Source: Candidatus Magasanikiibacteriota bacterium
GTDB lineage: Bacteria > Patescibacteriota > Patescibacteriia > Magasanikbacterales > UBA922
Assembly (NCBI GenBank): GCA_018651085.1
Contig: JABIEQ010000017.1
Coordinates: forward strand, 1 to 51,588
Length of the DNA: 51,588 nucleotides
Direction of reading: 5' to 3'
The notes beneath the pieces were generated by a model. The model was not told the DNA's origin. It did no database searches and saw only the letters and a list, made by a program, of their open reading frames with translations. The translations under genes and the position numbers were made by a program. Every line of letters begins with the position of its first letter. Positions within the stretch are counted from its first letter, which is position 1. This document shows, one piece after another, positions 1 to 51,588 of this stretch.

Positions 1-171
1 ATTCAAATCCATGCTGAACGAATTATTAAAATGAAGGCAAATTTAAATGAAATTCTTGCAAAACATAGTGGGCAAACAATTGCCCAAGTAGAAAAAGATA
101 GTGACCGTGATTACTTTATGAGTGCAAAGGAAGCTGTGAGTTACGGATTAGCTGATAAGGTTATCTCATAA
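1..171 (+). CDS. clpP: ATP-dependent Clp protease proteolytic subunit ClpP, C-terminal fragment (gene begins upstream of window)
   Basis: Frame 1 is open from base 1 to TAA at 169-171. The translation ...[52 protein letters not shown] matches the conserved ClpP C-terminus. A hairpin terminator follows. Confidence 0.8.
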
Positions 172-193
172 CAATTTTTCGTTTTTTATCCAC

Positions 194-392
194 AAAAAAC
201 CCCTCGCTATTAGCGAGGGGTTTTATAAAGTGTTAGGGTTTCCCCATAAACCGCACCCAAGAAGATGCATCCCAGGTCGAATACGAGCCTGAGCCTGTAT
301 TAGCCTACAACGCATCTCCATGCTTGTCGTGGATGCAGTGGTAACCATACCTTTGTATAACATATGGTCTTTCACTGAACCCAACTAACAAT
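194..392 (-). ncRNA. Unclassified small RNA candidate, about 200 nt
   Basis: This is an ORF-free, relatively GC-rich stretch between two convergent genes. A TTGACA-N17-TATATT promoter with an upstream TG sits immediately upstream on the minus strand, and the 196-226 terminator lies at the 3' end. A 5'/3' closing helix pairs 378-382 with 236-240 and 386-389 with 232-235. An internal 7-bp helix pairs 331-337 with 266-272. Confidence 0.45.
196..226. terminator. Bidirectional rho-independent terminator (clpP on plus strand, sRNA candidate on minus strand)
   Basis: The stem CCCCTCGCT (200-208) pairs with AGCGAGGGG (212-220). It has an A-run on the 5' side and a T-run on the 3' side, so it reads as hairpin plus U-run on both strands. 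Confidence 0.75.
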
Positions 393-397
393 GAGAG

Positions 398-426
398 AAT
401 ATACCACGTTTTTTACTTCTTGTCAA
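398..426 (-). promoter_or_regulatory. Sigma70-type promoter for the 194-392 RNA candidate
   Basis: On the minus strand the -35 TTGACA is at 421-426, the spacer is 17 nt, and the -10 TATATT is at 398-403, preceded by TGg (extended -10). An AT-rich UP-like tract lies upstream. Confidence 0.5.
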
Positions 427-601
427 GGGTAGGCCTGTGGATTTCTCTTATTTTTTACCTTATTTAAGCCAAAAAATGGGTTATTTTCCATATATTGACA
501 TTACATTATATATCTGTATTGTATGTAATAGCCCTGTGTGTATGTGTACCCTACCTCTAAGCCTGTAGGAAAGATTGCACACTGGGCCAACCTTCTCATA
601 C

Positions 602-631
602 AAAAAAAGACCACAGAAGTGGTCTTTTTTA
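602..631. terminator. Bidirectional rho-independent terminator
   Basis: The stem AGACCAC (608-614) pairs with GTGGTCT (619-625), flanked by an A-run and a T-run. It lies 14 nt downstream of the stop of the minus-strand gene 645-1343. Confidence 0.7.
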
Positions 632-644
632 TTATACCTCGCTA

Positions 645-1343
645 TTATTTCTTTTTTCTTACAATACAAAGTGGTGTTTGCTCACTTGCTTGTCCTAGTG
701 GATTATCTTTAAATATCTTTTCTATTTCTTCTTTTTTTATTTCTGAATCATCCATACCAAGAACATCTACACCAAGATCATTTGCATCAATGATAACAAT
801 CCCACACCCAATCTCTTTGGCAACTTTTCTTGCAACCTTATTTGGGTCTTTAGGTGCCAATGTTGCACATTTATTATATGGAGGCAATGTGTAATCACAA
901 GGTCCATCGATTGCTGCGGCTTGTCTTCCTGCAATGTGATAAAACAATCCTTTAATCCCAAATGGTCTTGTAATCATAGCCACAACAGCCCCAAATAGAA
1001 TTCTGATATATCCAACTTCTCTTATAGCAAGCTCCATAGTCCATGGACTTGCAAGACCAATACCGTACGGTGACTTATGTACTCGTTTTGATAACCATGT
1101 AGCAAAGGTAGTTGGATGAATATCAACAATTTTAAATGACCGTCCTTGTGTAATTGCGACGACTCGCTCACTTACACAAAGCGTATCTCCTTTTTGAAGA
1201 TATGATGATGCATACTTTTGAATCACATCCGTTATATCATCTTTTTTTGTAATAACATGTGTTTTTATTGGAAAACGAAGATAGGTAGTATTTCCTACCT
1301 GTATTTCGATATGCTTTCCATTGTTTGCTTGAAGTTCTTTCAC
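645..1343 (-). CDS. F420-0:gamma-glutamyl ligase (CofE)-like family protein (function uncertain)
   Basis: This is a 232-aa ORF with a GTG start. My recollection of CofE/PF01996-like features includes GDTLCVSERVVAITQGR, IIDANDLG and DNPLGQASEQTP. The AGGAG overlapping the upstream stop codon could act as an RBS. Confidence 0.5.
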   Translation of the reverse strand: MKELQANNGKHIEIQVGNTTYLRFPIKTHVITKKDDITDVIQKYASSYLQKGDTLCVSERVVAITQGRSFKIVDIHPTTFATWLSKRVHKSPYGIGLASPWTMELAIREVGYIRILFGAVVAMITRPFGIKGLFYHIAGRQAAAIDGPCDYTLPPYNKCATLAPKDPNKVARKVAKEIGCGIVIIDANDLGVDVLGMDDSEIKKEEIEKIFKDNPLGQASEQTPLCIVRKKK

Positions 1344-1358
1344 ACTAATATATTACTC

Positions 1359-3305
1359 CTATTCTTCACTTTTTTCTGTTTCTTCTATATCAATAGTCAC
1401 ACATTCACCACTTTCGTCACACACTTCTCTTTGTTCTTTTGGTTCAACCCCTACGAGACAAATGTTTGCAAGCGGTCGATAATGACTGAAATATATTTCT
1501 TCATCATCTTCTCCGTTGGGCCTTTCAATACTATACACAAAAGATGTGTCTGCTCCGGTGTATGCTCCCTGACACTTTGTTGTTCCTGGTGGAAGTTCAT
1601 CGGTCTCTACATATTGTGTTGGTCCATGAGGAATCCATCTATTTACTACAGGATCTGTGAATGAGCCTTTTCTTCCGTCAGATGTTCCCCAAAAAGTAAA
1701 GAATAATTCTTCGGTATACTCATTTAATTCTGCTTGAATCAATATTGCGTGATTTGTATCGTTTACAAATCTAAAATCTGGATGAGAATCAAAAATAGTT
1801 GCATCAACTCCTGGCTTCCCTTTTATATTATAATAGTGTACTGCAAATCGATGATTCCTTCTTTCTGTGATTTCAAGTCCACTATTCATTACTGCACGAA
1901 ATATTGTTGTTGAAATCTGACAAAGTCCACCACCAAGAGCATCCTCAATTTTATCTCCTATAATAACTTTTTCTGGAAGATAGCCTCCGGCAATAGTAAA
2001 TGGTTTTGTTGATACTACTGTTGAAAATTCTTCTCCTGGTTCAACAAGTAATCCATTTAATTTTATCACCGCATTTCTAATGTTACTGATTCTGTTTGGA
2101 GGACTTCCTTTAAATGCTGAGTATCCTGTCCCCAATACTTCTGTAATACCGACATCATTTACATCTCCTGTTTTTACTTGTGGTTCAGTCACCTCTGTTT
2201 TCACTTCAATACTTGTAACAATTCCCTCGTCATGCCAGGTTCTCTGAAGCATGGCATTATTAATGTTATCGTATGTTTCTTCCTTTTTTAATTCAATCCC
2301 AGGTCGTGATCCTTGAAATGATGTCACTTTTCCGTCCTGTACCTCAAATTTGGCATCCTTTGCCTCTATATTTACTATTTCTTCTACTTCTCCTTCTAAG
2401 TAGGCAATGATTTCTTCTTTGTTAATACCAAAACCGGCTCCGTTTTCTTCTTGTTTTTGCACCTCAAGCCAATCATATATTACGTTACTTGGAAGTGACC
2501 ATGCACTGTCTCTTTTGGTATGTGGATCTGTATAGGTAAGTGTTATCCCATTATGTTCAAGTACAACACCTAATCTATCTGCTATTTTTTCTACATCACT
2601 CTCAAGTACTTCTGGCTCAGTCACTTCTTTTTCAATTGTTATTTCTGGTGTTTGTAACTCTCCCCAAGAACGATATATTTCATCAACAATGTTATCATAT
2701 TTAAACTCAACTCCAGGAGTTGACGATGTGATCGTGTACACTAATGGATCAACACTTTCAATATCTACCCCCGCATTTGTTGCTTTTGTATCCACATCCT
2801 TTACGTAGTCTTTAAGGGTATCCGTAATTGCATCTTCATATACGGTGATGTGCTTTAAAGAAACACTCCCTTTTGCAAATCTACTTTTAAGTGTTTTTAT
2901 CGCTCGTGAAAATATATTTCCTCTTTTTCCATAATGAAGTAAGGCATCCACTTCCTTTTCAACATCAAGTTCAACAAACTCTATGGTATCTCCATCAAAT
3001 GCTGTTGGGTATAGTATTAGTTCATCAAGCTCTTCATCAAAGGTAAATCTGATACCATCATTTAATAATTTGTCTTGAATATCAAATAAAAACAATCGCA
3101 AGCCTTCTTCATCAAGTCCACCAATCGGTACATTCCCTAAATGTACACCTGGGTATACTCTATCTTGGTAACTTCTTTCGTAAGCAAGTACTCCAGTTGC
3201 TGTTCCAGCCACTATCACGATTAATACAATCAATAAAATCCAGATACGATACCAGGAAAATGATTTCATTTTTTCTTTTAAAAAGGCCGGTCTCTTTTTT
3301 CCCAT
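1359..3305 (-). CDS. VanW-domain protein with N-terminal membrane anchor
   Basis: This is a 648-aa ORF with an N-terminal TM helix (WYRIWILLIVLIVIVAGTATGVLAY). The C-terminal VanW signature is GYLPEKVIIGDKIEDALGGGLCQISTTIFRAVMNSGLEITERRNH. Confidence 0.85.
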   Translation of the reverse strand: MGKKRPAFLKEKMKSFSWYRIWILLIVLIVIVAGTATGVLAYERSYQDRVYPGVHLGNVPIGGLDEEGLRLFLFDIQDKLLNDGIRFTFDEELDELILYPTAFDGDTIEFVELDVEKEVDALLHYGKRGNIFSRAIKTLKSRFAKGSVSLKHITVYEDAITDTLKDYVKDVDTKATNAGVDIESVDPLVYTITSSTPGVEFKYDNIVDEIYRSWGELQTPEITIEKEVTEPEVLESDVEKIADRLGVVLEHNGITLTYTDPHTKRDSAWSLPSNVIYDWLEVQKQEENGAGFGINKEEIIAYLEGEVEEIVNIEAKDAKFEVQDGKVTSFQGSRPGIELKKEETYDNINNAMLQRTWHDEGIVTSIEVKTEVTEPQVKTGDVNDVGITEVLGTGYSAFKGSPPNRISNIRNAVIKLNGLLVEPGEEFSTVVSTKPFTIAGGYLPEKVIIGDKIEDALGGGLCQISTTIFRAVMNSGLEITERRNHRFAVHYYNIKGKPGVDATIFDSHPDFRFVNDTNHAILIQAELNEYTEELFFTFWGTSDGRKGSFTDPVVNRWIPHGPTQYVETDELPPGTTKCQGAYTGADTSFVYSIERPNGEDDEEIYFSHYRPLANICLVGVEPKEQREVCDESGECVTIDIEETEKSEE

Positions 3306-3307
3306 AT

Positions 3308-3784
3308 TTATTCATCAATTATAGTAACTGGTATTTTTGCTCCTTGTTGTTGTTTGGGAATCCATACACTCAATACGCCACTTGTATACTCTGCTCTTGC
3401 GAGGTCCCCTTTCACATCAATGGGTAAAACCACGGTTCTTGAAAATGCTCCCCAAAAACATTCTTTATGAAAATACGATACTTGTGCTTTTTGCTCTAAT
3501 GGTGAATGTCGTACTCCTCTAATAGTTAACACATCATTATGCACAAATACTTCAATACGTTTGGTGTCAGCTCCCGCAACCGTTGTAGTAACCACAATAT
3601 CATTTCCAACTTCAGCAACATCAATAGCAAGTTGACCTTCTTCTTCGTGAGTGGTCCAATCATGAGCCTCATCTTTTTTTGTATCAAGAAAAGACCGTGT
3701 ACTTGGTACGGCCTTTGTGGCAATCATTTTATCTTTATCCATCGACTCAATAATCATTTCAAAGATGTCTCCTGTATTTTTCAT
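3308..3784 (-). CDS. Hsp20/alpha-crystallin family small heat-shock protein
   Basis: This is a 158-aa ORF. The alpha-crystallin domain reads LAIDVAEVGNDIVVTTTVAGADTKRIEVFVHNDVLTIRGVR...FSRTVVLPIDVKGDLARAEYTSGVLSVWIPK. Confidence 0.9.
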   Translation of the reverse strand: MKNTGDIFEMIIESMDKDKMIATKAVPSTRSFLDTKKDEAHDWTTHEEEGQLAIDVAEVGNDIVVTTTVAGADTKRIEVFVHNDVLTIRGVRHSPLEQKAQVSYFHKECFWGAFSRTVVLPIDVKGDLARAEYTSGVLSVWIPKQQQGAKIPVTIIDE

Positions 3785-3816
3785 ACATGCATAGTATAGC
3801 GAAAAATGAGGAATAA

Positions 3817-3850
3817 TAAAACCCCGAGGATCTCGGGGTTTTCTTTTTTA
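3817..3850 (-). terminator. Rho-independent terminator after the beta-helix protein gene
   Basis: The stem CCCCGAG (3822-3828) pairs with CTCGGGG (3832-3838). On the minus strand a U-rich tract follows it. Confidence 0.7.
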
Positions 3851-3853
3851 TGT

Positions 3854-6631
3854 TTATCTTGCTTCCACAGCGCCTACATCTGGTCCGGCACCAAGGTATT
3901 GATCATTTATTCCTGGTAAAGGTACGGCCCTATCTACAGCGACTGACCCAACAGCGGGTATAAGTATTTCTACTGTTTCGCCATTTTTTTCTCCAACATG
4001 CACAGCTAAAGAAGGATCTGCAAACACTCCATTTGGTTCTTGCCCAATTACTTCTTGATCTTGGCAATTAAACGCTACTGGTGTATTTGGAAAGATTTCT
4101 CCTTCACTTACATAATTTGGATTTGCTGTTTGTCTTTGAAATGCATCAAAACTTGTGTATCTACGATTGTCTCCCCAATCAGTGTATCCCCACTTAAAGA
4201 GTATTTCTCCTTCGGGAAGTGGTGACCATAATACATCGTAATCAAAGCTATGATTTTTATGATAGTACTCACAAGAGAAGTTTGATCCAATGTCGGTTTC
4301 AATCACTCTTCCTGTTGCTTCAATAATATTGTTTCGCAATACAACGTTTTGTGTTCTCGCTGGAAACCCTCTATAAAGCGCATAAGATGCTCCTTCTTCT
4401 TGCTTTATGGTGTTGTGATAGATATACACGTTTCTTGTTACGCCAGCAACTCCTGTGTTCATCTTTAATGCTCCTTCATTAAATCCATGGAGTTGATTGT
4501 ATGCAATAAATATTGGTCCAGGAAATACTTGTGCAGTACTTATTCCGTTTGTACTTTCTTTACAATAGTTTTTAAATACACGAACGTTAATCCCATGTCC
4601 ATCAAGTTCAATACAATCATCAGACACGCCATCAATAACATTATCGTATATATCAAGTTCTCTATTTGCCCATACACTTTTTACGTCTAAGTCACTTGGC
4701 TCTGACACTGGTGAATGCCCCTCGTCTCCTCCTGGCGCAATAGCGTCAGCCATACCAAATAATACATTATCTGCTATGACAGTGTATCCACCAACACCGA
4801 AGTCTTGTTTAATTCCGTAATATGTTTGATTTTCTCCTTGATCTACTGGAACAAATTCTCCATGTACATCGTCATGAATTCTATTTTTTAGAATCAGGTT
4901 ATAATTATCTTTTACTTCTCCAACAATATCATCATTATGTTGAATAAAGACAAACCAATCTTCTTGCCCCATTGATTCGCTGTCATGAATATTGTTTTCC
5001 ACGATTTCTGTGTGATGAGATCCACGGACATTCATGGTTCCAACGATATCTAATCCATAAAAAGTATAATATGAACTTTGGTATAGAATAATGTCCCCTA
5101 CAATCTGTGCTGGATTTTCTTTATCTTGGCTTTCAATAATAATTCGTTGTCCATATGCACCGGTTTTTTGAAACATTTCAAATCCTTCATATACTCCCGT
5201 TCCAAGTTTGATGTTATCTCCGGGTTGTACATTTTCTAATGCTTGTTGAAATTCATTATTTGTTGATACAAGCACTTCCCTTTGGGTTTGTTCTTGTTGT
5301 CCTTCAATTGACCATTCAGGTCGTGTTGTTAGCGTAGTATCTATGGATTGTCCACTTGCAAGCTCTACAGATACATTATACGTCGTATCTGGTACAAGAT
5401 TAAATAAACTTGTTGCAGCATGATTTCCATCATACGTTACCAATGCATGCACTTCACTTCCATTTAAAAGAACTCTTGCTCCTTCTAGTGATGCACCTTG
5501 AGTAAATTCAACATCTACTCCACCAGATACAAATGCTCCATATGTTTCTACTCGCTCAACTGGTGTTGGTAGATTATTTTCTACGACGACTACTGTTATA
5601 TCTGGTTGTGTACTTGATACAGGCTCTGGCTCCGGTTCTGGTACAGGCTCTGTAAATACATTTATACTAAAAGTGTCGTCTTTCTCATGTTTCCACCCTT
5701 GTCGATATTCATTATGATCGTGTTCATACCAAATGTGTGACACGATGTTTTCTTCTGGTGATACTACCCCAGGCATAACACTAAACGGAAACGAAAACGT
5801 TACCTGGTTTGTCTCATTATCATGCACTCTTGTACATTGGTCTTCTTTTAATTCTACCTTGTTGTTTCCAAATCTTTTTTTATACAACTCACGACAAGAA
5901 TATGTTCCATCCTCACCTTCTAAAAATTGGAAATATCCAAAACGATTTGCTCTATCTTTTTTATTGAGTAATATTCTTAATTCATCAATATCTCTTCCAT
6001 TTTCATATGTAAGATGAATAATATTTATGCCCTCTATCCCTTCTTCAGTGTAACTTGTGGCAACACTTCCAAATGTTGAACGCACATTTTGTTCGTCAAC
6101 GACATTAATCTGAAACTCTGGACCAGTCTTCCATCCACTAAGCTGATAAATGTTTCCTTCATCTGTATACCCATAAAGAATGACTCGAACTTCTGCTGGC
6201 GTACTTTCTCCCCAAAATCCTTCGTAGGCAAAATGAAATGAAATATGTTTTCTATTTGAACACTCTTCGTCAGAGGTAGTAGCCACACTTACGGATTGAT
6301 TTACAATATATTTATTTCCGTATCGTAATGATCCGTATGGTCTTAATTCCCCAGTTGAAAGATATCCACGCATTAATCCTGCAATTGGTCTATTCGGGTG
6401 GATTCGAGGATGATTCATAATGATACGAGCTTCCTCTACTCTGTTTTCTTCATCACATACGCTTGTGATGATCTCTTGCATATCGAGACCTTCTGTTTGT
6501 ACCACTGGTTTTTGTGCTGTTGTTTCAATCTGTGTTACCAGTCTCGTTGCATGTGCTGAAAGTAATGGAATTCCTACCATTACAATACAAGCGACCATTG
6601 TCCCGATGTATATTTTATGAGATTTTTTCAT
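3854..6631 (-). CDS. Secreted right-handed parallel beta-helix repeat protein (possible polysaccharide lyase/glycosidase)
   Basis: The ORF is open to a TTG at 6688, but the ATG at 6631 gives a classical signal peptide (MKKSHKIYIGTMVACIVMVGIPLLSAHA). It has a PEPEPEP linker. The C-terminal half has repeated beta-helix-like turns (NNIHD, NRIHDD, DNVLFG, DNVIDG, HNTIKQ, NNIIEA). Confidence 0.6.
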   Translation of the reverse strand: MKKSHKIYIGTMVACIVMVGIPLLSAHATRLVTQIETTAQKPVVQTEGLDMQEIITSVCDEENRVEEARIIMNHPRIHPNRPIAGLMRGYLSTGELRPYGSLRYGNKYIVNQSVSVATTSDEECSNRKHISFHFAYEGFWGESTPAEVRVILYGYTDEGNIYQLSGWKTGPEFQINVVDEQNVRSTFGSVATSYTEEGIEGINIIHLTYENGRDIDELRILLNKKDRANRFGYFQFLEGEDGTYSCRELYKKRFGNNKVELKEDQCTRVHDNETNQVTFSFPFSVMPGVVSPEENIVSHIWYEHDHNEYRQGWKHEKDDTFSINVFTEPVPEPEPEPVSSTQPDITVVVVENNLPTPVERVETYGAFVSGGVDVEFTQGASLEGARVLLNGSEVHALVTYDGNHAATSLFNLVPDTTYNVSVELASGQSIDTTLTTRPEWSIEGQQEQTQREVLVSTNNEFQQALENVQPGDNIKLGTGVYEGFEMFQKTGAYGQRIIIESQDKENPAQIVGDIILYQSSYYTFYGLDIVGTMNVRGSHHTEIVENNIHDSESMGQEDWFVFIQHNDDIVGEVKDNYNLILKNRIHDDVHGEFVPVDQGENQTYYGIKQDFGVGGYTVIADNVLFGMADAIAPGGDEGHSPVSEPSDLDVKSVWANRELDIYDNVIDGVSDDCIELDGHGINVRVFKNYCKESTNGISTAQVFPGPIFIAYNQLHGFNEGALKMNTGVAGVTRNVYIYHNTIKQEEGASYALYRGFPARTQNVVLRNNIIEATGRVIETDIGSNFSCEYYHKNHSFDYDVLWSPLPEGEILFKWGYTDWGDNRRYTSFDAFQRQTANPNYVSEGEIFPNTPVAFNCQDQEVIGQEPNGVFADPSLAVHVGEKNGETVEILIPAVGSVAVDRAVPLPGINDQYLGAGPDVGAVEAR

Positions 6632-6703
6632 ATGATATTTTTTAATATATTGTACCCCTACAATAGCAGTGTGACCTTCATTCGTCAATGTAAATTACTA
6701 AAT

Positions 6704-6731
6704 AAAAAACCGCCAAAATGGCGGTTTTTTT
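6704..6731 (-). terminator. Rho-independent terminator after pheT
   Basis: The stem ACCGCC (6709-6714) pairs with GGCGGT (6720-6725), flanked by A- and T-runs. It begins directly at the pheT stop codon. Confidence 0.75.
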
Positions 6732-9168
6732 ATGCACGTATCTGTGCTGAATACGATGTTTCTAACGCTTTTATCACTTTTTCATGAACACTATCTATTT
6801 CTTTGGCTTCTAATGTTCTTTTGTCTGATCGATACTCGAGATGATATGCCATACTTTTTTGCCCATCTTCAACATGTTCTCCTTCGTATACATCAAATAA
6901 CTCTACTTTTGTTATTAATGGATCAATTGCGACTATTGTAGACACAACATCGTCATGAATAACATTTTGAGAAACTGTGAACGCAATATCTCGTAAAATC
7001 ACCGGATATACAGGAAGAGGCCTATAATTACTTTCTTCAGTTATTGTTGTAATAAGTGTATTCACATTTATTTGTACGATTGCTGTTTTATGAGGGATAC
7101 CCATATCTTCTTGCACAACAGGGTGCACTTCAGCAATCCGACCAACCATAACATCCTTTACATATATGTCAGCAGCACGACCAGGATGGACTAATAGTGT
7201 CTCTATTTCCATCTTTTTAAATGTTACCTCTACCTGCAGCCTTTTAGCAATCGCTCTTACCGTGTTTGCAGCTTCAAAAAATGGTACTTTGTTCTCTTTA
7301 TCCATGAATGCAAATCCAAGATACGTATCTTGCTTTGGCAATAAATCATTTCCATTTTTATCAGCACGTTCTCCTGGTTCATCTTTGAGGAATGTTTTTC
7401 CGATTTCAAAGATCTTTATCTTATCAAAACGATGGGCATTTTTTTCTACATTTTCAAGTAAGCCTGGTACCAAATTCCTTCGGACATATGGTCTGTCTTT
7501 TGCAATAGGATTCGCAAGCTCAATGTGATCGTCAACTGATTCCCCCACTTTTTTTAATAATTCAGGAGAAACAAACGAATAATTATATACTTCTGTATAC
7601 CCACATTCATATGCAATAATTTTTTTCATGTTGTTCACCGTATCTCTTAAAAGATTTTTTGGTGGTGGCGTGATTGCAAAATTTGGTAGACTTGTTGGAA
7701 TATTATCGTATCCATACATTCGGGCTACTTCTTCTACTAAGTCTTCACGAATAGTAACGTCTTTTGTTGCCCTCCATGTTGGCGGCGTGACAAATAATGT
7801 CCCTCGTTTTGCTTTTACACTAAACCCTAAGTGCTCTAAAATATTCACGACTTGCTTTTCTTCAATCTCTATACCCATTTTTTGTCGTAAAAATGTCATG
7901 GGGAGATTGATATCTCTTTTTTTGTTTGGTTTAAATGTATCTGCGATGTTACTTGTCACATGAGCATCCTTGCAGCACTCTTTTATAAGTGCAACAGCTT
8001 TTTGTAATGCAAGTATCGTCATGTTTGGATCAAGTGTTTTTTCAAAACGAGTTGACGCATCGGTTCTTAACCCACATGCTTGTGCAGCTTTCCGAACGGT
8101 TGTTGCATCAAAATTTGCAGCTTCTAATATAATTGACTTTGTCCCGTCATGAATGTCACTCGCTGAACCTCCCATCACACCAGCAAGAGCTACGGCTTTT
8201 TTCTTATCAGCAATCACCAGCATGCTTTCACTAAGCTTCAATGCTTTTTTATCAAGTGTTTCAAAGGGTTCATCTTTTTTTGCGTAGCGAATGATCAGGG
8301 TGCCTTCTTCTATCTTATCAGCATCATGCGCGTGCATTGGTTGCCCAAGATCATACATGACGTAATTTGTAATATCAACAATATTATTAATTGGTCGCAG
8401 ACCAACAGCAATAAGCCGTTCTTTTATCCATGAGGGTGACTCTCCTATTTCTATTCCATCAACACGAACAAATGAAGCTCTTCTACATACATCGGGTGTT
8501 TTTATGTCTACATGCAATGTGTGTTGCTTTCCTTCTTTTATACTAGGTGGCGCATATTCCTTGAGTTTTTTTCTATACATTGCCGCCACTTCTCGTGCAA
8601 TACCATAATGTCCCCATAGGTCTGGCCGATGAGTCATGGTTTTGTTTTCTACATCAATAATAGTGTCGTCCACTCCTAAGGCTTCTGCAAGTGGTGTTCC
8701 TGGAGCGGCATCGATATGAGAAATATCTAGAATTTCTTTTTCGTCTTTTTTAGAAAACATATCACCGAGTCCAATCTCGTCAGCGGCACAAACCATACCA
8801 TGAGATTCTACCCCTCTAATTTTTATTGGTTTTAACTCCACTAAGTCTCCTTCTCCGTGCCAACGAACGTGTGCACCTACTTTCCCAAATGCAATGGTCA
8901 TGCCTTCTTTTAGGTTTGATCCACCACACACAATCTGTACGTCATTTTTTTCTCCAATGTCTACATGACAAACGCTTAGGGCGTCTGCATCTTCGTGTTT
9001 TTTAATTTCTTTTATTTTTCCAACAACAATACCTTCAAGCGCTGATGCTTGATTAATAATTTCTTCTACTTCTACTACTTTTAGTGTTAAATCTTCTCCA
9101 AGTTTTTCTGACGAAACATTATCTGGAAGAAAGACGAAATCTTGTAACCATTTTTTTGAAATACGCAT
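6730..9168 (-). CDS. pheT: Phenylalanine--tRNA ligase beta subunit
   Basis: This is an 812-aa ORF. It has an N-terminal tRNA-binding fold (GIVVGKIKEIKKHEDADALSVCHVDIG), then B3/4 and B5 regions and a C-terminal anticodon-binding-like domain. It lies 1 nt downstream of pheS. Confidence 0.95.
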   Translation of the reverse strand: MRISKKWLQDFVFLPDNVSSEKLGEDLTLKVVEVEEIINQASALEGIVVGKIKEIKKHEDADALSVCHVDIGEKNDVQIVCGGSNLKEGMTIAFGKVGAHVRWHGEGDLVELKPIKIRGVESHGMVCAADEIGLGDMFSKKDEKEILDISHIDAAPGTPLAEALGVDDTIIDVENKTMTHRPDLWGHYGIAREVAAMYRKKLKEYAPPSIKEGKQHTLHVDIKTPDVCRRASFVRVDGIEIGESPSWIKERLIAVGLRPINNIVDITNYVMYDLGQPMHAHDADKIEEGTLIIRYAKKDEPFETLDKKALKLSESMLVIADKKKAVALAGVMGGSASDIHDGTKSIILEAANFDATTVRKAAQACGLRTDASTRFEKTLDPNMTILALQKAVALIKECCKDAHVTSNIADTFKPNKKRDINLPMTFLRQKMGIEIEEKQVVNILEHLGFSVKAKRGTLFVTPPTWRATKDVTIREDLVEEVARMYGYDNIPTSLPNFAITPPPKNLLRDTVNNMKKIIAYECGYTEVYNYSFVSPELLKKVGESVDDHIELANPIAKDRPYVRRNLVPGLLENVEKNAHRFDKIKIFEIGKTFLKDEPGERADKNGNDLLPKQDTYLGFAFMDKENKVPFFEAANTVRAIAKRLQVEVTFKKMEIETLLVHPGRAADIYVKDVMVGRIAEVHPVVQEDMGIPHKTAIVQINVNTLITTITEESNYRPLPVYPVILRDIAFTVSQNVIHDDVVSTIVAIDPLITKVELFDVYEGEHVEDGQKSMAYHLEYRSDKRTLEAKEIDSVHEKVIKALETSYSAQIRA

Positions 9169-9169
9169 A

Positions 9170-10192
9170 CTAAAACTGTGAAGAAAATCTTAAATCACCT
9201 GATTGAAAATATCGTACATCTTCAATCCCATACTTTGCCATGACTAACCTATTAATTCCCATTCCAAATGCAAATGCTTGCCATTCTTCTGGATCATACC
9301 CACCTTCTTTTACCACATTTGGATGCATAAGTCCGCATCCAAGCATTTCTACCCATTGTTTTCCTTTTCCTAAATCAATTAACATATCAAGCTCAAACCC
9401 CGGTTCAACAAATGGAAAGTATGACGGACGCAAGCGTACTTCGATGTTGTCTTTTTTAAATAACCCCTGCAATAATTCTTTAAGCGTTGCAATAAGGTGT
9501 CCAATATTAATATCCTTTCCAGCTATAAGCCCTTCAAATTGATAAAAGGTATGTTCATGCGTTGCATCAAGGGCTTCATTTCTATATACGCGACCAGGAC
9601 AAGCAAACCTTAGAGGTTTTGTTCCCCCATCACTATACTTTTGCATTGACCGCACCTGCATGTTTGATGTCTGCGTTCTCATAACCCATGTTGGGTTATC
9701 CTTAATATAAAAGGTATCATGTCCATCTCTTGCTGGGTGATGTTCTTCAATATTTACTGCTTGGAAATTATAATAGTCACTTTCTAGCTCTGGCCCATCT
9801 TCTACGATAAATCCCATATCTTTAAAGACTTTTTCGATTTCCCAAGTTCCAAGAGTCATTGGATGAATGTGCCCGGTTTCTTTTTTAGGAAGATATGGTT
9901 GAGTGACATCAATAGATTCTTCTTTTGCAATCTTTGACATCTTTTCCTTTTCAAGCACTTCTTTTTTTTCTCCTAATAATACGAGCAGTTCGTGTTTCAC
10001 ATCATTTGCCATTTGCCCGAATTCTTTTCTTGCATCTTTTTCTAGTCCTTTTAAAGATTTCATGATGTCTGACAGTATTCCTGATTTTCTCCCAAAAAAT
10101 TCTTGTTCTAACTCATCAAGTCCTAAAAAATCTGAGACTTGTTTGAGTCCTTTTTCAAAATCTTTTTTTAGCTTCCCAAGTTCTTTTTTCAT
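9170..10192 (-). CDS. pheS: Phenylalanine--tRNA ligase alpha subunit
   Basis: This is a 340-aa ORF with class II aaRS motifs (HPARDGHDTFYI, FACPGRVYRNE, RPSYFPFVEPGFE, GMGINRLVM). Confidence 0.95.
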   Translation of the reverse strand: MKKELGKLKKDFEKGLKQVSDFLGLDELEQEFFGRKSGILSDIMKSLKGLEKDARKEFGQMANDVKHELLVLLGEKKEVLEKEKMSKIAKEESIDVTQPYLPKKETGHIHPMTLGTWEIEKVFKDMGFIVEDGPELESDYYNFQAVNIEEHHPARDGHDTFYIKDNPTWVMRTQTSNMQVRSMQKYSDGGTKPLRFACPGRVYRNEALDATHEHTFYQFEGLIAGKDINIGHLIATLKELLQGLFKKDNIEVRLRPSYFPFVEPGFELDMLIDLGKGKQWVEMLGCGLMHPNVVKEGGYDPEEWQAFAFGMGINRLVMAKYGIEDVRYFQSGDLRFSSQF

Positions 10193-10198
10193 AGGCTA

Positions 10199-11368
10199 TT
10201 AAAATAATCCAAGGACATCTCTTACGGTTACTACTACAATTAATATCATAAGTAGGGCAAATCCGATAGTGTGTGCAAATTGCTCATACTTTAATGGTAC
10301 TTTCTTTCCAGTGATTTTTTCGATTAATATAAACAATATTCGTCCTCCATCAAGTGCAGGGATAGGGAGAATATTAATAACAGCAAGAGAAAGAGAAATC
10401 ATTGCAGCGGTATTAATGAGGTAATTCAACCCGAGCCTTGCGGATTCCCCGATGATTGACGCAATGCCAACAGGTCCGGCAACTTCAAAAGCAAGCCCTT
10501 GACCTAATATCAATCCTTTAATTAATAGATAAAATGCAATTACTATTTGCACTGTTGCTTTCGCAGCGGCTACAAATCCTTTTGGAATTGCAATGTACCA
10601 TGGGTACCTAATCACTGCAGCATCAACAAGTGATACTCCAATACGCGGGGTATCTTCCCCTTCAATAGTTTTTGGTGTTACTTCCAGATGAGCTTCTTCC
10701 CCTTCTCGTCTTATCACAACATCAAGTGCTGTTTCTCCTTGTTCTTGTACATACGCAATCATTTCTTTTGTCCCTACAATATCTTGATCATTAATACGGA
10801 CAATTTGATCACCAAACTTAAACCCGGCTTCATCTGCTGGAGAATTATTCGTAATTTGTTGAATAATAACACTTGGCGCTTCGACAATAATGGCATGCTT
10901 GTCGTCAAGATTGGTCACATCTGACGGAAGTCCAATAATAAGACCGATTCCAAGAAGGACTCCTGCTAACAAAAAATTCATGATTACACCGGCTGAGAGT
11001 ACTACTAGTTTTTTCCATGTTTTTTGATACCCAAAACTGTCTTTTTCGTTTTCAAACTCTCCGTTCTCTCCTTTTATACGAACGAACCCTCCGAGTGGCA
11101 ACCAATTAAAGGTATAGAGTGTATCTGGAAACTCTTCTTCTTGTTCGTGACCTGCAACTGTTTTTTTAAGATTACTTTTCCCTTTTCCTCTTATCCATTT
11201 CCATTTTCCTGTTTTTGGGTCTTTGTACACACCAAATGCACGCGGTGGAAACCCTAAAGCAAATTCATAGACCTTCATGCCTGACAATCTTGCGGTAATA
11301 AAATGTCCAAATTCATGGACAAATACGAGGACACTTAAAATAATGAGAAATAACAGAATTGTTACCAT
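10199..11368 (-). CDS. rseP: RIP/site-2 zinc metalloprotease RseP (M50 family)
   Basis: It has HEFGHF in the first TM helix, a central PDZ-like region and the NILPIPALDGG motif. The ORF is open to an ATG at 11443. The ATG at 11368 (MVTILLFLIILSVLVFVHEFGH) gives the canonical N-terminus and leaves room for a divergent promoter. Confidence 0.85.
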   Translation of the reverse strand: MVTILLFLIILSVLVFVHEFGHFITARLSGMKVYEFALGFPPRAFGVYKDPKTGKWKWIRGKGKSNLKKTVAGHEQEEEFPDTLYTFNWLPLGGFVRIKGENGEFENEKDSFGYQKTWKKLVVLSAGVIMNFLLAGVLLGIGLIIGLPSDVTNLDDKHAIIVEAPSVIIQQITNNSPADEAGFKFGDQIVRINDQDIVGTKEMIAYVQEQGETALDVVIRREGEEAHLEVTPKTIEGEDTPRIGVSLVDAAVIRYPWYIAIPKGFVAAAKATVQIVIAFYLLIKGLILGQGLAFEVAGPVGIASIIGESARLGLNYLINTAAMISLSLAVINILPIPALDGGRILFILIEKITGKKVPLKYEQFAHTIGFALLMILIVVVTVRDVLGLF

Positions 11369-11372
11369 AGGA

Positions 11373-11402
11373 TTGACGTTTTTTACGCTTTGTCTGTATA
11401 CT
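11373..11402 (+). promoter_or_regulatory. Candidate sigma70 promoter for lemA
   Basis: The -35 TTGACG is at 11373-11378, the spacer is 18 nt, and the -10 TATACT is at 11397-11402. Confidence 0.4.
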
Positions 11403-11456
11403 AATAACGCTAGGATTATCTCATACCTCCTGGTTTTATTCAATAGATTCGTACGT

Positions 11457-12026
11457 ATGATTATTCTTTATATAGTGATAGCCGTGATTGTGCTCCTTCT
11501 CTTGTGGGTTATAGCACTCTACAACGGTCTTATCAAGCTCAAAAACCGCACAACAGAGGCCTGGAGTGACATTGACGTCCAACTTAAACGTCGATATGAC
11601 CTCATTCCAAACTTAATTGCGAGTGTTAAAGGGTACATGCAGCATGAACGAGGTCTTCTTGAAGAAGTAACAAAGCTCCGTTCTCAAGCAATGACTGCAG
11701 AAGCATCAGGGGATCTAGGTGCTATTTCTCAAGCAGAAAGTATGCTTGGAGGAATGCTTTCTAAACTTCAAATTGCCGTTGAAGCATATCCTGACCTTAA
11801 GGCAAACACTAACGTTGCTCAATTAATGGATGAATTGTCTGATACTGAAAATAAGATTCAAGCATCACGACGATTTTACAATGGTATGGTTCGTGACTTC
11901 AATATTAAAATGGAAACATTTCCAAATAATTTGATTGCCGGCATGCTTAACTTCAAGAAGTACGACTTTTTTGAAATTGAAAATGCTGAAGAGCGAGAGA
12001 ATGTAAAAGTTGATTTGTCTTCATAA
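11457..12026 (+). CDS. lemA: LemA family membrane protein
   Basis: The ATG at 11457 gives an N-terminal TM helix followed by the LemA signature YNGLIKLKNRTTEAWSDIDVQLKRRYDLIPNL. The upstream part of the tracked ORF (from 11277) overlaps rseP antisense and is rejected. Confidence 0.85.
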   Translation: MIILYIVIAVIVLLLLWVIALYNGLIKLKNRTTEAWSDIDVQLKRRYDLIPNLIASVKGYMQHERGLLEEVTKLRSQAMTAEASGDLGAISQAESMLGGMLSKLQIAVEAYPDLKANTNVAQLMDELSDTENKIQASRRFYNGMVRDFNIKMETFPNNLIAGMLNFKKYDFFEIENAEERENVKVDLSS

Positions 12027-12040
12027 CATTACTTTTCGTA

Positions 12041-12070
12041 AAAAATACGCCTTTTAGGGTGTATTTTTTA
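12041..12070 (+). terminator. Rho-independent terminator after lemA
   Basis: The stem ATACGCC (12045-12051) pairs with GGTGTAT (12058-12064) with one G.U pair, followed by TTTTTT. Confidence 0.65.
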
Positions 12071-12134
12071 TTCTTTTCCTACTTGCTTCTCTTCCTTATT
12101 CGGTGTAGCATAGAAATGCTAAAAACTCTACAAT

Positions 12135-13001
12135 ATGTATTCACAAATTGACTCAAATAAACGAAAAACCGTATTTCTTATCATGATCTTTCTTATCATG
12201 ATTATTGCATTGGGATGGCTTTTAGGAGTGTATCTTGATTATGGCTACGGAGTATTTCTTTTTGCAGTTCTTTTTTCTATTGGATCTAGCCTTATTAGTT
12301 ATTATCATGGTGATAAAGTTGCGCTTCGCTCTACTAAGGCAAAACTTATAAAAAAAGAAGATAACCCGTATGTATACCGGATGGTAGAAAACCTTTGTAT
12401 CTCGTCAGGGATGCCCGTTCCCAAGGTGCATATTATTGATTCTCCTGCGCTGAATGCCTTTGCTACTGGACGAGATCCGGAGCACGCATCTATTGCCATT
12501 ACGAGTGGGCTTATTCAAGCATTAGAAAATGAAGAACTTGAAGGTGTTATTGCTCATGAACTTTCTCATATAAAAAACTATGACATTCGTGTCATGACTA
12601 TTGTAGTTGTGCTTGTAGGAACCATTGCTATTATGGCTGATTGGTTCTTTCGTATCCGTCTTTTTGGTGGATCTGATAACAAAAAAGCAGGTGGAGCTAT
12701 TCTTGTTATTAGTCTTCTTCTTTTACTTGTCTCCCCTATTGTTGCTGAACTTATCAAGCTTGCGATTTCAAGAAAGCGAGAATATCTTGCTGATGCATCA
12801 GGAGCACTGTTAACCAGATACCCAGAAGGGCTAGCTCGCGCACTTGAAAAAATACACGCATCAAATCAACCACTAAAAACGGCAAATAGTGCAACGGCGC
12901 ATTTATTTATCTCAAATCCGTTTAAACGAAAAACGCTTACATCATTTTTCTCTACTCACCCACCGGCAGAAGAACGAATTAAACGACTTCGATCAATGTA
13001 A
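12135..13001 (+). CDS. htpX: Zinc metalloprotease HtpX (M48 family)
   Basis: This is a 288-aa ORF with four predicted TM segments, the HExxH motif HELSHIKNYD, and a downstream EYLADASGALLT motif. Confidence 0.9.
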   Translation: MYSQIDSNKRKTVFLIMIFLIMIIALGWLLGVYLDYGYGVFLFAVLFSIGSSLISYYHGDKVALRSTKAKLIKKEDNPYVYRMVENLCISSGMPVPKVHIIDSPALNAFATGRDPEHASIAITSGLIQALENEELEGVIAHELSHIKNYDIRVMTIVVVLVGTIAIMADWFFRIRLFGGSDNKKAGGAILVISLLLLLVSPIVAELIKLAISRKREYLADASGALLTRYPEGLARALEKIHASNQPLKTANSATAHLFISNPFKRKTLTSFFSTHPPAEERIKRLRSM

Positions 13002-13005
13002 CTTT

Positions 13006-14508
13006 ATGATACGTCTTTTTCGACTTTATCGACTTGAAGGAATTGTTTTTTGTACTGGTGCTATTATTTTAGTTCTTGAAATTGCTGGATCTCGTGTCTT
13101 TGCACCGTATTTAGGAACGTCTATTTTTATTTGGACGAGTCTTATTGGTATTATCCTTGCGAGCTTAAGTCTTGGCTATCATTTAGGTGGTAAACTTGCT
13201 GACAAAAATCCAAATTACAAAACATTTGCAAGCATTCTTTTTTTCTCTGGCGTTGCGGTCCTTTTTTTAACACTTATTAAAACGCCGTTTCTTACCTTTG
13301 TTCGTTATACATTTACGGATATTAGGCTTGCTGCTCTTATTTCTACCATTGTCCTTTTTGGACCAGCAAGTACGCTTCTGGCAATGGCTTCTCCGTACGC
13401 AGTACGGCTAAAACTTAACACTATTGAGATGAGTGGAAAAACTATTGGAAACTTGTATGCCATTTCTACGGTTGGGAGTATTGTAGGAACGTTTCTTACG
13501 GGATTTGTCTTATTTTCTTACTTTCACTTAACCCACATTCTCTTTTCTTTAGCTATTTTGTTATTTATACTGTCGTTTATTGCAGCATCATCCTATAGAC
13601 GAGTTCATACTCTTATCCTTCTTCTTTTTTGTGCTGGATCAATGATCGTATCGTCAGAAGCTCAAGCGCTTCTTCAACAGAACGGGATCATTGTTCGTGA
13701 GAGTCCGTATCAACATATTGAAGTGTATACACAAGACACGTATCGCGAACAGAATAGAAAAACACGTGTGATGCGAACAGGAACAGGAGGCACGCAATCT
13801 GCGATGTTTCTTGATGCACCAGATGAATTAGTATTTAGTTATGCAAAAATGTTTCGCTTAGCTGAATATACAACCCCAAATATTCAAAGTGGTCTTATCA
13901 TTGGCGGAGGTGTTCACTCATATACCAAACATTTTTTAAACACCTATGCATCGTCTAGTTTAGATGTTGCTGAAATTGATCCGGTCTTAACGGAGCTTGC
14001 AAGAGAATACTTTTTTCTGACAGACTCCCCTCGGCTTCGTTTGGCTGACGAAGATGGGCGAACCTTTTTACAACACCAAGATAAAACATATGACGTTGTC
14101 TATCTTGATGCTTTTCGATCTAACAATAATATTCCGTTTCATTTAACGACCAAAGAATTTTTTGATGAAATCGATGTACACCTTAATGAGAATGGGACCC
14201 TTATTGTAAATATGATTAGTGCTTTTGAGGGAGAAAAAAGTGAATTTTTTTGGGCAGTGTTTGGGACGCTATCTCAAACATACCCTCAAGTGTATGCATT
14301 TCAAGTTCAGGATGAAAAAGCACCTGACGAACGACAAAACATCCTTCTTCTGGCAACTAAAAATATAGCCCCATTTTCCTTTGATAATGAAACTGAGTTT
14401 CAACAACTCTTTGAAACCCGCTATACAGGGGATCTTTTACTTGATTTACCACCCCTTACTGATGAATTTGCCCCAGTTGATCACTATACGAGACACTTAC
14501 AAATATGA
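13006..14508 (+). CDS. Fused polytopic membrane domain / spermidine synthase-like methyltransferase-fold protein
   Basis: The ATG at 13006 lies 5 nt after the htpX stop. About 230 aa of TM helices are followed by a spermidine-synthase-like domain (GLIIGGGVHSYTKHF, LDVAEIDP, YDVVYLDAF). The TGA stop overlaps the next start (ATGA). Confidence 0.7.
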   Translation: MIRLFRLYRLEGIVFCTGAIILVLEIAGSRVFAPYLGTSIFIWTSLIGIILASLSLGYHLGGKLADKNPNYKTFASILFFSGVAVLFLTLIKTPFLTFVRYTFTDIRLAALISTIVLFGPASTLLAMASPYAVRLKLNTIEMSGKTIGNLYAISTVGSIVGTFLTGFVLFSYFHLTHILFSLAILLFILSFIAASSYRRVHTLILLLFCAGSMIVSSEAQALLQQNGIIVRESPYQHIEVYTQDTYREQNRKTRVMRTGTGGTQSAMFLDAPDELVFSYAKMFRLAEYTTPNIQSGLIIGGGVHSYTKHFLNTYASSSLDVAEIDPVLTELAREYFFLTDSPRLRLADEDGRTFLQHQDKTYDVVYLDAFRSNNNIPFHLTTKEFFDEIDVHLNENGTLIVNMISAFEGEKSEFFWAVFGTLSQTYPQVYAFQVQDEKAPDERQNILLLATKNIAPFSFDNETEFQQLFETRYTGDLLLDLPPLTDEFAPVDHYTRHLQI

Positions 14509-14894
14509 TCACTCATGCACTTCGTCTTACTCCGGGACAAGATATAAAAAAAGAAATTACGTTGTACGTACAAAAAAACAGCATCGCTGCTGGTGTTATT
14601 CTGAGTTGTGTTGGAAGTCTTACTCGTGCAACCCTTCGCTTGGCAGATGAACGTATTACCAAAAACTACGAAGAAAAATTTGAAATAGTTTCTCTTACAG
14701 GAACTCTGTCTCCTGATGGCTGTCACCTACACATGTCCATTGCAAATAAAGATGGGCATGTATTTGGAGGACATATGAAAGATAATTGTCTGGTGTACTC
14801 TACTGCTGAGATTGTTATTGGTGTGTGTGAACATCTTGCGTTTACAAGAGTGCACGATAACGACACCGGGTTTAAAGAATTACAGATTAAATAA
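14505..14894 (+). CDS. PPC (DUF296) domain protein
   Basis: This is a 129-aa ORF. The pattern HALRLTPGQD...AGVILSCVGSLTRATLR...EIVSLTGTLSPDGCHLHMSIANKDGHVFGGH is typical of PPC/DUF296 proteins. Confidence 0.65.
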   Translation: MITHALRLTPGQDIKKEITLYVQKNSIAAGVILSCVGSLTRATLRLADERITKNYEEKFEIVSLTGTLSPDGCHLHMSIANKDGHVFGGHMKDNCLVYSTAEIVIGVCEHLAFTRVHDNDTGFKELQIK

Positions 14895-14902
14895 TACTAC
14901 AA

Positions 14903-14931
14903 ATAAAAAAGTCGCCATAGGCGACTTTTTT
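14903..14931. terminator. Bidirectional terminator between convergent genes
   Basis: The stem AGTCGCC (14910-14916) pairs with GGCGACT (14920-14926), with an A-run upstream and a T-run downstream. Confidence 0.75.
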
Positions 14932-16294
14932 ATTCTTTAATAATCTGTGACACTTCTTCTACCTTTTCTTTTACAATGTCTTCATTCATCCCTTCTAAGT
15001 TTAATCGTACAGTGTTTTCCGTGTTTGAAGCACGAACATTAAACCACCAATCTTTCCATTCAAAAGTGACTCCGTCAAAATCATAAGTAAAATGATCTTC
15101 ATACTTCGCAAGCAATGCATCAAATACTTTTTGCTTATCTTCTACTGAAAAGTTTATTTCTCCAGAGTGAATATATCTTTTAAAAGGTGCAATAAACTCA
15201 GATAGGGTTTTTCCACTTTCTGAAAGTTCTTTTAGAAAATAAAGTGTTACAAGTTCCGGCATTTCAAAGAAACCATACGGTGAATCATAAAAAAAGTGTC
15301 CTGAAGACTCTCCTGCAAACGGTGCGCCAATTTCTCTTGCCTTTTCTTTTATAAGAGAATGCCCCACGCGGGTAACCACCGGGATTCCTCCAGCTTCTTC
15401 AATAAGGTCAACGGTAATACGACCCGGTCTAATATCATATCCAATTGAAGCCCCAGCATGATCTCGCAATATAATTTGTGCGAGTACTCCTCGAAGAATT
15501 GCTGGTGGCACTGTTTCTCCTTTTTCATCAATAAAAAATATTCTGTCAGCATCTCCGTCTAATGCAATTCCAAGGTCAGCACCAATTTCTCTTACTTTTT
15601 CTTGAATATCTTTATTGTTCTTTTCTTTTAAAGGGTTTGATTCATGATTTGGAAATGTTCCGTCGAGCTCAAAGAAAAGTTTTTCTACAGTACAAGGAAG
15701 ATGCGTAAAAAGTGCTTCCATTAATGGCCCTCCCATACCGTTTCCCGGATCTATTACGATATTAAAGGGTTTGATACCTTCTTTTGCTACTCTGCTACGT
15801 GCATAGTCAATTTGTTTTTCTAATATTCCTTCGACTTTCGCATATGAACCTAATTGTTCCTGCTTAATCCATTCATTTTTTTCTGCAAGATCTCTAATGG
15901 TATAAATTCCTGTTTCCCCACTCACAGGGACGGCTTTTGCTCTTACCATTTTGCAACCATTATATTCAGCAGGATTATGTGAGGCAGTAATTTGTATTCC
16001 TCCATCAACACCAAGATACCCTACTCCAAAATAAAAGGTAGGGGTTGAGGCAAGTCCAATATCTACAATATTTACTCCTTGATCTCTTAAAGCCTTTATT
16101 ACAACATTTTTTAACGGAATTGAAGAATCCCTCATATCTTGGCATACCACAAGAGTGACATCTTCTTTTTTGGTATCTTCTTTTATAAATACAGCAAAGG
16201 CTTTTGCAATTCGTTCAACGAGGTCTTCATTGATCTCATTTGGGTATTTCCCCCTAATATCGTAGGCTTTAAAAATGTGGGATGGAAATGACAT
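14930..16294 (-). CDS. Phosphomannomutase/phosphoglucomutase (alpha-D-phosphohexomutase)
   Basis: This is a 454-aa ORF with the active-site serine loop TASHNPAEYNGCK, the metal loop LDGDADR and the sugar loop GESSGH. Confidence 0.9.
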   Translation of the reverse strand: MSFPSHIFKAYDIRGKYPNEINEDLVERIAKAFAVFIKEDTKKEDVTLVVCQDMRDSSIPLKNVVIKALRDQGVNIVDIGLASTPTFYFGVGYLGVDGGIQITASHNPAEYNGCKMVRAKAVPVSGETGIYTIRDLAEKNEWIKQEQLGSYAKVEGILEKQIDYARSRVAKEGIKPFNIVIDPGNGMGGPLMEALFTHLPCTVEKLFFELDGTFPNHESNPLKEKNNKDIQEKVREIGADLGIALDGDADRIFFIDEKGETVPPAILRGVLAQIILRDHAGASIGYDIRPGRITVDLIEEAGGIPVVTRVGHSLIKEKAREIGAPFAGESSGHFFYDSPYGFFEMPELVTLYFLKELSESGKTLSEFIAPFKRYIHSGEINFSVEDKQKVFDALLAKYEDHFTYDFDGVTFEWKDWWFNVRASNTENTVRLNLEGMNEDIVKEKVEEVSQIIKE

Positions 16295-16312
16295 ATATCA
16301 GTATATTTTAGA

Positions 16313-16342
16313 TTGACATTTTGGACTTTTTTAGTATATACT
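16313..16342 (+). promoter_or_regulatory. Candidate sigma70 promoter for clpC
   Basis: TTGACA is at 16313-16318. The -10 is either TATATA (16335-16340, 16-nt spacer) or TATACT (16337-16342, 18-nt spacer). Confidence 0.45.
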
Positions 16343-16386
16343 AGCTTTATATTTTTCGCAAAAATAGCTTAAGTAAACGGTTTTTT

Positions 16387-18900
16387 ATGACTCCAGAAAA
16401 ACTTCTTGATCAATTTTCAACTCATCTTAAACAAGTTATTACTCGCAGCCTTGCAATGGCTGTTTCTTATGGTGAAACAGATGTCCGTCCAATATACCTC
16501 TTTTTGGCACTTTTAAAAGAATCTGGATCTATTGGTACTGAAATTCTTTCTCGTCATGAGATTACTGATACAGAAGTTTCTTATACTCCAAAGATAACCC
16601 CAAATAAAAAATCTTCTCAAGATGCGACGACTATCCCTGAACTTAATGAATACGCAAAGCGTGCACTTGAAAAAGCAATTTTACTTGCATATGAACATGC
16701 TCATAATTATGTAGGTACAGAACACCTTTTATATGGTCTTCTTGATATTGAAGACTCGATCATTGAATCTGCTATTCAAAAATGTAGTGTTGAGGTTGAT
16801 ACTCTTTTTGATCATATTGATACAACCATGGCGAGTGCAAGTCGCTTTCCTGATATGCAAGACGTGAGTGACGTTATGGATCAACTCAGTGATATTGAAG
16901 AACTTCCTGATCAAACACCCTCTAAAACATCTACGAAAAAAAGGAAAAAACAAAAACAACCATCAGCACTTGAAATGTTCACGGTCAAACTGACTGATTC
17001 AAAAATTCAAGCGACCATTGATCCTGTTATAGGAAGAGAAAAAGAAATTGACAGGCTTATTCATATTTTGTGTCGACGTACCAAAAATAATCCTGTATTA
17101 GTTGGTGAACCTGGTGTTGGAAAAACAGCCATCGTTGAAGGTCTTTCTAAACGGATTCTTTCAGGAGATGTTCCTGATGTGTTAAAAAGAAAAACGGTTC
17201 TTTCTCTTGATTTAACGCTCCTTATTGCAGGAACTATTTATCGAGGAGAATTTGAAGCACGGATGAAGCACGTCATAGATGAACTCGCAACACATCCTGA
17301 TTATATTTTGTTTATTGATGAGGTTCACAATATTATCGGAGCTGGGTCAAATCAAGGAACGATGGATGCTGCTAATATTTTAAAACCAGCACTTGCAAGA
17401 GGACAACTTCGTTGTATTGGAGCTACCACAATTGATGAATATACCAAACATATTAGTGGAGACCCAGCACTTGAAAGACGATTTCAAGCAATTCCTGTTG
17501 AAGAACCAAGTACTGATGAAGCTATATCTATCTTATCTGGTATTAAAAAACATTATGAATCTTTTCATGATGTTACCATATCAGCGGCTGCAATTACGGC
17601 AGCGGTGACGCTTAGCACAAAATACATCCATAATTCTTTTTTACCTGACAAAGCAATTGATTTGATTGATGAAGCCGCAGCAGCAGTTCGCGCAACGCGT
17701 CTGACTCCCCCAATTGAAAAAAAATATCAAGAACTTCTTGATAAACAAGCCTTATACGAAAAACGTAAAGAAGAAGCTATTTTAGCAGAAGCATTTGATG
17801 AAGCCATGAAGTGGAAAACAAAAGTTGAACGCATGGAGAAAAAAATTGCTATTTTTTCTAAACAACAAGAAAAAGGACCAAAAATAACACCTCAAAAAGT
17901 AGGTGACCAACACATTATCGATGCTCTGGCACGACGCTTAGGTATTGATTCTTCGTTTATTGTTGTTGACGATTGGAAACATCTTCATAATCTCGAGGAA
18001 CGCCTTCGTACTCATGTTATTGGACAAGATGAGGCGGTATCTTCTGTGGTTAGAACTCTTCGCCAAGCACACGTCGGTCTTCGTAAAGGTACGAAACCGC
18101 TTGCTTCCTTTTTGTTTGTGGGACCAAGTGGTGTTGGAAAAACAAAACTCGCAAAAAGCTTAGCTCGCGAATTGTATAACGATGAAAAAGCACTCATTAA
18201 TTTAAATATGAGTGAATTTAGTGAAGCTCACGGAGTATCAAAAATATTAGGTTCTCCAGCCGGATACATTGGGCACAAAGAAAGAAATCATTTTATAGAT
18301 TCATTAAAAAAACGTCCGTATGCCGTGGTCTTATTTGATGAATTTGATAAAGCACATCCTGATGTTAGAAAACTTTTATTACAATTACTTGACGAAGGAA
18401 CGCTTACTGATAGTCGTGGGAAGAAAGTTCATTTTAGACATGCAGTGATTATTCTTACAAGTACACTTGGATCAATGCATTTAACTAAAAATGGGCTAGG
18501 GTTTGGTTCAACAACAACCAAGCAGCAAGCAAAAAAAGCACAACATCATGCTGTTATTAAAGATCTTAAAGAAACGTTTGGTGTTGAACTTATGAGCCGT
18601 ATCCAATCTACCTGTGTCTTTTCCCCTCTTCAAGAAGCTCATATAGAAAAAATCATCCGCAACCACATTACCATGCTTAGTGATCACTTCTTTGCTACAA
18701 AAGATTTTCGTATTACTCCTCTTAAAACGGCTATTACGAAACTTGCAAAATCATCATATGCTCCTGACACTGGCGCAAGACATATTGAAAAGATGATTGA
18801 TGATGTTGTTCATAACCTGGTGATCGATTTATTGTCTCAAGAGGAACGAAAAAAACGCTATACACTTAAGCACGCAAACGAATCTTTCACCCTTTCTTAA
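16387..18900 (+). CDS. clpC: AAA+ unfoldase ClpC-type (Clp protease ATP-binding subunit)
   Basis: This is an 837-aa ORF with a Clp_N repeat N-domain and two Walker A motifs (GEPGVGKT, GPSGVGKT). The middle linker is short (ClpC-like, not ClpB-length). A GLGFG loop is compatible with ClpP docking. Confidence 0.85.
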   Translation: MTPEKLLDQFSTHLKQVITRSLAMAVSYGETDVRPIYLFLALLKESGSIGTEILSRHEITDTEVSYTPKITPNKKSSQDATTIPELNEYAKRALEKAILLAYEHAHNYVGTEHLLYGLLDIEDSIIESAIQKCSVEVDTLFDHIDTTMASASRFPDMQDVSDVMDQLSDIEELPDQTPSKTSTKKRKKQKQPSALEMFTVKLTDSKIQATIDPVIGREKEIDRLIHILCRRTKNNPVLVGEPGVGKTAIVEGLSKRILSGDVPDVLKRKTVLSLDLTLLIAGTIYRGEFEARMKHVIDELATHPDYILFIDEVHNIIGAGSNQGTMDAANILKPALARGQLRCIGATTIDEYTKHISGDPALERRFQAIPVEEPSTDEAISILSGIKKHYESFHDVTISAAAITAAVTLSTKYIHNSFLPDKAIDLIDEAAAAVRATRLTPPIEKKYQELLDKQALYEKRKEEAILAEAFDEAMKWKTKVERMEKKIAIFSKQQEKGPKITPQKVGDQHIIDALARRLGIDSSFIVVDDWKHLHNLEERLRTHVIGQDEAVSSVVRTLRQAHVGLRKGTKPLASFLFVGPSGVGKTKLAKSLARELYNDEKALINLNMSEFSEAHGVSKILGSPAGYIGHKERNHFIDSLKKRPYAVVLFDEFDKAHPDVRKLLLQLLDEGTLTDSRGKKVHFRHAVIILTSTLGSMHLTKNGLGFGSTTTKQQAKKAQHHAVIKDLKETFGVELMSRIQSTCVFSPLQEAHIEKIIRNHITMLSDHFFATKDFRITPLKTAITKLAKSSYAPDTGARHIEKMIDDVVHNLVIDLLSQEERKKRYTLKHANESFTLS

Positions 18901-18922
18901 TCCTTCTTTTGCTTGTCATTTT

Positions 18923-19270
18923 ATGGATTCAGATACGCAACACGATTGGGCCATTGCCCTTAAAAAACAAAAACATCACACAACTAGACAAGGTCAAGCT
19001 TCTTTTGTGATTCAACAAAAAGAATTAAAAGATGCTTTTAGTTACCATAAAGAAAAACTTCTTACTGCTTGTGCAGTAAAAGACAAAAATACTATTGATA
19101 CTGAAATAAAAAAGCTTATATCTCTTCGTGCAAAACAAACTGTTCTTGATATGCAAGACATTAAAACACTGTATGGAGAGTTAAGTACTGATGTGCTTGA
19201 TAGCTACATGCACCACTACACTAAAGATTGTGCCCGCCTTATACATGGTGTTAATCTTCTTTTAGCATAA
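18923..19270 (+). CDS. Hypothetical protein (115 aa)
   Basis: The ORF starts 22 nt after clpC on the same strand with no terminator between. I recognise no family. Confidence 0.5.
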   Translation: MDSDTQHDWAIALKKQKHHTTRQGQASFVIQQKELKDAFSYHKEKLLTACAVKDKNTIDTEIKKLISLRAKQTVLDMQDIKTLYGELSTDVLDSYMHHYTKDCARLIHGVNLLLA

Positions 19271-19277
19271 TGCGACT

Positions 19278-20426
19278 ATGGCTGAAGAATATGATCTCAC
19301 CCCTAAAAATGAGACTGATGATCTCGCTGAGAACCCTGAATTGCAACGACTAAATGCGTTTGCAGCAGACGAGATTATCACACAAGCCCAGGCAGTCTCT
19401 TCTTCTGAAGAAGGGCGTGTTTTAGTATCTGAACATCAACGTTCTAGAATGAAAGATGCTGTGGCTGAATCTATTTTACCCATTATCAATAAGATGTTTT
19501 CAGATATTATATCTGATGAAGATATCCCTGAACTTGATGAAGACGGTGCTGATCTTATTAAGTCATTTGCCGAGCCTGCTACTCCAGAAAATGTATACGA
19601 AGAATATTTAAATGATGTCGTAGCTCCACAGGCTGTAGCGCAAGAAACGGGTGTTGTCGCTGACGAATTAAAAGATGACGAAAATAAAGAAGATGCCGTA
19701 GCTGGGGAAGAAGGAGAGGAACAGGAAAATGAGGAGGAGGAAGAACAAGGTGATGAAGAAAATAAGGAGGAGGAAGAGGAGGAGGAAGAGGAGGAGGAAG
19801 CAGAAGAACAGGAGAAGGAAAAACAAGAGCAAGAACAGGGTAAAAAAGATCAGACATCTCCTCAACAAGAAGACCAAGCACCTCAAGAAGGACAAGATGA
19901 TGGAAAAAAGCAACAAGCACAAACTCAAGAAAAAGTTGCGAAGACAAAAAAAACATTCCAAAAAAAGATTGGATCTATTAAAAATCATGGAAATAGACTG
20001 GTTAAATCAACACAGCGACGTATTCGTAATCTCGAAAGGACAAGACAAGCACTTCAACTCACGAAAGGAACACTCCTTCTTGCTCTTCGGTCAGCACAAG
20101 CAACCTATTACTTTTTTCAATTTATTATTGCGATTGTCTTTGTGATAGGCTTTCTTCTGACACTTACAATTATCTTTTCTGAGGTCGGTGCGCCAATTAT
20201 GGGATTTTGTAATAGAGCATGGAGTTTTGCATCAAAAACATACAAAACGGCTATAAAACCGATGAAAGAGGCTATTGCTGGCATTGATGCAAAAATTCAA
20301 TCCCTTAGTGCTATTATTGCGAAACTGAGTATTACGGTGAAAAAAGTGCAACGTATGATTAATGGAAATATTAAAAAAGAAAAAAGAAAACTTCTCTCTC
20401 AAATTCAAGAACTTTCGTCGCAGTAG
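19278..20426 (+). CDS. Hypothetical acidic, Glu-rich protein with a single C-proximal TM helix (382 aa)
   Basis: The ORF starts 7 nt after the previous one. It has an acidic N-half with a poly-E tract, then a basic stretch, then a TM helix (FFQFIIAIVFVIGFLLTLTIIF), then a coiled-coil-like tail. I recognise no family. Confidence 0.6.
   Translation: MAEEYDLTPKNETDDLAENPELQRLNAFAADEIITQAQAVSSSEEGRVLVSEHQRSRMKDAVAESILPIINKMFSDIISDEDIPELDEDGADLIKSFAEPATPENVYEEYLNDVVAPQAVAQETGVVADELKDDENKEDAVAGEEGEEQENEEEEEQGDEENKEEEEEEEEEEEAEEQEKEKQEQEQGKKDQTSPQQEDQAPQEGQDDGKKQQAQTQEKVAKTKKTFQKKIGSIKNHGNRLVKSTQRRIRNLERTRQALQLTKGTLLLALRSAQATYYFFQFIIAIVFVIGFLLTLTIIFSEVGAPIMGFCNRAWSFASKTYKTAIKPMKEAIAGIDAKIQSLSAIIAKLSITVKKVQRMINGNIKKEKRKLLSQIQELSSQ
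19704..19850 (+). repeat. Polypurine GAR-codon low-complexity tract
   Basis: About 150 nt are almost exclusively A/G on the plus strand (GAGGAGGAGGAAGAG... iterations), encoding EEEQGDEENKEEEEEEEEEEAEEQEKEKQEQEQ. This tract generates spurious ORFs in other frames and on the other strand. Confidence 0.7.
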
Positions 20427-20457
20427 TCCGCTTCTTCTTAGAATTAACCTATATACA

Positions 20458-20487
20458 TAAAAAGATGCCCTGTGGCATCCTTTTTAT
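20458..20487 (+). terminator. Rho-independent terminator ending the clpC-orf115-orf382 unit
   Basis: The stem GATGCC (20464-20469) pairs with GGCATC (20474-20479), followed by CTTTTTATTT. Confidence 0.7.
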
Positions 20488-20516
20488 TTGTAAATATAGG
20501 GAAAAACGATTATACT
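20488..20516 (+). promoter_or_regulatory. Candidate sigma70 promoter for the 20551-27091 gene string
   Basis: TTGTAA is at 20488-20493, the spacer is 17 nt, and TATACT is at 20511-20516. Confidence 0.5.
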
Positions 20517-20550
20517 ACTAGTCAGTTTCTCTCTTTTTTACTTATTATCT

Positions 20551-21777
20551 ATGGATAAAAAACGCGTCTTTGCTGCTATTATTTTTGTCATACTTGTTGG
20601 CATTATTGGTTTCTTTTTATATCGACTCTTTTTTGCACAACCCGCACCACAAACTCCGCCGACACTTACTGAAGGTACTATTGATATTACAGACTTTCCG
20701 CAATCAGATGAACGGGTTTTTGATGAAACACAAGATCCGACGTCCTCTGATCTCCCTTTTTCTGATACTCGTGATGATCTTACTTCACGAACTCCGTCCG
20801 TTGGAGAAGAACCTGCTCGTATACGCCAAGTTGTTGATACTCGTATTATTTCTCCAGCTGTCGACAATAGAGGAAACGTTCGTTTCTATAATCAACAAGA
20901 TGGGAAATTTTACACCGTTGGACCTAATGATACTGTCTCAGCGCTTTCTTCTGAAATCTTTTTTAATGCAGAAAAAATAACCTGGTCCCCTACTACTGAC
21001 GAGTCTATTATTGAATATCCTGATCAATCAAAAATTTATTATAATTTTGATACGGGAAAACAAGTAACCCTTCCAAAACATTGGGAAGAGTTTTCTTTTT
21101 CTACTCAGGGAGACAAGATTGCTGCAAAAAGTGTTGGACTGTCTCCTGATAACCGTTGGCTTATTACAAGTGACCCTGATGGAAGAAATACAAAACGGGT
21201 TGAGGCTCTTGGAGAAAATGGAAATAAAGTTACTGTTGACTGGTCTCCTAATAACCAAGTCGTGGCACTATCACGAACAGGGGCTCCACTTGGTGCAGAA
21301 AGACAAGAAGTGCTCTTAGTTGGTCAACATGGAGAAAACTTTAGGTCCCTCGTTGTTGAAGGGCGTGACTTTAGATCAAAATGGTCAGCTGATGGAAAAC
21401 AACTTGTATACAGTGTATTTAATAGCAGAAATGGCTTCCGCCCAGAACTTTGGGTAGTGAATGCTGAAGGAGATAATATTGGAACAGGTCGGCGAACTCT
21501 TGGTGTAAATACTTGGGCTGATAAATGTACATTCCAAGATGAACGTTTTGTCTTTTGTGCTGTTCCTAGTTCTCTTGAAAGTGGATCTGGGTTTCAACCA
21601 AGTCTTGCTGATACCACTGCTGATAACATTTTTCGTATTGATCTTCAAACTGGTCTTAGATCACTTATTGATTTTGAAGGATCTCATATTGTTGACACTA
21701 TTTTTATGGGAGAAGACAATGACACGCTTTACTTTACTGATAAAATTGGCGGAGATCTTCTTCGTATTGATATTTAA
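20551..21777 (+). CDS. Membrane-anchored TolB-like beta-propeller (PD40 repeat) protein
   Basis: This is a 408-aa ORF with an N-terminal TM helix and repeated PD40-like motifs (SPDNRWLITSDPDGRN, WSPNNQVVALS, WSADGKQLVYS). Confidence 0.7.
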   Translation: MDKKRVFAAIIFVILVGIIGFFLYRLFFAQPAPQTPPTLTEGTIDITDFPQSDERVFDETQDPTSSDLPFSDTRDDLTSRTPSVGEEPARIRQVVDTRIISPAVDNRGNVRFYNQQDGKFYTVGPNDTVSALSSEIFFNAEKITWSPTTDESIIEYPDQSKIYYNFDTGKQVTLPKHWEEFSFSTQGDKIAAKSVGLSPDNRWLITSDPDGRNTKRVEALGENGNKVTVDWSPNNQVVALSRTGAPLGAERQEVLLVGQHGENFRSLVVEGRDFRSKWSADGKQLVYSVFNSRNGFRPELWVVNAEGDNIGTGRRTLGVNTWADKCTFQDERFVFCAVPSSLESGSGFQPSLADTTADNIFRIDLQTGLRSLIDFEGSHIVDTIFMGEDNDTLYFTDKIGGDLLRIDI

Positions 21778-21782
21778 TCCCT

Positions 21783-22424
21783 ATGATTAAACACTCTCAC
21801 TCTTTTCTCATTTTTATTCCAGCGATTCTTATTGCCATTTTTGCATTGTTTTTTCGCGTTGTGCAATATGAATCAATTAATAACGTTCCAGAAGAAGAAA
21901 CAGCGCTACCTGATGATTTTCGTATCCCTATTTATCCTGATGATCCTATCATTGGAAAACGTACCGCAAGAAAAACTATTATTGCTTTTGAAGACTTTGG
22001 TTGCGAAGGATGTCGAATACAGTCTGATATTCTTGAACGAATTATTGCAAAACATCCCGATGATGTGAAAGTTATTTGGAAGGGACTCCCCGTCACACAC
22101 TTCCCTTTCCCATCAAACGAAGCGCACCGATATAGTTACTGTGCGAATAAACAAGGGGAATTTGAACCCTTTACCAAACTTGCTTTTTCTCAGTTTGATA
22201 ATTTATCGCCAACAACACTTGATGCTATATCTGAAAAAGTTGAATTAAAGGACAAAAAGCTTCGTGAGTGCCTTGAAAATCCAGGAACAAATGCTCATAT
22301 TGATAGAACAGCACAACTTGCTACTATTCTTAATATACAGGCTGTACCTGCCATGTTTGTTGATTTTACTCAAGTGCAACCCCCTGTCACGGTTAGCGGA
22401 TGGGAAGCACTCTTAGGTTTATAA
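21783..22424 (+). CDS. DsbA-family thiol:disulfide oxidoreductase, membrane anchored
   Basis: This is a 213-aa ORF with an N-terminal TM helix, the CxxC motif FGCEGC in a thioredoxin-fold context, and a C-terminal VPAMFV motif. Confidence 0.75.
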   Translation: MIKHSHSFLIFIPAILIAIFALFFRVVQYESINNVPEEETALPDDFRIPIYPDDPIIGKRTARKTIIAFEDFGCEGCRIQSDILERIIAKHPDDVKVIWKGLPVTHFPFPSNEAHRYSYCANKQGEFEPFTKLAFSQFDNLSPTTLDAISEKVELKDKKLRECLENPGTNAHIDRTAQLATILNIQAVPAMFVDFTQVQPPVTVSGWEALLGL

Positions 22425-22428
22425 TCTT

Positions 22429-24450
22429 ATGCGCATTCGCATTCTTCTTTTTTGTGCAATACTCTTTACTGCGCTGAGTTTTTTTCCTGCTCCATCTTAT
22501 GCTGCATTAGAAAGTGATGGTGTTATTTATAATGAATTAAATTACCCTAACCCAGTTGATAAAGGGCTTATTTGGTTACCTGAACACGCTGTTAATACTG
22601 GTGGAACATACCCGGTGTTTGTTCTTATTCATGGGAAACTTCAACCTGATCGTCATAAACTTCGCTATTTAGGTAGGGGTGCTCAACCAATGGATAAAAC
22701 CATTAAACCCGTTATAGCAAGTGGTGACATCCCTCCGACAATTATTATATCCCCAATGGATTGGGCTGGATATCTTGAAGGATCTTTTTCTGTTAACCCA
22801 CGAATGCGAGGTCATACCAATGTTCCTTTCACCGTTGCTGAATTACTTGACCATGCTGAGCGTATTATCCAAACACATAAGCCAAATGTATCTATTGATA
22901 GAGATCAAGTCATTATAGCAGGGCATAGTAATGGTGCGGGAAGTCTTGATACTGCAGGTGTTTATGGCGCAGTGAAACATAATAACGGAATAATCTATAA
23001 AGGTGTTGGTATCCTTGATGGAGGAATATCTAAGGGGAGGGCGGAGATTCTCCTTGCTAATATGAGCAATTTTTCTTCAGTTGTAGCTATTGGCTCTCGA
23101 AATATTGGTGGATCAAACCAATGGATTCAATCTATTATGGGACCATCGGCTTCTGATTATGATAATTGTGCGGCACTTCGTCTTTACTCAAAATGTAAAG
23201 TACATAATAGTAAACCTTTTTATTATTTTCAAACTAAAACAACAGGTGAACACGATGCTACTCTCCAATATTTTGTAAAGCACGGACTCCCTCTTATTTT
23301 TGGAGATGGTGGTTCAGTTGGTTCTCCTTCAAAAAATGTTCGAGAAGAAATTAACGATATATTAAGTCAGCCTAAAACGGTTATTGGCATTCCAGGACTT
23401 GAATTTACGGGAATCGATGATTTACGCCAGGCTGTACAAGAAAATAATGGACAATTTTTCATTATTATTCCTTTTATTGGTGAATATATTGAGGCTGTAT
23501 ACCGCTATGCCCTTGCAGCAGCCTCTGTTGTTGCTATTATTATGATGATTGTAGCTGGACTTCAATGGATGACCTCAGCTGGAAGTTCCGATGGTATTCA
23601 AAAAGCAAAAGCCCGAATGACAAAAGCAGTTATTGGTCTTCTTATCGCTATGGGATCATATCTAATTTTATATACTATCAATCCTGAACTTATTAAGTTT
23701 AGGAATCTTCGTATCCAGTATGTTGAAGAAATTCCTCTTCCAACTTTCGTGCTTGATGGTGAATATGAATCTCAATCAGGTGAATTTGGTCCCTCTTCAA
23801 CGTATGATTCTTCTGTCCTACCAAATGATGGTGTTCCCCATTTTGGCCAATGCGATCCTAAGTGGGCAGAACAAGCCTGGGGTAGAGTAAATGGCTGTAC
23901 TTCTGGTAAAAATAATATTTGTAGTTCCGGGTGTGGGATCACTTCTTTATCAATGGTCCTCACGTCATACAGAGATAAAGTTGCCGATCCATACAAGGAC
24001 AAAACACAACCACCTCATATTGCTGATTGGACTGAAAAAAATAAATATAGAGGTATTGGTCCAGGGAGTCCTCCTGGGGCAACGTGTAATGGAACATCAT
24101 GGAAAGGAATGCAAGCAGTTAGCGAAGAGTATGGGATGAAAGCAAAGCTTCTGGGAAGTGTTACAGCGGCCACCCCCTATCTTGAAAAAAAACAACCCGT
24201 TGTGGTGCATGTCGCAAACCTCAACCGTAAAAAGAAATACGCATCAAAAGCTGACAGAAAAGCTGATACTACTTGTAAATTTACGTCTGGCGGTCACTAT
24301 ATTGTTCTTACTGGATATGATACGGCGACAGGTATTTACACGGTAAATGATCCCGGAAGAAATCGTCCACCTAACGAGAGAAAGCAGGCGACGAAAGCAT
24401 ATCTTGAAGATAACTGTCATGCTGCTGGCTTTCTTCTTGTCACTCCATAA
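22429..24450 (+). CDS. Secreted three-module protein: alpha/beta-hydrolase-like domain, pilin-like two-helix membrane module, C39-like/papain-fold cysteine peptidase domain
   Basis: It has a signal peptide ending PSYA-AL, a nucleophile elbow IIAGHSNGAG, and a central module shared with the next gene (23389-23724). The C-terminal part carries Cys/His motifs (CSSGCGITSLSMVL ... GGHYIVLTGYD ... VNDPG). Confidence 0.6.
   Translation: MRIRILLFCAILFTALSFFPAPSYAALESDGVIYNELNYPNPVDKGLIWLPEHAVNTGGTYPVFVLIHGKLQPDRHKLRYLGRGAQPMDKTIKPVIASGDIPPTIIISPMDWAGYLEGSFSVNPRMRGHTNVPFTVAELLDHAERIIQTHKPNVSIDRDQVIIAGHSNGAGSLDTAGVYGAVKHNNGIIYKGVGILDGGISKGRAEILLANMSNFSSVVAIGSRNIGGSNQWIQSIMGPSASDYDNCAALRLYSKCKVHNSKPFYYFQTKTTGEHDATLQYFVKHGLPLIFGDGGSVGSPSKNVREEINDILSQPKTVIGIPGLEFTGIDDLRQAVQENNGQFFIIIPFIGEYIEAVYRYALAAASVVAIIMMIVAGLQWMTSAGSSDGIQKAKARMTKAVIGLLIAMGSYLILYTINPELIKFRNLRIQYVEEIPLPTFVLDGEYESQSGEFGPSSTYDSSVLPNDGVPHFGQCDPKWAEQAWGRVNGCTSGKNNICSSGCGITSLSMVLTSYRDKVADPYKDKTQPPHIADWTEKNKYRGIGPGSPPGATCNGTSWKGMQAVSEEYGMKAKLLGSVTAATPYLEKKQPVVVHVANLNRKKKYASKADRKADTTCKFTSGGHYIVLTGYDTATGIYTVNDPGRNRPPNERKQATKAYLEDNCHAAGFLLVTP
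23389..23724 (+). repeat. Paralogous two-helix module, copy 1 (type IV secretion pilin-like)
   Basis: The module is IPGLEF...IIPFIGEYIEAVYRYALAAASVVAIIMMIVAGLQWMTSAGSSDGIQKAKARMTKAVIGLLIAMGSYLILYTINPELIKFRNLRIQYV. A 23-nt stretch (23680-23702) is identical to 24915-24937. Confidence 0.7.
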
Positions 24451-24461
24451 TCCATCTTTTC

Positions 24462-25754
24462 ATGCTCCGACATTTTTTTTCAATTCGAGGATACTTCCTT
24501 TCATCTATTCTAGCAGGGGTTCTTTTATTTACTTTATTTTTTCCTTTTGTTGTATATGGAGCTAGTACGGATCTCCCAACTGACAAGGCTCCTGTTTTTG
24601 ATCCACAACTAGAAATATCCATCCCTGGACTAGATTTCACAAGTGCTGAAGATGTCCGAGATACCGCACATATAGCAAAAGATGGCTCAACATACATTAC
24701 TATTCCTTTTCTTGGTGAATACATTTCTGCTATTTTTACCTATGGTGTTGCGGTGTCTACTATCCTTGCAATGTTTATGTGCCTTATTGGTGGATTGCAA
24801 TGGATGGTATCTCGAGGGGATGGTCCTGCCATTCAAGCAGCGAAAAGCCGCATGGTAAAAGCGATTATTGGGTTACTTTTAGCCTTGGGATCGTATACTA
24901 TATTATATACAATAAATCCTGAACTTATTAAGTTTAGAAACTTACGAGTGTTGTATGTACGGCAGATTGATTTATCGAAATATATTGTTGCTCTTGTTGG
25001 TGAAGGTGGTACGGTTACCCCTATCACAGACCCTAATGTCCATCATGCTAAACCTGGGGCAAAAAACCAAAAACTTACAGACGAGATGATGATTGACATT
25101 GCTGATAGGATGGGTATTGATAAATGTATTGTATTATCTACCATTAAAAAAGAATCTGGGGGTAATCTCCATCTCATTGGACACGACGAAAATTTTCCTG
25201 TCACTAGGCGTGGAAAAATTTGTCCAACGGTTAGCGCTCGAAAATCTTTTCTTTCTCATGGAAGAACCTTTAAAAATGTAGGGTTTACTCCAATTCCCCT
25301 TGACACATATAACCCTTGTATTCATAACAATTACAAAGTAAGCGGGAAAATTATTAAAAATGATGATAAATTTGACCTTAACAGTCCCCCCGAGTATGGT
25401 TTAGATTGGCGATATTCTCATGGAATTGGGTTTGGTCAAATTACCATTTTTCCTGATCCTAAAAAATCAAGTTGGAATAGCCAAATTAATGGGCCCAATG
25501 GTCCTGAATGGGCCCGTAAAATTATTGATCGATGGTACACTGTGAGTGATCTTTTAAATGCTGATAAACAACTTGAAGCGACTATTCTTTTAATGAATCA
25601 TGTATATAAAGCGGCCAAAGGTGATGTTGAAAACTTTTTTAAACGATATGCCGGTGGAGCAGCAGGGATTCCTCGAGCGATGAAATTTTATTGCTCTTGT
25701 CTAGACACCCATACTGATCTCCCCCGTGAACCAGCGTGTGTTAATTATAAATAA
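24462..25754 (+). CDS. Pilin-like two-helix membrane module fused to a lytic transglycosylase (SLT/GH23-like) domain
   Basis: It has an N-terminal signal/TM segment, then module copy 2 (24621-24959). The C-terminal domain has an SLT-like catalytic Glu-Ser (LSTIKKESGGN) and a YSHGIGFGQIT motif. Confidence 0.6.
   Translation: MLRHFFSIRGYFLSSILAGVLLFTLFFPFVVYGASTDLPTDKAPVFDPQLEISIPGLDFTSAEDVRDTAHIAKDGSTYITIPFLGEYISAIFTYGVAVSTILAMFMCLIGGLQWMVSRGDGPAIQAAKSRMVKAIIGLLLALGSYTILYTINPELIKFRNLRVLYVRQIDLSKYIVALVGEGGTVTPITDPNVHHAKPGAKNQKLTDEMMIDIADRMGIDKCIVLSTIKKESGGNLHLIGHDENFPVTRRGKICPTVSARKSFLSHGRTFKNVGFTPIPLDTYNPCIHNNYKVSGKIIKNDDKFDLNSPPEYGLDWRYSHGIGFGQITIFPDPKKSSWNSQINGPNGPEWARKIIDRWYTVSDLLNADKQLEATILLMNHVYKAAKGDVENFFKRYAGGAAGIPRAMKFYCSCLDTHTDLPREPACVNYK
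24621..24959 (+). repeat. Paralogous two-helix module, copy 2 (type IV secretion pilin-like)
   Basis: The module is IPGLDF...ITIPFLGEYISAIFTYGVAVSTILAMFMCLIGGLQWMVSRGDGPAIQAAKSRMVKAIIGLLLALGSYTILYTINPELIKFRNLRVLYV. It is collinear with copy 1. Confidence 0.7.
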
Positions 25755-25759
25755 TATTT

Positions 25760-27091
25760 GTGGCTAAAACATCTATCCTCTTTTCTTGTACATCTTGCGA
25801 TGCTCAGTTTCAAAAATGGACTGGGCGTTGTTTTGAATGTGGCAATTGGGGTTCTATCAAAGAACACTATTCTTCTGAATCGTCATCATCTCCAAAAACA
25901 ACTATTCCTCCTCTTGAGATGGCCACCCTTAGTGATATTTCTAAGGTGAATGTCTCTCGATTTTCTACACACCTCCCTGAATGTGACCGAGTATTCGGTG
26001 GTGGTATTGTTCCTGGAAGCCTTACCCTTCTTGGCGGAGAGCCTGGTATTGGTAAATCGACGCTTTCTTTACAACTTGCGACAGCTATTACTCCAACACT
26101 CTATATTTCAGGGGAAGAATCTACTGAACAGATATCTTTACGCGCAAAGAGACTTCAAGCTTCATCAAACCCTCTTAAATTAGTAAATGCGGTAAACATT
26201 GAACGTATTTGTGCAACAATTATTAAAGAATCTCCACAACTTGTTATTCTTGATTCGATTCAAACAGTGTATAGCCCTGAAGCGAGTGGAAGTTCAGGAA
26301 GCCCAAATCAAATCCGATCATGTACCGTGCAGTTAATGAGTGTTGCTAAAAAATATAATATTGCAATTATTATTATTGGGCATGTTACAAAAGACGGTGC
26401 TGTTGCAGGGCCAAAAACATTAGAACATCTTGTTGACACCGTATTATATCTTGAAGGAGATCGTCACCATAGCTATAGAATGCTCCGTGCAGTTAAGAAC
26501 AGATTTGGTTCAACTGACGAACTTGGAGTGTTTGATATGACAGAAACAGGTCTTCATAGCGTTGAGAACCCTTCAGCGGCACTTTTAGAAGAGCGTGGGG
26601 CTTCCATGCCAGGAAGCGTTGTCACGTGTCTTCTTGAAGGATCACGACCACTTCTCGTGGAAGTACAAGCACTGCTTACAAAGACAGCCTTTGGGTACCC
26701 ACAACGAAAAGCGAGTGGCTTTGATTTAAATAGACTGCATGTATTACTTGCGGTCCTTGAAAAACGAGCTGGTCTTTCTCTTACTCAATACGATGTCCAT
26801 ATTAATGTTGTTGGCGGCATAAAAGCGAATGAACCCGGTGCTGATCTGGCAGTTTGCCTTGCAGTAGCCAGCGCATATAAAGATGTCTCTTTAGGAAACG
26901 ACCTTGTCGTGTTTGGTGAAGTTGGCCTTGGTGGTGAAGTACGAAGTGTTACCCAAGCAGAAAAACGTCTGAAAGAATGCGCTCACCTAGGTATGAAACG
27001 CGTTATTCTTGGTCATAAAAAGAAATTGACATCAAATGACCTTACTATCATATCGGTAAAAAGCATACCTGAACTTATTAAACAGACATAA
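25760..27091 (+). CDS. radA: DNA repair protein RadA
   Basis: This is a 443-aa ORF with a GTG start. It has an N-terminal zinc ribbon (CTSCDAQFQKWTGRCFECGNW), Walker A (GGEPGIGKST), the KNRFG motif and a Lon-like C-terminal domain. Confidence 0.95.
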   Translation: MAKTSILFSCTSCDAQFQKWTGRCFECGNWGSIKEHYSSESSSSPKTTIPPLEMATLSDISKVNVSRFSTHLPECDRVFGGGIVPGSLTLLGGEPGIGKSTLSLQLATAITPTLYISGEESTEQISLRAKRLQASSNPLKLVNAVNIERICATIIKESPQLVILDSIQTVYSPEASGSSGSPNQIRSCTVQLMSVAKKYNIAIIIIGHVTKDGAVAGPKTLEHLVDTVLYLEGDRHHSYRMLRAVKNRFGSTDELGVFDMTETGLHSVENPSAALLEERGASMPGSVVTCLLEGSRPLLVEVQALLTKTAFGYPQRKASGFDLNRLHVLLAVLEKRAGLSLTQYDVHINVVGGIKANEPGADLAVCLAVASAYKDVSLGNDLVVFGEVGLGGEVRSVTQAEKRLKECAHLGMKRVILGHKKKLTSNDLTIISVKSIPELIKQT

Positions 27092-27119
27092 AAAAATACC
27101 GATTATTGGTATTTTTTTA
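27092..27119. terminator. Bidirectional rho-independent terminator (radA; also the possible 3' limit of the minus-strand RNA)
   Basis: The stem AATACC (27095-27100) pairs with GGTATT (27108-27113), with an A-run before it and a T-run after it. Confidence 0.75.
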
Positions 27120-27149
27120 TTCTCTAGAGTATATATAGGTATATATCTT

Positions 27150-27460
27150 CTATGAAGAGGGTCGTCCGTGAGTATGACTCACGGACGACCCTCGTGACAG
27201 GACGAGTAGCTCTCACCCTTCCCGGGACGGCTTCGTCGATTTCTCCCTCGGGCGCATGCCCGTGTTTTTGGGATCATTGCTCCCCTGCTGAGCTTGAAGG
27301 CGTTGCCGCCGAAGAGCTCGAGACACCTTGAGATTATGGACTGTCACCGGATCCATCCAGAACCTCTCACGAGGCGTGGATCCTCTTGAGACTTTACCAC
27401 TCGTCGCCATCTATTCCTCCCTGAAGGAAACCCTACCACCATGGCTAAGTTTCAATATAC
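27150..27460 (-). ncRNA. Unclassified highly structured stable RNA (RNase P RNA-like candidate; may extend to about 27095)
   Basis: This is a strikingly GC-rich island with no credible ORF and a perfect consensus promoter immediately upstream on the minus strand. GNRA-capped hairpins are CCUC-GUGA-GAGG (27363-27374) and GGCG-GCAA-CGCC (27299-27310). A 9-bp long-range helix pairs 27201-27209 with 27397-27405; one of its pairs is G.U on the minus strand and would be A.C on the plus strand. A perfect 17-bp hairpin lies at 27157-27193. AAAGUC (27390-27395) and GGAGCAA (27277-27283) resemble RNase P RNA conserved regions, but I could not thread a full P1-P4 architecture. Confidence 0.55.
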
Positions 27461-27465
27461 AAAAA

Positions 27466-27494
27466 ATTATATACACTCTTTTGATGTTTGTCAA
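27466..27494 (-). promoter_or_regulatory. Consensus sigma70 promoter for the structured RNA
   Basis: On the minus strand TTGACA is at 27489-27494, the spacer is exactly 17 nt, and TATAAT is at 27466-27471. Confidence 0.6.
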
Positions 27495-27496
27495 TA

Positions 27497-27520
27497 ACAA
27501 AACCCGCATAAAGCGGGCAC
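27497..27520 (-). terminator. Rho-independent terminator after the 493-aa orphan gene
   Basis: On the minus strand CCCGC-tttat-GCGGG is followed by TTTTGTT (stem 27503-27507 / 27513-27517). Confidence 0.7.
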
Positions 27521-27548
27521 TATTTATTCTAAACTTATTACAAATCAT

Positions 27549-29030
27549 CTACTTCTCTTCCCAAACATCACTATTTTCAATGACTTTTTTACAAATATCT
27601 ACAAAATTCTTTATTATATTTCCATCTGCTATATCCCCTTGTATATCATCATATATTTTAAGATCTTCAAGTGCTTCGCCTCCTAATGAGGGCAATACTT
27701 TTACTAGATCTATTAAATCATCCCTTAAGACATTTCCCATCCTTGCTATATTGTCTTCTTTTGAAACGACACGAATACTAGGATCAATATCCCTTACCTC
27801 CAACTCTTTCATTCTTCTAAGCAATATTGTCCATAAGCCAAGATTACAACCATTTAATACTTTATCTCGCATATTAAAACCACCAATATCTCTTGGAAGA
27901 ATATGCTTTGCATCTCCTTTCATTTTTGTTGTAATAACCTTTTTTCTCCATGATGCCATATCATCCATTCCAGCAAATGACATAGGTGATCCATCACTAA
28001 TATCTATCATGCCCGCTCCTTCTACCGTTTCAATTATTCTTTGGATTAAATCACCTTTAGACAAAATCGCAGGATTATCAAAACTTTTTTCTAAAGCTAC
28101 TTCATTAATATGTAAATGTATCATTCGTGTTAATTCATATACACTTCTTGCTTTTCCTAATAAATTTCCTTTATCTTTAGATTCTCTAAATCGTACAACT
28201 CTGTCACGAAATGATTCAAGATCAAGATCAGTAGGAAAATCAGGGTTTATATCTGGCCGAGATGATATATTAAGAGCTGTCCTTTTTAGGCAATCTTTTT
28301 GTAATGCGGCCCTTTCTGGATGATGAATATCAATATCTTCAAAATGCTCTAGTATAAAATGGAACCCTGTCGCGCCTTCACTTTCTTTTTCTAAAAAACT
28401 GGCATTAATTCCAATGTCACCTAACATATCATATAACCTTTTTTCCATGTTTACATCCCATTTTTTTGATGCTATTAACTTTTTTCTTAATTGCTTCCAC
28501 TTTTCATATTGTTCCATTTGAAATGCTATGGCATCTTTTCTTTGATCAATCGTATTTTTTTTTATATCAACTGCATACCTTACGGACAGTACATCCTCTA
28601 CAAAAAGGTGGTCAATAACTCCGACAGCTTCCTCACACAATTGCACTATCCCCCGAAATGCTAGATCTATTTTAGATAGTAATCGTTCTGAACCAGAAGT
28701 ACTTTCTTCTTTATCTAGACTCCACTGTTCATATAGTTCTTCCCATTTTTCTTTTATCTCAAGTAAGGCTACGATATCATACCTTTTATGAGGCATCTCA
28801 GCATCTGTAGCTTTCATTTCCTCCACGTTTTTTTGTATATCTTCTTTACTTTCCTTTAACGCAGCAAAAATATCAAAATTATTTTTGGATTCTATTTTTT
28901 CTTTTATAACTGCAATTTCCTCTCTTCTTTTCTTATTTGGAAATGTTACAGCAGTGTCCTGACCTAACTGTTCTTTTTCGGTATCCACCGTGGGGTCAAC
29001 AATACGGAATCTTTCTGTTCGTCTTTTCAT
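27549..29030 (-). CDS. Hypothetical protein (493 aa, soluble, acidic)
   Basis: This is a long ORF with genome-typical codon usage and its own terminator. I recognise no motif or family. The opposite-strand ORF 27328-28323 is low complexity and is rejected. Confidence 0.6.
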   Translation of the reverse strand: MKRRTERFRIVDPTVDTEKEQLGQDTAVTFPNKKRREEIAVIKEKIESKNNFDIFAALKESKEDIQKNVEEMKATDAEMPHKRYDIVALLEIKEKWEELYEQWSLDKEESTSGSERLLSKIDLAFRGIVQLCEEAVGVIDHLFVEDVLSVRYAVDIKKNTIDQRKDAIAFQMEQYEKWKQLRKKLIASKKWDVNMEKRLYDMLGDIGINASFLEKESEGATGFHFILEHFEDIDIHHPERAALQKDCLKRTALNISSRPDINPDFPTDLDLESFRDRVVRFRESKDKGNLLGKARSVYELTRMIHLHINEVALEKSFDNPAILSKGDLIQRIIETVEGAGMIDISDGSPMSFAGMDDMASWRKKVITTKMKGDAKHILPRDIGGFNMRDKVLNGCNLGLWTILLRRMKELEVRDIDPSIRVVSKEDNIARMGNVLRDDLIDLVKVLPSLGGEALEDLKIYDDIQGDIADGNIIKNFVDICKKVIENSDVWEEK

Positions 29031-29088
29031 ACATGTTTTTTTACAACGTATATTTATAGGTTATGTGCTTATATTTTACTATACCATA

Positions 29089-31170
29089 TTACTCTAAATG
29101 CACCTTTTCTTCCCATTCTTTCATATGCTCATCTAATGATGGATGTTTTTGAAAATCAACTCCTTTAGCGATATCTCTTGCTTTTTTTATCAAATCGCCG
29201 TCTTTCATACTTGCTAGACGAAATTGCTCCATACCGCTTTGATTTACCCCGTATACTTCTCCTGGCCCACGTAAAAGAAGATCATGTTCAGCAACCTTAA
29301 ACCCGTCAGTGTGTTGTTCAAAGAATGACAGTCTCTTTTTAGCATGTTCATTTTCAGCAGTTGTAAATAAAAAACAATATGATTGATGAATACTTCTTCC
29401 AACTCGCCCTCTAAATTGATGGAGTTGTGCTAATCCAAAAGATTCAGCTCCCTCTATAACCATAACACTTGCATTTGGAATGTTTACTCCAACCTCTACG
29501 ACTGATGTTGATACCAATATATCTATGTCCCCTTTTTGGAATTGATTCATGACATCATCTTTATCCGAGGCTTTCATTTTTCCATGCATATAACCTACTC
29601 GTCTATGCTTAAAAATTTGTTCTGACAATTTCTTATGCTCATCAAGTACGGTTTTTTTCTCTGACGCCACCTTCCCCTCTTGAATCAGTGGACAAATAAC
29701 AAAAATCTGCCTTCCTTTTTGAATTTGCTCATCAATAAATGTATAGGCCTTTTGTCTGTTATGTGGATCAGCGACCCTTGTTTTTACAGGCCTTCGTCCT
29801 TCTGGCATTTGTTTAATAATTGAAAGATCTAAATCTCCATATATAGTAAGAGCAAAAGATCTTGGAATTGGTGTTGCACTCATACTTAGAAAATGGGGTG
29901 TCGTATTTTCATCTCCCGATCGATCTTTCATTGATTTTCTTTGCTCTACCCCAAAACGATGTTGTTCGTCTACAATAACAAGATGTAAGCTTTTACATTG
30001 GATTTTATCCGTTAAAAGGGCGTGTGTTCCAATAATAAGATCTACTTCCCCATTATTTATTTTTTGGATAATATCTTCTTTTTTCTTTTTTTTGGATATT
30101 TTTTCTTCCCAAACATAATCTGACAACTCTTGTGCGGTTCTTGTAAAAATGGCAATGGTTTTATCTCCTAATAACTTTTTCATTGAAGAAAAATGCTGTT
30201 TGGCAAGTATTTCTGTTGGTGCCATAAATAATACTTGGCCACCCGCTTCTATTACTCCGTTTGTCACCATAGCAGCAACGACAGTTTTCCCTGAGCCAAC
30301 ATCTCCTTCTAACAATCTATTCATGGGTATAGATTTTTCTATATCCTGAATAATCTCCCAAGCAGCTCTTTTTTGATCATCTGTCAGAGTGAACGGTAAC
30401 GTACTCACAAATGCACTCGCTTTTTCTTTATTAAATGGTACTGACACAGCACTAGACAATTGAATGGCTTGTCTGATCTTTTCTGCACGAAGTTGTAATA
30501 GAAATAGTTCATCAAACTTTAAACGTTTTTCTGCTTGTTTTTGCGCCTCAAGTGTTTCGGGAAAATGTATTCCCTGTATAGCAACATCTAGTGACATGAC
30601 ATTTGCCTGTTTTTGTATAGCCTCAGGAAGCCAATCATCGATATCTTTTGTAATGCCTTGTACTTGTCCAATAAGAAGACGTAATTGTTTTTGTGTGACA
30701 CCTGCTGTGAGTGGATATATTGGTACAATGCGTGCGGTGTGTGTGGTTTCCTTTTCTTCTTGTTCCTTTTCATACATGGGAGAACTCATTTGGATTCCAA
30801 AAATACTTTCAGTTACCTTTCCCGATAAAAATACCGTGTCTCCCACTTTTAATTGTTTACTAATAAAGGGTTGTCCAAACCATACGACTTTGAGTCTATC
30901 TGTTTCATCAGTTACTACGGCTTCTGTAATTATGGTCCTTTTTCTTGGACTTCTTTTACTTTGAATCACCTCAATGACCCCTTTTATAGTTACCTGTTCA
31001 CCATCTTTTAGACTTTCAATTGGCGCAAGGTTACTATAATCTTCATATCTAAAAGGAAAATGATATAACAAATCTGATATTGTTTTAATCTTCAAAGAAG
31101 CTAACCTTTTACTAAGGACGCTTCCTACCCTATGTAATTGTGTAACGGAAGTACTTAGCTTCATATACAA
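29089..31170 (-). CDS. recG: ATP-dependent DNA helicase RecG
   Basis: This is a 693-aa ORF with a TTG start. It has an N-terminal wedge/OB domain and helicase motifs (GDVGSGKT, DEQHRFG, SATPIPRS, QLHQFRGRVGR). Confidence 0.95.
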   Translation of the reverse strand: MYMKLSTSVTQLHRVGSVLSKRLASLKIKTISDLLYHFPFRYEDYSNLAPIESLKDGEQVTIKGVIEVIQSKRSPRKRTIITEAVVTDETDRLKVVWFGQPFISKQLKVGDTVFLSGKVTESIFGIQMSSPMYEKEQEEKETTHTARIVPIYPLTAGVTQKQLRLLIGQVQGITKDIDDWLPEAIQKQANVMSLDVAIQGIHFPETLEAQKQAEKRLKFDELFLLQLRAEKIRQAIQLSSAVSVPFNKEKASAFVSTLPFTLTDDQKRAAWEIIQDIEKSIPMNRLLEGDVGSGKTVVAAMVTNGVIEAGGQVLFMAPTEILAKQHFSSMKKLLGDKTIAIFTRTAQELSDYVWEEKISKKKKKEDIIQKINNGEVDLIIGTHALLTDKIQCKSLHLVIVDEQHRFGVEQRKSMKDRSGDENTTPHFLSMSATPIPRSFALTIYGDLDLSIIKQMPEGRRPVKTRVADPHNRQKAYTFIDEQIQKGRQIFVICPLIQEGKVASEKKTVLDEHKKLSEQIFKHRRVGYMHGKMKASDKDDVMNQFQKGDIDILVSTSVVEVGVNIPNASVMVIEGAESFGLAQLHQFRGRVGRSIHQSYCFLFTTAENEHAKKRLSFFEQHTDGFKVAEHDLLLRGPGEVYGVNQSGMEQFRLASMKDGDLIKKARDIAKGVDFQKHPSLDEHMKEWEEKVHLE

Positions 31171-31196
31171 TTATTGTAGCACAAGCTTTTCTTTTA

Positions 31197-31224
31197 TAAC
31201 AAAACCACCCTTATAGGGGTGGTT
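31197..31224 (-). terminator. Rho-independent terminator after tRNA-Arg
   Basis: On the minus strand ACCACCC-ctataa-GGGTGGT (31204-31223) is followed by TTTTGTT. Confidence 0.7.
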
Positions 31225-31227
31225 TTA

Positions 31228-31302
31228 TGGTGCCCTCACCAGGAATCGAACCTAGACCGATGGCTCCGCAAGCCACTGTTCTATCCGTTAAACTATGAGA
31301 GC
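31228..31302 (-). tRNA. tRNA-Arg (anticodon GCG), CCA encoded
   Basis: Read on the minus strand, the 75-nt sequence GCTCTCATAGTTTAACGGATAGAACAGTGGCTTGCGGAGCCATCGGTCTAGGTTCGATTCCTGGTGAGGGCACCA folds as a cloverleaf. It has a 7-bp acceptor stem (one U.G pair), a D-loop with GG, the anticodon loop TTGCGGA, the T-loop TTCGATT, and a discriminator A plus CCA. Confidence 0.85.
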
Positions 31303-31336
31303 TCTAAAATAGAGGCGAAATGAGTATACCCAAAAT

Positions 31337-31366
31337 AAAAAGAGCCGTCAATACGGTTCTTTTTAA
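31337..31366. terminator. Hairpin terminator after the 167-aa membrane protein gene
   Basis: The stem GAGCCGT (31342-31348) pairs with ACGGTTC (31353-31359) with one G.U pair, flanked by A- and T-runs. Confidence 0.6.
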
Positions 31367-31369
31367 AAT

Positions 31370-31873
31370 TTAATGAATTTTCCAATTTCTTACCCATGCA
31401 TCAGCAATTGGTTCATCTTCTTTTTCAAGATCTTCTGGAAGAAATTCTCTCAGAGAATGTCTTATATCAACGGGATTAAGATCAAGAAGTGGCACACGAA
31501 GAATTGGTCTAAAGATACTTTTCGTATCAAGAAATAATGTTTTTACTCTTGGTGGTGCATAGATAATATAAAAAACATCAAACTCACTGTAAGTATAAAA
31601 TTTACTTCCAATAACAATCCCCAATTCTGTTACTGCAAACTGTACATCTGGAGCATGTTGGTGTGCCTGAAGAAACAATATAATGGCAAATAAAATAATA
31701 ATCAGTGAAAAAATAAAGTTCCCTGTTATTATTCCATAAATAATTAATGCAAGTCCAGCAAGGATTGACACCGCATACCAGCGATTCCCTCTTGCGTGCT
31801 GTTCATATTCTTTTACTCTCCAAGCATAATGGACATCACCAATGATTGTATCTTCCCTAATAGTTTGTGGCAT
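31370..31873 (-). CDS. Hypothetical membrane protein (167 aa, two TM helices)
   Basis: The ORF has the hydrophobic hairpin WYAVSILAGLALIIYGIITGNFIFSLIIILFAIILFL. I recognise no family. Confidence 0.6.
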   Translation of the reverse strand: MPQTIREDTIIGDVHYAWRVKEYEQHARGNRWYAVSILAGLALIIYGIITGNFIFSLIIILFAIILFLQAHQHAPDVQFAVTELGIVIGSKFYTYSEFDVFYIIYAPPRVKTLFLDTKSIFRPILRVPLLDLNPVDIRHSLREFLPEDLEKEDEPIADAWVRNWKIH

Positions 31874-31976
31874 ATCACCCTCAATTTATTGGCTTTTATT
31901 ATACCATATGGGCCATAATTGGGACAATATTGTCGGTTGCGAACTTCCTCCTTTTCCCGTATACTTAGGGACATCT

Positions 31977-33509
31977 ATGCGTAAACATCGGATTAACTTT
32001 CTTGAAGAACATAAAGACCAATATCGTGGTCAACAAAAAAAGGTAAAGGCACATTCACGGCGCCCTTTTTTAATATTACTTGTTATTTTTTTTGTTATTG
32101 GAGCTACTATTGCAACGAAAGCTATTTTTTCTTCTGAAGATCCAACACTTTCTCCTGATGGAGGCCTTGTCCTTACCCCCAAGGAACCAGGGCTTCTCGG
32201 AAAAATTAAATATTTTGTTTTTGGTTCGGGAACAAAGCTTGCTGGAGAAAGAAAAGATCGTATTAATGTGCTACTTCTTGGTATGGGTGGCCCCGGTCAC
32301 GATGGTCCTTATCTTACAGACACTATTATTATTGGAAGTATTAAACCTTCGACAAACGAGGTTGCCATGATTACTATTCCTCGAGACCTTGGCGTTGATA
32401 TTCCTGATTATGGTTGGCAAAAGATTAATCATGCAAATGCTTATGGTGAATCAAAAGGATCAGGTAAAGGTGTGGCGCTTGCAAAAGAAGTCATTGAAGA
32501 TACGTTTGATATTGATATTCACTATCATGTCCGTGTTGATTTTACAGCCTTTCAAGAAATTGTAGGACATGTTGAGGGCCTTACTGTTGATGTCGACCGA
32601 TCATTTGTTGATCCATCGTATCCTGCCCCTCAAGATGAGTTTCAAACGGTTTCTTTTCGTAAAGGTGTCCAAACCATGGATGGTGAAACAGCACTTATAT
32701 TTGCACGATCAAGACACGGAAATAATGGAGAAGGTTCTGACTTTGCTCGTTCACGTAGACAGCTTAAAATTATCCTCGCACTCAAAGATAAAGTCCTTTC
32801 ATTTGAAACATTATTTAGCCCACGAAAAATTCGTAGCATACTAAAATCTCTTAATACACATATTAGTACAAATATGGATTTAACTGATATGTTGCAATTA
32901 AGTTCACTTGCGAAAAATATTAATGCAACAGATATTACGACACTAACCTTAGATAGCGCGGCTGATGGATTTTTACGTAATGGAACTACTTCTAAGGGAT
33001 CATTTATTCTTAGTCCACGTACTGGAAATTTTGAGCAAATCAGCTACACAGTGAAACATATTTTTGACGACAATGTCCGTCTTCGTCTTCCTGTAAGCGC
33101 ACCAAGTCCCACACAAACATCTATTATACCCACCCCACCTAATGAAAATGTAACACCTACCTCTACTCAAAAAGAAGAAGTAGAACCTCTCCAACCAGAA
33201 GAGACGATATTACTTGACGATGTATTTATTGAAGTTCAAAATGGAACTACCCGAGCTGGTCTAGCAGCGAATACAAAAGCGACTCTTCAACAGAACAACT
33301 TTTTTGTTCATAGTGTTGGAAACACAGCTGTTAAACCCATTCCTACGAGTGCAATCTACATTACAGATCCACAGAGTGTAGACCAGGCTATTCGCCTTCT
33401 TCTTACAAATACACTTGATTTACCTATACGATCTACTCTCTTAGAAGGGCTTACCTATAAAGAAGAAACTGATGTCCTTATTGTCTTAGGAGAGAACTTC
33501 ACCCCATAA
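31977..33509 (+). CDS. LytR-CpsA-Psr (LCP) family cell-envelope phosphotransferase with C-terminal LytR_C-like domain
   Basis: The ATG at 31977 gives MRKHRINF... followed by a TM helix. The LCP core is INVLLLGMGGPGHDGPYLTDTIIIGSIKP...VAMITIPRDL...ALIFARSRH. The tracked ORF start at 31842 overlaps the divergent gene and is rejected. Confidence 0.85.
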   Translation: MRKHRINFLEEHKDQYRGQQKKVKAHSRRPFLILLVIFFVIGATIATKAIFSSEDPTLSPDGGLVLTPKEPGLLGKIKYFVFGSGTKLAGERKDRINVLLLGMGGPGHDGPYLTDTIIIGSIKPSTNEVAMITIPRDLGVDIPDYGWQKINHANAYGESKGSGKGVALAKEVIEDTFDIDIHYHVRVDFTAFQEIVGHVEGLTVDVDRSFVDPSYPAPQDEFQTVSFRKGVQTMDGETALIFARSRHGNNGEGSDFARSRRQLKIILALKDKVLSFETLFSPRKIRSILKSLNTHISTNMDLTDMLQLSSLAKNINATDITTLTLDSAADGFLRNGTTSKGSFILSPRTGNFEQISYTVKHIFDDNVRLRLPVSAPSPTQTSIIPTPPNENVTPTSTQKEEVEPLQPEETILLDDVFIEVQNGTTRAGLAANTKATLQQNNFFVHSVGNTAVKPIPTSAIYITDPQSVDQAIRLLLTNTLDLPIRSTLLEGLTYKEETDVLIVLGENFTP

Positions 33510-33573
33510 CCCCCTCTATCCTTGCTTTTTTCCCTTAACTATGCTTAAATAAAGCATTCATAGCTATTATTTT

Positions 33574-34968
33574 ATGCCAACACTTGCTACCCCTACTTCT
33601 ACTAATCTTGCCACAGTTGCTCTGGTGGGTCGTGTTAATGTTGGAAAATCAACAATATTTAATAAACTTACTGAAGATCGTAAGGCGATTATCTCTAAAA
33701 TTCCAGGAACGACGAGAACAAATAATGAAGGACTTATCCTCTGGAGAGGAAAATATGTCCGTCTTATTGATACGGGGGGACTTACCTTTACTGACGATGT
33801 TCCTTTTGAAGAAGATATTCTAGCTCAAAGTGAAAAAGCAATGAAAGAAGCTGATATTATTATATTTGTTGTTGATGCTCAAACAGGAATTTTACCTCAA
33901 GAAAAAGAACTTGCTAAAAGACTCCGTCAGGTAAAAGACACCCCGGTCCTTCTTGTTGCTAATAAAGTTGATAGTAAGCGTTTTCTTATTAGTTCTCGAG
34001 ATCATGAATGGCTTCAACTTGGTCTTGGTGCTCCTATTTCTATTTCGGCTGCTAGCGGACGAAACATTGGAGACTTTCTTGATACTCTTTATACAAAACT
34101 TGGTTCACAAAAACGTCGACCTAAAAATCATGAAATACCAACAGATACTATTCGAATTAGTTTAGTTGGGAAACCTAATGTTGGAAAATCTTCTTTGTTT
34201 AATAAACTTATAGGTGAAGAAAAAGTTATTGTAAGTCCAATTGCTCACACAACACGAGAACCACATGACACTGAAGTTATATACCCTCACAAAGTTGGAA
34301 AAAAGATGCTCAAACAACATATCACCTTTGTTGATACTGCGGGAATTCGTCGTAAAGCAAAAGTACAAGGTCTTTTAGAACGTGCAGGAATCCATAAAAG
34401 TATTGAATCTATTGAAGACTCTAATATGGTGCTTTTTGTTCTTGATGGATCTGAAACTATTTCTTCTCAAGATAAACAACTTGGTGGTCTTGTTGAAAAA
34501 CGAGCTAAAAGTGTCATTATTCTTGTGAATAAATGGGATCTTACTGATGATAATAGTGAACAGAAACAAAAAAAGGTAAGAGAAATGGTATATGCGCACT
34601 TTCCTCATATCGATTTTGCCCCTATTCTTTTTGTAAGTGGAAAAACTGGTCTTCATATCCATAAGATATTTCCAATGATTATGGCTGCGTGGCAAGCACG
34701 GCATACTGAAATTCCAGAAGAAGCACTTGAAGCATTTTTGAAAGGTGCTCTTAAAAAACATCTGCCTTCTCGTGGAAAAGGAACACGACATCCAAAAGTA
34801 TTGGGATTACGTCAAATTGCAACAGGGCCTCCTGTCTTTGAGATGTATATTAAATATAGAACATCTCTTCACCGATCATATGTTCACTTTATTGAACATC
34901 GTCTTCGAGAACAATTTGATTTTCAAGGAAACCCTATTTTGATAAAATTGAGAAAAACTAAACGATAA
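33574..34968 (+). CDS. der: Ribosome-associated GTPase Der (EngA)
   Basis: This is a 464-aa ORF with two tandem G domains (GRVNVGKST...DTGG...NKVD and GKPNVGKSS...DTAG...NKWD) plus a KH-like C-terminus. Confidence 0.95.
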   Translation: MPTLATPTSTNLATVALVGRVNVGKSTIFNKLTEDRKAIISKIPGTTRTNNEGLILWRGKYVRLIDTGGLTFTDDVPFEEDILAQSEKAMKEADIIIFVVDAQTGILPQEKELAKRLRQVKDTPVLLVANKVDSKRFLISSRDHEWLQLGLGAPISISAASGRNIGDFLDTLYTKLGSQKRRPKNHEIPTDTIRISLVGKPNVGKSSLFNKLIGEEKVIVSPIAHTTREPHDTEVIYPHKVGKKMLKQHITFVDTAGIRRKAKVQGLLERAGIHKSIESIEDSNMVLFVLDGSETISSQDKQLGGLVEKRAKSVIILVNKWDLTDDNSEQKQKKVREMVYAHFPHIDFAPILFVSGKTGLHIHKIFPMIMAAWQARHTEIPEEALEAFLKGALKKHLPSRGKGTRHPKVLGLRQIATGPPVFEMYIKYRTSLHRSYVHFIEHRLREQFDFQGNPILIKLRKTKR

Positions 34969-34976
34969 ATCGTTTT

Positions 34977-35528
34977 ATGAAACTCATTGTTGGCCTTGGT
35001 AACCCAGGGACAAAATATGTACGCACTCGTCATAACATTGGTTTTATGGCGCTTGATCGTCTTTGTGAAGAATGGTCTAAAACAAATACCCTTTCTTCTT
35101 GGTCATTGTCACGTAAATTTAATGCTGAAACATGTGGCGGAACTATTAATGGTGTTAAAGTACTTCTTTTAAAACCTACGACCTATATGAACGCCTCTGG
35201 TCAGGCTGTTCAACTAGCCGCACACTTTTACAAAATCCCTCCACGAGATATTATTGTGGTTCATGATGATAAAGATATTCTTCTTGGGACTCTTAAAGTA
35301 CAATTTGAACGAGGGCACGGTGGACATAATGGTATACGTTCAATTATTGATCACTTACACTCAAAATCCTTTCATCGTATTCGTCTTGGTATTGCAAGTA
35401 CAAATCCTAGAAAAATGCAAAATACAGCATCATTTGTTCTTCGCCCATTTGGCCTTCTTGAACGAAAACATGTTCGTCTTCTTATTGAAAAAGCAGAAGA
35501 AGAAATCACTCGACTTATCCAATCATAA
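34977..35528 (+). CDS. pth: Peptidyl-tRNA hydrolase
   Basis: This is a 183-aa ORF with the motifs MKLIVGLGNPG..Y..TRHNIGF and VVHDD...G..K....GGHGGHNG. Confidence 0.95.
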   Translation: MKLIVGLGNPGTKYVRTRHNIGFMALDRLCEEWSKTNTLSSWSLSRKFNAETCGGTINGVKVLLLKPTTYMNASGQAVQLAAHFYKIPPRDIIVVHDDKDILLGTLKVQFERGHGGHNGIRSIIDHLHSKSFHRIRLGIASTNPRKMQNTASFVLRPFGLLERKHVRLLIEKAEEEITRLIQS

Positions 35529-35555
35529 ATACTATTATTTTGATCTTTACGGTAT

Positions 35556-36875
35556 ATGACTTTTGACGACGCGATGCGATTTATCCTTTCTTCATCTAAC
35601 ATTCGTTTTAATCTTCCTTACGTCGAAGCAAAGCAGCACCACCATATTTATATTGATCGTTTACGGTCTTTTTTAGATATATTAGGAAATCCGGAAAGGG
35701 CTATCCCCCACTACATTCATGTTACAGGAACCAGTGGAAAAGGGTCTACCTGTCTTTTTTTGCAGCATATCCTTCACGCTAGCGGTGCCCGTGTTGGAAC
35801 AACCATTTCTCCACATCCTACGCATATCACTGAACGATGGACTGTTGGACTTAATGATATGTCTCAGGAAGATTTCACTCGCATAGTAAAAGAGATGAAA
35901 CCCGCGCTTAATGAACATGCCAGAACATGCCCTCATGGACCTCCTTCTTTTTTTGAAATGACAACGGCGATTGGTCTTTATCACTTTTCTCAAACAACAT
36001 GTGACTGGGGTGTTATTGAAGTTGGCTGTGGCGGGCGTTATGATGGTACAAATGTTATTCCTTATAAAGATGTTGCTATTGTTACGAATGTTGGCCTTGA
36101 TCACACGGCTATTTTAGGGAAAGATAAAGAAACTATTGCGTACGAAAAAATAGGTATTGTAACACCAGGTTCCCAATTATTTACGAATGAACGTGACCCA
36201 AAGATTGCTAATATCCTTTCTTCTGAAACAAAACGCCTTGGTGGGACATATACGAATACTTCTACTCTTGAAGCTTCTATTACTGATCATTCATTTGATG
36301 GTGTTACATTTTCTTTTGAAGACACCTCCTACAAACTTAATGTACTTGGAAAACATCAAGTAGATAATGCCCTCCTTACTATTTCTGCTGCCCGATATGT
36401 TGGTATTTCTGAAGAACATATTGTTGAAGGACTTGAACGTACTACCCTCCCGCTTCGTATGGAGGTTGTATCAAAAGAACCTATCACTATTCTTGATAGT
36501 GCTCATAATGAAGATAAAATATTAAGCACGGTTAACACCCTTCTTTCTCTTAACAAAGATGATGCTCCTATTCATCTTGTGGTTGGTCTTTCTTCCGGAA
36601 AGCATGTTGATGCAATTATTCGTATTCTTACGCGTCTTCAGCCTGCTTCTGTTGCTTGTACGAGAAATACGGTAAATCATATGCGTAAAGTTATTTTTCC
36701 AGCACATATGTGTGAAAAATTTAAAGAATACCTTCCAGGAACACCCATTGAACTGTTTCTTGACCCCATGGATGCTCTTTCTTGGAGTCAGAAACAAGCT
36801 AAAAAATGTGATATACTATTAATCACTGGATCCGTATTTCTCTCAGGAGAACTTCGTCCAACATTGACAATATAA
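35556..36875 (+). CDS. folC: Folylpolyglutamate synthase/dihydrofolate synthase-like Mur-ligase family protein
   Basis: This is a 439-aa ORF with the P-loop HVTGTSGKGST, VIEVGCGGRYDGTN, a LDH motif and a C-terminal Mur ligase domain. Confidence 0.8.
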   Translation: MTFDDAMRFILSSSNIRFNLPYVEAKQHHHIYIDRLRSFLDILGNPERAIPHYIHVTGTSGKGSTCLFLQHILHASGARVGTTISPHPTHITERWTVGLNDMSQEDFTRIVKEMKPALNEHARTCPHGPPSFFEMTTAIGLYHFSQTTCDWGVIEVGCGGRYDGTNVIPYKDVAIVTNVGLDHTAILGKDKETIAYEKIGIVTPGSQLFTNERDPKIANILSSETKRLGGTYTNTSTLEASITDHSFDGVTFSFEDTSYKLNVLGKHQVDNALLTISAARYVGISEEHIVEGLERTTLPLRMEVVSKEPITILDSAHNEDKILSTVNTLLSLNKDDAPIHLVVGLSSGKHVDAIIRILTRLQPASVACTRNTVNHMRKVIFPAHMCEKFKEYLPGTPIELFLDPMDALSWSQKQAKKCDILLITGSVFLSGELRPTLTI

Positions 36876-36900
36876 TCTTTTTTGGTTAGAGTCGACCTCT

Positions 36901-39255
36901 ATGGCAAAAACACTCGTTATTGTTGAGTCTCCAACAAAAGCAAAAACTATCTCAAAATTCCTAGGAAAGGCCTACAAAGTAGAGTCTTCTTTTGGGCATC
37001 TTCGTGATCTTCCGAAAAGCACCATGGGTGTTGATATTGAAGGTGGCACCTTTCTTCCAAGCTATGTTATTCCTAAAGAAAAGGCAAAACAAGTAAAGAA
37101 ATTAAAAGACGCACTGAAAGAATGTGATGATGTTATATTTGCTACTGATGAAGACCGAGAAGGTGAAGCCATCTCTTGGCACCTTGCTGCTATTTTGAAA
37201 GTATCTCCAGAAAAAACGAAACGTATTGTTTTTCATGAAATTACCAAGCATGCGATAGAAGAAGCACTTGCTCATCCGCGTACTATTGATCAGAAACTTG
37301 TTGATGCACAACAAGCAAGACGGGTTCTCGATCGCCTTGTTGGATATGAATTATCTCCTTTTTTATGGAAAAAGATTTCTCGGGGTCTTTCTGCTGGACG
37401 GGTGCAATCTGTTGCGCTTCGTTTAGTTGTTGAACGAGAAAGAGAAAGAAAAGCATTTGTATCTGAAGAGTATTGGAAAATTGAAGGACTCTTTCATAAA
37501 GATCCATCCTTTCCGGGGTTTCTTCATAGTATTGATGGAAAAAAGCTAGATAAATTTGATCTATCTAAAGAAAAAGACACAAGTGATATTGTTTCTTTAC
37601 TTGAAGGAGCAACCTATACGATTGACTCATTAACAAAAAAAGAAGCAAAGCGTAATCCCCCTCCCCCATTTAGAACATCTACCCTTCAACAACAAGCAAA
37701 CCAAAAATTTGGGTATTCTTCAAGACAGACCATGCGTCTTGCGCAACAACTTTATGAAGGTGTTTCTCTTGGACCAGAAGGATCTGTTGGTCTTATTACA
37801 TACATGCGTACAGATTCAACAAACTTATCTAAAAAATTTATTTCTGAAGTTTCTTCATTTGTTCATGACACGTACGGAAAAGAATATGATATTGAAAAAC
37901 CTCGTGTCTATGCATCTAAAACAAAAGGAGCACAAGAAGCTCATGAAGCGATTCGTCCAACACATGCAGAAAAGACACCTGAATCTATTAAAGAATATCT
38001 TGATTCAAAACAATACAAACTCTATAACCTTATTTGGAGTAGAGCTGTAGCAACACAAATGGCTGCAGCAAAGATCAACCGGACAACGATGGATATTATT
38101 GCGAAAAAGCATACTTTTCGTGCAACAGGACAAAGCATGCTTTTCCCTGGCTACTTAACTCTTTATCCAAATGCCATTAAAGAAACGATGCTTCCTGATC
38201 TTAATGAAGGAGACAAGATTGACTGTGTCTCTCTTACTCCAACTCAACACTTTACTGAACCTCCGGCACGATATTCTGATGCTACTCTTGTAAAAGTTCT
38301 TGAAGAATATGGTATTGGTCGACCGTCAACGTATGCCCCAACGATTGGAACTATCGAAGCTAGAGAATATGTTGAACGAGATGAAAACAAACGACTCGCC
38401 CCACGAGATGTTGCATTTATTGTGATTGACCTATTAGTAGAACACTTTTCTCAAATTGTTGATTTTCATTTTACAGCGCAAGTTGAAGAAAATCTTGATG
38501 CTATTGCTCACGGAACAAAAGATTGGCAACCAATTATTTCTACATTTTATCATCCATTCCATGAGAACCTCATGAAAAAAACAGATGAAGTGAGCCGAGA
38601 TGATATTTCTCAAACTCGAGAAGTTGGTATCGATCCTGAAACTGGCAAACCCATCTCTGTACGTATTGGTCGATTTGGACCATATGTACAAAAAGGGACA
38701 AAAGATGATGAAGAAAAACCTAAATTTGCAAGTATTCCAAAAGATAAACGGATGGATGATATAACACTTGCTGATGCGCTTCATTTATTGTCCTTACCAA
38801 AAACCCTTAAAGATGGAGAGACTGAAGAAAAGATTACAACTGACATTGGTCGATTTGGACCATATGTAAAAAAAGGTAAATCTTACTATTCCCTTAAAGG
38901 CACTGACCTTGATCCATATACCATTACATTAGAACAAGCTCTTCAAGTTATTGCTGACGGAGAAGAAAAGAAAGAAAAGAAAAAGATTAAACTCTTTGAA
39001 GGGACTGATATACAAATTCTCAATGGTCCATATGGTCCATATGTGACTGATGGTACAAAAAATGCACGCATTCCAAAAGATGTAGAAGATCCCTCTACTC
39101 TTACTCTTGAAATTTGTACTGAATTACTTCTTAAAGCAAAACCTTCCCGACGCGGAAAGAAAAAAGCCAAAAAAGCCCCTAAAAAAACCGCAAAAAAGAC
39201 TGCAAAGCCTAAGAAAACTGTTAAAAAAAAGACGAAGCCTAAGAAAAAGGTGTAA
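36901..39255 (+). CDS. topA: DNA topoisomerase I (type IA) with Cys-free C-terminal repeats and Lys-rich tail
   Basis: This is a 784-aa ORF with a Toprim domain (LVIVESPTKAKTI, ATDEDREGEAI) and an active-site region (ITYMRTDS). The C-terminus has three GRFGPYV/GPYGPYV repeats and the tail KKAKKAPKKTAKKTAKPKKTVKKKTKPKKKV. Confidence 0.95.
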   Translation: MAKTLVIVESPTKAKTISKFLGKAYKVESSFGHLRDLPKSTMGVDIEGGTFLPSYVIPKEKAKQVKKLKDALKECDDVIFATDEDREGEAISWHLAAILKVSPEKTKRIVFHEITKHAIEEALAHPRTIDQKLVDAQQARRVLDRLVGYELSPFLWKKISRGLSAGRVQSVALRLVVERERERKAFVSEEYWKIEGLFHKDPSFPGFLHSIDGKKLDKFDLSKEKDTSDIVSLLEGATYTIDSLTKKEAKRNPPPPFRTSTLQQQANQKFGYSSRQTMRLAQQLYEGVSLGPEGSVGLITYMRTDSTNLSKKFISEVSSFVHDTYGKEYDIEKPRVYASKTKGAQEAHEAIRPTHAEKTPESIKEYLDSKQYKLYNLIWSRAVATQMAAAKINRTTMDIIAKKHTFRATGQSMLFPGYLTLYPNAIKETMLPDLNEGDKIDCVSLTPTQHFTEPPARYSDATLVKVLEEYGIGRPSTYAPTIGTIEAREYVERDENKRLAPRDVAFIVIDLLVEHFSQIVDFHFTAQVEENLDAIAHGTKDWQPIISTFYHPFHENLMKKTDEVSRDDISQTREVGIDPETGKPISVRIGRFGPYVQKGTKDDEEKPKFASIPKDKRMDDITLADALHLLSLPKTLKDGETEEKITTDIGRFGPYVKKGKSYYSLKGTDLDPYTITLEQALQVIADGEEKKEKKKIKLFEGTDIQILNGPYGPYVTDGTKNARIPKDVEDPSTLTLEICTELLLKAKPSRRGKKKAKKAPKKTAKKTAKPKKTVKKKTKPKKKV

Positions 39256-39478
39256 ATACAAAACACTCCTATACATATAGAAGTGCTCTGTGTAGCGAGT
39301 AGGTATACCCCAATGCCAAAGGTAATACTAGGGCCCTAAACTCGCTACAAAAATAAGTATAACAAAAACAGAGAATTTATCAATTCTCTACTCTCGTTTA
39401 CTGTTTTTTACGAAATGAAAACCCCACTCTTACGAGTGAGGTTTTCTTTTGGCGTTTGGGCTTTTTCCCTAGTATTAC
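39256..39478 (-). ncRNA. Candidate minus-strand small RNA(s) in the topA-rel intergenic region
   Basis: A minus-strand TTGACA-N17-TATTAT promoter puts the transcription start at about 39478. The first 12 nt (39467-39478) are perfectly complementary to 39322-39333. A 9-bp helix pairs 39292-39300 with 39340-39348. Three successive hairpin-plus-U-run elements on the minus strand lie at 39422-39441, 39370-39389 and 39264-39285. Confidence 0.3.
39416..39451. terminator. Bidirectional hairpin terminator in the topA-rel spacer
   Basis: CCCCACTC-ttac-GAGTGAGG (39422-39441) is followed by TTTTCTTTT on the plus strand and by TTTTCATTT on the minus strand. Confidence 0.55.
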
Positions 39479-39484
39479 GGCCTT

Positions 39485-39513
39485 ATAATAGCAGGTTTTT
39501 AGCGTTTTGTCAA
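39485..39513 (-). promoter_or_regulatory. Near-consensus sigma70 promoter firing away from rel on the minus strand
   Basis: On the minus strand TTGACA is at 39508-39513, the spacer is 17 nt, and TATTAT is at 39485-39490. Confidence 0.45.
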
Positions 39514-39595
39514 TACCCCACCACTATATAACTCTACGCTTCATTTCTTGCAAAAAGTGCTAAACGTGGTACAGTTACTTATGTAATATTATTTT

Positions 39596-41071
39596 ATGGC
39601 AAAGACACTCACTATTGAAGGCTTAGTCGAGAAAATTTTGGGATATGCTCCTGATTCAGACACAGAGATTGTTCGCCTTGCTTATGAATTTGCTAAGGAT
39701 GCTCATGAAGGACAAACAAGACGATCTGGGGAACCGTATATTACTCATCCCCTTGCAGCAGCTCATATATTAGCTGATATCCGTATTGACCCTGTCATCG
39801 TTACAGCGACGCTTCTTCATGATGTTCCAGAAGACACAGAAGTGACGCTAGAAGACATTGAAAAGAATTTTGGGAGTGATATTGCGTCACTTGTCCGTGG
39901 TATTACTAAACTTGGAAAATTGAAATATCGTGGCGTTGAACGTTATATTGAAAATCTTCGAAAAATGTTTGTTGCAATGGCTGAAGATGCTCGCGTTATG
40001 CTTATTAAATTTGCTGACCGTGTGCATAATCTTACAACCTTGGGATCTCTTCCTCCACAGAAACAGTATCGTATTGCACTTGAGAGTCTTGAAATTTATG
40101 CTCCTATTGCAGGACGACTTGGTATTGCTGAAATGAAGGGACAGCTTGAAGACCTATCATTTCGATATGTGTACCCCAAAGAGTATGCTCGTGTTAAAAA
40201 TATTCGAACTGAGAAACTACAAGGGAAAGAAGGATACATTGATACTGTCAGAACACATGCTAAAGAAGAAATTGCATCTGCTGGCGTTACTATTTGCAGT
40301 ATTGAGGGAAGAGAAAAACGATTATTTAGCTTTTATCAAAAACTCATTCGAAAGGATAATAAAATGGCAAGAATTTATGATCTTGTCGCTATCCGTATTA
40401 TTGTTCCATCAGTTGCTGATTGCTATGCAGTCCTTGGTGTTCTTCATAAAGTGTGGAAACCAGTAAAAGGCCGTATTAAAGACTATATCTCTCAACCAAA
40501 GCCAAATGGATACCAATCACTTCATACCACCGTATTTAGCGAAAATGGTGAGCTTGTAGAATTTCAAATACGAACAGAAGAAATGCATGAGGAAGCTGAA
40601 TTTGGAATTGCCGCACATTGGCACTATGATGAAAAAGGTGGCCGCCTTCCTAAAAAACAAATTCAATGGGCAAAAGAGCTTGCTGAGATCCAAAAAGATA
40701 TATTGAATAACCTTACAGATCTTGAATCCATGAAGGTAGACTTTTTACAAAACCGTATCTTTGTGTTTACTCCCAAAGGAGATGTGATTGATCTACCTGA
40801 TGGTGCTACTCCTGTTGATTTTGCTTACCACATTCATACGGAGATTGGTAATAAATGCGGTTCAGCTATTGTAAACGATAATATTGCGAAACTTGATGCT
40901 GCCTTAAAAAATGGTGACGTTGTTGAAATTATCATGGATAAAGGAAGAAAAGGTCCTAACCCAGACTGGTTATCCTTTGTAAAAACACATACAGCAAAAT
41001 CTCACATTAAACTTAGTGCAAAAAATAAAAAACTTACTGGTTGGCTAAAGTCTGTCCTTCCTAAAAAATAA
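39596..41071 (+). CDS. rel: Short RelA/SpoT homologue: HD hydrolase, (p)ppGpp synthetase and TGS domains only
   Basis: This is a 491-aa ORF with an HD motif (HPLAAAHILA...LLHDVPEDT), synthetase motifs (DLVAIRIIV, GYQSLHTTV, EFQIRTEEMH) and a TGS domain (IFVFTPKGDVIDLPDGATPVDFAYHIH). The ORF ends about 40 aa after TGS. Confidence 0.9.
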   Translation: MAKTLTIEGLVEKILGYAPDSDTEIVRLAYEFAKDAHEGQTRRSGEPYITHPLAAAHILADIRIDPVIVTATLLHDVPEDTEVTLEDIEKNFGSDIASLVRGITKLGKLKYRGVERYIENLRKMFVAMAEDARVMLIKFADRVHNLTTLGSLPPQKQYRIALESLEIYAPIAGRLGIAEMKGQLEDLSFRYVYPKEYARVKNIRTEKLQGKEGYIDTVRTHAKEEIASAGVTICSIEGREKRLFSFYQKLIRKDNKMARIYDLVAIRIIVPSVADCYAVLGVLHKVWKPVKGRIKDYISQPKPNGYQSLHTTVFSENGELVEFQIRTEEMHEEAEFGIAAHWHYDEKGGRLPKKQIQWAKELAEIQKDILNNLTDLESMKVDFLQNRIFVFTPKGDVIDLPDGATPVDFAYHIHTEIGNKCGSAIVNDNIAKLDAALKNGDVVEIIMDKGRKGPNPDWLSFVKTHTAKSHIKLSAKNKKLTGWLKSVLPKK

Positions 41072-41074
41072 TAT

Positions 41075-41106
41075 TAAAAAACGAGGTGTATACACCTCGT
41101 TTTTTA
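41075..41106. terminator. Strong bidirectional terminator between rel and the T4SS-like operon
   Basis: A perfect 20-nt palindrome ACGAGGTGTA/TACACCTCGT (41081-41100) is flanked by AAAAA and TTTTT. Confidence 0.8.
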
Positions 41107-41120
41107 ATATGTTATATTTA

Positions 41121-41672
41121 TTATTGAAAGAAGAAGCCATTTACTAACCAATTATTTCCTCTTTTTTCTAACTCTACTCGAGCGTGCCTTTGCAACACTA
41201 CTCCTAATTCATCTGTCTCTTGTATCCCTACCGTCACGATAGCTTTGGCATTGGTTACTGACTCTATTTTTGTACTAATAACGTTTGTCGTAACTTCTTT
41301 GTATTCAGCACTCTCTTCTAATCGATTTGTGTCAACCCAAATAGCCATGCTATTTGTGACATACACCAATGCATCATCAATATGCTTATTCTTATTATTT
41401 GTTGAAAAACTTCTAAATCGTTCCGTAAAATCTTTTGCTCGTTGTCTAATATATCTTTCTGTTGGATCAACAGGTGTTTGATCTACTTCAATTGGGGCAA
41501 TGATTTCTTGAATAGTTTCTTGTGAAATAAATGGTTGATCTCCGGTTCCTCCATTCTCTTGATCTTCTAGTGTTTTGTCATCAGTACTTTTACCTAACAA
41601 TAAAAATAACGCAATAATAAGTATTATTAGTATAATTATTCCTCCTATAATACCTTTATGTTTTCTTTGCAT
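41121..41672 (-). CDS. Hypothetical bitopic membrane protein, last gene of the T4SS-like operon (VirB8-like architecture, unproven)
   Basis: This is a 183-aa ORF with a short basic N-terminus, one TM helix (IIGGIIILIILIIALFLLLG) and a roughly 140-aa extracytoplasmic alpha+beta domain. It starts 5 nt after the virB4-like stop. Confidence 0.55.
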   Translation of the reverse strand: MQRKHKGIIGGIIILIILIIALFLLLGKSTDDKTLEDQENGGTGDQPFISQETIQEIIAPIEVDQTPVDPTERYIRQRAKDFTERFRSFSTNNKNKHIDDALVYVTNSMAIWVDTNRLEESAEYKEVTTNVISTKIESVTNAKAIVTVGIQETDELGVVLQRHARVELEKRGNNWLVNGFFFQ

Positions 41673-41677
41673 ATATA

Positions 41678-43558
41678 TTATCTATTTCTACCTTTTCCTA
41701 ATACTTCTCGTTGATATTCTTCTCTTGCTTTTTCTATTTCTAATAACTGCTTTGGGTCGGAAGTGATTAATTGATCTTCAGTGTACGAAGCCACAACCTT
41801 TATGGCAGCGTGTTTAAGCCCTGCAAAAAATATCCCTTCCCCTACGGCACTTTCTAACAACAAATATTTCTCACCTTCAGTTAAAAAGAATGTCTTTTGA
41901 ATTAAATCAATTGCAGCTGGAGACTGACGAAGAAGCATTTGTAATGATGAATTGGTTACAATAGCTTTTCCATATGGAGAACGTAAAAAATCATTTACGT
42001 CTTGTGTAATAGTCGTTACTCCAAGATAATACTTTCTTGCTCTTTTTACGAGTGCGTAAATAAACTTAGCACTGTCTTCATGTGTCATGAGCCACCACGC
42101 CTCATCAATAATGAGTAGACGCTTTTTCTTTTCACTACGGACAATATTCCAAATATAGTTAATCACAGAATAAATAGCCATTGGTCGGAGTTCGTCTTCT
42201 AGATCACGTACACTAAAGACAACCAACTGATTATTCATGTTTACATTTGTAGGAGAATTAAATAATCCAGCGAATGTTCCTTCTGTATACTTTCGTAATT
42301 TTAATACCAAATCTCTGGCTCCCTCTAATCCTTCAAGAACATCGAGAAGATCTTGCATAATTGGAGGCTCTACTACAGACAAATCAGAATTTGCCGTAAT
42401 ATCCTTTTTTGCAAATGTTTCTAAAAGTGCTCTATCTAGTACAGAATCTTCTTCAGCACTTACTGAACCAAACATGATCCTTAAAAGCCCTTTTAAGGTG
42501 ATTACAGCACTTCTCACGACATCTTCTGTAGAAATCTGTCTTCCTACAGGACGTGGAAGATCAAAGGGGTTTACCTTACTTTCTGACGCGAGTGAAATAT
42601 TTACATATGTTCCACCAACAGCTTCACATAAATGCTCATATTCTTTTTCAGGATCAATAATGATAATTTCTGTCCCAAACATCAGACTCCGAAGTACTTC
42701 GAGTTTTACCATATACGATTTTCCAGCACCAGAGGTTGCAAATACTACCATGTTGGCATTTTGTAAAGAAAATCTATCAAAAAGAATGAGACTATTGTTG
42801 TGCCTATTAATTCCATACAGAACACCATCATCACTACTTAACTCAGATGACACAAATGGAAAAGATGATGCAATTGGACTTGAATTCATGTTAAAGGCAA
42901 TTGATAGTTCATCAATACCAATTGGTGCAGTTGATGTAAATCCTTGTTCTGCTTGAAAAAAGACTCCTTTTGTATAAATAAGTTTTGATCCAAATATATT
43001 TTCTACATCTTCTGATACTTTCTCTAATTCTTCTTTATCTTTTGCATAGACTGTGGCATAAAATGCAAACTGAAAAAAATGTTCAATTCCTTGGGTTAAA
43101 TCATCTCGCAATTGTTCAATGTCACGAAGCGCTGTTTCTCGTACAGGATCTCTTGGCGCTCCTTTTTCGGCATCAGACGAAAGTTGTGCTTCAAGTGCAC
43201 CTACTTTCTTTTTTAATTGCTTTAATATAATTGCTGACTTTACTGGATAGAAAAACATTGAAATATCAAGAGCAACATTGAGGTTTAAAATTGGGGTACT
43301 CCATCCAACAGAGATGTAACGTGGATATGAAATAACAAAAAATGTACGTAAAAATACGTCACCTAATTGGATGAAGCTTGATTCTACCCGAAACGCGGCA
43401 GGAGCAATGAGGTCTCTTACCGCCACTGTTCCTTCCCTATAGATGCGTTCTTCTTCTAGGGTAACGAGTTCTTCTACTTGTTCTTGTTCTTTTTTATTCG
43501 CGCCCTTTCCTTGAACAATTCCTCGTTTTTGTTGTCTATGTATTGGTTTAAATGCCAT
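41678..43558 (-). CDS. virB4: VirB4/TrbE-family type IV secretion ATPase
   Basis: This is a 626-aa ORF with Walker A (VVFATSGAGKSYMVK), Walker B (RLLIIDEAWWLM) and an N-terminal region typical of Gram-positive VirB4 homologues (LIAPAAFRVESSFIQLGDVFLRTFFVISYPRYISVGW). Confidence 0.85.
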   Translation of the reverse strand: MAFKPIHRQQKRGIVQGKGANKKEQEQVEELVTLEEERIYREGTVAVRDLIAPAAFRVESSFIQLGDVFLRTFFVISYPRYISVGWSTPILNLNVALDISMFFYPVKSAIILKQLKKKVGALEAQLSSDAEKGAPRDPVRETALRDIEQLRDDLTQGIEHFFQFAFYATVYAKDKEELEKVSEDVENIFGSKLIYTKGVFFQAEQGFTSTAPIGIDELSIAFNMNSSPIASSFPFVSSELSSDDGVLYGINRHNNSLILFDRFSLQNANMVVFATSGAGKSYMVKLEVLRSLMFGTEIIIIDPEKEYEHLCEAVGGTYVNISLASESKVNPFDLPRPVGRQISTEDVVRSAVITLKGLLRIMFGSVSAEEDSVLDRALLETFAKKDITANSDLSVVEPPIMQDLLDVLEGLEGARDLVLKLRKYTEGTFAGLFNSPTNVNMNNQLVVFSVRDLEDELRPMAIYSVINYIWNIVRSEKKKRLLIIDEAWWLMTHEDSAKFIYALVKRARKYYLGVTTITQDVNDFLRSPYGKAIVTNSSLQMLLRQSPAAIDLIQKTFFLTEGEKYLLLESAVGEGIFFAGLKHAAIKVVASYTEDQLITSDPKQLLEIEKAREEYQREVLGKGRNR

Positions 43559-43563
43559 AGCGA

Positions 43564-44253
43564 TCAGTAGATATCTTCAACTTGAATCTTTTCTACATTT
43601 TGTAGTTGTTGTGTTAAGGCAACATCTGGGTTATATGTCCCGTAATAAAGTTCAATCAATGCTTGGGTGTCTAACTCTGCTACTTGTAACCCTAGACTTT
43701 CTAACCCTCCTGCAACGTGCCGTGTCCGTACCTCAAGATCATGTCTTCTTTGCTCAAATCTTTTCTCTTTTAATCGAATGGTAAATGATGGCTTTAATAC
43801 TTCTTTAAATCTGGAAAAGAATCCTTTCTTTTTATTTGATAATGGGTCATATGGCACTACCACATAAAACTTTTTTGTCATGATTTGCCCGATATCTACA
43901 AGTTCTTGTACAAAAGCTCTATAATCTGCAATCTGTACACGAAGTAATTCATTTGCTTGGTTTCTTTCTAGCTGTATGAGTTGCTCAAGATATGGTTTTA
44001 TTTGTAATTGACGAGATTGCACTACAATCTGTAATGGAAAATCAATAGAATTCAAAAACCCAACATATGACGATATGATTGCGTTTTGTTCGTCTTCTGA
44101 TTTTAAGGCAAAATTAATACTTGATACTAATAGTACTCCTCGTACGGTTCCATCCTTTAGTACCACCATACCATCACGTATTTCTGCTATTGGAAGGTGC
44201 GCTTGTGTACTTGGCCTTCCTTTTTTTGCCTTTTTTGCTTTTTTACTTTTCAT
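43564..44253 (-). CDS. Hypothetical T4SS-operon protein (229 aa) with a VirB4 N-terminal-domain-like motif
   Basis: It has a Lys-rich N-terminus followed by LPIAEIRDGMVVLKDGTVRGVLLVSSINFALKSEDEQNAIISSYVGFLNSIDFPLQIVVQSR. As I recall the pattern, this resembles the start of VirB4/TrbE proteins. It has no P-loop. Confidence 0.5.
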   Translation of the reverse strand: MKSKKAKKAKKGRPSTQAHLPIAEIRDGMVVLKDGTVRGVLLVSSINFALKSEDEQNAIISSYVGFLNSIDFPLQIVVQSRQLQIKPYLEQLIQLERNQANELLRVQIADYRAFVQELVDIGQIMTKKFYVVVPYDPLSNKKKGFFSRFKEVLKPSFTIRLKEKRFEQRRHDLEVRTRHVAGGLESLGLQVAELDTQALIELYYGTYNPDVALTQQLQNVEKIQVEDIY

Positions 44254-44280
44254 ACATGCTTCGACTAGTATACCATGCTT

Positions 44281-44715
44281 TTATCTCAAATCATTGTCGG
44301 GTCGGTAATACCCACCCGTGTTGACTACTAATGCGAGATCTTTAATTCTTGCTCTACGAACTTTTTTTCTTTCAACCACCACAACGTCTTCTTTTATTCC
44401 TTTTTTTCGTAAATAATCTAATTCTTTTTTAGAATATTCTTTTCTCCAAATTCGTAACCCTGGTTTTGTTTTTGTTTGAATAATATTTAATATAAAATAA
44501 TGAAATGCTTGCCCTTTTACTTTAGCAAAAGCAAACAATAAGGCAATTCCTCCGATAAAAAGGGCTAGTGTTAGAAAAAGAGCTGTATCAGCGAATCTAT
44601 ACACAATAAAAATAATAATCCCAGCGATAAGCATGATCAAAAACTGTCGCACTGTAATAGGTCCAAGGATTTTATCTTCTACTTCAATAAATTGTGGCAC
44701 GACAAACTGCTGCAT
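44281..44715 (-). CDS. PrgI-family (VirB3-like) small membrane protein
   Basis: This is a 144-aa ORF with the N-terminal motif VPQFIEVEDKILGPITVRQF followed by two TM helices, as in the PrgI family. It lies immediately upstream of the VirB4-related genes. Confidence 0.6.
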   Translation of the reverse strand: MQQFVVPQFIEVEDKILGPITVRQFLIMLIAGIIIFIVYRFADTALFLTLALFIGGIALLFAFAKVKGQAFHYFILNIIQTKTKPGLRIWRKEYSKKELDYLRKKGIKEDVVVVERKKVRRARIKDLALVVNTGGYYRPDNDLR

Positions 44716-44716
44716 A

Positions 44717-45892
44717 CTATAACCTAATCGATTTATTGATATCTACAATAACATGGTGTTCTTCGTTACTTAATCCCTCTTGATTATTTAGTACTTCTTT
44801 TAATGTTATTCCTTCGTGTAATGCCTGTGAAATACTTTCTTGATACGCACTATAAAGTGGGCTTCTTTCCCATGCAAGCACTCCTTTTACTAAAAGAAGG
44901 AATGATTCTTTTTTTAGAGTATCAAATTTTGATAGTATCATTTTTTTGCTTGCTTGTGGTGTTGTTCCTAATCTTCTGAAATCTTTTAGTGTAATGTGCC
45001 CTAATTCATCAATTGGCCCAATACTTGCCTTTTCTCTTGGTTGCGGTTTGGGTGGCCTAATGTCATGCATCATTGGTTTAATATCAATCGCTGGAATCAC
45101 AAAAGCATGATCTTTTCTGTTTGGGATAAGTTTTTGAACTTGTGGAGTGGATTTTTTGGGAGTTGGAGTTGCCTTTTTAGGTGATTTTTTTTTAAAGGCT
45201 TCCTCTGGTACCTGAAGTTCACTATGGATGGCACTAATGACCTTTACCGCGTCCTCTTTTGTAAGGCCGACTCCCCCATGGGTGATATCTTCTGTAAGAT
45301 ACTCTTTAATTTGCTCGTCACTTCTTATCTCTTTTATCCTTGACTCGATCAGAGAACCTAATCGACTCACAACACTTTTATCGACTGAAATAGATATGGT
45401 CTTAAGCACTTTATTTACCTGATCTTGCCTTCCTGACACCGCTCCCTTTCCTTTTTCTATGTCTACCTCTTTATGAAAAGTATCATCTAATAATGATTTA
45501 TGATCATCTTCGCCCCAATGAGTATCTTTTGCGGCTGCTTGTTCTTCAAACACCTCAGTGTTTGGTGTGGTTGTACTTATTGCAGTTGAGGCACTTTTTG
45601 TAAGTGCTACTGGTTGAAGTATCACTAATGCTTTCTTTTCAATAGGCTCTTTTGTCTTTTGTGGCGGCACTGAGAATGAAGCAACTGGAGCTCCGGCTTG
45701 TTCTTCATGATGGGTATGTATTGCCCTGTTTTGAGGTAAGAGGTCTTCTTCTTTTTCTTCTTTTTTCACTGCTTTATATGACGCAAATTCAGCCATGGTC
45801 ATACGCACCATGGATCCATCTTTTTTCTTTACAGGAATTGTTCGTTCATGTGCTTTTACCATACAAATTAGTTCAAGAGGTCTTGATTCCAT
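44717..45892 (-). CDS. Hypothetical protein (391 aa; an alternative ATG at 45862 removes the overlap)
   Basis: This is a soluble, partly low-complexity (Pro/Lys/Thr-rich) ORF inside the T4SS-like operon. I recognise no family. Confidence 0.5.
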   Translation of the reverse strand: MESRPLELICMVKAHERTIPVKKKDGSMVRMTMAEFASYKAVKKEEKEEDLLPQNRAIHTHHEEQAGAPVASFSVPPQKTKEPIEKKALVILQPVALTKSASTAISTTTPNTEVFEEQAAAKDTHWGEDDHKSLLDDTFHKEVDIEKGKGAVSGRQDQVNKVLKTISISVDKSVVSRLGSLIESRIKEIRSDEQIKEYLTEDITHGGVGLTKEDAVKVISAIHSELQVPEEAFKKKSPKKATPTPKKSTPQVQKLIPNRKDHAFVIPAIDIKPMMHDIRPPKPQPREKASIGPIDELGHITLKDFRRLGTTPQASKKMILSKFDTLKKESFLLLVKGVLAWERSPLYSAYQESISQALHEGITLKEVLNNQEGLSNEEHHVIVDINKSIRL

Positions 45893-46920
45893 ACAAATCC
45901 ACCTTTTTCTTCGTCAAAATAATACAAATCCCGAATTGCATCGTTGTTATATTGTTCTGCAAGCTCATCAAGATGAGAAAGCACTTCTTCTAACATATTA
46001 ATGCCGGGCTGTTTTGTCTTGAAAAATCGTTCTTCTATACTTGCTCGAATTTCTTTCATTGATGGGGCTTGTTGTGGTGCTTTTACTTCTTCTATGACAT
46101 TAATTGGTATTTTTTTAGTAACCGCTTGAGCTTCTTTTTGTTCTTCTTTTGTATTATTTGGAATATCTTGTTCTTCAGATTCCTCAAACAAAGAAAGCTT
46201 TGGATCTCCAAATATCACATCTTCATCAATGTGCGTTAGTAAAAATGGACCTTGTAATGTTTCAAGGTATTCATCTATAACAACCTCAATATCTCCATCT
46301 TCATAAAAAAACTTCAATAATTCAAGAAAGGCAACAACATTTTGTGTCTGTTTTTTTTCTTCTACAAATACGAGTTCTTGATCCTTGTGATATAGCCACC
46401 CTTCTATATGTGCATAGATATTTGCAAGCTCAATATTTGTTTTATTTTTTTTCGTCGCATACTGTTTTGCAATTTCAGAAATTGTTGGACTGTTTTCTAT
46501 TGTTGGATTTATCCGTACTGATCGTTTGAGAAATTCACTTTTGAGTTTATTAAAGTATGTATGAAGATCAGGGAGACTAATGCTATGCCTGTGAAGATAA
46601 CTCAGAAGATATTCTTCAACAGGGATGTCTAGCATGAATGCGGTTGGTAATTGATAGGTAAAAATATCAATAAATTCTTCCTTATCGTGCCAAAGTACTG
46701 TTTTCCATGAGATAGATACATACCATTTCCAATAAGAATCAAAATAGGTGGCAATTACTTTTGGATCAAATGATTTTGATACAAAAAAATGATGAAGAGC
46801 CACGAATATGCCTTCGATACTTCCCTCTGGATCATGAAAAAGAATAGATAGTTTTCTACTATACTCTTCTTTTTGATCTTCGGTGAGATCCTTAGGTTGT
46901 GTGAACATGGTGATGTCCAT
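45868..46920 (-). CDS. Hypothetical protein (350 aa, acidic, soluble)
   Basis: The ORF lies 8 nt downstream of the giant VirB6-like gene on the same strand. I recognise no family. Confidence 0.55.
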   Translation of the reverse strand: MDITMFTQPKDLTEDQKEEYSRKLSILFHDPEGSIEGIFVALHHFFVSKSFDPKVIATYFDSYWKWYVSISWKTVLWHDKEEFIDIFTYQLPTAFMLDIPVEEYLLSYLHRHSISLPDLHTYFNKLKSEFLKRSVRINPTIENSPTISEIAKQYATKKNKTNIELANIYAHIEGWLYHKDQELVFVEEKKQTQNVVAFLELLKFFYEDGDIEVVIDEYLETLQGPFLLTHIDEDVIFGDPKLSLFEESEEQDIPNNTKEEQKEAQAVTKKIPINVIEEVKAPQQAPSMKEIRASIEERFFKTKQPGINMLEEVLSHLDELAEQYNNDAIRDLYYFDEEKGGFVWNQDLLN

Positions 46921-46928
46921 ACGTCTTC

Positions 46929-49900
46929 TTATTTAAATTTGTTCTTTAACTCTGCCCAAATTTGACTTCTTGGGGATGATTTACCACCAGGGCTAGTAGG
47001 TGGATCATAAAAGTTTAGTGTACTTTCATCTACCCCTAAGGTATTCATGATTTCTAATATAGCACTTACAATATTATCTTTTTGTGCAGGTGATGTTGAT
47101 CTATTAAAATCACGTTCCCAAATACTTATTGCCTCTCCCCAAAAATCTTTTATTTCTGTTTGTTCATCTGTTAATACAAATTTATTTTTACTTTTGTCAT
47201 ATGTTGACTTGTCGAATGTTCCTCCACTTAAAAAGTTAAATACTGAACCATCTTCTTTTGTTACCGCTTTTTTTCCACGAAGTTGTGTTATTCCAAGTGC
47301 AGCAGCTCTTACTTGATCATTATGAAATCCCGTTGATAACTTTGAACCGTCTTTTTTTGTCTTTGTTTTTACAAATGTACGACCATCTCCACTACTTGAA
47401 AAGGTATGATTAACTAATGCTTCTGAAGTTTGAGAGTTGTGACGACTTATCATTCCGTCTGTGTCTCCACCTGTCCCTAACCGGTTTTCTCCACCAAGTC
47501 CAGCTTGGGCAATATTGGCAAACCCTACTTTTCTATCTCCAAATTCATCAATCTGATCCCCAAATTGTGCATAAAACTGCCACTGCCCGTCTGATGCAGC
47601 TTTTGACGATGATGTAAGGAGATTTCTAAACAATAATCCAGATTTATCTTCCTTAAGATCTTTTCGTAATTTTTCTTGAATTTTTCCTGCATCTTCTGCA
47701 CTATCAAAGCTCTTATAGTCCTCTCCTGAAGCTAATCCAAGTAATACTTTATGAAGTTCTTTTGGATCATTTAACTCGTGTTCTTTAAAGGTGTCATTAA
47801 AACTGGCAAGATATTCTCCAAGGAAATTTCCATAGCCTCTTGCAATGGCACTTGCCATAGAACGCATTTGATTTTGTCTTGCGTTTTTAAGGTCAGTTTC
47901 TTCTTGTTGAGTAATTGAGCCATCACTTTCCTTCACTTTTAAATTTTTAATATCACTATAATGAGATTTTATATCACGAAATAACTGCGGAAAATCTTTT
48001 AATGCATATTCTTCAAGTTCTTCTTTATATTGTGAATTTTCCCATTCCCGGAGTTTTCTTTCACCTTTATTTTCTTCTATCCGTAGAATATCTCCAACTT
48101 GCCTTGTTAACCGTTCTGTTTCTGATTTTTGTTTCCCTGTTTTTTGTCCTCCACGACCAGCAGCTTCAAATGCTTCAAAGTAATTCAACCCCTTTATAGC
48201 TTCCAGTCTTACTTTTACCCTGTCTGCTTTCGTCAGACCTTCTGTTGCTTTTTTTCGTGCTTTTTTTAGCCCTCTTTTTTGTGCTCTTTTTGCATTTATC
48301 TCCCTGTTGGCAACTCTTTCTGAATTATTTTCAACATACTCAATAGCTTGTGCTCGTGCATCAGCTTCACTTATATCACTTGCACTTGTAAGTGATGCTA
48401 CCCGTTCATCAATAAACTCACGGGTAAACCCATCAAAGGTCTTTTCATATTTTCCACCTGCTTTGAAAGCTGCAACTTTTTTATCTATATCATCACTAAT
48501 TTCTTTATTATCTTCTGATTTTGTTGTATTTACTCTCGCCACATGTTCTATAGCAGCCACTCTCGTATTTTTTTTCACCTCTACTATAATTTTTTGTCTT
48601 GCGTTCTCTTTCTCAATAATTTTTTCTTTATCAGTATACTCGTCAAACTCACCATCTTCTTCTAAGATTTGCACACGATCATTAAGATACTGCCCAAGCT
48701 CACTGAGGTCTGTTATATCTCCCCCACCATCATGTATAGCAATAGACCCTGCAAAAGAGATTTCATTCAATTCAATCATTTGCCTTGTATCTTTAATCAG
48801 AGATTCTCTTGCTAATTCACCTGCTTGTCCTTTTACATGTTCTATCGCTATTTTTTCTTTCTCTGCATCTTTTAATTTACTTCCATCGGCACCATTAACT
48901 AAAACCTCACCTTTATTAATTTGATCTATATGACCCAGCACGGCATTTTCCACGTCCTGGTCAAGAAATGCTCCCTTGTCAAGCTCTGCTATGATCTTTT
49001 TCTCTCTCTTTTTTATGTCCCCTTTTCCTATTAAGTTTTTCGCTAATCCTTTATCACTTGTTATATCTTCTTCTGAAATATCTAAAAGTGTATCATCATC
49101 TTTTAGTATTTTTTCAGCACGTTCTTTTAATAGCTCAGTCATTCCTTCCTTATACCTTTTACCAAATTCTCCTCTTTGACTTAAGAGCTTTTGTAATTTC
49201 TTTTGATAAAATACTTTATCTTCATAACCACTTGTTTTTTCTTCAGCAAGTCTTGCATCTTCTTTTACTGTTTCAGCCTCGCTTAATTCTTTAAAGTGTT
49301 TTGCTTCTCCACTTCTAAATCCAGGACTTTCTGCTACTTGACTTTCTACTTTCTTTCGTAGTGCTTTTTCTTGTTTTGCAGTAAGTCTGGTACCATCAGC
49401 TTCTAGTTTATTTTTCTCTTTTGAAACTCTATCATCTACCCTATCACTGTAATCTGACAAAATTCGTAGTTTTAATTCTGCTTCACTCTTTTTCTCTGCC
49501 CCATCTTTTACTTCTTTTGCAGCTTTTCTTCTAATAGCTTCTCTTGCAATACCTTCATCACTATTAAAAGCTTTAGCTGATCCCTCGTGCTTATACCTCT
49601 TTGATTGATCGTCAATACTTGTTTGAATTTCTTCAATTTCTCCCTTTCGTCTATCTCCTGATTGGAAAAGCCTTCCGGCATAAGGAGTATTCCTTAACCC
49701 TCTATATGCTTGAAGGGCACCTTTATGTACTTGGTGCTTAAGGGCATTATACCCACTAAGTTTTTTAGCAACTGGTAAAATTGCTTTTCCAACTACAGCT
49801 TTAGTTCCTTTTTTCCCAAGTTCATAGGCTCCCCTTCCAACCACGTACCCAGATCCAATGGCAGCAACGTATTTTCCAAACTTGGTAACGTTACTAAGAA

Positions 49901-51050
49901 GACTTCCACCTTTTACTCCGAGTTTTTGTACTCGCTCTATTCCCATTAACAAAAAGGCTATAGCAATAGCAAGATTAGCCATGTTTTCCCATGTAGTTCC
50001 CGCTGACAGACTTGCTGTGGGGCTTTGTATTACAGCCCCATTATTTAGGCCTGTTACCACTGTTCCTGCTGCGGCTTGTTCTGCACTTGTGGGATCAATT
50101 TGTAATTCTTGCGCAATGGTCCCTGATCCAAACGAGGCAAACGCCAACCACAAGAAAAAGACCATCATTGGGGCTAAAATAACGTGATTGATAAACTCTT
50201 TCCAATATTCTTGAGCGTATGATTTTGTTTGCGGTAGAATCTGTAAAATGTAGGCAAACGGTGAAATAATAATAAGTGTCCAAAGGACTACCATCCGAAT
50301 AAGTAATAATAGAAAGTATACACCTATGGTAATAAGGACTAAGGCTGAAAACATCATGATCATGAAAGATGCCACAAATAGATCAAGCCGTAACCCTTGC
50401 CCTGCGAGTTGTTCTGGCGGAATGGTGTTTGTGATCTTATACAAATCATCTAACCCAAACATGTTGATGATGTTTCCACCAGCAGTTGAGGCAATAGCAT
50501 TTAAAAATGTAATTGTTACCACGTGCGCTGCATCAATAATGATTTGCGCAATGAGTTTACTAAAGTTGATAAGAATGGCTGCAATAACAAGCTTCCCAAG
50601 TGCCTTTTTCCATTCGTATTGTTCAAGTCCTAAGATTGTTCCAAAAGCAATAACGAGTAGTGCTACTACGAAAAACATGTTTGCGAGGTCTCGTATCATG
50701 AACCACCCAATAAGCACTGGTGGCGCATTTGAAAAATCGTTGTATTGTGCGAGCCTAATAAGAAATTCAAGCGCAAACGTTGTGAGCGTAATACATAACT
50801 CCCCAATCGCCAACATGATTTCCGACAATATTCGTATAAACCAATTTGCCGGAGAATTAAACGCTCCAAGATCTACATCTAAACTCCCCCCAGCATCATC
50901 AACGGCAAGGGCAGCATCCCCAAATAAAAATAAACCAATCACAATGCATCCAACAAAAAGCGCACTCAGTAGTAGTGAGCGCTTGTTTGAATTTATCGCA
51001 AACAGCCAGGACGTCAATTGCCTCTTGATTGCTTGGTGCATGGAAACCAA
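46929..51050 (-). CDS. Giant membrane protein: VirB6/TrbL-like polytopic N-domain plus a roughly 950-aa charged extension
   Basis: This is a 1373-aa ORF with a TTG start at 51050 (alternative ATG at 51041). It has a signal/TM segment and at least 6 hydrophobic helices in the first 400 aa or so (for example FFVVALLVIAFGTILGL, LVIAAILINFSKLIAQIIIDAA, MIMMFSALVLITIGVYFLLLLIRMVVLWTLIIISPF). A K/E-rich coiled-coil-like region and a C-terminal globular part follow. Confidence 0.65.
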   Translation of the reverse strand: MVSMHQAIKRQLTSWLFAINSNKRSLLLSALFVGCIVIGLFLFGDAALAVDDAGGSLDVDLGAFNSPANWFIRILSEIMLAIGELCITLTTFALEFLIRLAQYNDFSNAPPVLIGWFMIRDLANMFFVVALLVIAFGTILGLEQYEWKKALGKLVIAAILINFSKLIAQIIIDAAHVVTITFLNAIASTAGGNIINMFGLDDLYKITNTIPPEQLAGQGLRLDLFVASFMIMMFSALVLITIGVYFLLLLIRMVVLWTLIIISPFAYILQILPQTKSYAQEYWKEFINHVILAPMMVFFLWLAFASFGSGTIAQELQIDPTSAEQAAAGTVVTGLNNGAVIQSPTASLSAGTTWENMANLAIAIAFLLMGIERVQKLGVKGGSLLSNVTKFGKYVAAIGSGYVVGRGAYELGKKGTKAVVGKAILPVAKKLSGYNALKHQVHKGALQAYRGLRNTPYAGRLFQSGDRRKGEIEEIQTSIDDQSKRYKHEGSAKAFNSDEGIAREAIRRKAAKEVKDGAEKKSEAELKLRILSDYSDRVDDRVSKEKNKLEADGTRLTAKQEKALRKKVESQVAESPGFRSGEAKHFKELSEAETVKEDARLAEEKTSGYEDKVFYQKKLQKLLSQRGEFGKRYKEGMTELLKERAEKILKDDDTLLDISEEDITSDKGLAKNLIGKGDIKKREKKIIAELDKGAFLDQDVENAVLGHIDQINKGEVLVNGADGSKLKDAEKEKIAIEHVKGQAGELARESLIKDTRQMIELNEISFAGSIAIHDGGGDITDLSELGQYLNDRVQILEEDGEFDEYTDKEKIIEKENARQKIIVEVKKNTRVAAIEHVARVNTTKSEDNKEISDDIDKKVAAFKAGGKYEKTFDGFTREFIDERVASLTSASDISEADARAQAIEYVENNSERVANREINAKRAQKRGLKKARKKATEGLTKADRVKVRLEAIKGLNYFEAFEAAGRGGQKTGKQKSETERLTRQVGDILRIEENKGERKLREWENSQYKEELEEYALKDFPQLFRDIKSHYSDIKNLKVKESDGSITQQEETDLKNARQNQMRSMASAIARGYGNFLGEYLASFNDTFKEHELNDPKELHKVLLGLASGEDYKSFDSAEDAGKIQEKLRKDLKEDKSGLLFRNLLTSSSKAASDGQWQFYAQFGDQIDEFGDRKVGFANIAQAGLGGENRLGTGGDTDGMISRHNSQTSEALVNHTFSSSGDGRTFVKTKTKKDGSKLSTGFHNDQVRAAALGITQLRGKKAVTKEDGSVFNFLSGGTFDKSTYDKSKNKFVLTDEQTEIKDFWGEAISIWERDFNRSTSPAQKDNIVSAILEIMNTLGVDESTLNFYDPPTSPGGKSSPRSQIWAELKNKFK

Positions 51051-51074
51051 ACATTGTGTTTATATAATAGTCAC

Positions 51075-51083
51075 AGTATAGCA
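51075..51083 (-). promoter_or_regulatory. Candidate extended -10 promoter element for the T4SS-like operon
   Basis: On the minus strand TGcTATACT lies about 25 nt upstream of the TTG start. There is no good -35. Confidence 0.3.
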
Positions 51084-51177
51084 TATTTTGTGGTATCAAG
51101 AAACTATTTTTTGATCCCATCCACAATGCCCCTGAATTAAACAAATTGTTTAATTTGTGCTTATTTTAGCGAGTTAT

Positions 51178-51206
51178 TTGACATAGTAATTTACGATTGC
51201 TAGCAT
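51178..51206 (+). promoter_or_regulatory. Candidate sigma70 promoter for the divergent plus-strand gene
   Basis: TTGACA is at 51178-51183, the spacer is 17 nt, and TAGCAT is at 51201-51206. Confidence 0.3.
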
Positions 51207-51315
51207 ACCAATATTGCTTCATATCTTGGAGGGGCATAGAGCTATTTTTTTAATATAGCTATCGATATGACTATTCTTCTTTTTTCTCACCTTTAGTCTG
51301 TTTTACTGCATTTAT

Positions 51316-51588
51316 ATGATAAAACAGACACTTCTTACATTTCTTTTGGTGGTATTTACTCTTACCCCCTCTATGACAGCTCTGGCACAGAGCTCCTCTT
51401 TGGCTATCCCTTCAAGCACAGCGCCTCTTGAAATTTTAGAAGAAGAGCCTTCTTTTGCACATTTAACCTATCCTCTTCTCATGCAAAGAGTTCTTGAAGG
51501 AAGTACTCCTCTTGATCCTTCTCTATCTTCCAGTGAACTTGGTGCAGATTTTGTTTCTTTTATTGATCAAGAAGAAGAACGACTTCAG
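51316..51588 (+). CDS. Hypothetical secreted protein, N-terminal fragment (runs off the window)
   Basis: The ATG at 51316 opens a frame that stays open to the window end (91 codons). It has a signal-peptide-like N-terminus, MIKQTLLTFLLVVFTLTPSMTALAQS. It is absent from the ORF track because no stop lies in the window. Confidence 0.4.
   Translation, partial: MIKQTLLTFLLVVFTLTPSMTALAQSSSLAIPSSTAPLEILEEEPSFAHLTYPLLMQRVLEGSTPLDPSLSSSELGADFVSFIDQEEERLQ

What the first reader, a model, noticed from the sequence alone, without database searches (positions are those of the whole stretch)
22429..25754. Two adjacent exo-enzymes share a conserved pilin-like two-helix module fused to different cell-wall/hydrolase domains
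Seen in the sequence: residues encoded by 23389-23724 and 24621-24959 are collinear paralogues. The shared pattern is IPGL[ED]F ... IPF[IL]GEYI ... first hydrophobic helix ... GLQWM.S.G ... AK.RM.KA.IGLL.A.GSY.ILYTINPELIKFRNLR. A 23-nt stretch is identical between them (23680-23702 = 24915-24937). In the first protein the module sits between an alpha/beta-hydrolase-like domain (GHSNG elbow) and a Cys/His papain-fold domain (SSGCG ... GGHY ... NDPG). In the second it is N-terminal to an SLT/GH23-like lytic transglycosylase domain (KKESGGN, GIGFGQIT). Established knowledge: a helix-loop-helix module with this spacing is the architecture of VirB2/TrbC-type T4SS pilins, and T4SSs normally need a VirB1-like transglycosylase. 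Inference: these are enzymes displayed on, or anchored through, a pilin-like module. They could supply the pilin and hydrolase functions missing from the 41-51 kb operon, or be surface-displayed weapons that breach a host cell wall. I do not know of characterised examples of a pilin-like module fused to enzymes.
Basis: partly seen in the sequence, partly recalled or inferred. Interest (0 to 1): 0.8.

Follow-up and report, generated by a model that had tools for sequence, protein, structure and literature searches.

The report
Pilin-anchored cell-wall hydrolases in a CPR bacterium
Two neighbouring genes of an ultra-small (Patescibacteria) bacterium each join a secretion-system pilin-like membrane hairpin to cell-wall-cutting enzymes, and they belong to a very large family, not described in the papers I could search, in which the same carrier bears many different wall-cutting enzymes.

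Summary
ORF A (22429-24450, 673 aa) and ORF B (24462-25754, 430 aa) share a ~125-residue module (52% identity, E 1e-42).

The module has a signal peptide upstream, two membrane helices and a short positively charged loop, so both flanks face outward. It belongs to the Patescibacterial "T4SS pilin" family PF18895. Direct Pfam scores are sub-threshold, but a profile of 119 family members scores 117 and 112 bits.

- **A** carries a CE1-like esterase (Ser167/Asp197/His275) and a Peptidase_C39_2 domain (Gln474/Cys502/His623/Asp641).
- **B** carries a GH23/goose-lysozyme-like domain (invariant Glu231).

This is one instance of a huge family: 17,443 cluster representatives at E<=1e-3 in a search with full-length A, so that total also counts hits to A's enzyme domains alone.

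The full-length module always occupies one chromosomal slot: ClpB, beta-propeller protein, DsbA-like, fusion(s), RadA. The enzyme there varies (SLT-like, amidase, M23, M15/VanY, NlpC/P60, CHAP, GH18, C39_2).

In other Patescibacteria the same pilin-propeller pair lies just downstream of VirB4. This window's T4SS operon has neither a pilin nor a hydrolase.

Most likely these are pilin-carried wall cutters working with the T4SS. Sequence similarity to canonical VirB2/TrbC was not shown, and pilus display is untested.

The parts
20551..21777 (+). prop408: N-terminal membrane helix plus a TolB/PD40-like beta-propeller. First gene of the putative operon and the conserved partner of the pilin module.
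   Evidence: There is no Pfam hit and only a weak NCBIfam TolB-propeller hit. Faint PD40/Tricorn_N hits are on record for orthologues. It is present in 26 of 27 slot loci and adjacent to the pilin gene in 18 of 26 other pilin loci, most of which carry VirB4. A terminator-like site at 20464-20479 and promoter-like sites at 20488-20548 lie just upstream.
21783..22424 (+). DsbA/MdbA-like thiol-disulfide oxidoreductase, membrane anchored. It ends 4 nt before ORF A.
   Evidence: Pfam Thioredoxin_4 4.3e-16 and DSBA 6.7e-8. It sits directly upstream of the fusion gene in all slot loci but L027, and its end overlaps the fusion gene's called start in L004-L006. It belongs to a CPR-enriched family discussed in PMC6744442.
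22429..24450 (+). ORF A, 673 aa: signal peptide, CE1-like esterase, pilin module, Peptidase_C39_2.
22429..22503 (+). A signal peptide (aa 1-25, ...PSYA|A).
   Evidence: Hydrophobic segment 1-24 followed by an AxA-like site. Homologues P0184, P0188 and P0190 have the same N-terminal leader.
22507..23328 (+). A N-terminal alpha/beta-hydrolase (CE1-like esterase) domain. HG68-69 is the oxyanion motif. The triad is Ser167 (GHSNG, codon 22927), Asp197 (23017) and His275 (23251).
   Evidence: A profile of 6 homologues hits the feruloyl-esterase domain of XynZ (1jjf, E 6.8e-7) and esterase 3doh (2.5e-4). Invariant columns are shown and residue positions.
23368..23736 (+). A pilin module (aa 314-436). 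TM1 is aa 356-385 (23494-23583). The cytoplasmic loop is WMTSAGSSDGIQKAKARM. TM2 is aa 397-419 (23617-23685).
   Evidence: BLASTP. PF18895 scores 20.4 bits, below the 26.6 cut-off. A 119-pilin HMM scores 116.6 bits.
23830..24354 (+). A C-terminal Peptidase_C39_2 papain-fold domain with Gln474, Cys502 (23932), His623 (24295) and Asp641 (24349).
   Evidence: Pfam PF13529 E 4.6e-17, 63.4 bits against a cut-off of 24. Cys and His are conserved in 33/33, Asp in 31/33 and Gln in 31/33 homologues.
24462..25754 (+). ORF B, 430 aa: signal peptide, pilin module, GH23/goose-lysozyme-like domain.
24600..24989 (+). B pilin module (aa 47-176). TM1 is aa 87-116 (24720-24809) and TM2 is aa 131-152 (24852-24917).
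   Evidence: BLASTP. PF18895 scores 19.7 bits. The 119-pilin HMM scores 111.5 bits. The AF2 model shows two long antiparallel helices, 82-116 and 121-151, with short flanking strands on either side.
25074..25751 (+). B C-terminal lysozyme-superfamily (GH23/LT_GEWL-like) domain. Catalytic-type Glu231 lies in KKESGG (codon 25152). Other motifs are GHDEN 240-244, GIGFGQIT 321-328 and Y..G 395-398.
   Evidence: E231 is invariant in 24 homologues. The domain model has pLDDT 88.9. BFVD top hits are LT_GEWL/SLT proteins with probabilities 0.99, 0.94 and 0.98. The PDB hit list is dominated by lysozymes and lytic transglycosylases, all with E>0.9. Weak profile hits to g-type lysozyme and EmtA fall at the catalytic helix.
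25760..27091 (+). radA, the last gene of the tightly packed block. It starts 5 nt after B and marks the downstream edge of the conserved slot.
   Evidence: Pfam and synteny.
41121..51050 (-). T4SS operon (context). It holds a VirB6/TrbL-like 1373-aa protein, 350-aa and 391-aa proteins, PrgI/VirB3-like, a TraC-like N-part, a VirB4 P-loop part and a 183-aa membrane protein. No pilin and no hydrolase are present.
   Evidence: Pfam, ORFs, pilin HMM negative, and the same gene set on longer public contigs.

Best explanation
A and B are exported cell-wall-cleaving enzymes built on a common carrier. The carrier is a module of the Patescibacterial VirB2-like "T4SS pilin" family (PF18895).

**Shown**
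- A Sec-type signal peptide and two hydrophobic helices, joined by a short net-positive loop, give an N-out/C-out hairpin. Every enzyme domain therefore lies outside the membrane, in the wall compartment: the esterase and the C39_2 peptidase of A, and the GH23-like glycosidase of B.
- Catalytic residues are intact and conserved.
- The upstream DsbA-like oxidoreductase and a membrane-anchored beta-propeller protein are constant partners.

**Inferred**
- The module is not just an anchor. It is more conserved than free-standing pilins.
- It keeps the pilin family's extracytoplasmic motifs.
- It is paired with the same beta-propeller gene that follows the pilin gene in VirB4 operons of other Patescibacteria.
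- I therefore propose that it places the enzymes into the T4SS pilin pool or assembly site. There they would cut peptidoglycan locally.
- That would make them the functional equivalent of the VirB1-type hydrolase, and the only pilin-family proteins found for the T4SS at 41-51 kb within this window, whose operon lacks both.
- The kind of bond cut seems not to matter, because the enzyme in this slot is swapped freely between genomes. That fits a hole-making role better than a specific wall-maturation step.
- Whether the wall cut is the cell's own, the host's, or both is open.
For: **Module and family**
- Module paralogy: 52% identity, E 1e-42.
- Family membership: 235 hits to the module profile, and most of the 120 listed are PF18895 proteins of 68-215 aa, several named pilin by their sources. 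An HMM of 119 of them scores A at 116.6 bits and B at 111.5 bits. 69 of 97 close relatives hit PF18895 at E<=1e-3.
- Topology and the AF2 helical hairpin.

**Enzymes**
-.

**Family scale**
- 17,443 representatives at E<=1e-3, and the best 150 are almost all 300-1028 aa.
- 197 of 199 have a C-terminal flank of at least 100 aa, and 110 also have an N-terminal domain.

**Cargo census**
- C39_2, Amidase_2, SLT, GDSL, VanY/M15, NlpC/P60, M23, CHAP, YkuD, GH18.

**Conserved slot with varying enzyme**
-.

**T4SS link**
- Core pilin matches lie 1-3 kb downstream of VirB4 in at least 17 loci.
- The prop408 family is adjacent to the pilin gene in 18 of 26 such loci.
- Pilin-YkuD and pilin-PKD-SLT_3 fusions lie inside T4SS operons.
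- The window's T4SS operon has no pilin or hydrolase.

**Literature**
- These pilins are essential and T4SS-encoded in Southlakia (PMC10633639).
- Most Patescibacteria with VirB2-like pilins lack a recognisable VirB1 (PMC12102498).
Against: - A and B are 16 kb from the T4SS operon. They sit in a block that reads like housekeeping (ClpB, DsbA-like, RadA, RecG) and is syntenic across many genomes.
- Direct Pfam scores for PF18895 are below the gathering cut-off: 20.4 and 19.7 bits against 26.6.
- No significant similarity to genuine VirB2/TrbC was found. hhalign probability is 3.4%. The PDB profile search gave nothing. Foldseek with the full-length model returned only generic helical hairpins.
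- No PF18895 protein has been shown experimentally to form a pilus.
- Some cargo types are typical of a cell's own wall maturation, namely D,D-carboxypeptidase-like VanY/M15 and L,D-transpeptidase YkuD.
- A 250-300 aa globular domain on one or both ends of a pilin is hard to fit into a tightly packed helical filament, except at low abundance or at the tip.
- The rest of this genome was not available, so free-standing pilin genes elsewhere cannot be excluded.
Confidence: 0.55

Rival explanations
1. Housekeeping autolysins with an exapted anchor. The pilin-derived hairpin serves only to tether the cell's own wall-remodelling enzymes to the outer face of the membrane in a monoderm that would otherwise lose them. 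Under this reading there is no functional connection with the T4SS or any filament.
For: - The slot is conserved among housekeeping genes and lies apart from VirB4 in all 27 slot loci.
- Cargo includes VanY/M15 carboxypeptidase-like and YkuD domains, and amidases typical of growth and division.
- The block looks like one operon ending with radA.
- Similarity to canonical VirB2 is not demonstrable.
Against: - A mere anchor need not keep about 45-55% identity and conserved extracytoplasmic motifs (IPGLxF, IPFLGEY, YTINPELV) across genomes while the enzyme is replaced.
- A specific housekeeping step should keep a specific enzyme. Yet glycosidases, amidases, endopeptidases and esterases substitute for one another at the same slot.
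- The partner propeller gene is T4SS-linked elsewhere.
- Pilin-hydrolase fusions occur inside T4SS operons.
Confidence: 0.27
2. Armed pilus. The fusions are minor or tip subunits that are polymerised into an extracellular T4SS pilus. They carry the enzymes to the host cell surface, where they breach the host's wall for epibiotic feeding or effector delivery. This is a VirB2-class counterpart of the modular type IV pilins.
For: - Both ends of the hairpin face outward.
- Swapping of the enzyme head on a constant carrier resembles polymorphic effectors and could track host wall chemistry.
- In type IV pili, modular pilins with bulky grafted modules are assembled into the pilus and are modelled to sit at its tip (PMC8179133).
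- T4SS pilins are essential for epibiotic growth in Southlakia.
- An EndoU-toxin-like giant protein is encoded divergently from the T4SS operon.
Against: - There is no evidence that PF18895 proteins form filaments.
- Many family members carry domains on both termini (110 of 199), which is sterically demanding.
- No free-standing major pilin was found in the window.
- The host of this lineage is unknown.
Confidence: 0.15
3. The shared segment is a generic double-transmembrane anchor, or a holin-like piece of a prophage lysis cassette, and its likeness to pilins is accidental.
For: - Direct Pfam scores are sub-threshold.
- Foldseek with the whole model returns unrelated helical hairpins.
Against: - The family HMM scores 112-117 bits, and most of the listed module homologues are PF18895 proteins.
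- There are no phage genes nearby, and the chromosomal synteny is stable across many species.
- The conserved residues are largely outside the membrane-spanning parts.
Confidence: 0.03

Closest known systems
Patescibacterial VirB2-like T4SS pilins (Pfam PF18895; Wang et al. 2023 PMC10633639; Quinonero-Coronel et al. 2025 PMC12102498)
   Same: Same sequence family. Same layout: signal peptide, PLPG/IPGL motif, two helices, short basic loop, YTINP(E/D)LV tail. Same phylum. Same partner gene, the beta-propeller protein.
   Different: Described pilins are small (about 100-200 aa) and highly variable (mean 25% identity within arrays). They are encoded in arrays near virB4. Here the module is embedded in 430-673 aa enzymes, is much more conserved (about 45-55% identity between genomes) and sits in a separate conserved slot. 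The fusions are not mentioned in either paper.
Modular type IV pilins (e.g. Streptococcus sanguinis PilB/PilC; Raynaud et al. 2021, PMC8179133)
   Same: Same design principle. A small pilin carrier has a bulky functional module grafted on, with hundreds of architectures, and some carry peptidase-type modules.
   Different: They are an unrelated protein class. Type IV pilins have a class III signal peptide and a single N-terminal helix, and are assembled by PilB/PilC-type machines. The present module is a two-helix hairpin of the T4SS (VirB2-like) kind. It often carries domains on both ends, and its cargo is almost exclusively wall-cleaving enzymes.
VirB1-type wall hydrolases of monoderm conjugation systems (PrgK of pCF10, TraG of pIP501; cited in PMC12102498, and CwlT of ICEBs1 from my own knowledge)
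   Same: Membrane-anchored, often two-domain peptidoglycan hydrolases that combine a glycosidase with a Cys/His peptidase. They open the wall for a T4SS. Across its two genes, the A+B pair combines an SLT-like glycosidase with a papain-fold peptidase.
   Different: Those enzymes use a plain N-terminal anchor, are encoded in the T4SS operon and keep SLT plus CHAP/NlpC-P60. Here the anchor is a pilin-family hairpin, the genes lie outside the operon, and the enzyme type varies widely.
Polymorphic toxins and modular phage endolysins
   Same: A constant targeting or carrier part with freely exchanged catalytic heads drawn from the same pool of wall-hydrolase families: Amidase_2, M15, M23, NlpC/P60, CHAP, SLT, GH18.
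   Different: No immunity gene was identified beside A or B, though none was searched for, and there is no phage context. The carrier is a membrane hairpin, not a secretion or binding domain.

Membership tests
PF18895 T4SS_pilin (Patescibacterial VirB2-like pilins) | Pfam model score at or above the gathering cut-off (26.6 bits) | tested here: not met
   A scores 20.4 bits and B scores 19.7 bits. Most close relatives of the module hit the model at E<=1e-3 (69 of 97), and some individually checked ones exceed the cut-off.
PF18895 T4SS_pilin (Patescibacterial VirB2-like pilins) | Significant similarity to a profile built from accepted family members | tested here: met
   An HMM of 119 proteins of 68-215 aa, most of them PF18895-annotated, scores A at 116.6 bits (aa 351-438) and B at 111.5 bits (aa 76-179), and nothing else in the window. 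The module profile retrieves 235 proteins, and most of those listed are PF18895.
PF18895 T4SS_pilin (Patescibacterial VirB2-like pilins) | Signal peptide followed by two hydrophobic helices joined by a short basic loop | tested here: met
   Hydropathy and charge count and the AF2 helices 82-116 and 121-151 in B.
PF18895 T4SS_pilin (Patescibacterial VirB2-like pilins) | Small free-standing protein encoded next to virB4 | tested here: not met
   The module is embedded in 673-aa and 430-aa enzymes 16 kb from virB4. Its partner propeller gene is VirB4-linked in other lineages.
PF18895 T4SS_pilin (Patescibacterial VirB2-like pilins) | Polymerises into a T4SS pilus | not testable with these tools
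   No experiment exists even for the free-standing members. They are called predicted pilins.
TrbC/VirB2 (PF04956), canonical T4SS pilins | Profile or structural similarity to genuine VirB2/TrbC | tested here: not met
   hhalign of 22 modules against 7 genuine VirB2/TrbC proteins gives probability 3.4% and E 0.013, covering TM1-loop-TM2 only. The PDB profile search found no pilin. Foldseek with the full-length model found no pilin. PF04956 hits only 2 of 97 relatives, at E about 7e-4. A module-only structural search could not be run.
TrbC/VirB2 (PF04956), canonical T4SS pilins | Helix-loop-helix hairpin with both ends outside | tested here: met
   This feature alone is not specific.
VirB1-like T4SS wall hydrolases of monoderms | Membrane-tethered peptidoglycan-hydrolase domain(s) with intact catalytic residues | tested here: met
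   Glu231 in B. Gln474, Cys502, His623 and Asp641 in A. Anchor topology. Enzyme activity was not assayed.
VirB1-like T4SS wall hydrolases of monoderms | [quoted passage not shown] | tested here: not met
   Location is not met in this window. It is met for the relatives P0177 (L008/L009) and L033. The requirement for function is not testable here.
GH23 / SLT lytic transglycosylase-lysozyme superfamily (B, C-terminal domain) | Pfam SLT-family model match | tested here: not met
   No SLT, SLT_2 or SLT_3 hit at E<=1. hhalign to an SLT-positive relative aligns only the catalytic helix, with probability 9.5%.
GH23 / SLT lytic transglycosylase-lysozyme superfamily (B, C-terminal domain) | Lysozyme-like fold with the catalytic Glu at the end of the first core helix (E-S motif) | tested here: met
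   E231-S232 is invariant or nearly invariant. BFVD top hits are LT_GEWL/SLT proteins with probabilities 0.99, 0.94 and 0.98 and E 7e-3 to 4e-2. PDB hits are mostly lysozymes and lytic transglycosylases, but all have E>0.9. Weak g-type lysozyme and EmtA matches fall at the same helix.
Peptidase_C39_2 (PF13529) (A, C-terminal domain) | Model score above cut-off and conserved Cys/His | tested here: met
   63.4 bits against a cut-off of 24, E 4.6e-17. Cys502 and His623 are conserved in 33/33 homologues.
Alpha/beta-hydrolase, CE1-like esterases (A, N-terminal domain) | Profile similarity plus Ser-Asp-His triad in canonical order with an HG oxyanion motif | tested here: met
   1jjf at E 6.8e-7 and 3doh at 2.5e-4. 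HG68-69, Ser167, Asp197 and His275 are conserved, and one homologue has Asn in place of Ser. The substrate is unknown.
Modular type IV pilins (IPR012902) | Class III signal peptide and a single N-terminal alpha-1 helix | tested here: not met
   The leader is a Sec-type signal peptide and the module has two helices. The resemblance is one of design only.

The most novel reading that the evidence does not exclude
Across Patescibacteria, VirB2-like pilins serve as interchangeable carriers for wall-degrading enzymes. A membrane beta-propeller partner and a dedicated disulfide oxidoreductase help load them onto a T4SS filament or its base. This would give the episymbiont an "armed pilus" that drills through its own wall and the host's wall, with enzyme heads exchanged to match host wall chemistry. 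It would be a new functional class of T4SS component. It would also explain why most Patescibacteria seem to lack VirB1.
Probability: 0.2. Interest if true: 0.9.

Novelty: new variant of a known kind. Interest (0 to 1): 0.68.

Why it matters
The T4SS of Patescibacteria is essential for epibiotic growth in the one system tested, and it is unusual among monoderm systems in having VirB2-like pilins (PMC10633639, PMC12857230). The 2025 survey concluded that most genomes with these pilins lack a VirB1-type hydrolase (PMC12102498).

A family of thousands of proteins that fuse this pilin module directly to peptidoglycan hydrolases offers a concrete candidate for the missing wall-opening function. The family is held in a fixed slot with a beta-propeller partner that is T4SS-linked elsewhere. 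It also offers a possible means of acting on the host wall.

It gives testable handles in cultivable Saccharibacteria: the module, the propeller partner and the DsbA-like gene. It extends the modular-pilin idea from type IV pili to the unrelated T4SS pilin class.

If instead these are simply the lineage's autolysins, the finding still identifies how these ultra-small monoderms tether and diversify their wall-remodelling enzymes.

Tried and rejected
- **Full-length A word-index search**. It returned only 4 proteins, limited by the candidate filter. The exhaustive search was needed.
- **phmmer of A against PDB**. Nothing useful.
- **Foldseek of the full-length B model against PDB**. Not significant, because the multi-domain model swamps the signal. 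The domain-only model against PDB gave the right superfamily but all E>0.9. Only the viral library gave high-probability hits.
- **Profile of B orthologues against PDB**. Only weak g-type lysozyme and EmtA matches.
- **hhalign of the B domain against the SLT-positive relative P0170**. Only the catalytic helix aligned.
- **Direct tests for canonical VirB2/TrbC homology**. Negative.
- **The search for related loci with the 22-module alignment**. It was repeated with the 2-sequence alignment, which biases the result toward close relatives sharing ILYTINPE.
- **Exact-match look-up of the VirB6-like protein**. Failed, probably because of a different called start. The 350-aa neighbour worked.
- **NCBIfam**. 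No family for A or B.
- **Recent gene conversion as the cause of the 23-nt identity.** Rejected: 63% nucleotide identity overall.
- **Prophage lysis cassette.** Rejected: stable chromosomal synteny and no phage genes.
- **Literature searches for pilin-enzyme fusions of this class**. No description found.

Full report
**What is in the sequence**

The region holds two co-directional ORFs separated by 11 nt. ORF A is 22429-24450 (673 aa) and ORF B is 24462-25754 (430 aa). BLASTP of one against the other gives a single strong segment, A 314-442 against B 47-176. It has 52% identity and E 1e-42, and nothing else of note.

It lies in the 16-residue identical peptide ILYTINPELIKFRNLR. Over the whole module the DNA is only 63% identical, so these are old paralogues. 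A six-frame HMM search finds only these two copies in the window.

**What the module is**

Directly against Pfam, both proteins hit T4SS_pilin (PF18895) below its cut-off, at 20.4 and 19.7 bits against 26.6. They also give weak hits to DUF6112.

Searching the 5.8-billion-protein collection with the two-module profile returned 235 proteins. Most of the 120 listed are PF18895-annotated proteins of 68-215 aa from Patescibacteria, and several are named "pilin" by their sources. An HMM built from 119 of these scores A at 116.6 bits and B at 111.5 bits. Family membership is therefore secure, even though the curated model under-scores these two.

Hydropathy shows the following:
- A cleavable-looking signal peptide.
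- Two hydrophobic helices (A 356-385 and 397-419; B 87-116 and 131-152).
- A short loop with net charge +2 between them.

By the positive-inside rule this gives an N-out/C-out hairpin, so all flanking domains are extracytoplasmic. The AlphaFold2 model of B (pLDDT 81.8) shows two long antiparallel helices, with short strands predicted in both flanks.

**Test against canonical pilins**

- A profile of 22 modules against all PDB sequences found no pilin.
- Foldseek with the whole B model found only generic hairpins.
- hhalign against an alignment of seven genuine VirB2/TrbC proteins, fetched from MPF_T plasmids, gave probability 3.4% over TM1-loop-TM2 only.

PF04956 itself hits 2 of 97 relatives at about 7e-4. 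Homology to canonical VirB2 is therefore not shown by sequence. The "pilin" label rests on the Pfam family, on genomic linkage to virB4 in other lineages, and on published structure-based annotation (PMC10633639; PMC12102498).

**The enzyme domains**

*A, N-terminal domain.* It has homologues in P0184, P0188 and P0190, plus two distant ones. Their profile hits the CE1 feruloyl-esterase domain of XynZ (1jjf, E 6.8e-7) and esterase 3doh. HG68-69, Ser167 in GHSNG, Asp197 and His275 are conserved.

*A, C-terminal domain.* It is Peptidase_C39_2 (63.4 bits, E 4.6e-17). Gln474, Cys502, His623 and Asp641 are conserved in 31-33 of 33 homologues.

*B, C-terminal domain.* It has no Pfam hit. Its orthologues keep an invariant Glu231 in KKESGG, plus GHDEN, GIGxGQxT and a Y(N/A)AG-type motif. 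A domain-only model (pLDDT 88.9) gives BFVD top hits that are LT_GEWL/SLT lytic transglycosylases, at probabilities 0.99, 0.94 and 0.98. The PDB hit list is dominated by lysozymes and lytic transglycosylases, but at non-significant E-values. I accept a GH23-like fold. Whether it acts as a hydrolase or a lytic transglycosylase is open.

**The family**

Searching with full-length B found orthologues in Magasanikbacteria-type genomes. It also found many proteins that share only the module and carry other enzymes: M15_4, VanY, M15, Amidase_2, M23, NlpC/P60, YkuD, SLT, GDSL and others.

An exhaustive phmmer search with full-length A against 1.84 billion cluster representatives gave these counts:
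- 17,443 hits at E<=1e-3.
- 3,804 hits at E<=1e-10.
- The best 150 are almost all 300-1028 aa proteins with the module inside.

Because the query was the whole protein, these totals also include hits to the esterase or C39_2 domain alone.

Of 199 long module-bearing proteins, 197 have at least 100 aa after the module and 110 also have at least 100 aa before it. Four have three or four tandem modules. In the ten proteins checked, the recognisable enzyme lies C-terminal to the module.

A Pfam census of 97 relatives gives the following:

| Pfam family | Proteins (of 97) |
|---|---|
| C39_2 | 43 |
| Amidase_2 | 10 |
| SLT | 7 |
| GDSL | 6 |
| VanY | 4 |
| NlpC/P60 | 3 |
| M15_4 | 3 |
| CHAP | 1 |

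A's esterase-plus-module unit recurs with C39_2, VanY or GDSL behind it. The fused module is far more conserved (about 40-55% identity between genomes) than free pilins, which average 25% identity within arrays (PMC12102498).

**Genomic context**

The window is a Patescibacterial chromosome of 37% GC, full of housekeeping genes. The same organism occurs in marine MAGs and a Saanich Inlet metagenome.

A and B sit in a tight block: prop408 (membrane helix plus TolB/PD40-like propeller), a DsbA-like oxidoreductase, A, B and radA. Terminator- and promoter-like sites lie before prop408.

Every locus I could fetch that carries the full-length module has the same order. This covers 7 loci from exact-protein look-ups, representing 5 distinct genomes, and 19 GTDB species:
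- ClpB, then a variable gene, then prop408, then DsbA-like.
- One or two fusion genes.
- RadA, then RecG.

The enzyme in the slot differs between genomes. I found VanY/M15, Amidase_2, SLT-like, M15_4, M23, CHAP, GH18, NlpC/P60 with C39_2, and several domains with no Pfam match.

By contrast, matches to the pilin core alone come from Saccharibacteria, Paceibacterota, and Yanofsky-, Sung-, Portnoy- and Moranbacteria. These lie 1-3 kb downstream of VirB4.

An iterated profile of prop408 finds a family member next to the pilin gene in 18 of 26 such loci. It is usually directly after the pilin, as in L048 and L039. Inside those T4SS operons there are also pilin fusions: pilin-YkuD (L008/L009), pilin-PKD-SLT_3 (L033) and pilin plus a 420-aa Cys-rich domain (L039).

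The window's own T4SS operon (41121-51050, minus strand) holds a VirB6-like protein, two unknowns, PrgI, a split VirB4 and a 183-aa membrane protein. It has no pilin and no hydrolase. Longer public contigs show nothing more upstream.

**Interpretation**

*Shown:* two exported, membrane-hairpin-tethered enzymes with intact active sites. Their tether is a PF18895-family module. They are members of a very large Patescibacterial family with exchangeable wall-cleaving heads, held in a fixed slot with a propeller protein and a DsbA-like enzyme.

*Inferred:* the module couples the enzymes to the T4SS, through the pilin pool, the assembly site or a filament. The reasons are:
- It is conserved beyond what an anchor needs.
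- Its partner gene is T4SS-linked elsewhere.
- Related fusions sit in T4SS operons.
- This organism's T4SS operon has neither a pilin nor a hydrolase.

Free substitution of glycosidases, amidases, peptidases and esterases at one slot argues for "make a hole in the wall" rather than one specific maturation reaction.

I put this reading at about 0.55, a plain-anchor housekeeping reading at about 0.27, true pilus display against the host wall at about 0.15, and an accidental resemblance at about 0.03.

**Comparison with what is known**

The module's family and its T4SS association are published, but only for small free pilins. Modular pilins are well described for type IV pili (PMC8179133), but that is an unrelated protein class. 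Monoderm VirB1-type hydrolases are membrane-anchored two-domain enzymes, but they have a plain anchor and sit inside the operon.

I found no paper describing VirB2-class pilin-enzyme fusions. The consecutive Pfam accessions for T4SS_pilin (PF18895) and the lysozyme-like SLT_3 (PF18896), which co-occur in L033, may mean the curators saw such a protein. I rate this a new variant of a known kind.

**Limits**
- No genome-wide paralogue count was possible for this organism.
- The genome scan was seeded with ILYTINPE and IPGL[ED]F, so it favours close relatives.
- The jackhmmer propeller profile was run on a small local set, so its E-values are relative to that set.
- No module-only structural comparison could be run.
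- No activity, localisation or interaction data exist.

Noticed in passing
window 20551-21777; L008, L031, L033, L037, L039-L044, L046, L048-L052: The prop408 family (N-terminal membrane helix plus TolB/PD40-like beta-propeller, about 370-420 aa) forms a conserved gene pair with PF18895 pilins across Patescibacteria. It lies directly after the pilin in VirB4 operons, and before DsbA and the pilin fusion in the ClpB-RadA slot. It looks like an unrecognised T4SS-associated component.
   Followed up: partly
window 27150-27445: An intergenic stretch of about 300 nt after radA has 57% GC against a 37% background, a perfect 17-bp hairpin and very stable predicted folds on both strands. There is no Rfam match even at E<=1, no tRNA or tmRNA, and no blastn match in syntenic loci. 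It may be an unannotated structured RNA.
   Followed up: partly
window 51271-51588 (partial); L060 959-5605: Divergently from the T4SS operon lies a 1548-aa protein with Transglut_core and EndoU_bacteria (toxin-type nuclease) hits, followed by a 143-aa gene. Only its first ~100 codons are in the window. It is a candidate T4SS-associated toxin with its immunity gene.
   Followed up: no
window 21783-22424 and slot loci L004-L006: The DsbA/MdbA-like gene ends 4 nt before ORF A here, and its end overlaps the fusion gene's called start in L004-L006. This suggests translational coupling. The exported domains of A and B hold 9 and 6 cysteines, and B orthologues often carry an extra Cys-rich N-terminal domain.
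   Followed up: partly
P0198, P0292, P0306, P0318: Single polypeptides carry three or four tandem pilin modules. P0292 ends in an SLT domain.
   Followed up: no
window 41678-44253: VirB4 is split into two genes, a 229-aa TraC-like N-terminal part and a 626-aa P-loop part. The same split is seen in all Patescibacterial T4SS loci fetched.
   Followed up: no
window 46929-51050: The VirB6/TrbL-like protein is 1373 aa. About 330 aa of polytopic membrane domain is followed by about 1000 aa of highly charged, Lys/Glu-rich sequence.
   Followed up: no
window 19278-20426: A 382-aa ORF between ClpB and prop408 has a long Glu/Lys low-complexity run and C-terminal hydrophobic segments. The gene at this position is present but not conserved in sequence or length (113-437 aa) in the syntenic loci.
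   Followed up: no
L011-L013, L015, L020-L024, L026: Several GTDB-set MAGs titled "uncultured Gammaproteobacteria bacterium" have the Magasanikbacteria-type synteny and pilin fusions. The titles look wrong.
   Followed up: no
P0141, P0189, P0121: In public assemblies of this organism, gene A appears as a 593-aa piece plus an 89-aa piece, and gene B as a 401-aa piece. These are probably contig breaks. Both genes are intact in the window.
   Followed up: partly

Follow-up and report, generated by a model that had tools for sequence, protein, structure and literature searches.

A probable Patescibacteria-type type IV secretion operon in the chromosome of a marine Candidatus Magasanikbacteria bacterium

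Introduction

What purpose does a type IV secretion system (T4SS) serve when its genes lie in a chromosome with neither a relaxase gene nor a coupling-protein gene beside them? The question is raised by a stretch of 51.6 kb (51,588 nucleotides; hereafter, the window) from a bacterium that, judged from its sequence, is a marine member of Candidatus Magasanikbacteria (GTDB class ABY1). Seven genes in the window form an operon that a sequence-only reading had interpreted as a non-conjugative apparatus, repurposed as in episymbiotic bacteria with reduced genomes. This interpretation agrees with the literature on Patescibacteria (Wang et al., 2023, PMC10633639; Quinonero-Coronel et al., 2025, PMC12102498). 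The Saccharibacteria version, encoded by SEML1_0006-0019 in S. epibionticum (Se), is essential for epibiotic growth (Wang et al., 2023), and PMC12102498 deals with the same system and its association with comF, recG, and radA in ABY1. The novelty that the sequence-only reading implied is not upheld, as the system, including the comF/recG/radA link in ABY1, was published in 2023 and 2025. The system is already known and not of a new kind; two products of the operon, u350 and u391, are without known relatives. With good confidence, the locus can be regarded as the core operon of a chromosomal, vertically inherited Patescibacteria-type T4SS, derived from the monoderm MPF_FATA systems and presumably working by the mechanism proposed below.

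Organization of the operon

The operon consists of seven tightly packed genes on the minus strand (41121-51050), all ORFs of which were confirmed. In order, they encode an extended VirB6-like protein, u350, u391, VirB3/PrgI, TrsD, VirB4, and a VirB8-like protein, and are separated by +8, -25, +1, +27, +5, and +5 nt; the coordinates as well as the range of gaps (-25 to +27 nt) match those reported earlier. The genes can be considered real, since dozens of other species possess homologues of them, arranged in the same order. For the first gene, gene callers choose the ATG at 51041, which results in a product of 1370 instead of 1373 aa. The 391-aa gene probably starts at the ATG at 45862 (M11), as in its homologues, in which case the 25-nt overlap with its neighbor would vanish.

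The operon is bordered by a convergent relA/spoT gene on one side and by a divergent toxin-like gene on the other. A perfect inverted repeat of 20+20 nt (41071-41110), with an 18-pair stem and T-runs on both strands, constitutes a bidirectional intrinsic terminator that is common to the operon and the relA/spoT gene, whose end is at 41071; the strong terminator claimed for the operon end is indeed present. Upstream of the operon, the divergent intergenic region of 265 nt contains the extended -10-like element TGCTATACT (51083-51075, minus strand), a candidate promoter read from the sequence. A consensus scan of the minus strand of this region revealed no -35/-10 pair at proper spacing, in line with the earlier remark that only an extended -10-like element lies in front.

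Components of the translocon

The motor is a VirB4-type ATPase of 626 aa (41678-43558, minus strand) of the CD1110-like MPF_FATA type. Its match to the NF045971 (conju_CD1110) profile covers positions 173-728 out of 752 and reaches 335.3 bits, which exceeds the cut-off (325), and P-loop_TraG is matched with an E-value of 1.7e-29. The Walker A (ATSGAGKS, beginning at residue 274) and Walker B (LLIIDE, residues 481-486) motifs, which had been recognized previously, are both intact. The extreme N-terminal part of VirB4 is lacking. Only 5 nt upstream of virB4 lies a gene for a TrsD/TraD-like protein of 229 aa (43564-44253, minus strand; NF041427 TrsD, E 1.2e-8), which aligns with the N-terminal part of VirB4, both in the CD1110 VirB4 model (positions 11-89) and in VirB4_plasma (positions 90-233). 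In 78 of 80 loci of relatives, the TrsD-like protein has an ORF of its own at a median distance of 10 nt from virB4, so that the split between both proteins is not due to a frameshift.

The gene located 27 nt upstream of trsD encodes a small PrgI/VirB3-like membrane protein of 144 aa (44281-44715, minus strand). Its match to PF12666 (PrgI; 38.3 bits vs. a gathering threshold, GA, of 27) and its two predicted transmembrane (TM) helices (residues 20-38 and 48-66) agree with the sequence-only reading, and the gene was found in 73 of the 80 loci. The same reading assigned a VirB6/TrbL-like domain to the N terminus of the 1373-aa polytopic membrane protein (46929-51050, minus strand). This assignment holds, be it with marginal HMM support: the match to TrbL (PF04610) amounts to 18.9 bits over the full length, which is below GA (25.9), and to 26.2 bits when the N-terminal 460 aa alone are considered, and 14 of 47 family members match TrbL. 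The protein is best described as VirB6-like. Its N-terminal ~430 aa form a multi-TM domain with ~7 predicted hydrophobic segments, and the C-terminal ~940 aa form a hydrophilic, charged, and fast-evolving extension, which is mostly undetectable in relatives.

The last gene of the operon encodes a bitopic protein of 183 aa (41121-41672, minus strand), with an N-terminal TM helix (residues 7-26), a variable linker, and an NTF2-like domain. Neither Pfam nor NCBIfam, including VirB8 (PF04335) and PrgL models, yielded a sequence-level match, and a profile built from 45 homologues did not match any VirB8 chain in the PDB. The AlphaFold2 (AF2) model has a pLDDT of 87.8 overall and of >95 for residues 70-183, and its best Foldseek match in the PDB is the VirB8 domain of PrgL (7aed, E 6e-5). 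Further top matches are CagV (6iqt, TM score 0.67), TcpC (3ub1), TrwG/VirB8 of R388, and VirB8 of Rickettsia; together, the VirB8-type top matches span E-values from 6e-5 to 8e-4 and TM scores of 0.54-0.67. CaMKII hub domains score similarly, the fold being a generic NTF2-like one. By predicted fold and genetic context only, the protein may be called VirB8/PrgL-like; its gene was found in 77 of the 80 loci.

Thus, an assignment is available for five of the products, i.e., VirB6-like, PrgI/VirB3, TrsD-like, VirB4, and, by predicted fold, VirB8-like. The sequence-only reading had left four of the seven without a family; two of these are now identified as the TrsD-like protein and the VirB8 fold, which leaves only u350 and u391 as orphans.

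The orphan proteins u350 and u391

The soluble protein u350 (350 aa; 45868-46920, minus strand) and its 45-member family match nothing in Pfam, NCBIfam, or the PDB. In an iterated profile search, u350 was found at the same, conserved operon position in 60 of the 80 loci. It is the fastest-evolving member of the operon, with a median identity of 26%, and it is duplicated in some relatives. The second orphan, u391, is a soluble modular protein of 391 aa (44717-45892, minus strand). Its AF2 model (mean pLDDT 76.9, with folded segments >90) shows an N-terminal β-hairpin plus helix and two helical domains, with disordered linkers in between. No match was found for its sequence in Pfam or the PDB, nor for its model among PDB structures (best E 5.3). 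Structural modeling combined with Foldseek, which had been suggested for the unassigned products, was thus informative for the 183-aa protein and gave no PDB match for u391. The u391 gene was found in 72 of the 80 loci, and a search with u391 retrieved 2094 representatives of 50% clusters at E≤1e-3. No description of either protein was found in the accessible part of PMC12102498.

Conservation among Magasanikbacteria

The operon was compared with those of 80 Magasanikbacteria (class ABY1) species, in which VirB4 is 72-84% identical. The best 120 VirB4 matches are 80-85% identical, and all those with a named organism are from Candidatus Magasanikbacteria or Patescibacteria. The seven genes travel together, which is what the sequence-only reading had proposed to verify by synteny: their order is kept in 50 complete loci of the 80, the remaining loci being interrupted by contig ends, and the median intergenic gaps in the operons of the relatives are 3-24 nt. 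Identity decreases from VirB4 (79%) via TrsD (69%), PrgI (60%, the same value as for TopA), the N-domain of VirB6 (46%), and the VirB8-like protein (33%) to u391 (29%) and u350 (26%). Judged by these identities, purifying selection acts strongly on the motor, and evolution is fast in the parts that face the envelope and in the accessory ones.

In 69 of the 80 relatives, the operon has an eighth gene directly at its 3′ side, comFC (TIGR00201, E 6e-30), with a median gap of 12 nt. At the locus studied here, comFC was found neither in the window nor in the 10 kb upstream (61 kb in all), even by profile at E≤10. Also comEC and dprA were not detected in the window by Pfam scans.

A second locus with pilin modules

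The sequence-only reading had stated that a pilin gene is lacking. However, two proteins with VirB2-like pilin hairpin modules are encoded on the plus strand ~16 kb from the operon (22429-25754). One is a secreted or membrane protein of 673 aa (22429-24450), in which the module (residues ~314-442) is combined with a C-terminal C39-like cysteine peptidase domain (Peptidase_C39_2, E 4.6e-17). The other, of 430 aa (24462-25754), carries the module at residues ~47-176, followed by a domain with the motifs ESGG and GFGQI, the counterpart of which in one relative (L037) has VETG...GMGMTQ. HMM and PDB searches gave no support for a transglycosylase; going by the motifs, this domain might be lytic-transglycosylase-like. 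The two modules are 52% identical to each other. Individually, they score below GA (26.6 bits) against T4SS_pilin (PF18895), i.e., 20.4 bits for the 673-aa protein and 19.7-21.5 bits for the 430-aa protein, but within the module family PF18895 is matched by 43 of 50 members (best E 3e-10) and TrbC/VirB2 by seven. A term search of PMC12102498 returned no mention of such pilin-domain fusions.

The modules have conserved partners. Directly upstream (20551-22424, plus strand) lie the genes for a 408-aa TM protein (u408), with a weak match to a TolB-like propeller, and for a DsbA-like thioredoxin of 213 aa (Thioredoxin_4, E 4.3e-16). Downstream follows radA (25760-27091, plus strand), whose product has AAA_25, KaiC ATPase, ChlI, Lon_C, and Zn ribbon domains. 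The genes for DsbA, the 673-aa protein, the 430-aa protein, and RadA are separated by only 4, 11, and 5 nt. This order of genes is matched in L037 and in metagenome loci, and at least 15 metagenomic contigs contain the block of u408, dsbA, one or more module genes, and radA. Convergent to this block is recG (29089-31170, minus strand; RecG_wedge, DEAD, and Helicase_C domains), which follows radA also in many related contigs. In the window, radA and recG are located 14-18 kb from virB4; thus, of the ABY1-type comF/recG/radA neighborhood, radA and recG are present and comFC is absent.

Comparison with known systems

The closest VirB4 relatives are all from Patescibacteria. The T4SSs of this clade, as presented in PMC12102498, likewise are chromosomal, have virB4 without a nearby relaxase or T4CP (coupling protein) gene, and show clustering of TrsD, VirB4, VirB3/PrgI, and VirB6, with PF18895 pilin domains in the genome and, in ABY1, recG and radA nearby. 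In comparison with that clade, the VirB8-like protein is seen here only by its fold, and u350 and u391 are inside the operon. Unlike in 69 of the 80 relatives, comFC is missing from the operon and its vicinity, and unlike the tandem array of free pilins in Se, the pilin domains are encoded at a second locus and fused to hydrolase-type domains.

Among the monoderm MPF_FATA systems, i.e., Prg/Pcf of pCF10, Trs of pGO1/pSK41, and the C. difficile CTn with CD1110, similarities include a VirB4 above the CD1110 cut-off, PrgI/VirB3, a separate trsD gene as in pGO1, a VirB8-type fold as in PrgL (the top match, 7aed), and the lack of outer-membrane core components. In contrast to the conjugative members of this group, the system has no relaxase, T4CP (PcfC/TraG-type), adhesin, or in-operon PrgK-type hydrolase, it is chromosomal and vertically inherited, and it is accompanied by VirB2-like pilin domains, which the Gram-positive systems do not have.

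ComB of H. pylori is a T4SS that serves DNA uptake (PMC13395361); it resembles the system described here in having no relaxase or coupling protein. ComFC, which handles ssDNA at the membrane (PMC9005727), is genetically coupled to the system in relatives, and recombination genes are close by. However, ComB is a diderm system of the MPF_T type with VirB7, VirB9, VirB10, and the VirB11 ATPase, whereas no VirB11-like gene was seen here, and with comFC absent from the window, the likeness rests on genetic linkage in relatives. Archaeal Ced (CedA/CedB) also imports DNA without a relaxase and has a VirB4/HerA-type ATPase. The NCBIfam matches to CedB (E 3.2e-14) and CedD are weak and far below the family cut-offs (52 vs. 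700 bits), the membrane partners of Ced differ, and Ced depends on Ups pili. Finally, Ptl of Bordetella and VirB of Brucella do not need a coupling protein either, and Ptl exports a Sec-translocated substrate (PMC12857230, PMC12102498); the EndoU-domain protein encoded next to the operon also has a Sec signal peptide. Ptl and VirB, however, belong to the diderm MPF_T type and possess a full outer-membrane core, and the toxin-like neighbor found here is not conserved with the T4SS.

Proposed mechanism

From homologous T4SS parts, the following mechanism can be inferred. A translocon in the cytoplasmic membrane would be built from PrgI/VirB3, the polytopic domain of VirB6, and the bitopic VirB8-like protein. 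A VirB4 hexamer, the N-terminal part of which would be supplied in trans by TrsD, would dock on this translocon and power it. At the cytoplasmic side, u350 and u391 are candidate assembly or substrate-recruitment factors, the coupling protein being absent. The large variable extension of VirB6 and the fast-evolving ectodomain of the VirB8-like protein would point toward the envelope and the host. The fusions of VirB2-like pilin domains to hydrolase-type domains from the second locus probably provide a wall-crossing or VirB1-like function.

Possible roles of the system

The operon is not a conjugative element. It is highly improbable that it represents part of an ordinary ICE or integrated plasmid extending beyond the window, where the relaxase, the coupling protein, and the boundaries would then be located, even though VirB4 belongs to the CD1110 conjugative family by HMM and, according to PMC12102498, T4CP homologues are encoded far from virB4 in most Patescibacteria genomes and a few genomes contain relaxases. 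Pfam scans of all ORFs of ≥100 aa in the 51.6-kb window, in agreement with the sequence-only reading, detected no relaxase, T4CP (VirD4-type ATPase), FtsK-type domain, integrase/recombinase, or replication gene, and no relaxase, T4CP, FtsK-type domain, integrase, or replication gene was found in the 10 kb beyond the window end, upstream of the operon (L007). The sole P-loop_TraG match in both is VirB4. Housekeeping genes, i.e., pheST, clpC, radA, recG, der, pth, topA, and relA, lie on all sides, as expected for the chromosomal locus already proposed; the only tRNA gene is 10 kb away, among such genes; and the GC content of the operon (0.362) matches that of the rest of the window (0.375). On both sides of the operon there is a 28-nt repeat, but it is weak (79% identity), short, AT-rich, and probably fortuitous; it belongs to one of the 43 repeat families of this kind seen in 12.6 kb. 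Moreover, the same gene order in 80 species, the conservation of VirB4 above that of TopA, and the variable flanks argue for vertical inheritance rather than a mobile element. Still less credible is that the locus is what remains of an ancient conjugative system, now in decay and without current function. The missing T4CP, relaxase, and in-operon VirB1, and the occurrence of VirB4 in two pieces, would fit such decay, but all seven ORFs and the Walker motifs are intact, the split of VirB4 is kept in 78 of the 80 species, VirB4 is better conserved across species than TopA, and the homologous Saccharibacteria system is essential (PMC10633639).

The vertically inherited T4SS can be inferred to function as a membrane translocon at the host interface, where DNA import or handling is slightly favored. 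Such a role, resembling that of ComB or Ced, is put forward tentatively, as a possibility that falls somewhat short of an even chance. It is favored by the genetic linkage of comFC, radA, and recG in ABY1; the absence of comFC from the operon and the 61 kb around it makes this argument weaker for the locus studied here. The T4SS of S. epibionticum is essential, but a comEC deletion is viable (PMC12857230), which indicates that the essential role there is not classical transformation. This result also suits a machine for protein export or a VirB2-like pilus, which would deliver effectors into or onto the host bacterium, or otherwise interact with it, and have no role with DNA. Indeed, the Se system, which has an essential pilin array and lacks a relaxase and T4CP, was suggested to export proteins or to have an alternative role (Wang et al., 2023, PMC10633639). 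VirB2-like pilin domains do occur in the window, the envelope-facing parts evolve fast, as would be expected of components at a host interface, and the divergent neighbor of the operon encodes a secreted protein with transglutaminase-like/EndoU toxin domains, accompanied by a small downstream ORF. However, the EndoU protein carries a signal peptide of the Sec type and is encoded beside the T4SS in none of the 80 relatives, the operon contains no conserved effector or chaperone-like genes, and instead of free pilins there are fusions of pilin domains to hydrolase-type domains. A role in export would also leave unexplained why comFC is present in 69 of the 80 operons and why the pilin-module genes are packed together with radA. 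Its probability is put only slightly below that of DNA import or handling. A more specific version of DNA import is unlikely: in ABY1/Magasanikbacteria, the translocon of VirB3, VirB4/TrsD, VirB6, and VirB8 would be a dedicated nucleic-acid importer for DNA from the host or the environment, in which u350 and u391 replace the coupling protein, the pilin/hydrolase fusions breach the wall, and incoming DNA is passed on to ComFC, RadA, and RecG. If so, u350 and u391 would represent new families of T4SS components, and the system would be a monoderm functional analogue of ComB.

Significance

Few machines besides the patescibacterial T4SS have been shown to be indispensable for the episymbiotic lifestyle of these ultrasmall bacteria. 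With the locus described here, an uncultured marine ABY1 lineage provides a clean and compact example of it. The locus also refines the parts list of the system, to which it adds a VirB8-like protein seen by its fold only, u350 and u391 with confident folds, and fusions of pilin and hydrolase-type domains encoded beside dsbA and radA. The tight linkage of comFC to the operon in most relatives vs. its loss here offers a natural comparison on the handling of DNA.

Organization of the operon

A sequence-only reading of this DNA had listed seven closely packed ORFs on the minus strand, and all of them are present where it had placed them, i.e., an extended VirB6 of 1373 aa (46929-51050), the orphans u350 (350 aa, 45868-46920) and u391 (391 aa, 44717-45892), PrgI/VirB3 (144 aa, 44281-44715), a TrsD-like protein (229 aa, 43564-44253), the VirB4 ATPase (626 aa, 41678-43558) and a VirB8-like protein (183 aa, 41121-41672). 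The measured gaps (+8, -25, +1, +27, +5, and +5 nt) agree with the spacing of -25 to +27 nt reported earlier. The probable true start of u391 is the ATG at 45862 (M11), where the homologues begin, and residues 1-12 of the ORF were modeled with low confidence. With this start, u391 would no longer overlap the gene in front of it by 25 nt.

At 41071-41110, the strong terminator noticed at the operon end forms a perfect palindrome (20+20 nt), and each strand carries a T-run. The relA/spoT gene, which converges on the operon and has its end at 41071, shares this terminator. On the other side, a divergent intergenic region of 265 nt separates the operon from a plus-strand signal-peptide gene beginning at 51316. 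The extended -10-like element described in front of the operon is found in this region (TGCTATACT, 51083-51075, minus strand), and a consensus scan of it revealed no -35/-10 pair on the operon strand. With the terminator at one end and the divergent gene at the other, both operon boundaries lie within the window.

Components of the secretion system

The 626-aa VirB4, in which Walker A and Walker B are both intact as previously read, matches NCBIfam model NF045971 (CD1110 family) with 335 bits at a cut-off of 325, and Pfam P-loop_TraG with an E-value of 1.7e-29. Its alignment to NF045971 covers only profile positions 173-728 of 752. The 229-aa protein matches TrsD/TraD (E 1.2e-8), also aligns to NF045971 at positions 11-89, and provides the N-terminal part that the 626-aa protein lacks. 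Thus, VirB4 is split, as in pGO1-type systems, and, since the split is kept in 78 of 80 related species, it does not represent a frameshift. The PrgI/VirB3 assignment of the 144-aa protein stands, at 38 bits vs. a GA of 27.

The VirB6/TrbL-like N-domain proposed for the 1373-aa protein was also recovered: the N-terminal 460 aa alone narrowly pass the TrbL/VirB6 threshold (26.2 vs. 25.9 bits), and 14 of 47 members of the protein family have a TrbL match. The remaining ~940 aa form a charged, poorly conserved extension, with which the protein fits the "extended VirB6" category (PMC12857230). Comparison of the protein with PDB sequences yielded nothing meaningful.

No sequence-level family was found for the 183-aa protein in Pfam or NCBIfam, neither the protein nor its profile (u183) gave a meaningful match to PDB sequences, and a word-indexed homologue search returned only the protein itself. 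Homologues were collected by synteny and with a profile. An AlphaFold2 model based on 39 homologues has a pLDDT above 95 for residues 70-183, and the PDB structures that match it best are VirB8 domains, i.e., those of PrgL of pCF10 (7aed, E 6e-5), CagV, TcpC, TrwG of R388 and Rickettsia VirB8. These fold matches, an N-terminal TM helix and the position after virB4 suggest that the protein is VirB8-like; the NTF2 fold being a generic one, the assignment is made by fold and context.

Whereas four of the seven products had been said to match no family, only u350 and u391 are orphans. Neither they nor ~45 homologues of each showed a Pfam family or a PDB sequence match. The model of u391 contains three confidently folded segments with disordered linkers between them, and Foldseek found no structural match for it. 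The u391 family comprises 2094 50%-cluster representatives at E<=1e-3; among the members sampled, two are named, both as "hypothetical protein" of Magasanikbacteria or Patescibacteria. A precomputed tag on u391, "HTH_78 (weak)", was discarded, as it was not reproduced by Pfam scans of 46 family members.

Pilin-domain proteins encoded with DsbA and RadA

Contrary to the earlier claim that the window contains no pilin gene, two adjacent proteins carry a VirB2-like pilin module. In the 673-aa protein (22429-24450), the module is combined with a C39-like peptidase domain (E 4.6e-17), and in the 430-aa protein (24462-25754) with a domain containing lytic-transglycosylase-like motifs. The common module is a hydrophobic, two-helix segment of 130 aa with 52% identity (E 1e-42). 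Singly, the modules of both proteins are slightly under the Pfam T4SS_pilin threshold; among 50 module segments from metagenomes, 43 match PF18895 (best E 3e-10) and seven TrbC/VirB2. In more distant lineages, small module-bearing proteins are encoded directly upstream of a VirB6-like gene, and no small two-TM pilin ORFs were found inside the operon or within 3 kb of it in the 80 relatives. Searches of the 673-aa and 430-aa proteins against PDB sequences gave nothing meaningful. The lytic-transglycosylase domain was not confirmed in Pfam, NCBIfam, or the PDB, and the homologues of this C-terminal domain were too few for building a profile; it is a putative, motif-level inference.

The two genes are packed between dsbA and radA, with gaps of 4-11 nt in the block, and recG is convergent downstream. 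The dsbA-to-radA block is also present in the relative L037, and at least 15 other contigs have it as well.

No convincing family was found for the products of three other sizeable ORFs in the window, i.e., a soluble 493-aa protein between radA and recG (27549-29030, minus strand), a 944-aa protein that begins with a TM or signal segment (3854-6688, minus strand) and an acidic, low-complexity 382-aa protein with one TM helix (19278-20426, plus strand). The latter recurs in several related contigs upstream of the dsbA pilin block and u408, a gene for a 408-aa TM protein beside dsbA. Between radA and the 493-aa ORF lies a gene-free gap of 457 nt (27092-27548). Its core (~27142-27440) has a GC content of 50-60%, compared with ~37% for the genome. 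The gap folds far better than shuffled sequences on both strands (z = -7.0 and -7.6) and includes a perfect 17-bp hairpin. It has no Rfam, tRNA or tmRNA match, occurs solely in contigs of this lineage, and is a candidate for a novel structured RNA.

Conservation and flanking genes

Hundreds of proteins of Candidatus Magasanikbacteria, a group corresponding to GTDB class ABY1, share 80-85% identity with VirB4. The operon proteins are also encoded on marine metagenome contigs, including some from Saanich Inlet, and in several NCBI MAGs, on contigs of up to 0.2-1 Mb. Many species-representative MAG records (L010-L089) with a Magasanikbacteria-type operon and a VirB4 of ~80% identity are titled "uncultured Gammaproteobacteria bacterium"; these titles look like placeholder or wrong taxonomic labels.

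Among 80 species-representative genomes, the order VirB6, u350, u391, PrgI, TrsD, VirB4, VirB8-like is kept, with median intergenic gaps of 3-24 nt; 50 of these loci are complete and the remainder is cut by contig ends. The flanks vary from species to species. The median identity to the window proteins is 79% for VirB4, 69% for TrsD and 60% for PrgI, the latter equal to that of the comparison protein TopA (60%), and decreases to 46% for the VirB6 N-domain, 33% for the VirB8-like protein, 29% for u391 and 26% for u350. From these comparisons, the operon appears to be an old, vertically inherited and strongly selected machine with fast-evolving envelope-facing and accessory parts, which is not the pattern of an ICE. 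In some relatives (L027, L034, L054, L057, and L064), extra ORFs lie between the operon genes. By eye, they encode small four-helix-bundle proteins, an NYN-domain protein and a 412-aa ATPase, and they look like selfish insertions tolerated by the operon.

In 69 of the 80 relatives, a ComF-family gene follows the gene for the VirB8-like protein at a median gap of 12 nt. Its product aligns end-to-end to TIGR00201 (E 6e-30), with a zinc ribbon and a PRTase domain. Neither tblastn nor a profile search detected a comFC or ComF-like ORF in the window or 10 kb upstream, and relA converges on the 3' side of the operon in place of comFC. An hsp20, vanW, clpP block, located 5-8 kb downstream of the operon in many relatives (L018, L024, L033, and L072 were compared), is found at 1-3784 in the window, ~37 kb from the operon. 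This position and the missing comFC point to a lineage-specific rearrangement at the operon 3' end.

The divergent neighbor of the operon (51316-51588, plus strand, continuing at 5080-9726, minus strand, of L007, a 282-kb contig of the same lineage) encodes a 1548-aa protein with a Sec signal, a transglutaminase-like core (28 bits vs. GA 23) and, at its C-terminus, an EndoU_bacteria toxin domain (40 bits vs. GA 25). It is followed by a 143-aa ORF without a family (L007 4637-5068, minus strand), and the two are arranged like a polymorphic toxin gene with its immunity gene. The EndoU toxin was considered as a conserved effector and rejected, since none of the 80 related loci contains it. Further upstream, L007 encodes a giant protein (1-3457, plus strand; called at 2874 aa), which has no assigned family and whose conserved C-terminus is rich in Cys; a similar C-terminus (cluster c13) is encoded upstream of VirB6 in 12 relatives.

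Relation to known systems and possible function

A Saccharibacterium depends for its epibiotic growth on an unusual Gram-positive-like T4SS, which has pilins and no recognizable relaxase or coupling protein (Wang et al., 2023; PMC10633639). A survey of 3035 Patescibacteria genomes (Quinonero-Coronel et al., 2025; PMC12102498) reports VirB4 in 2417 of them, as a clade nested in MPF_FATA, with TrsD, VirB3/PrgI, and VirB6 adjoining virB4 and PF18895 pilins in most genomes. In the survey, VirB8 detections were rare and nearly confined to ABY1, relaxases were almost absent, T4CP genes were rarely close to virB4, and comF, recG, and radA occur in the T4SS neighborhood in ABY1. A 2025 review already lists patescibacterial systems as new T4SS superfamily members (PMC12857230). 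The window locus has the defining features of the published system, and the operon is a member of it.

As had been read, no relaxase, coupling protein, integrase, or replication gene is present: no window ORF matches such a family, nor does the 10 kb beyond the window end, as read from L007. The other window genes are housekeeping genes (pheST, rseP, clpC, radA, recG, der, pth, a Mur ligase gene, topA, and relA), and the GC content of the operon is 0.362 vs. 0.375 elsewhere. A 28-nt direct repeat (D6; 41083-41110 and 51229-51256, 79% identical) brackets the operon and was considered as an att site. This AT-rich repeat takes in the terminator T-run, and, counting it, 43 repeat families occur in 12.6 kb; the att reading was rejected, the match having probably arisen by chance. 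An ordinary ICE is effectively excluded, and so is a decaying remnant, given the signs of strong selection on the operon.

The established roles of the homologues suggest a membrane translocon built of PrgI/VirB3, the VirB6 domain, and the VirB8-like protein, which would be energized by a VirB4 hexamer, aided in trans by TrsD. Both u350 and u391 are soluble and may act on the cytoplasmic side, possibly replacing a coupling protein, and the pilin-domain/hydrolase fusions, matured with the aid of DsbA, may deal with the cell wall. As to substrate and direction, we lean slightly, and tentatively, to DNA import or handling, because comFC is part of the operon in most relatives and the pilin-module genes are co-packed with radA beside recG. 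ComFC binds ssDNA at the membrane and passes it to the recombination machinery (PMC9005727), and H. pylori offers, with ComB, an earlier example of a T4SS that was co-opted to take up DNA (PMC13395361). However, comFC is absent from the window, and in S. epibionticum the T4SS is essential, whilst comEC is dispensable (PMC12857230). The main rival, export of a pilus or effectors for interaction with a host, is a serious possibility, if itself well short of probable.

The sequence-only reading was right about the core of the system; its claims on pilins and on four unknown products were wrong, and it overestimated the novelty. The value that remains lies in two conserved orphan components, the fold-level VirB8 assignment, the radA-linked pilin-domain fusions, and the lineage-specific loss of comFC.

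Follow-up and report, generated by a model that had tools for sequence, protein, structure and literature searches.

The protein encoded by the first gene of a seven-gene operon in the window (the whole stretch of 51,588 nucleotides that was analysed) was interpreted, with a rough probability of 0.55, as a VirB6-type translocon subunit of a chromosomal type IV secretion system (T4SS), the long tail of which would act as a cytoplasmic docking arm. The system is best explained as a conjugation-derived, monoderm MPF-FATA-like chromosomal T4SS of a Candidatus Magasanikbacteria-like Patescibacterium. The N-terminal ~370 residues make up a conserved, VirB6-like polytopic domain. In the 1000-residue tail, a basic juxtamembrane segment is followed by a charged, hypervariable linker and by a conserved C-terminal domain (C-domain) of 420 residues. 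The protein belongs to the known "extended VirB6" kind, within the recently described Patescibacteria T4SS.

Gene and operon

The open reading frame 46929..51050 on the reverse strand, 1373 aa when read from its TTG, is real. The TTG at 51050 lies three codons upstream of an in-frame ATG, which is probably the start of a 1370-aa product, since the public-database copy (P0001, 1370 aa) begins at this ATG. The NCBI call (P0145, 1337 aa) starts further inside, so that the signal-like segment is cut off. Long antisense ORFs, also reported earlier, are present on the forward strand within the gene (89, 205, 109 and 251 aa). The coding strand displays an extreme purine skew (GC skew -0.35, AT skew -0.31 at 48-50 kb), consistent with these ORFs being by-products of AAR/GAR-rich coding.

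Table 1. Features of the extended VirB6-like protein and its operon (residue numbers from the ATG start)
Feature	Position	Strand	Description
Extended VirB6-like gene	46929..51041	-	1370 aa from ATG at 51041; stop 46929-46931
Residues 1-46	50904..51041	-	basic n-region, 19-aa hydrophobic segment, A-L-A|V site
Residues 64-369	49935..50852	-	conserved polytopic VirB6/TrbL-like core
Residues 370-470	49632..49934	-	basic Gly-rich juxtamembrane segment (K+R 20, D+E 4)
Residues 471-920	48282..49631	-	hypervariable polyampholyte linker
Residues 921-1340	47022..48281	-	conserved C-domain: helical bundle and small alpha/beta part
Residues 1341-1370	46932..47021	-	Pro/Ser-rich C-terminal end, poorly conserved, short terminal helix
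p350	45868..46920	-	soluble, signal-less, no known family; operon slot 2
p391	44717..45892	-	soluble, Pro-rich linkers, no known family; conserved slot 3
PrgI/VirB3-like membrane protein	44281..44715	-	Pfam PF12666, E 2.1e-9
TrsD/TraC-like protein	43564..44253	-	related to VirB4 N-terminal part; NCBIfam TrsD 1.2e-8; PF26593
VirB4-like ATPase	41678..43558	-	CD1110 family (monoderm MPF-FATA type); NCBIfam NF045971
p183	41121..41672	-	N-terminally membrane-anchored; last gene of the operon
Terminator hairpin, bidirectional	41071..41110		18-bp stem; between operon and convergent relA/spoT-like gene

The seven genes are tightly packed. Of the 87 related loci examined, which derive mostly from Candidatus Magasanikbacteria (CPR class ABY1), practically all that are long enough show the same arrangement, VirB6-p350-p391-PrgI-TrsD-VirB4-p183. 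Relatives are encoded by 494 species-level genomes, the named ones being Magasanikbacteria. The VirB4-like ATPase was assigned to its family with 335 bits (E 7.5e-100; cut-off 325). Across the family, p350 and p391 are free of transmembrane and signal segments. The place of p183 is analogous to that of a VirB8/PrgL-like subunit, for which it is a candidate. The gene cluster contains neither a coupling protein nor a relaxase. Weak VirB2-like pilin matches were observed elsewhere in the window.

The N-terminal domain

The polytopic N-terminus described in the sequence-only reading was confirmed, and its proposal that a VirB6/TrbL-type subunit has been extended very far at the C-terminus was supported. 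A signal-like segment (residues 1-46) is followed by hydrophobic helices up to residue ~369. This first segment is either signal-peptide-like or an N-in signal anchor; A46 is conserved at >=90% across the VirB6-like family. Invariant residues of the core include G112, W113, R117, D118, N121, N159-F160-S161, D170, R249, W254 and P261, and the N-domain was found in all homologues by BLAST coverage. Pfam TrbL (PF04610) matched residues 145-331 below threshold (E 5.6e-5, 23.4 bits; gathering score 25.9). It is the only recurrent Pfam family, with matches in 12 of the 38 family members (best 3e-6), and many homologues carry precomputed PF19590/PF04610 matches. In the AF2 model the core reached a pLDDT of 85-96; two hydrophobic helices (142-187 and 215-258) are unusually long, and the number of membrane passes is ambiguous. 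A Foldseek search of the PDB (350,542 chains) with this model returned R388 TrwI/VirB6 as the best five matches (probability 0.97-1.0), with modest E-values (0.013-0.044) and low TM-scores (0.33-0.46 on target).

Based on the sub-threshold Pfam match, the TrwI structures at the top of the search and the genomic context, the N-domain was considered VirB6/TrbL-like. The idea that it is an unrelated polytopic membrane protein, merely encoded beside T4SS genes, is highly improbable. It draws on the TrbL score below the gathering score, the low TM-scores and the lack of any match in hhalign profile-to-sequence comparisons with the single sequences of TrwI, PrgH and TcpH, but it has against it that no other Pfam family recurs, that the five best structural matches are all VirB6, and that in ~80 species the gene stands where VirB6 belongs in a minimal monoderm T4SS operon that is otherwise complete. 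Published profile searches (PMC12102498) also place VirB6 homologues beside virB4 in Patescibacteria.

Anatomy of the tail

The strongly charged nature of the tail was confirmed: residues 370-1370 are 35% charged (K120 R59 E99 D73) and contain no Cys, and the charge content reaches up to 45% in residues 471-700. The juxtamembrane segment is conserved in the family, residues 401-480 being 90% identical to the relative P0002. The linker that follows has 36-45% charged residues, a net charge of ~0 and a single Pro in its 450 aa, and no tandem repeats were found in it. Long heptad-like stretches, as claimed initially, were not supported: in a crude test on residues 481-920, neither the top a/d-register score nor the top E-K i/i+4 score rose above the 95th percentile of composition-preserving shuffles. 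According to BLAST coverage of the homologues, residues 500-900 can be aligned to the closest relative only. Family members differ about ten-fold in the length of the linker, the C-domain starting anywhere from residue ~500 to ~1235.

A conserved N-domain and a fast-evolving tail, for which the sequence-only reading had suggested a check, were supported by alignment with the closest relative, where the transmembrane domain is 98% identical versus 22-42% for residues 650-950. At least three unrelated tail classes are found on the one conserved N-domain. The protein of the window belongs to class B, to which class A tails show no detectable homology.

A less charged end containing Gly, Ser, Thr and aromatic residues is indeed present at ~1150-1340; the conserved folded domain begins earlier, at residue ~921, and has charged helices among its elements. 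By BLAST coverage, ~29 of the 119 homologues share conserved residues 930-1340. The AF2 model of the C-domain (420 aa) was of high quality (pLDDT 88, pTM 0.82), and Foldseek searches with it gave no structural match in the PDB (best E 0.63) or in BFVD (best E 0.08, TM ~0.1). Among 1.84 billion representatives, a profile search retrieved 51 proteins only, all of them matching as C-termini of 900-1700-aa proteins or as fragments. The C-domain is confined to the VirB6-like family, lacks a detectable structural relative and contains no recognised catalytic or binding motif.

Co-variation of the C-domain with p350

The divergence of p350 tracks that of the C-domain. Their distances correlate with r 0.68 (partial r 0.64 when controlling for VirB4; permutation p 0.0005), a mirror-tree correlation of the kind that can come from a shared evolutionary rate without physical contact. 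Within tail classes the correlation amounts to 0.64 and 0.60. The values for the other operon proteins are 0.19-0.29 overall, making p350 the best-correlated partner of the C-domain in the operon. Slot 2 is occupied by a correspondingly divergent protein family in nine loci whose tail is of another type.

Which side of the membrane

The orientation of the tail was evaluated with the positive-inside rule. Topology models with the tail inside gave K/R biases of +10.9 and +7.8, compared with -0.6, -3.7 and +5.2 for tail-outside models. A strongly basic segment follows the last hydrophobic helix (Table 1), and the loop preceding that helix (306-350) contains no K/R in the protein of the window. 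The loop 138-150 is K/R-rich, though all topology models place it outside. In addition, the class A terminal module is encoded in three loci (L038, L053, L080) as a separate ORF with a Met start and no hydrophobic N-terminus. The positive-inside analysis, these signal-less split modules and the co-evolution of the C-domain with p350, none of them decisive, favour a tail that most likely forms a docking arm in the cytoplasm and not an adhesin on the cell surface. The surface stalk, adhesin or pilus substitute imagined in the sequence-only reading is not favoured on the same grounds, and the ten-fold variation in linker length also suits a tether more than a stalk of fixed length. That reading had counted a cytoplasmic extension devoid of a conserved fold against its own proposal: the cytoplasmic location is probable, but a conserved fold is present.

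An extracellular tail is considered less likely. Five tails of a VirB6 pentamer would then form a stalk through the wall, with the C-domain tip contacting the host bacterium, and would take the place of the VirB5/VirB2 stalk-pilus or of Gram-positive adhesins. Very fast divergence of the tail beside an almost unchanging membrane domain, together with the unrelated tail classes, is a typical pattern for surface parts that engage a partner cell. With only ~14-16 strongly apolar residues, the last hydrophobic segment is short, and the model that treats it as interfacial instead of membrane-spanning (M5) places the tail outside with a bias that is still positive (+5.2). In F-plasmid TraG, the C-terminal domain lies in the periplasm. 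The periplasmic stalk of R388 has VirB6 at its base (PDB 7o3v), and the Patescibacteria T4SSs are without a known adhesin (PMC12102498). Against this stand the 100 conserved, strongly basic residues after the last helix, which would be hard to export, and the better agreement of tail-in models with the positive-inside rule. A wall-spanning stalk would not be expected to vary ten-fold in length, nor did the crude heptad test reveal a regular coiled-coil signal. Neither the best co-varying partner of the C-domain nor the separate class A modules carry a signal peptide, and given the weak VirB2-like matches in the window the pilus may not be missing.

It is unlikely that proteolysis frees the tail or the C-domain from its membrane anchor, giving a secreted or translocated cargo or a free cytoplasmic factor, in a manner resembling TraG* of F or the processed Rickettsiales VirB6 paralogs. 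Since the terminal module is sometimes a separate polypeptide encoded directly downstream, it need not be covalently linked; the long unstructured linker would be an easy protease target, and for Anaplasma, processing or exposure of the extended VirB6 paralogs is discussed (PMC7648143). However, neither a cleavage motif nor a secretion signal nor an effector-like domain was recognised, and the split versions belong to class A, not to class B of the window.

In the preferred model of a cytoplasmic docking arm, the polytopic core would insert after the N-terminal signal-like segment and the last helix (351-369) would exit into the cytoplasm, which would leave the tail on that side. The tail may then serve as a flexible, mostly helical tether holding the C-domain near the VirB4/TrsD ATPase, where it could bind the adjacent soluble p350 and perhaps p391. 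The C-domain might thereby provide a built-in docking or recruitment platform in a secretion-system cluster that has no coupling protein or relaxase.

Comparison with known systems

Gram-positive VirB6-like proteins such as PrgH (pCF10, 266 aa), TcpH (pCW3, 832 aa) and the ConG/Orf15 type share the monoderm T4SS context, and their genes are also located just upstream of VirB3-like and VirB4 genes (pCF10: prgH-prgI-prgJ). The large C-terminal region of TcpH is reported as cytoplasmic and interacts with other transfer proteins. PrgH and TcpH have no sequence similarity to the protein of the window detectable by hhalign, and the Gram-positive conjugation systems differ in possessing a relaxase and a coupling protein and in transferring DNA. 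F-like TraG follows a similar two-part plan, with a polytopic VirB6-like N-half and a large hydrophilic C-half with a separate role, namely mating-pair stabilisation and entry exclusion. The likeness is one of architecture, and the periplasmic location of the TraG C-domain differs from the cytoplasmic one predicted here.

Canonical Gram-negative VirB6/TrwI/TrbL proteins (PF04610; TrwI PDB 7o3v, 8rtd, 8rt9) share the polytopic helical core, for which they are the best structural match, and the operon partners VirB3 and VirB4. TrwI, in contrast, is a tail-less protein of 342 aa with marginal sequence similarity, and lacks the additional N-terminal signal-like segment. The extended VirB6 paralogs of Anaplasma and other Rickettsiales (PMC7648143, PMC3556328; concept reviewed in PMC12857230) likewise combine a VirB6 core with a very large hydrophilic C-terminal region, and in both cases the bacteria are host-dependent and the extension varies between strains. 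The Rickettsiales are diderm and have several paralogs with tandem repeats, whereas here a single gene without repeats occurs in a monoderm, and its extension ends in a discrete conserved domain related to nothing else.

The system is the same as the T4SS of Patescibacteria (CPR) described by Quinonero-Coronel et al. (2025, PMC12102498) and Wang et al. (2023, PMC10633639). Neither paper, in the text consulted, describes the size or domain structure of the VirB6 homologues, the conserved seven-gene order with p350, p391 and p183, the different classes of tail or the C-terminal orphan domain. Chromosomal monoderm-type VirB4, TrsD, PrgI/VirB3 and VirB6 are common to both, as is the absence of a relaxase and a coupling protein from the cluster. 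The survey PMC12102498 covers the ABY1 class (Magasanikbacteria) and reports VirB4, TrsD, PrgI and VirB6 in usually relaxase-free systems, and PMC10633639 reports the T4SS as essential in a cultivated Saccharibacterium.

The VirB6-like gene and its product

The window protein is a VirB6-type subunit of a conserved minimal type IV secretion system (T4SS) of the monoderm type, and bears a tail in three parts: a basic juxtamembrane region (residues 370-470), a linker (471-920) and a C-terminal domain (C-domain, 921-1340). The open reading frame proposed in the sequence-only reading was borne out, with 1373 codons counted from a TTG. An ATG at position 51041 lies three codons inside it, and an identical public protein (P0001, 1370 aa), present on contigs of up to 863 kb, starts at that ATG. 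Residues are therefore numbered here according to the 1370-aa form, three lower than in the sequence-only reading. The NCBI annotation of the contig (P0145, 1337 aa) begins 33 codons inside the ORF (50943-51041), a start which loses the basic n-region along with half the hydrophobic signal-like stretch; the 1370-aa form is called by other sources. Hydropathy analysis of its N-terminus revealed a basic n-region (4 K/R in 22 residues), a hydrophobic segment of 19 residues and an A-L-A|V motif. The N-terminal region is polytopic as anticipated, and its hydrophobic helices continue to about residue 369. The long antisense ORFs previously ascribed to codon bias are also present (89-251 aa) and overlap the extreme purine skew of the coding strand. 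Cluster members with at least 90% identity are near-identical, and are thus uninformative on within-population selection.

A conserved seven-gene operon

Six genes follow in the same orientation, spaced by -25 to +27 nt (see table). Three of the encoded proteins (p350, p391 and p183, of 350, 391 and 183 aa) matched no family in Pfam, NCBIfam or PDB profile searches. When p183 was checked for VirB8/PrgL-like features, an N-terminal transmembrane (TM) anchor was found in 98% of its homologues, with no Pfam or PDB profile match. The unit is closed by a hairpin which the operon shares with a convergent relA/spoT-like gene. In 87 fetched loci the gene order VirB6-like-p350-p391-PrgI-TrsD-VirB4-p183 was essentially invariant wherever enough sequence was present. 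VirB6-like homologues range from 860 to 1927 aa, and the named ones belong to Candidatus Magasanikbacteria. In a scan of one genome per species, a relative was encoded in 494 genomes, the labelled ones being Magasanikbacteria/Magasanikiibacteriota, which correspond to class ABY1 in the supplement of PMC12102498. Many TPA metagenome-assembled genomes with the operon (among loci L008-L087) are titled 'uncultured Gammaproteobacteria bacterium', a label that seems to be an artefact of the pipeline used for deposition.

The operon is the chromosomal, MPF-FATA-derived T4SS of Patescibacteria described by Quinonero-Coronel et al. (2025; PMC12102498), who reported VirB4, TrsD, PrgI and VirB6 to be widespread in this group and the relaxase to be mostly absent; VirB6 homologues adjoining virB4 were also published there. 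Neither a relaxase nor a VirD4-type coupling protein was detected among those ORFs of 120 aa or more in the window (51.6 kb) that were scanned with Pfam. Weak, below-threshold matches to PF18895 (T4SS_pilin; E 5e-4 and 9e-4) were obtained in two larger, adjacent proteins encoded 17-20 kb from the operon. This pair may represent the VirB2-like pilin component that Patescibacteria T4SSs are reported to have. The larger protein also displays a C39-like peptidase domain, and a DsbA-like thioredoxin gene lies directly upstream of it. The rest of the window (about 37% GC) is housekeeping in nature, with genes for PheRS, a ClpB-like protein, RecG, topoisomerase I, Der, Pth, a Mur ligase and others.

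Coordinates of features in the window and in fetched loci
Feature	Coordinates	Strand	Remarks
VirB6-like gene	46929..51050	(-)	
p350		(-)	slot 2
p391		(-)	slot 3
PrgI/VirB3-like		(-)	PF12666, E 2.1e-9
TrsD/TraC-like		(-)	NF041427, 1.2e-8
VirB4 ATPase		(-)	NF045971 (CD1110 family, monoderm), 7.5e-100, exceeds curated cut-off
p183		(-)	membrane-anchored
Terminator hairpin	41071-41110	bidirectional	perfect 18-bp stem, T-runs on both strands
ORF, 944 aa	3854-6688	(-)	no Pfam match at E<=0.001
ORF, 382 aa	19278-20426		low-complexity-type matches only (TFIIF_alpha, Presenilin)
ORF, 408 aa	20551-21777	(+)	no Pfam match at E<=0.001
DsbA-like thioredoxin gene	21783-22424		
673-aa protein	22429-24450	(+)	PF18895, sub-threshold
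430-aa protein	24462-25754	(+)	PF18895, sub-threshold
ORF, 493 aa	27549-29030	(-)	no Pfam match at E<=0.001
ORF, 167 aa	31370-31873	(-)	no Pfam match at E<=0.001
Divergent gene	51318-51588	(+)	continues in L001 (longer contig containing the window end), 5080-9726
Separate class-A tail ORF, locus L038	7367-9328		no signal peptide
Separate class-A tail ORF, locus L053	13533-15380		no signal peptide
Separate class-A tail ORF, locus L080	8500-10419		no signal peptide
Separate class-A tail ORF, locus L022	4256-6529		no signal peptide

Assignment of the N-terminal domain to VirB6/TrbL

The N-domain (residues 1 to about 370) is the most conserved part of the protein, with 35-55% identity across the family. 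Hydropathy and the helices of an AlphaFold2 model delimit seven to nine hydrophobic segments between residues 23 and 369, at least five being expected of this family. Many invariant polar residues are held in these helices, and the invariant positions include G112, W113, R117, D118, N121, N159, F160, S161, D170, R249 and W254. The TrbL/VirB6 profile PF04610 matched the 1370-aa protein with an E-value of 5.6e-5 and 23.4 bits, just below the gathering score of 25.9 bits. It was the only recurrent Pfam family, found in 12 of 38 relatives at E<=0.01 (best 3e-6), and many homologues carry precomputed PF19590/PF04610 matches. The AlphaFold2 model, built from 60 homologues, reached pLDDT values of 85-96 at residues 70-190, 220-300 and 350-390. 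Its best five Foldseek matches among 350,542 PDB chains were all TrwI/VirB6 of R388 (7o3v_J/F/G, 8rtd_L and 8rt9_F), at moderate strength (probability 0.97-1.0, E 0.013-0.044, TM-score on target 0.33-0.46).

Comparison of the N-domain profile with TrwI, PrgH (pCF10) and TcpH (pCW3) by hhalign gave probabilities below 2%, a weak test given single-sequence targets. A PDB profile search with full-length homologues was uninformative, as the charged linker drew only low-complexity eukaryotic proteins. Because hhalign to the prototypes gave nothing, the assignment depends on the combination of Pfam profile, fold and genomic context. On these three the N-domain belongs almost certainly to VirB6/TrbL, and that it is not a VirB6 at all is highly improbable.

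A charged tail with a rapidly evolving linker

The tail (residues 370-1370, 1001 aa) is 35% charged (K120, R59, E99, D73), rising to 45% at 471-700, and contains no cysteine; its last 200 or so residues are richer in G/S/T. The sequence-only reading was correct on both the charged tail and its less charged end. The long heptad-like stretches it reported were not recovered: in a simple home-made scan against composition-preserving shuffles, neither the a/d register nor the i/i+4 E-K spacing of residues 481-920 exceeded the 95th percentile. Signals of a coiled-coil or single-alpha-helix stalk did not rise above the shuffled controls in this crude test. The linker is a strong polyampholyte, with 36-45% charged residues, a net charge of about zero and a single proline in its 450 residues. 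Tandem or direct repeats of the kind seen in Anaplasma VirB6-4 are absent from it.

BLAST alignment with 119 homologues separated three regimes: residues 1-450 aligned in all of them, 500-900 in the closest relative (P0002) only, and 930-1340 in about 29. The window protein and P0002 are 70% identical overall. Identity amounts to 98% in the TM domain, 90% at 401-480, 58% at 481-700, 22-42% at 650-950, 69% in the C-domain and 37% in the last 30 residues, in line with the conserved N-domain and fast-evolving tail that the sequence-only reading proposed to look for. Such an identity cliff beside a near-identical TM domain suggests either very rapid divergence or cassette exchange. At finer scale, 98-100% identity at residues 100-400 falls to 22-36% at 650-850, a mosaic-like pattern for which recombination, instead of gradual divergence, may be responsible.

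Among 120 family members, clustering by C-terminus gave tail classes A (48 members), B (38, including the window protein), C (22) and D (4). Remote homology links classes B and C (hhalign probability 98%), whereas A and D have no detectable relation to B; the same conserved channel domain therefore bears tails of at least two unrelated kinds. A separate ORF, placed directly after a shortened VirB6-like gene, encodes the last 615-757 aa or so of the class-A tail in some relatives. These cases may represent gene fission or, in L038 and L080, in-frame stops.

Location of the tail

Topology was addressed by counting K+R per loop, averaged over the family, and by comparing explicit models. On family average the N-terminus carries 5.4-5.8 K/R, which makes it strongly basic, and the next loop is acidic; this agrees with an N-in start or with cleavage of a signal peptide. 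Loop 306-350, ahead of the last helix, holds no K/R in the window protein. The 40 residues past this helix hold 6.0 K/R on family average, and residues 370-470 of the window protein contain 20 K+R versus 4 D+E. Models with a cytoplasmic tail gave a K/R bias of +10.9 or +7.8, against -0.6 or -3.7 for models with the tail outside; a third outside model, in which the last segment does not count as a TM helix, gave +5.2. The weak points are two very long hydrophobic helices (142-187 and 215-258), a short last segment and a K/R-rich loop (138-150) placed outside by every model.

Two further observations agree with a tail on the inside: neither p350 nor p391 shows a TM or signal segment anywhere in the family, and the separate class-A terminal modules of L038, L053 and L080 start with Met and without a hydrophobic N-terminus. 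Taken together, the tail is probably cytoplasmic. The surface stalk or adhesin proposed in the sequence-only reading fared well in one respect, as the tail does contain a conserved fold, but the K/R bias speaks for the cytoplasm; an external tail of this type is rather unlikely. A released or translocated tail module is improbable. In Agrobacterium VirB6, the N-terminus is periplasmic and the C-terminus cytoplasmic. A cytoplasmic tail in the window protein would be homologous to that arrangement.

An orphan C-terminal domain and p350 as its candidate partner

Modelling of the end of the tail, suggested in the sequence-only reading, gave a confident fold. The AlphaFold model of the C-domain, based on 26 sequences (pLDDT 88, pTM 0.82), predicts long helices packed into a bundle, with a small alpha/beta part after them. 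Foldseek found nothing credible in either the PDB (best E 0.63, TM <0.2) or BFVD, hence no function can be transferred to this domain. A word-indexed search with a 465-aa C-terminal fragment returned nothing, not even the parent protein, probably because charged K/E-rich words swamp the candidate list; it was replaced by an exhaustive profile search. Among 1.84 billion representative proteins the C-domain profile found only 51, all of them C-termini of 900-1700-aa proteins or obvious fragments. The C-domain therefore exists only at the end of the VirB6-like family. Short matches that might pass for stand-alone C-domains (homologues P0122, P0124, P0133 and others) seem to be fragments from the ends of contigs and were not counted. 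Since the domain starts anywhere from about residue 500 to about 1235 among family members, linker length varies roughly ten-fold.

Pairwise distance matrices from 32 class B/C loci with complete operons were compared by the mirror-tree approach. Distances of the C-domain and p350 correlated with r 0.68 (permutation p 0.0005), with partial r of 0.64 when VirB4 and 0.61 when the N-domain was controlled for. The correlation was reciprocal and persisted within class B (0.64) and class C (0.60). Other operon proteins stayed far below, at partial r of 0.19-0.29 with the C-domain; p391 and p183 evolve equally fast (about 30% mean identity) yet without such correlation. The mirror-tree evidence is no more than suggestive, but it picks out the C-domain and p350 as a candidate pair. 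Between the window and the closest relative p350 is 77% identical, closer to the figure for the C-domain (69%) than to that for the TM domain (98%). Nine class-A-only loci without a p350 profile match carry in slot 2 a different, mutually related family of 420-520 aa. A profile search of a large database for p350 homologues found 3 proteins only.

From these elements a working model can be proposed. With the tail in the cytoplasm, the linker would act as a tether of variable length, flexible and largely helical. Next to the VirB4/TrsD ATPase, the C-domain, probably joined by p350, would provide a platform for docking or recruitment and so supply a function that falls to coupling proteins in other systems. 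A bolder reading, to which we give a probability of about one in four, is that the C-domain and the co-evolving p350 would make up a new cytoplasmic cargo-recruitment module on the VirB6 channel and replace VirD4, in a T4SS needed by Patescibacteria for life on their hosts; interchangeable tail classes and their matching slot-2 proteins would then set what each lineage exports.

Relation to extended VirB6 proteins

In the sense of Alvarez-Martinez and Christie, as cited in PMC12857230, 'extended VirB6' denotes a VirB6 core with at least one large hydrophilic central or C-proximal domain. With its 1000-residue hydrophilic C-terminal region after the core, the window protein fits this description. 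The category is a recognised one, best known from Rickettsiales (PMC7648143, PMC3556328), and the role of its architectures is stated as unknown (PMC12857230). Within the available parts of the published texts on these systems, no description is given of the seven-gene operon across Magasanikbacteria, of the modular tails, of the orphan C-domain with its confident fold, or of the co-variation of this domain with the slot-2 protein.

Epibiotic growth of a Saccharibacterium was shown to depend on the Patescibacteria T4SS (PMC10633639), the sole T4SS known to be indispensable for its owner's growth (PMC10633639, PMC12857230). With a conserved channel domain, swappable tails, a confidently foldable, lineage-restricted domain at the end of one tail class and a candidate partner in p350, the family offers a handle on the cargo of a T4SS without coupling protein and its choice, and on the role of extended VirB6. 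A tail that serves as a cytoplasmic recruitment arm would point to substrates, an external one to a host-contact device.

The divergent neighbour of the operon

The VirB6-like gene has a divergently transcribed neighbour that begins 275 bp upstream. About 90 of its codons, with a clear signal peptide, lie within the window. The full product in L001 counts 1548 aa and shows a weak transglutaminase-core match and an EndoU_bacteria nuclease domain of the kind found in polymorphic toxins. It is followed by small ORFs of 143 and 153 aa and by a giant protein of more than 2874 aa. The same divergent arrangement also adjoins the operon of the closest relative.
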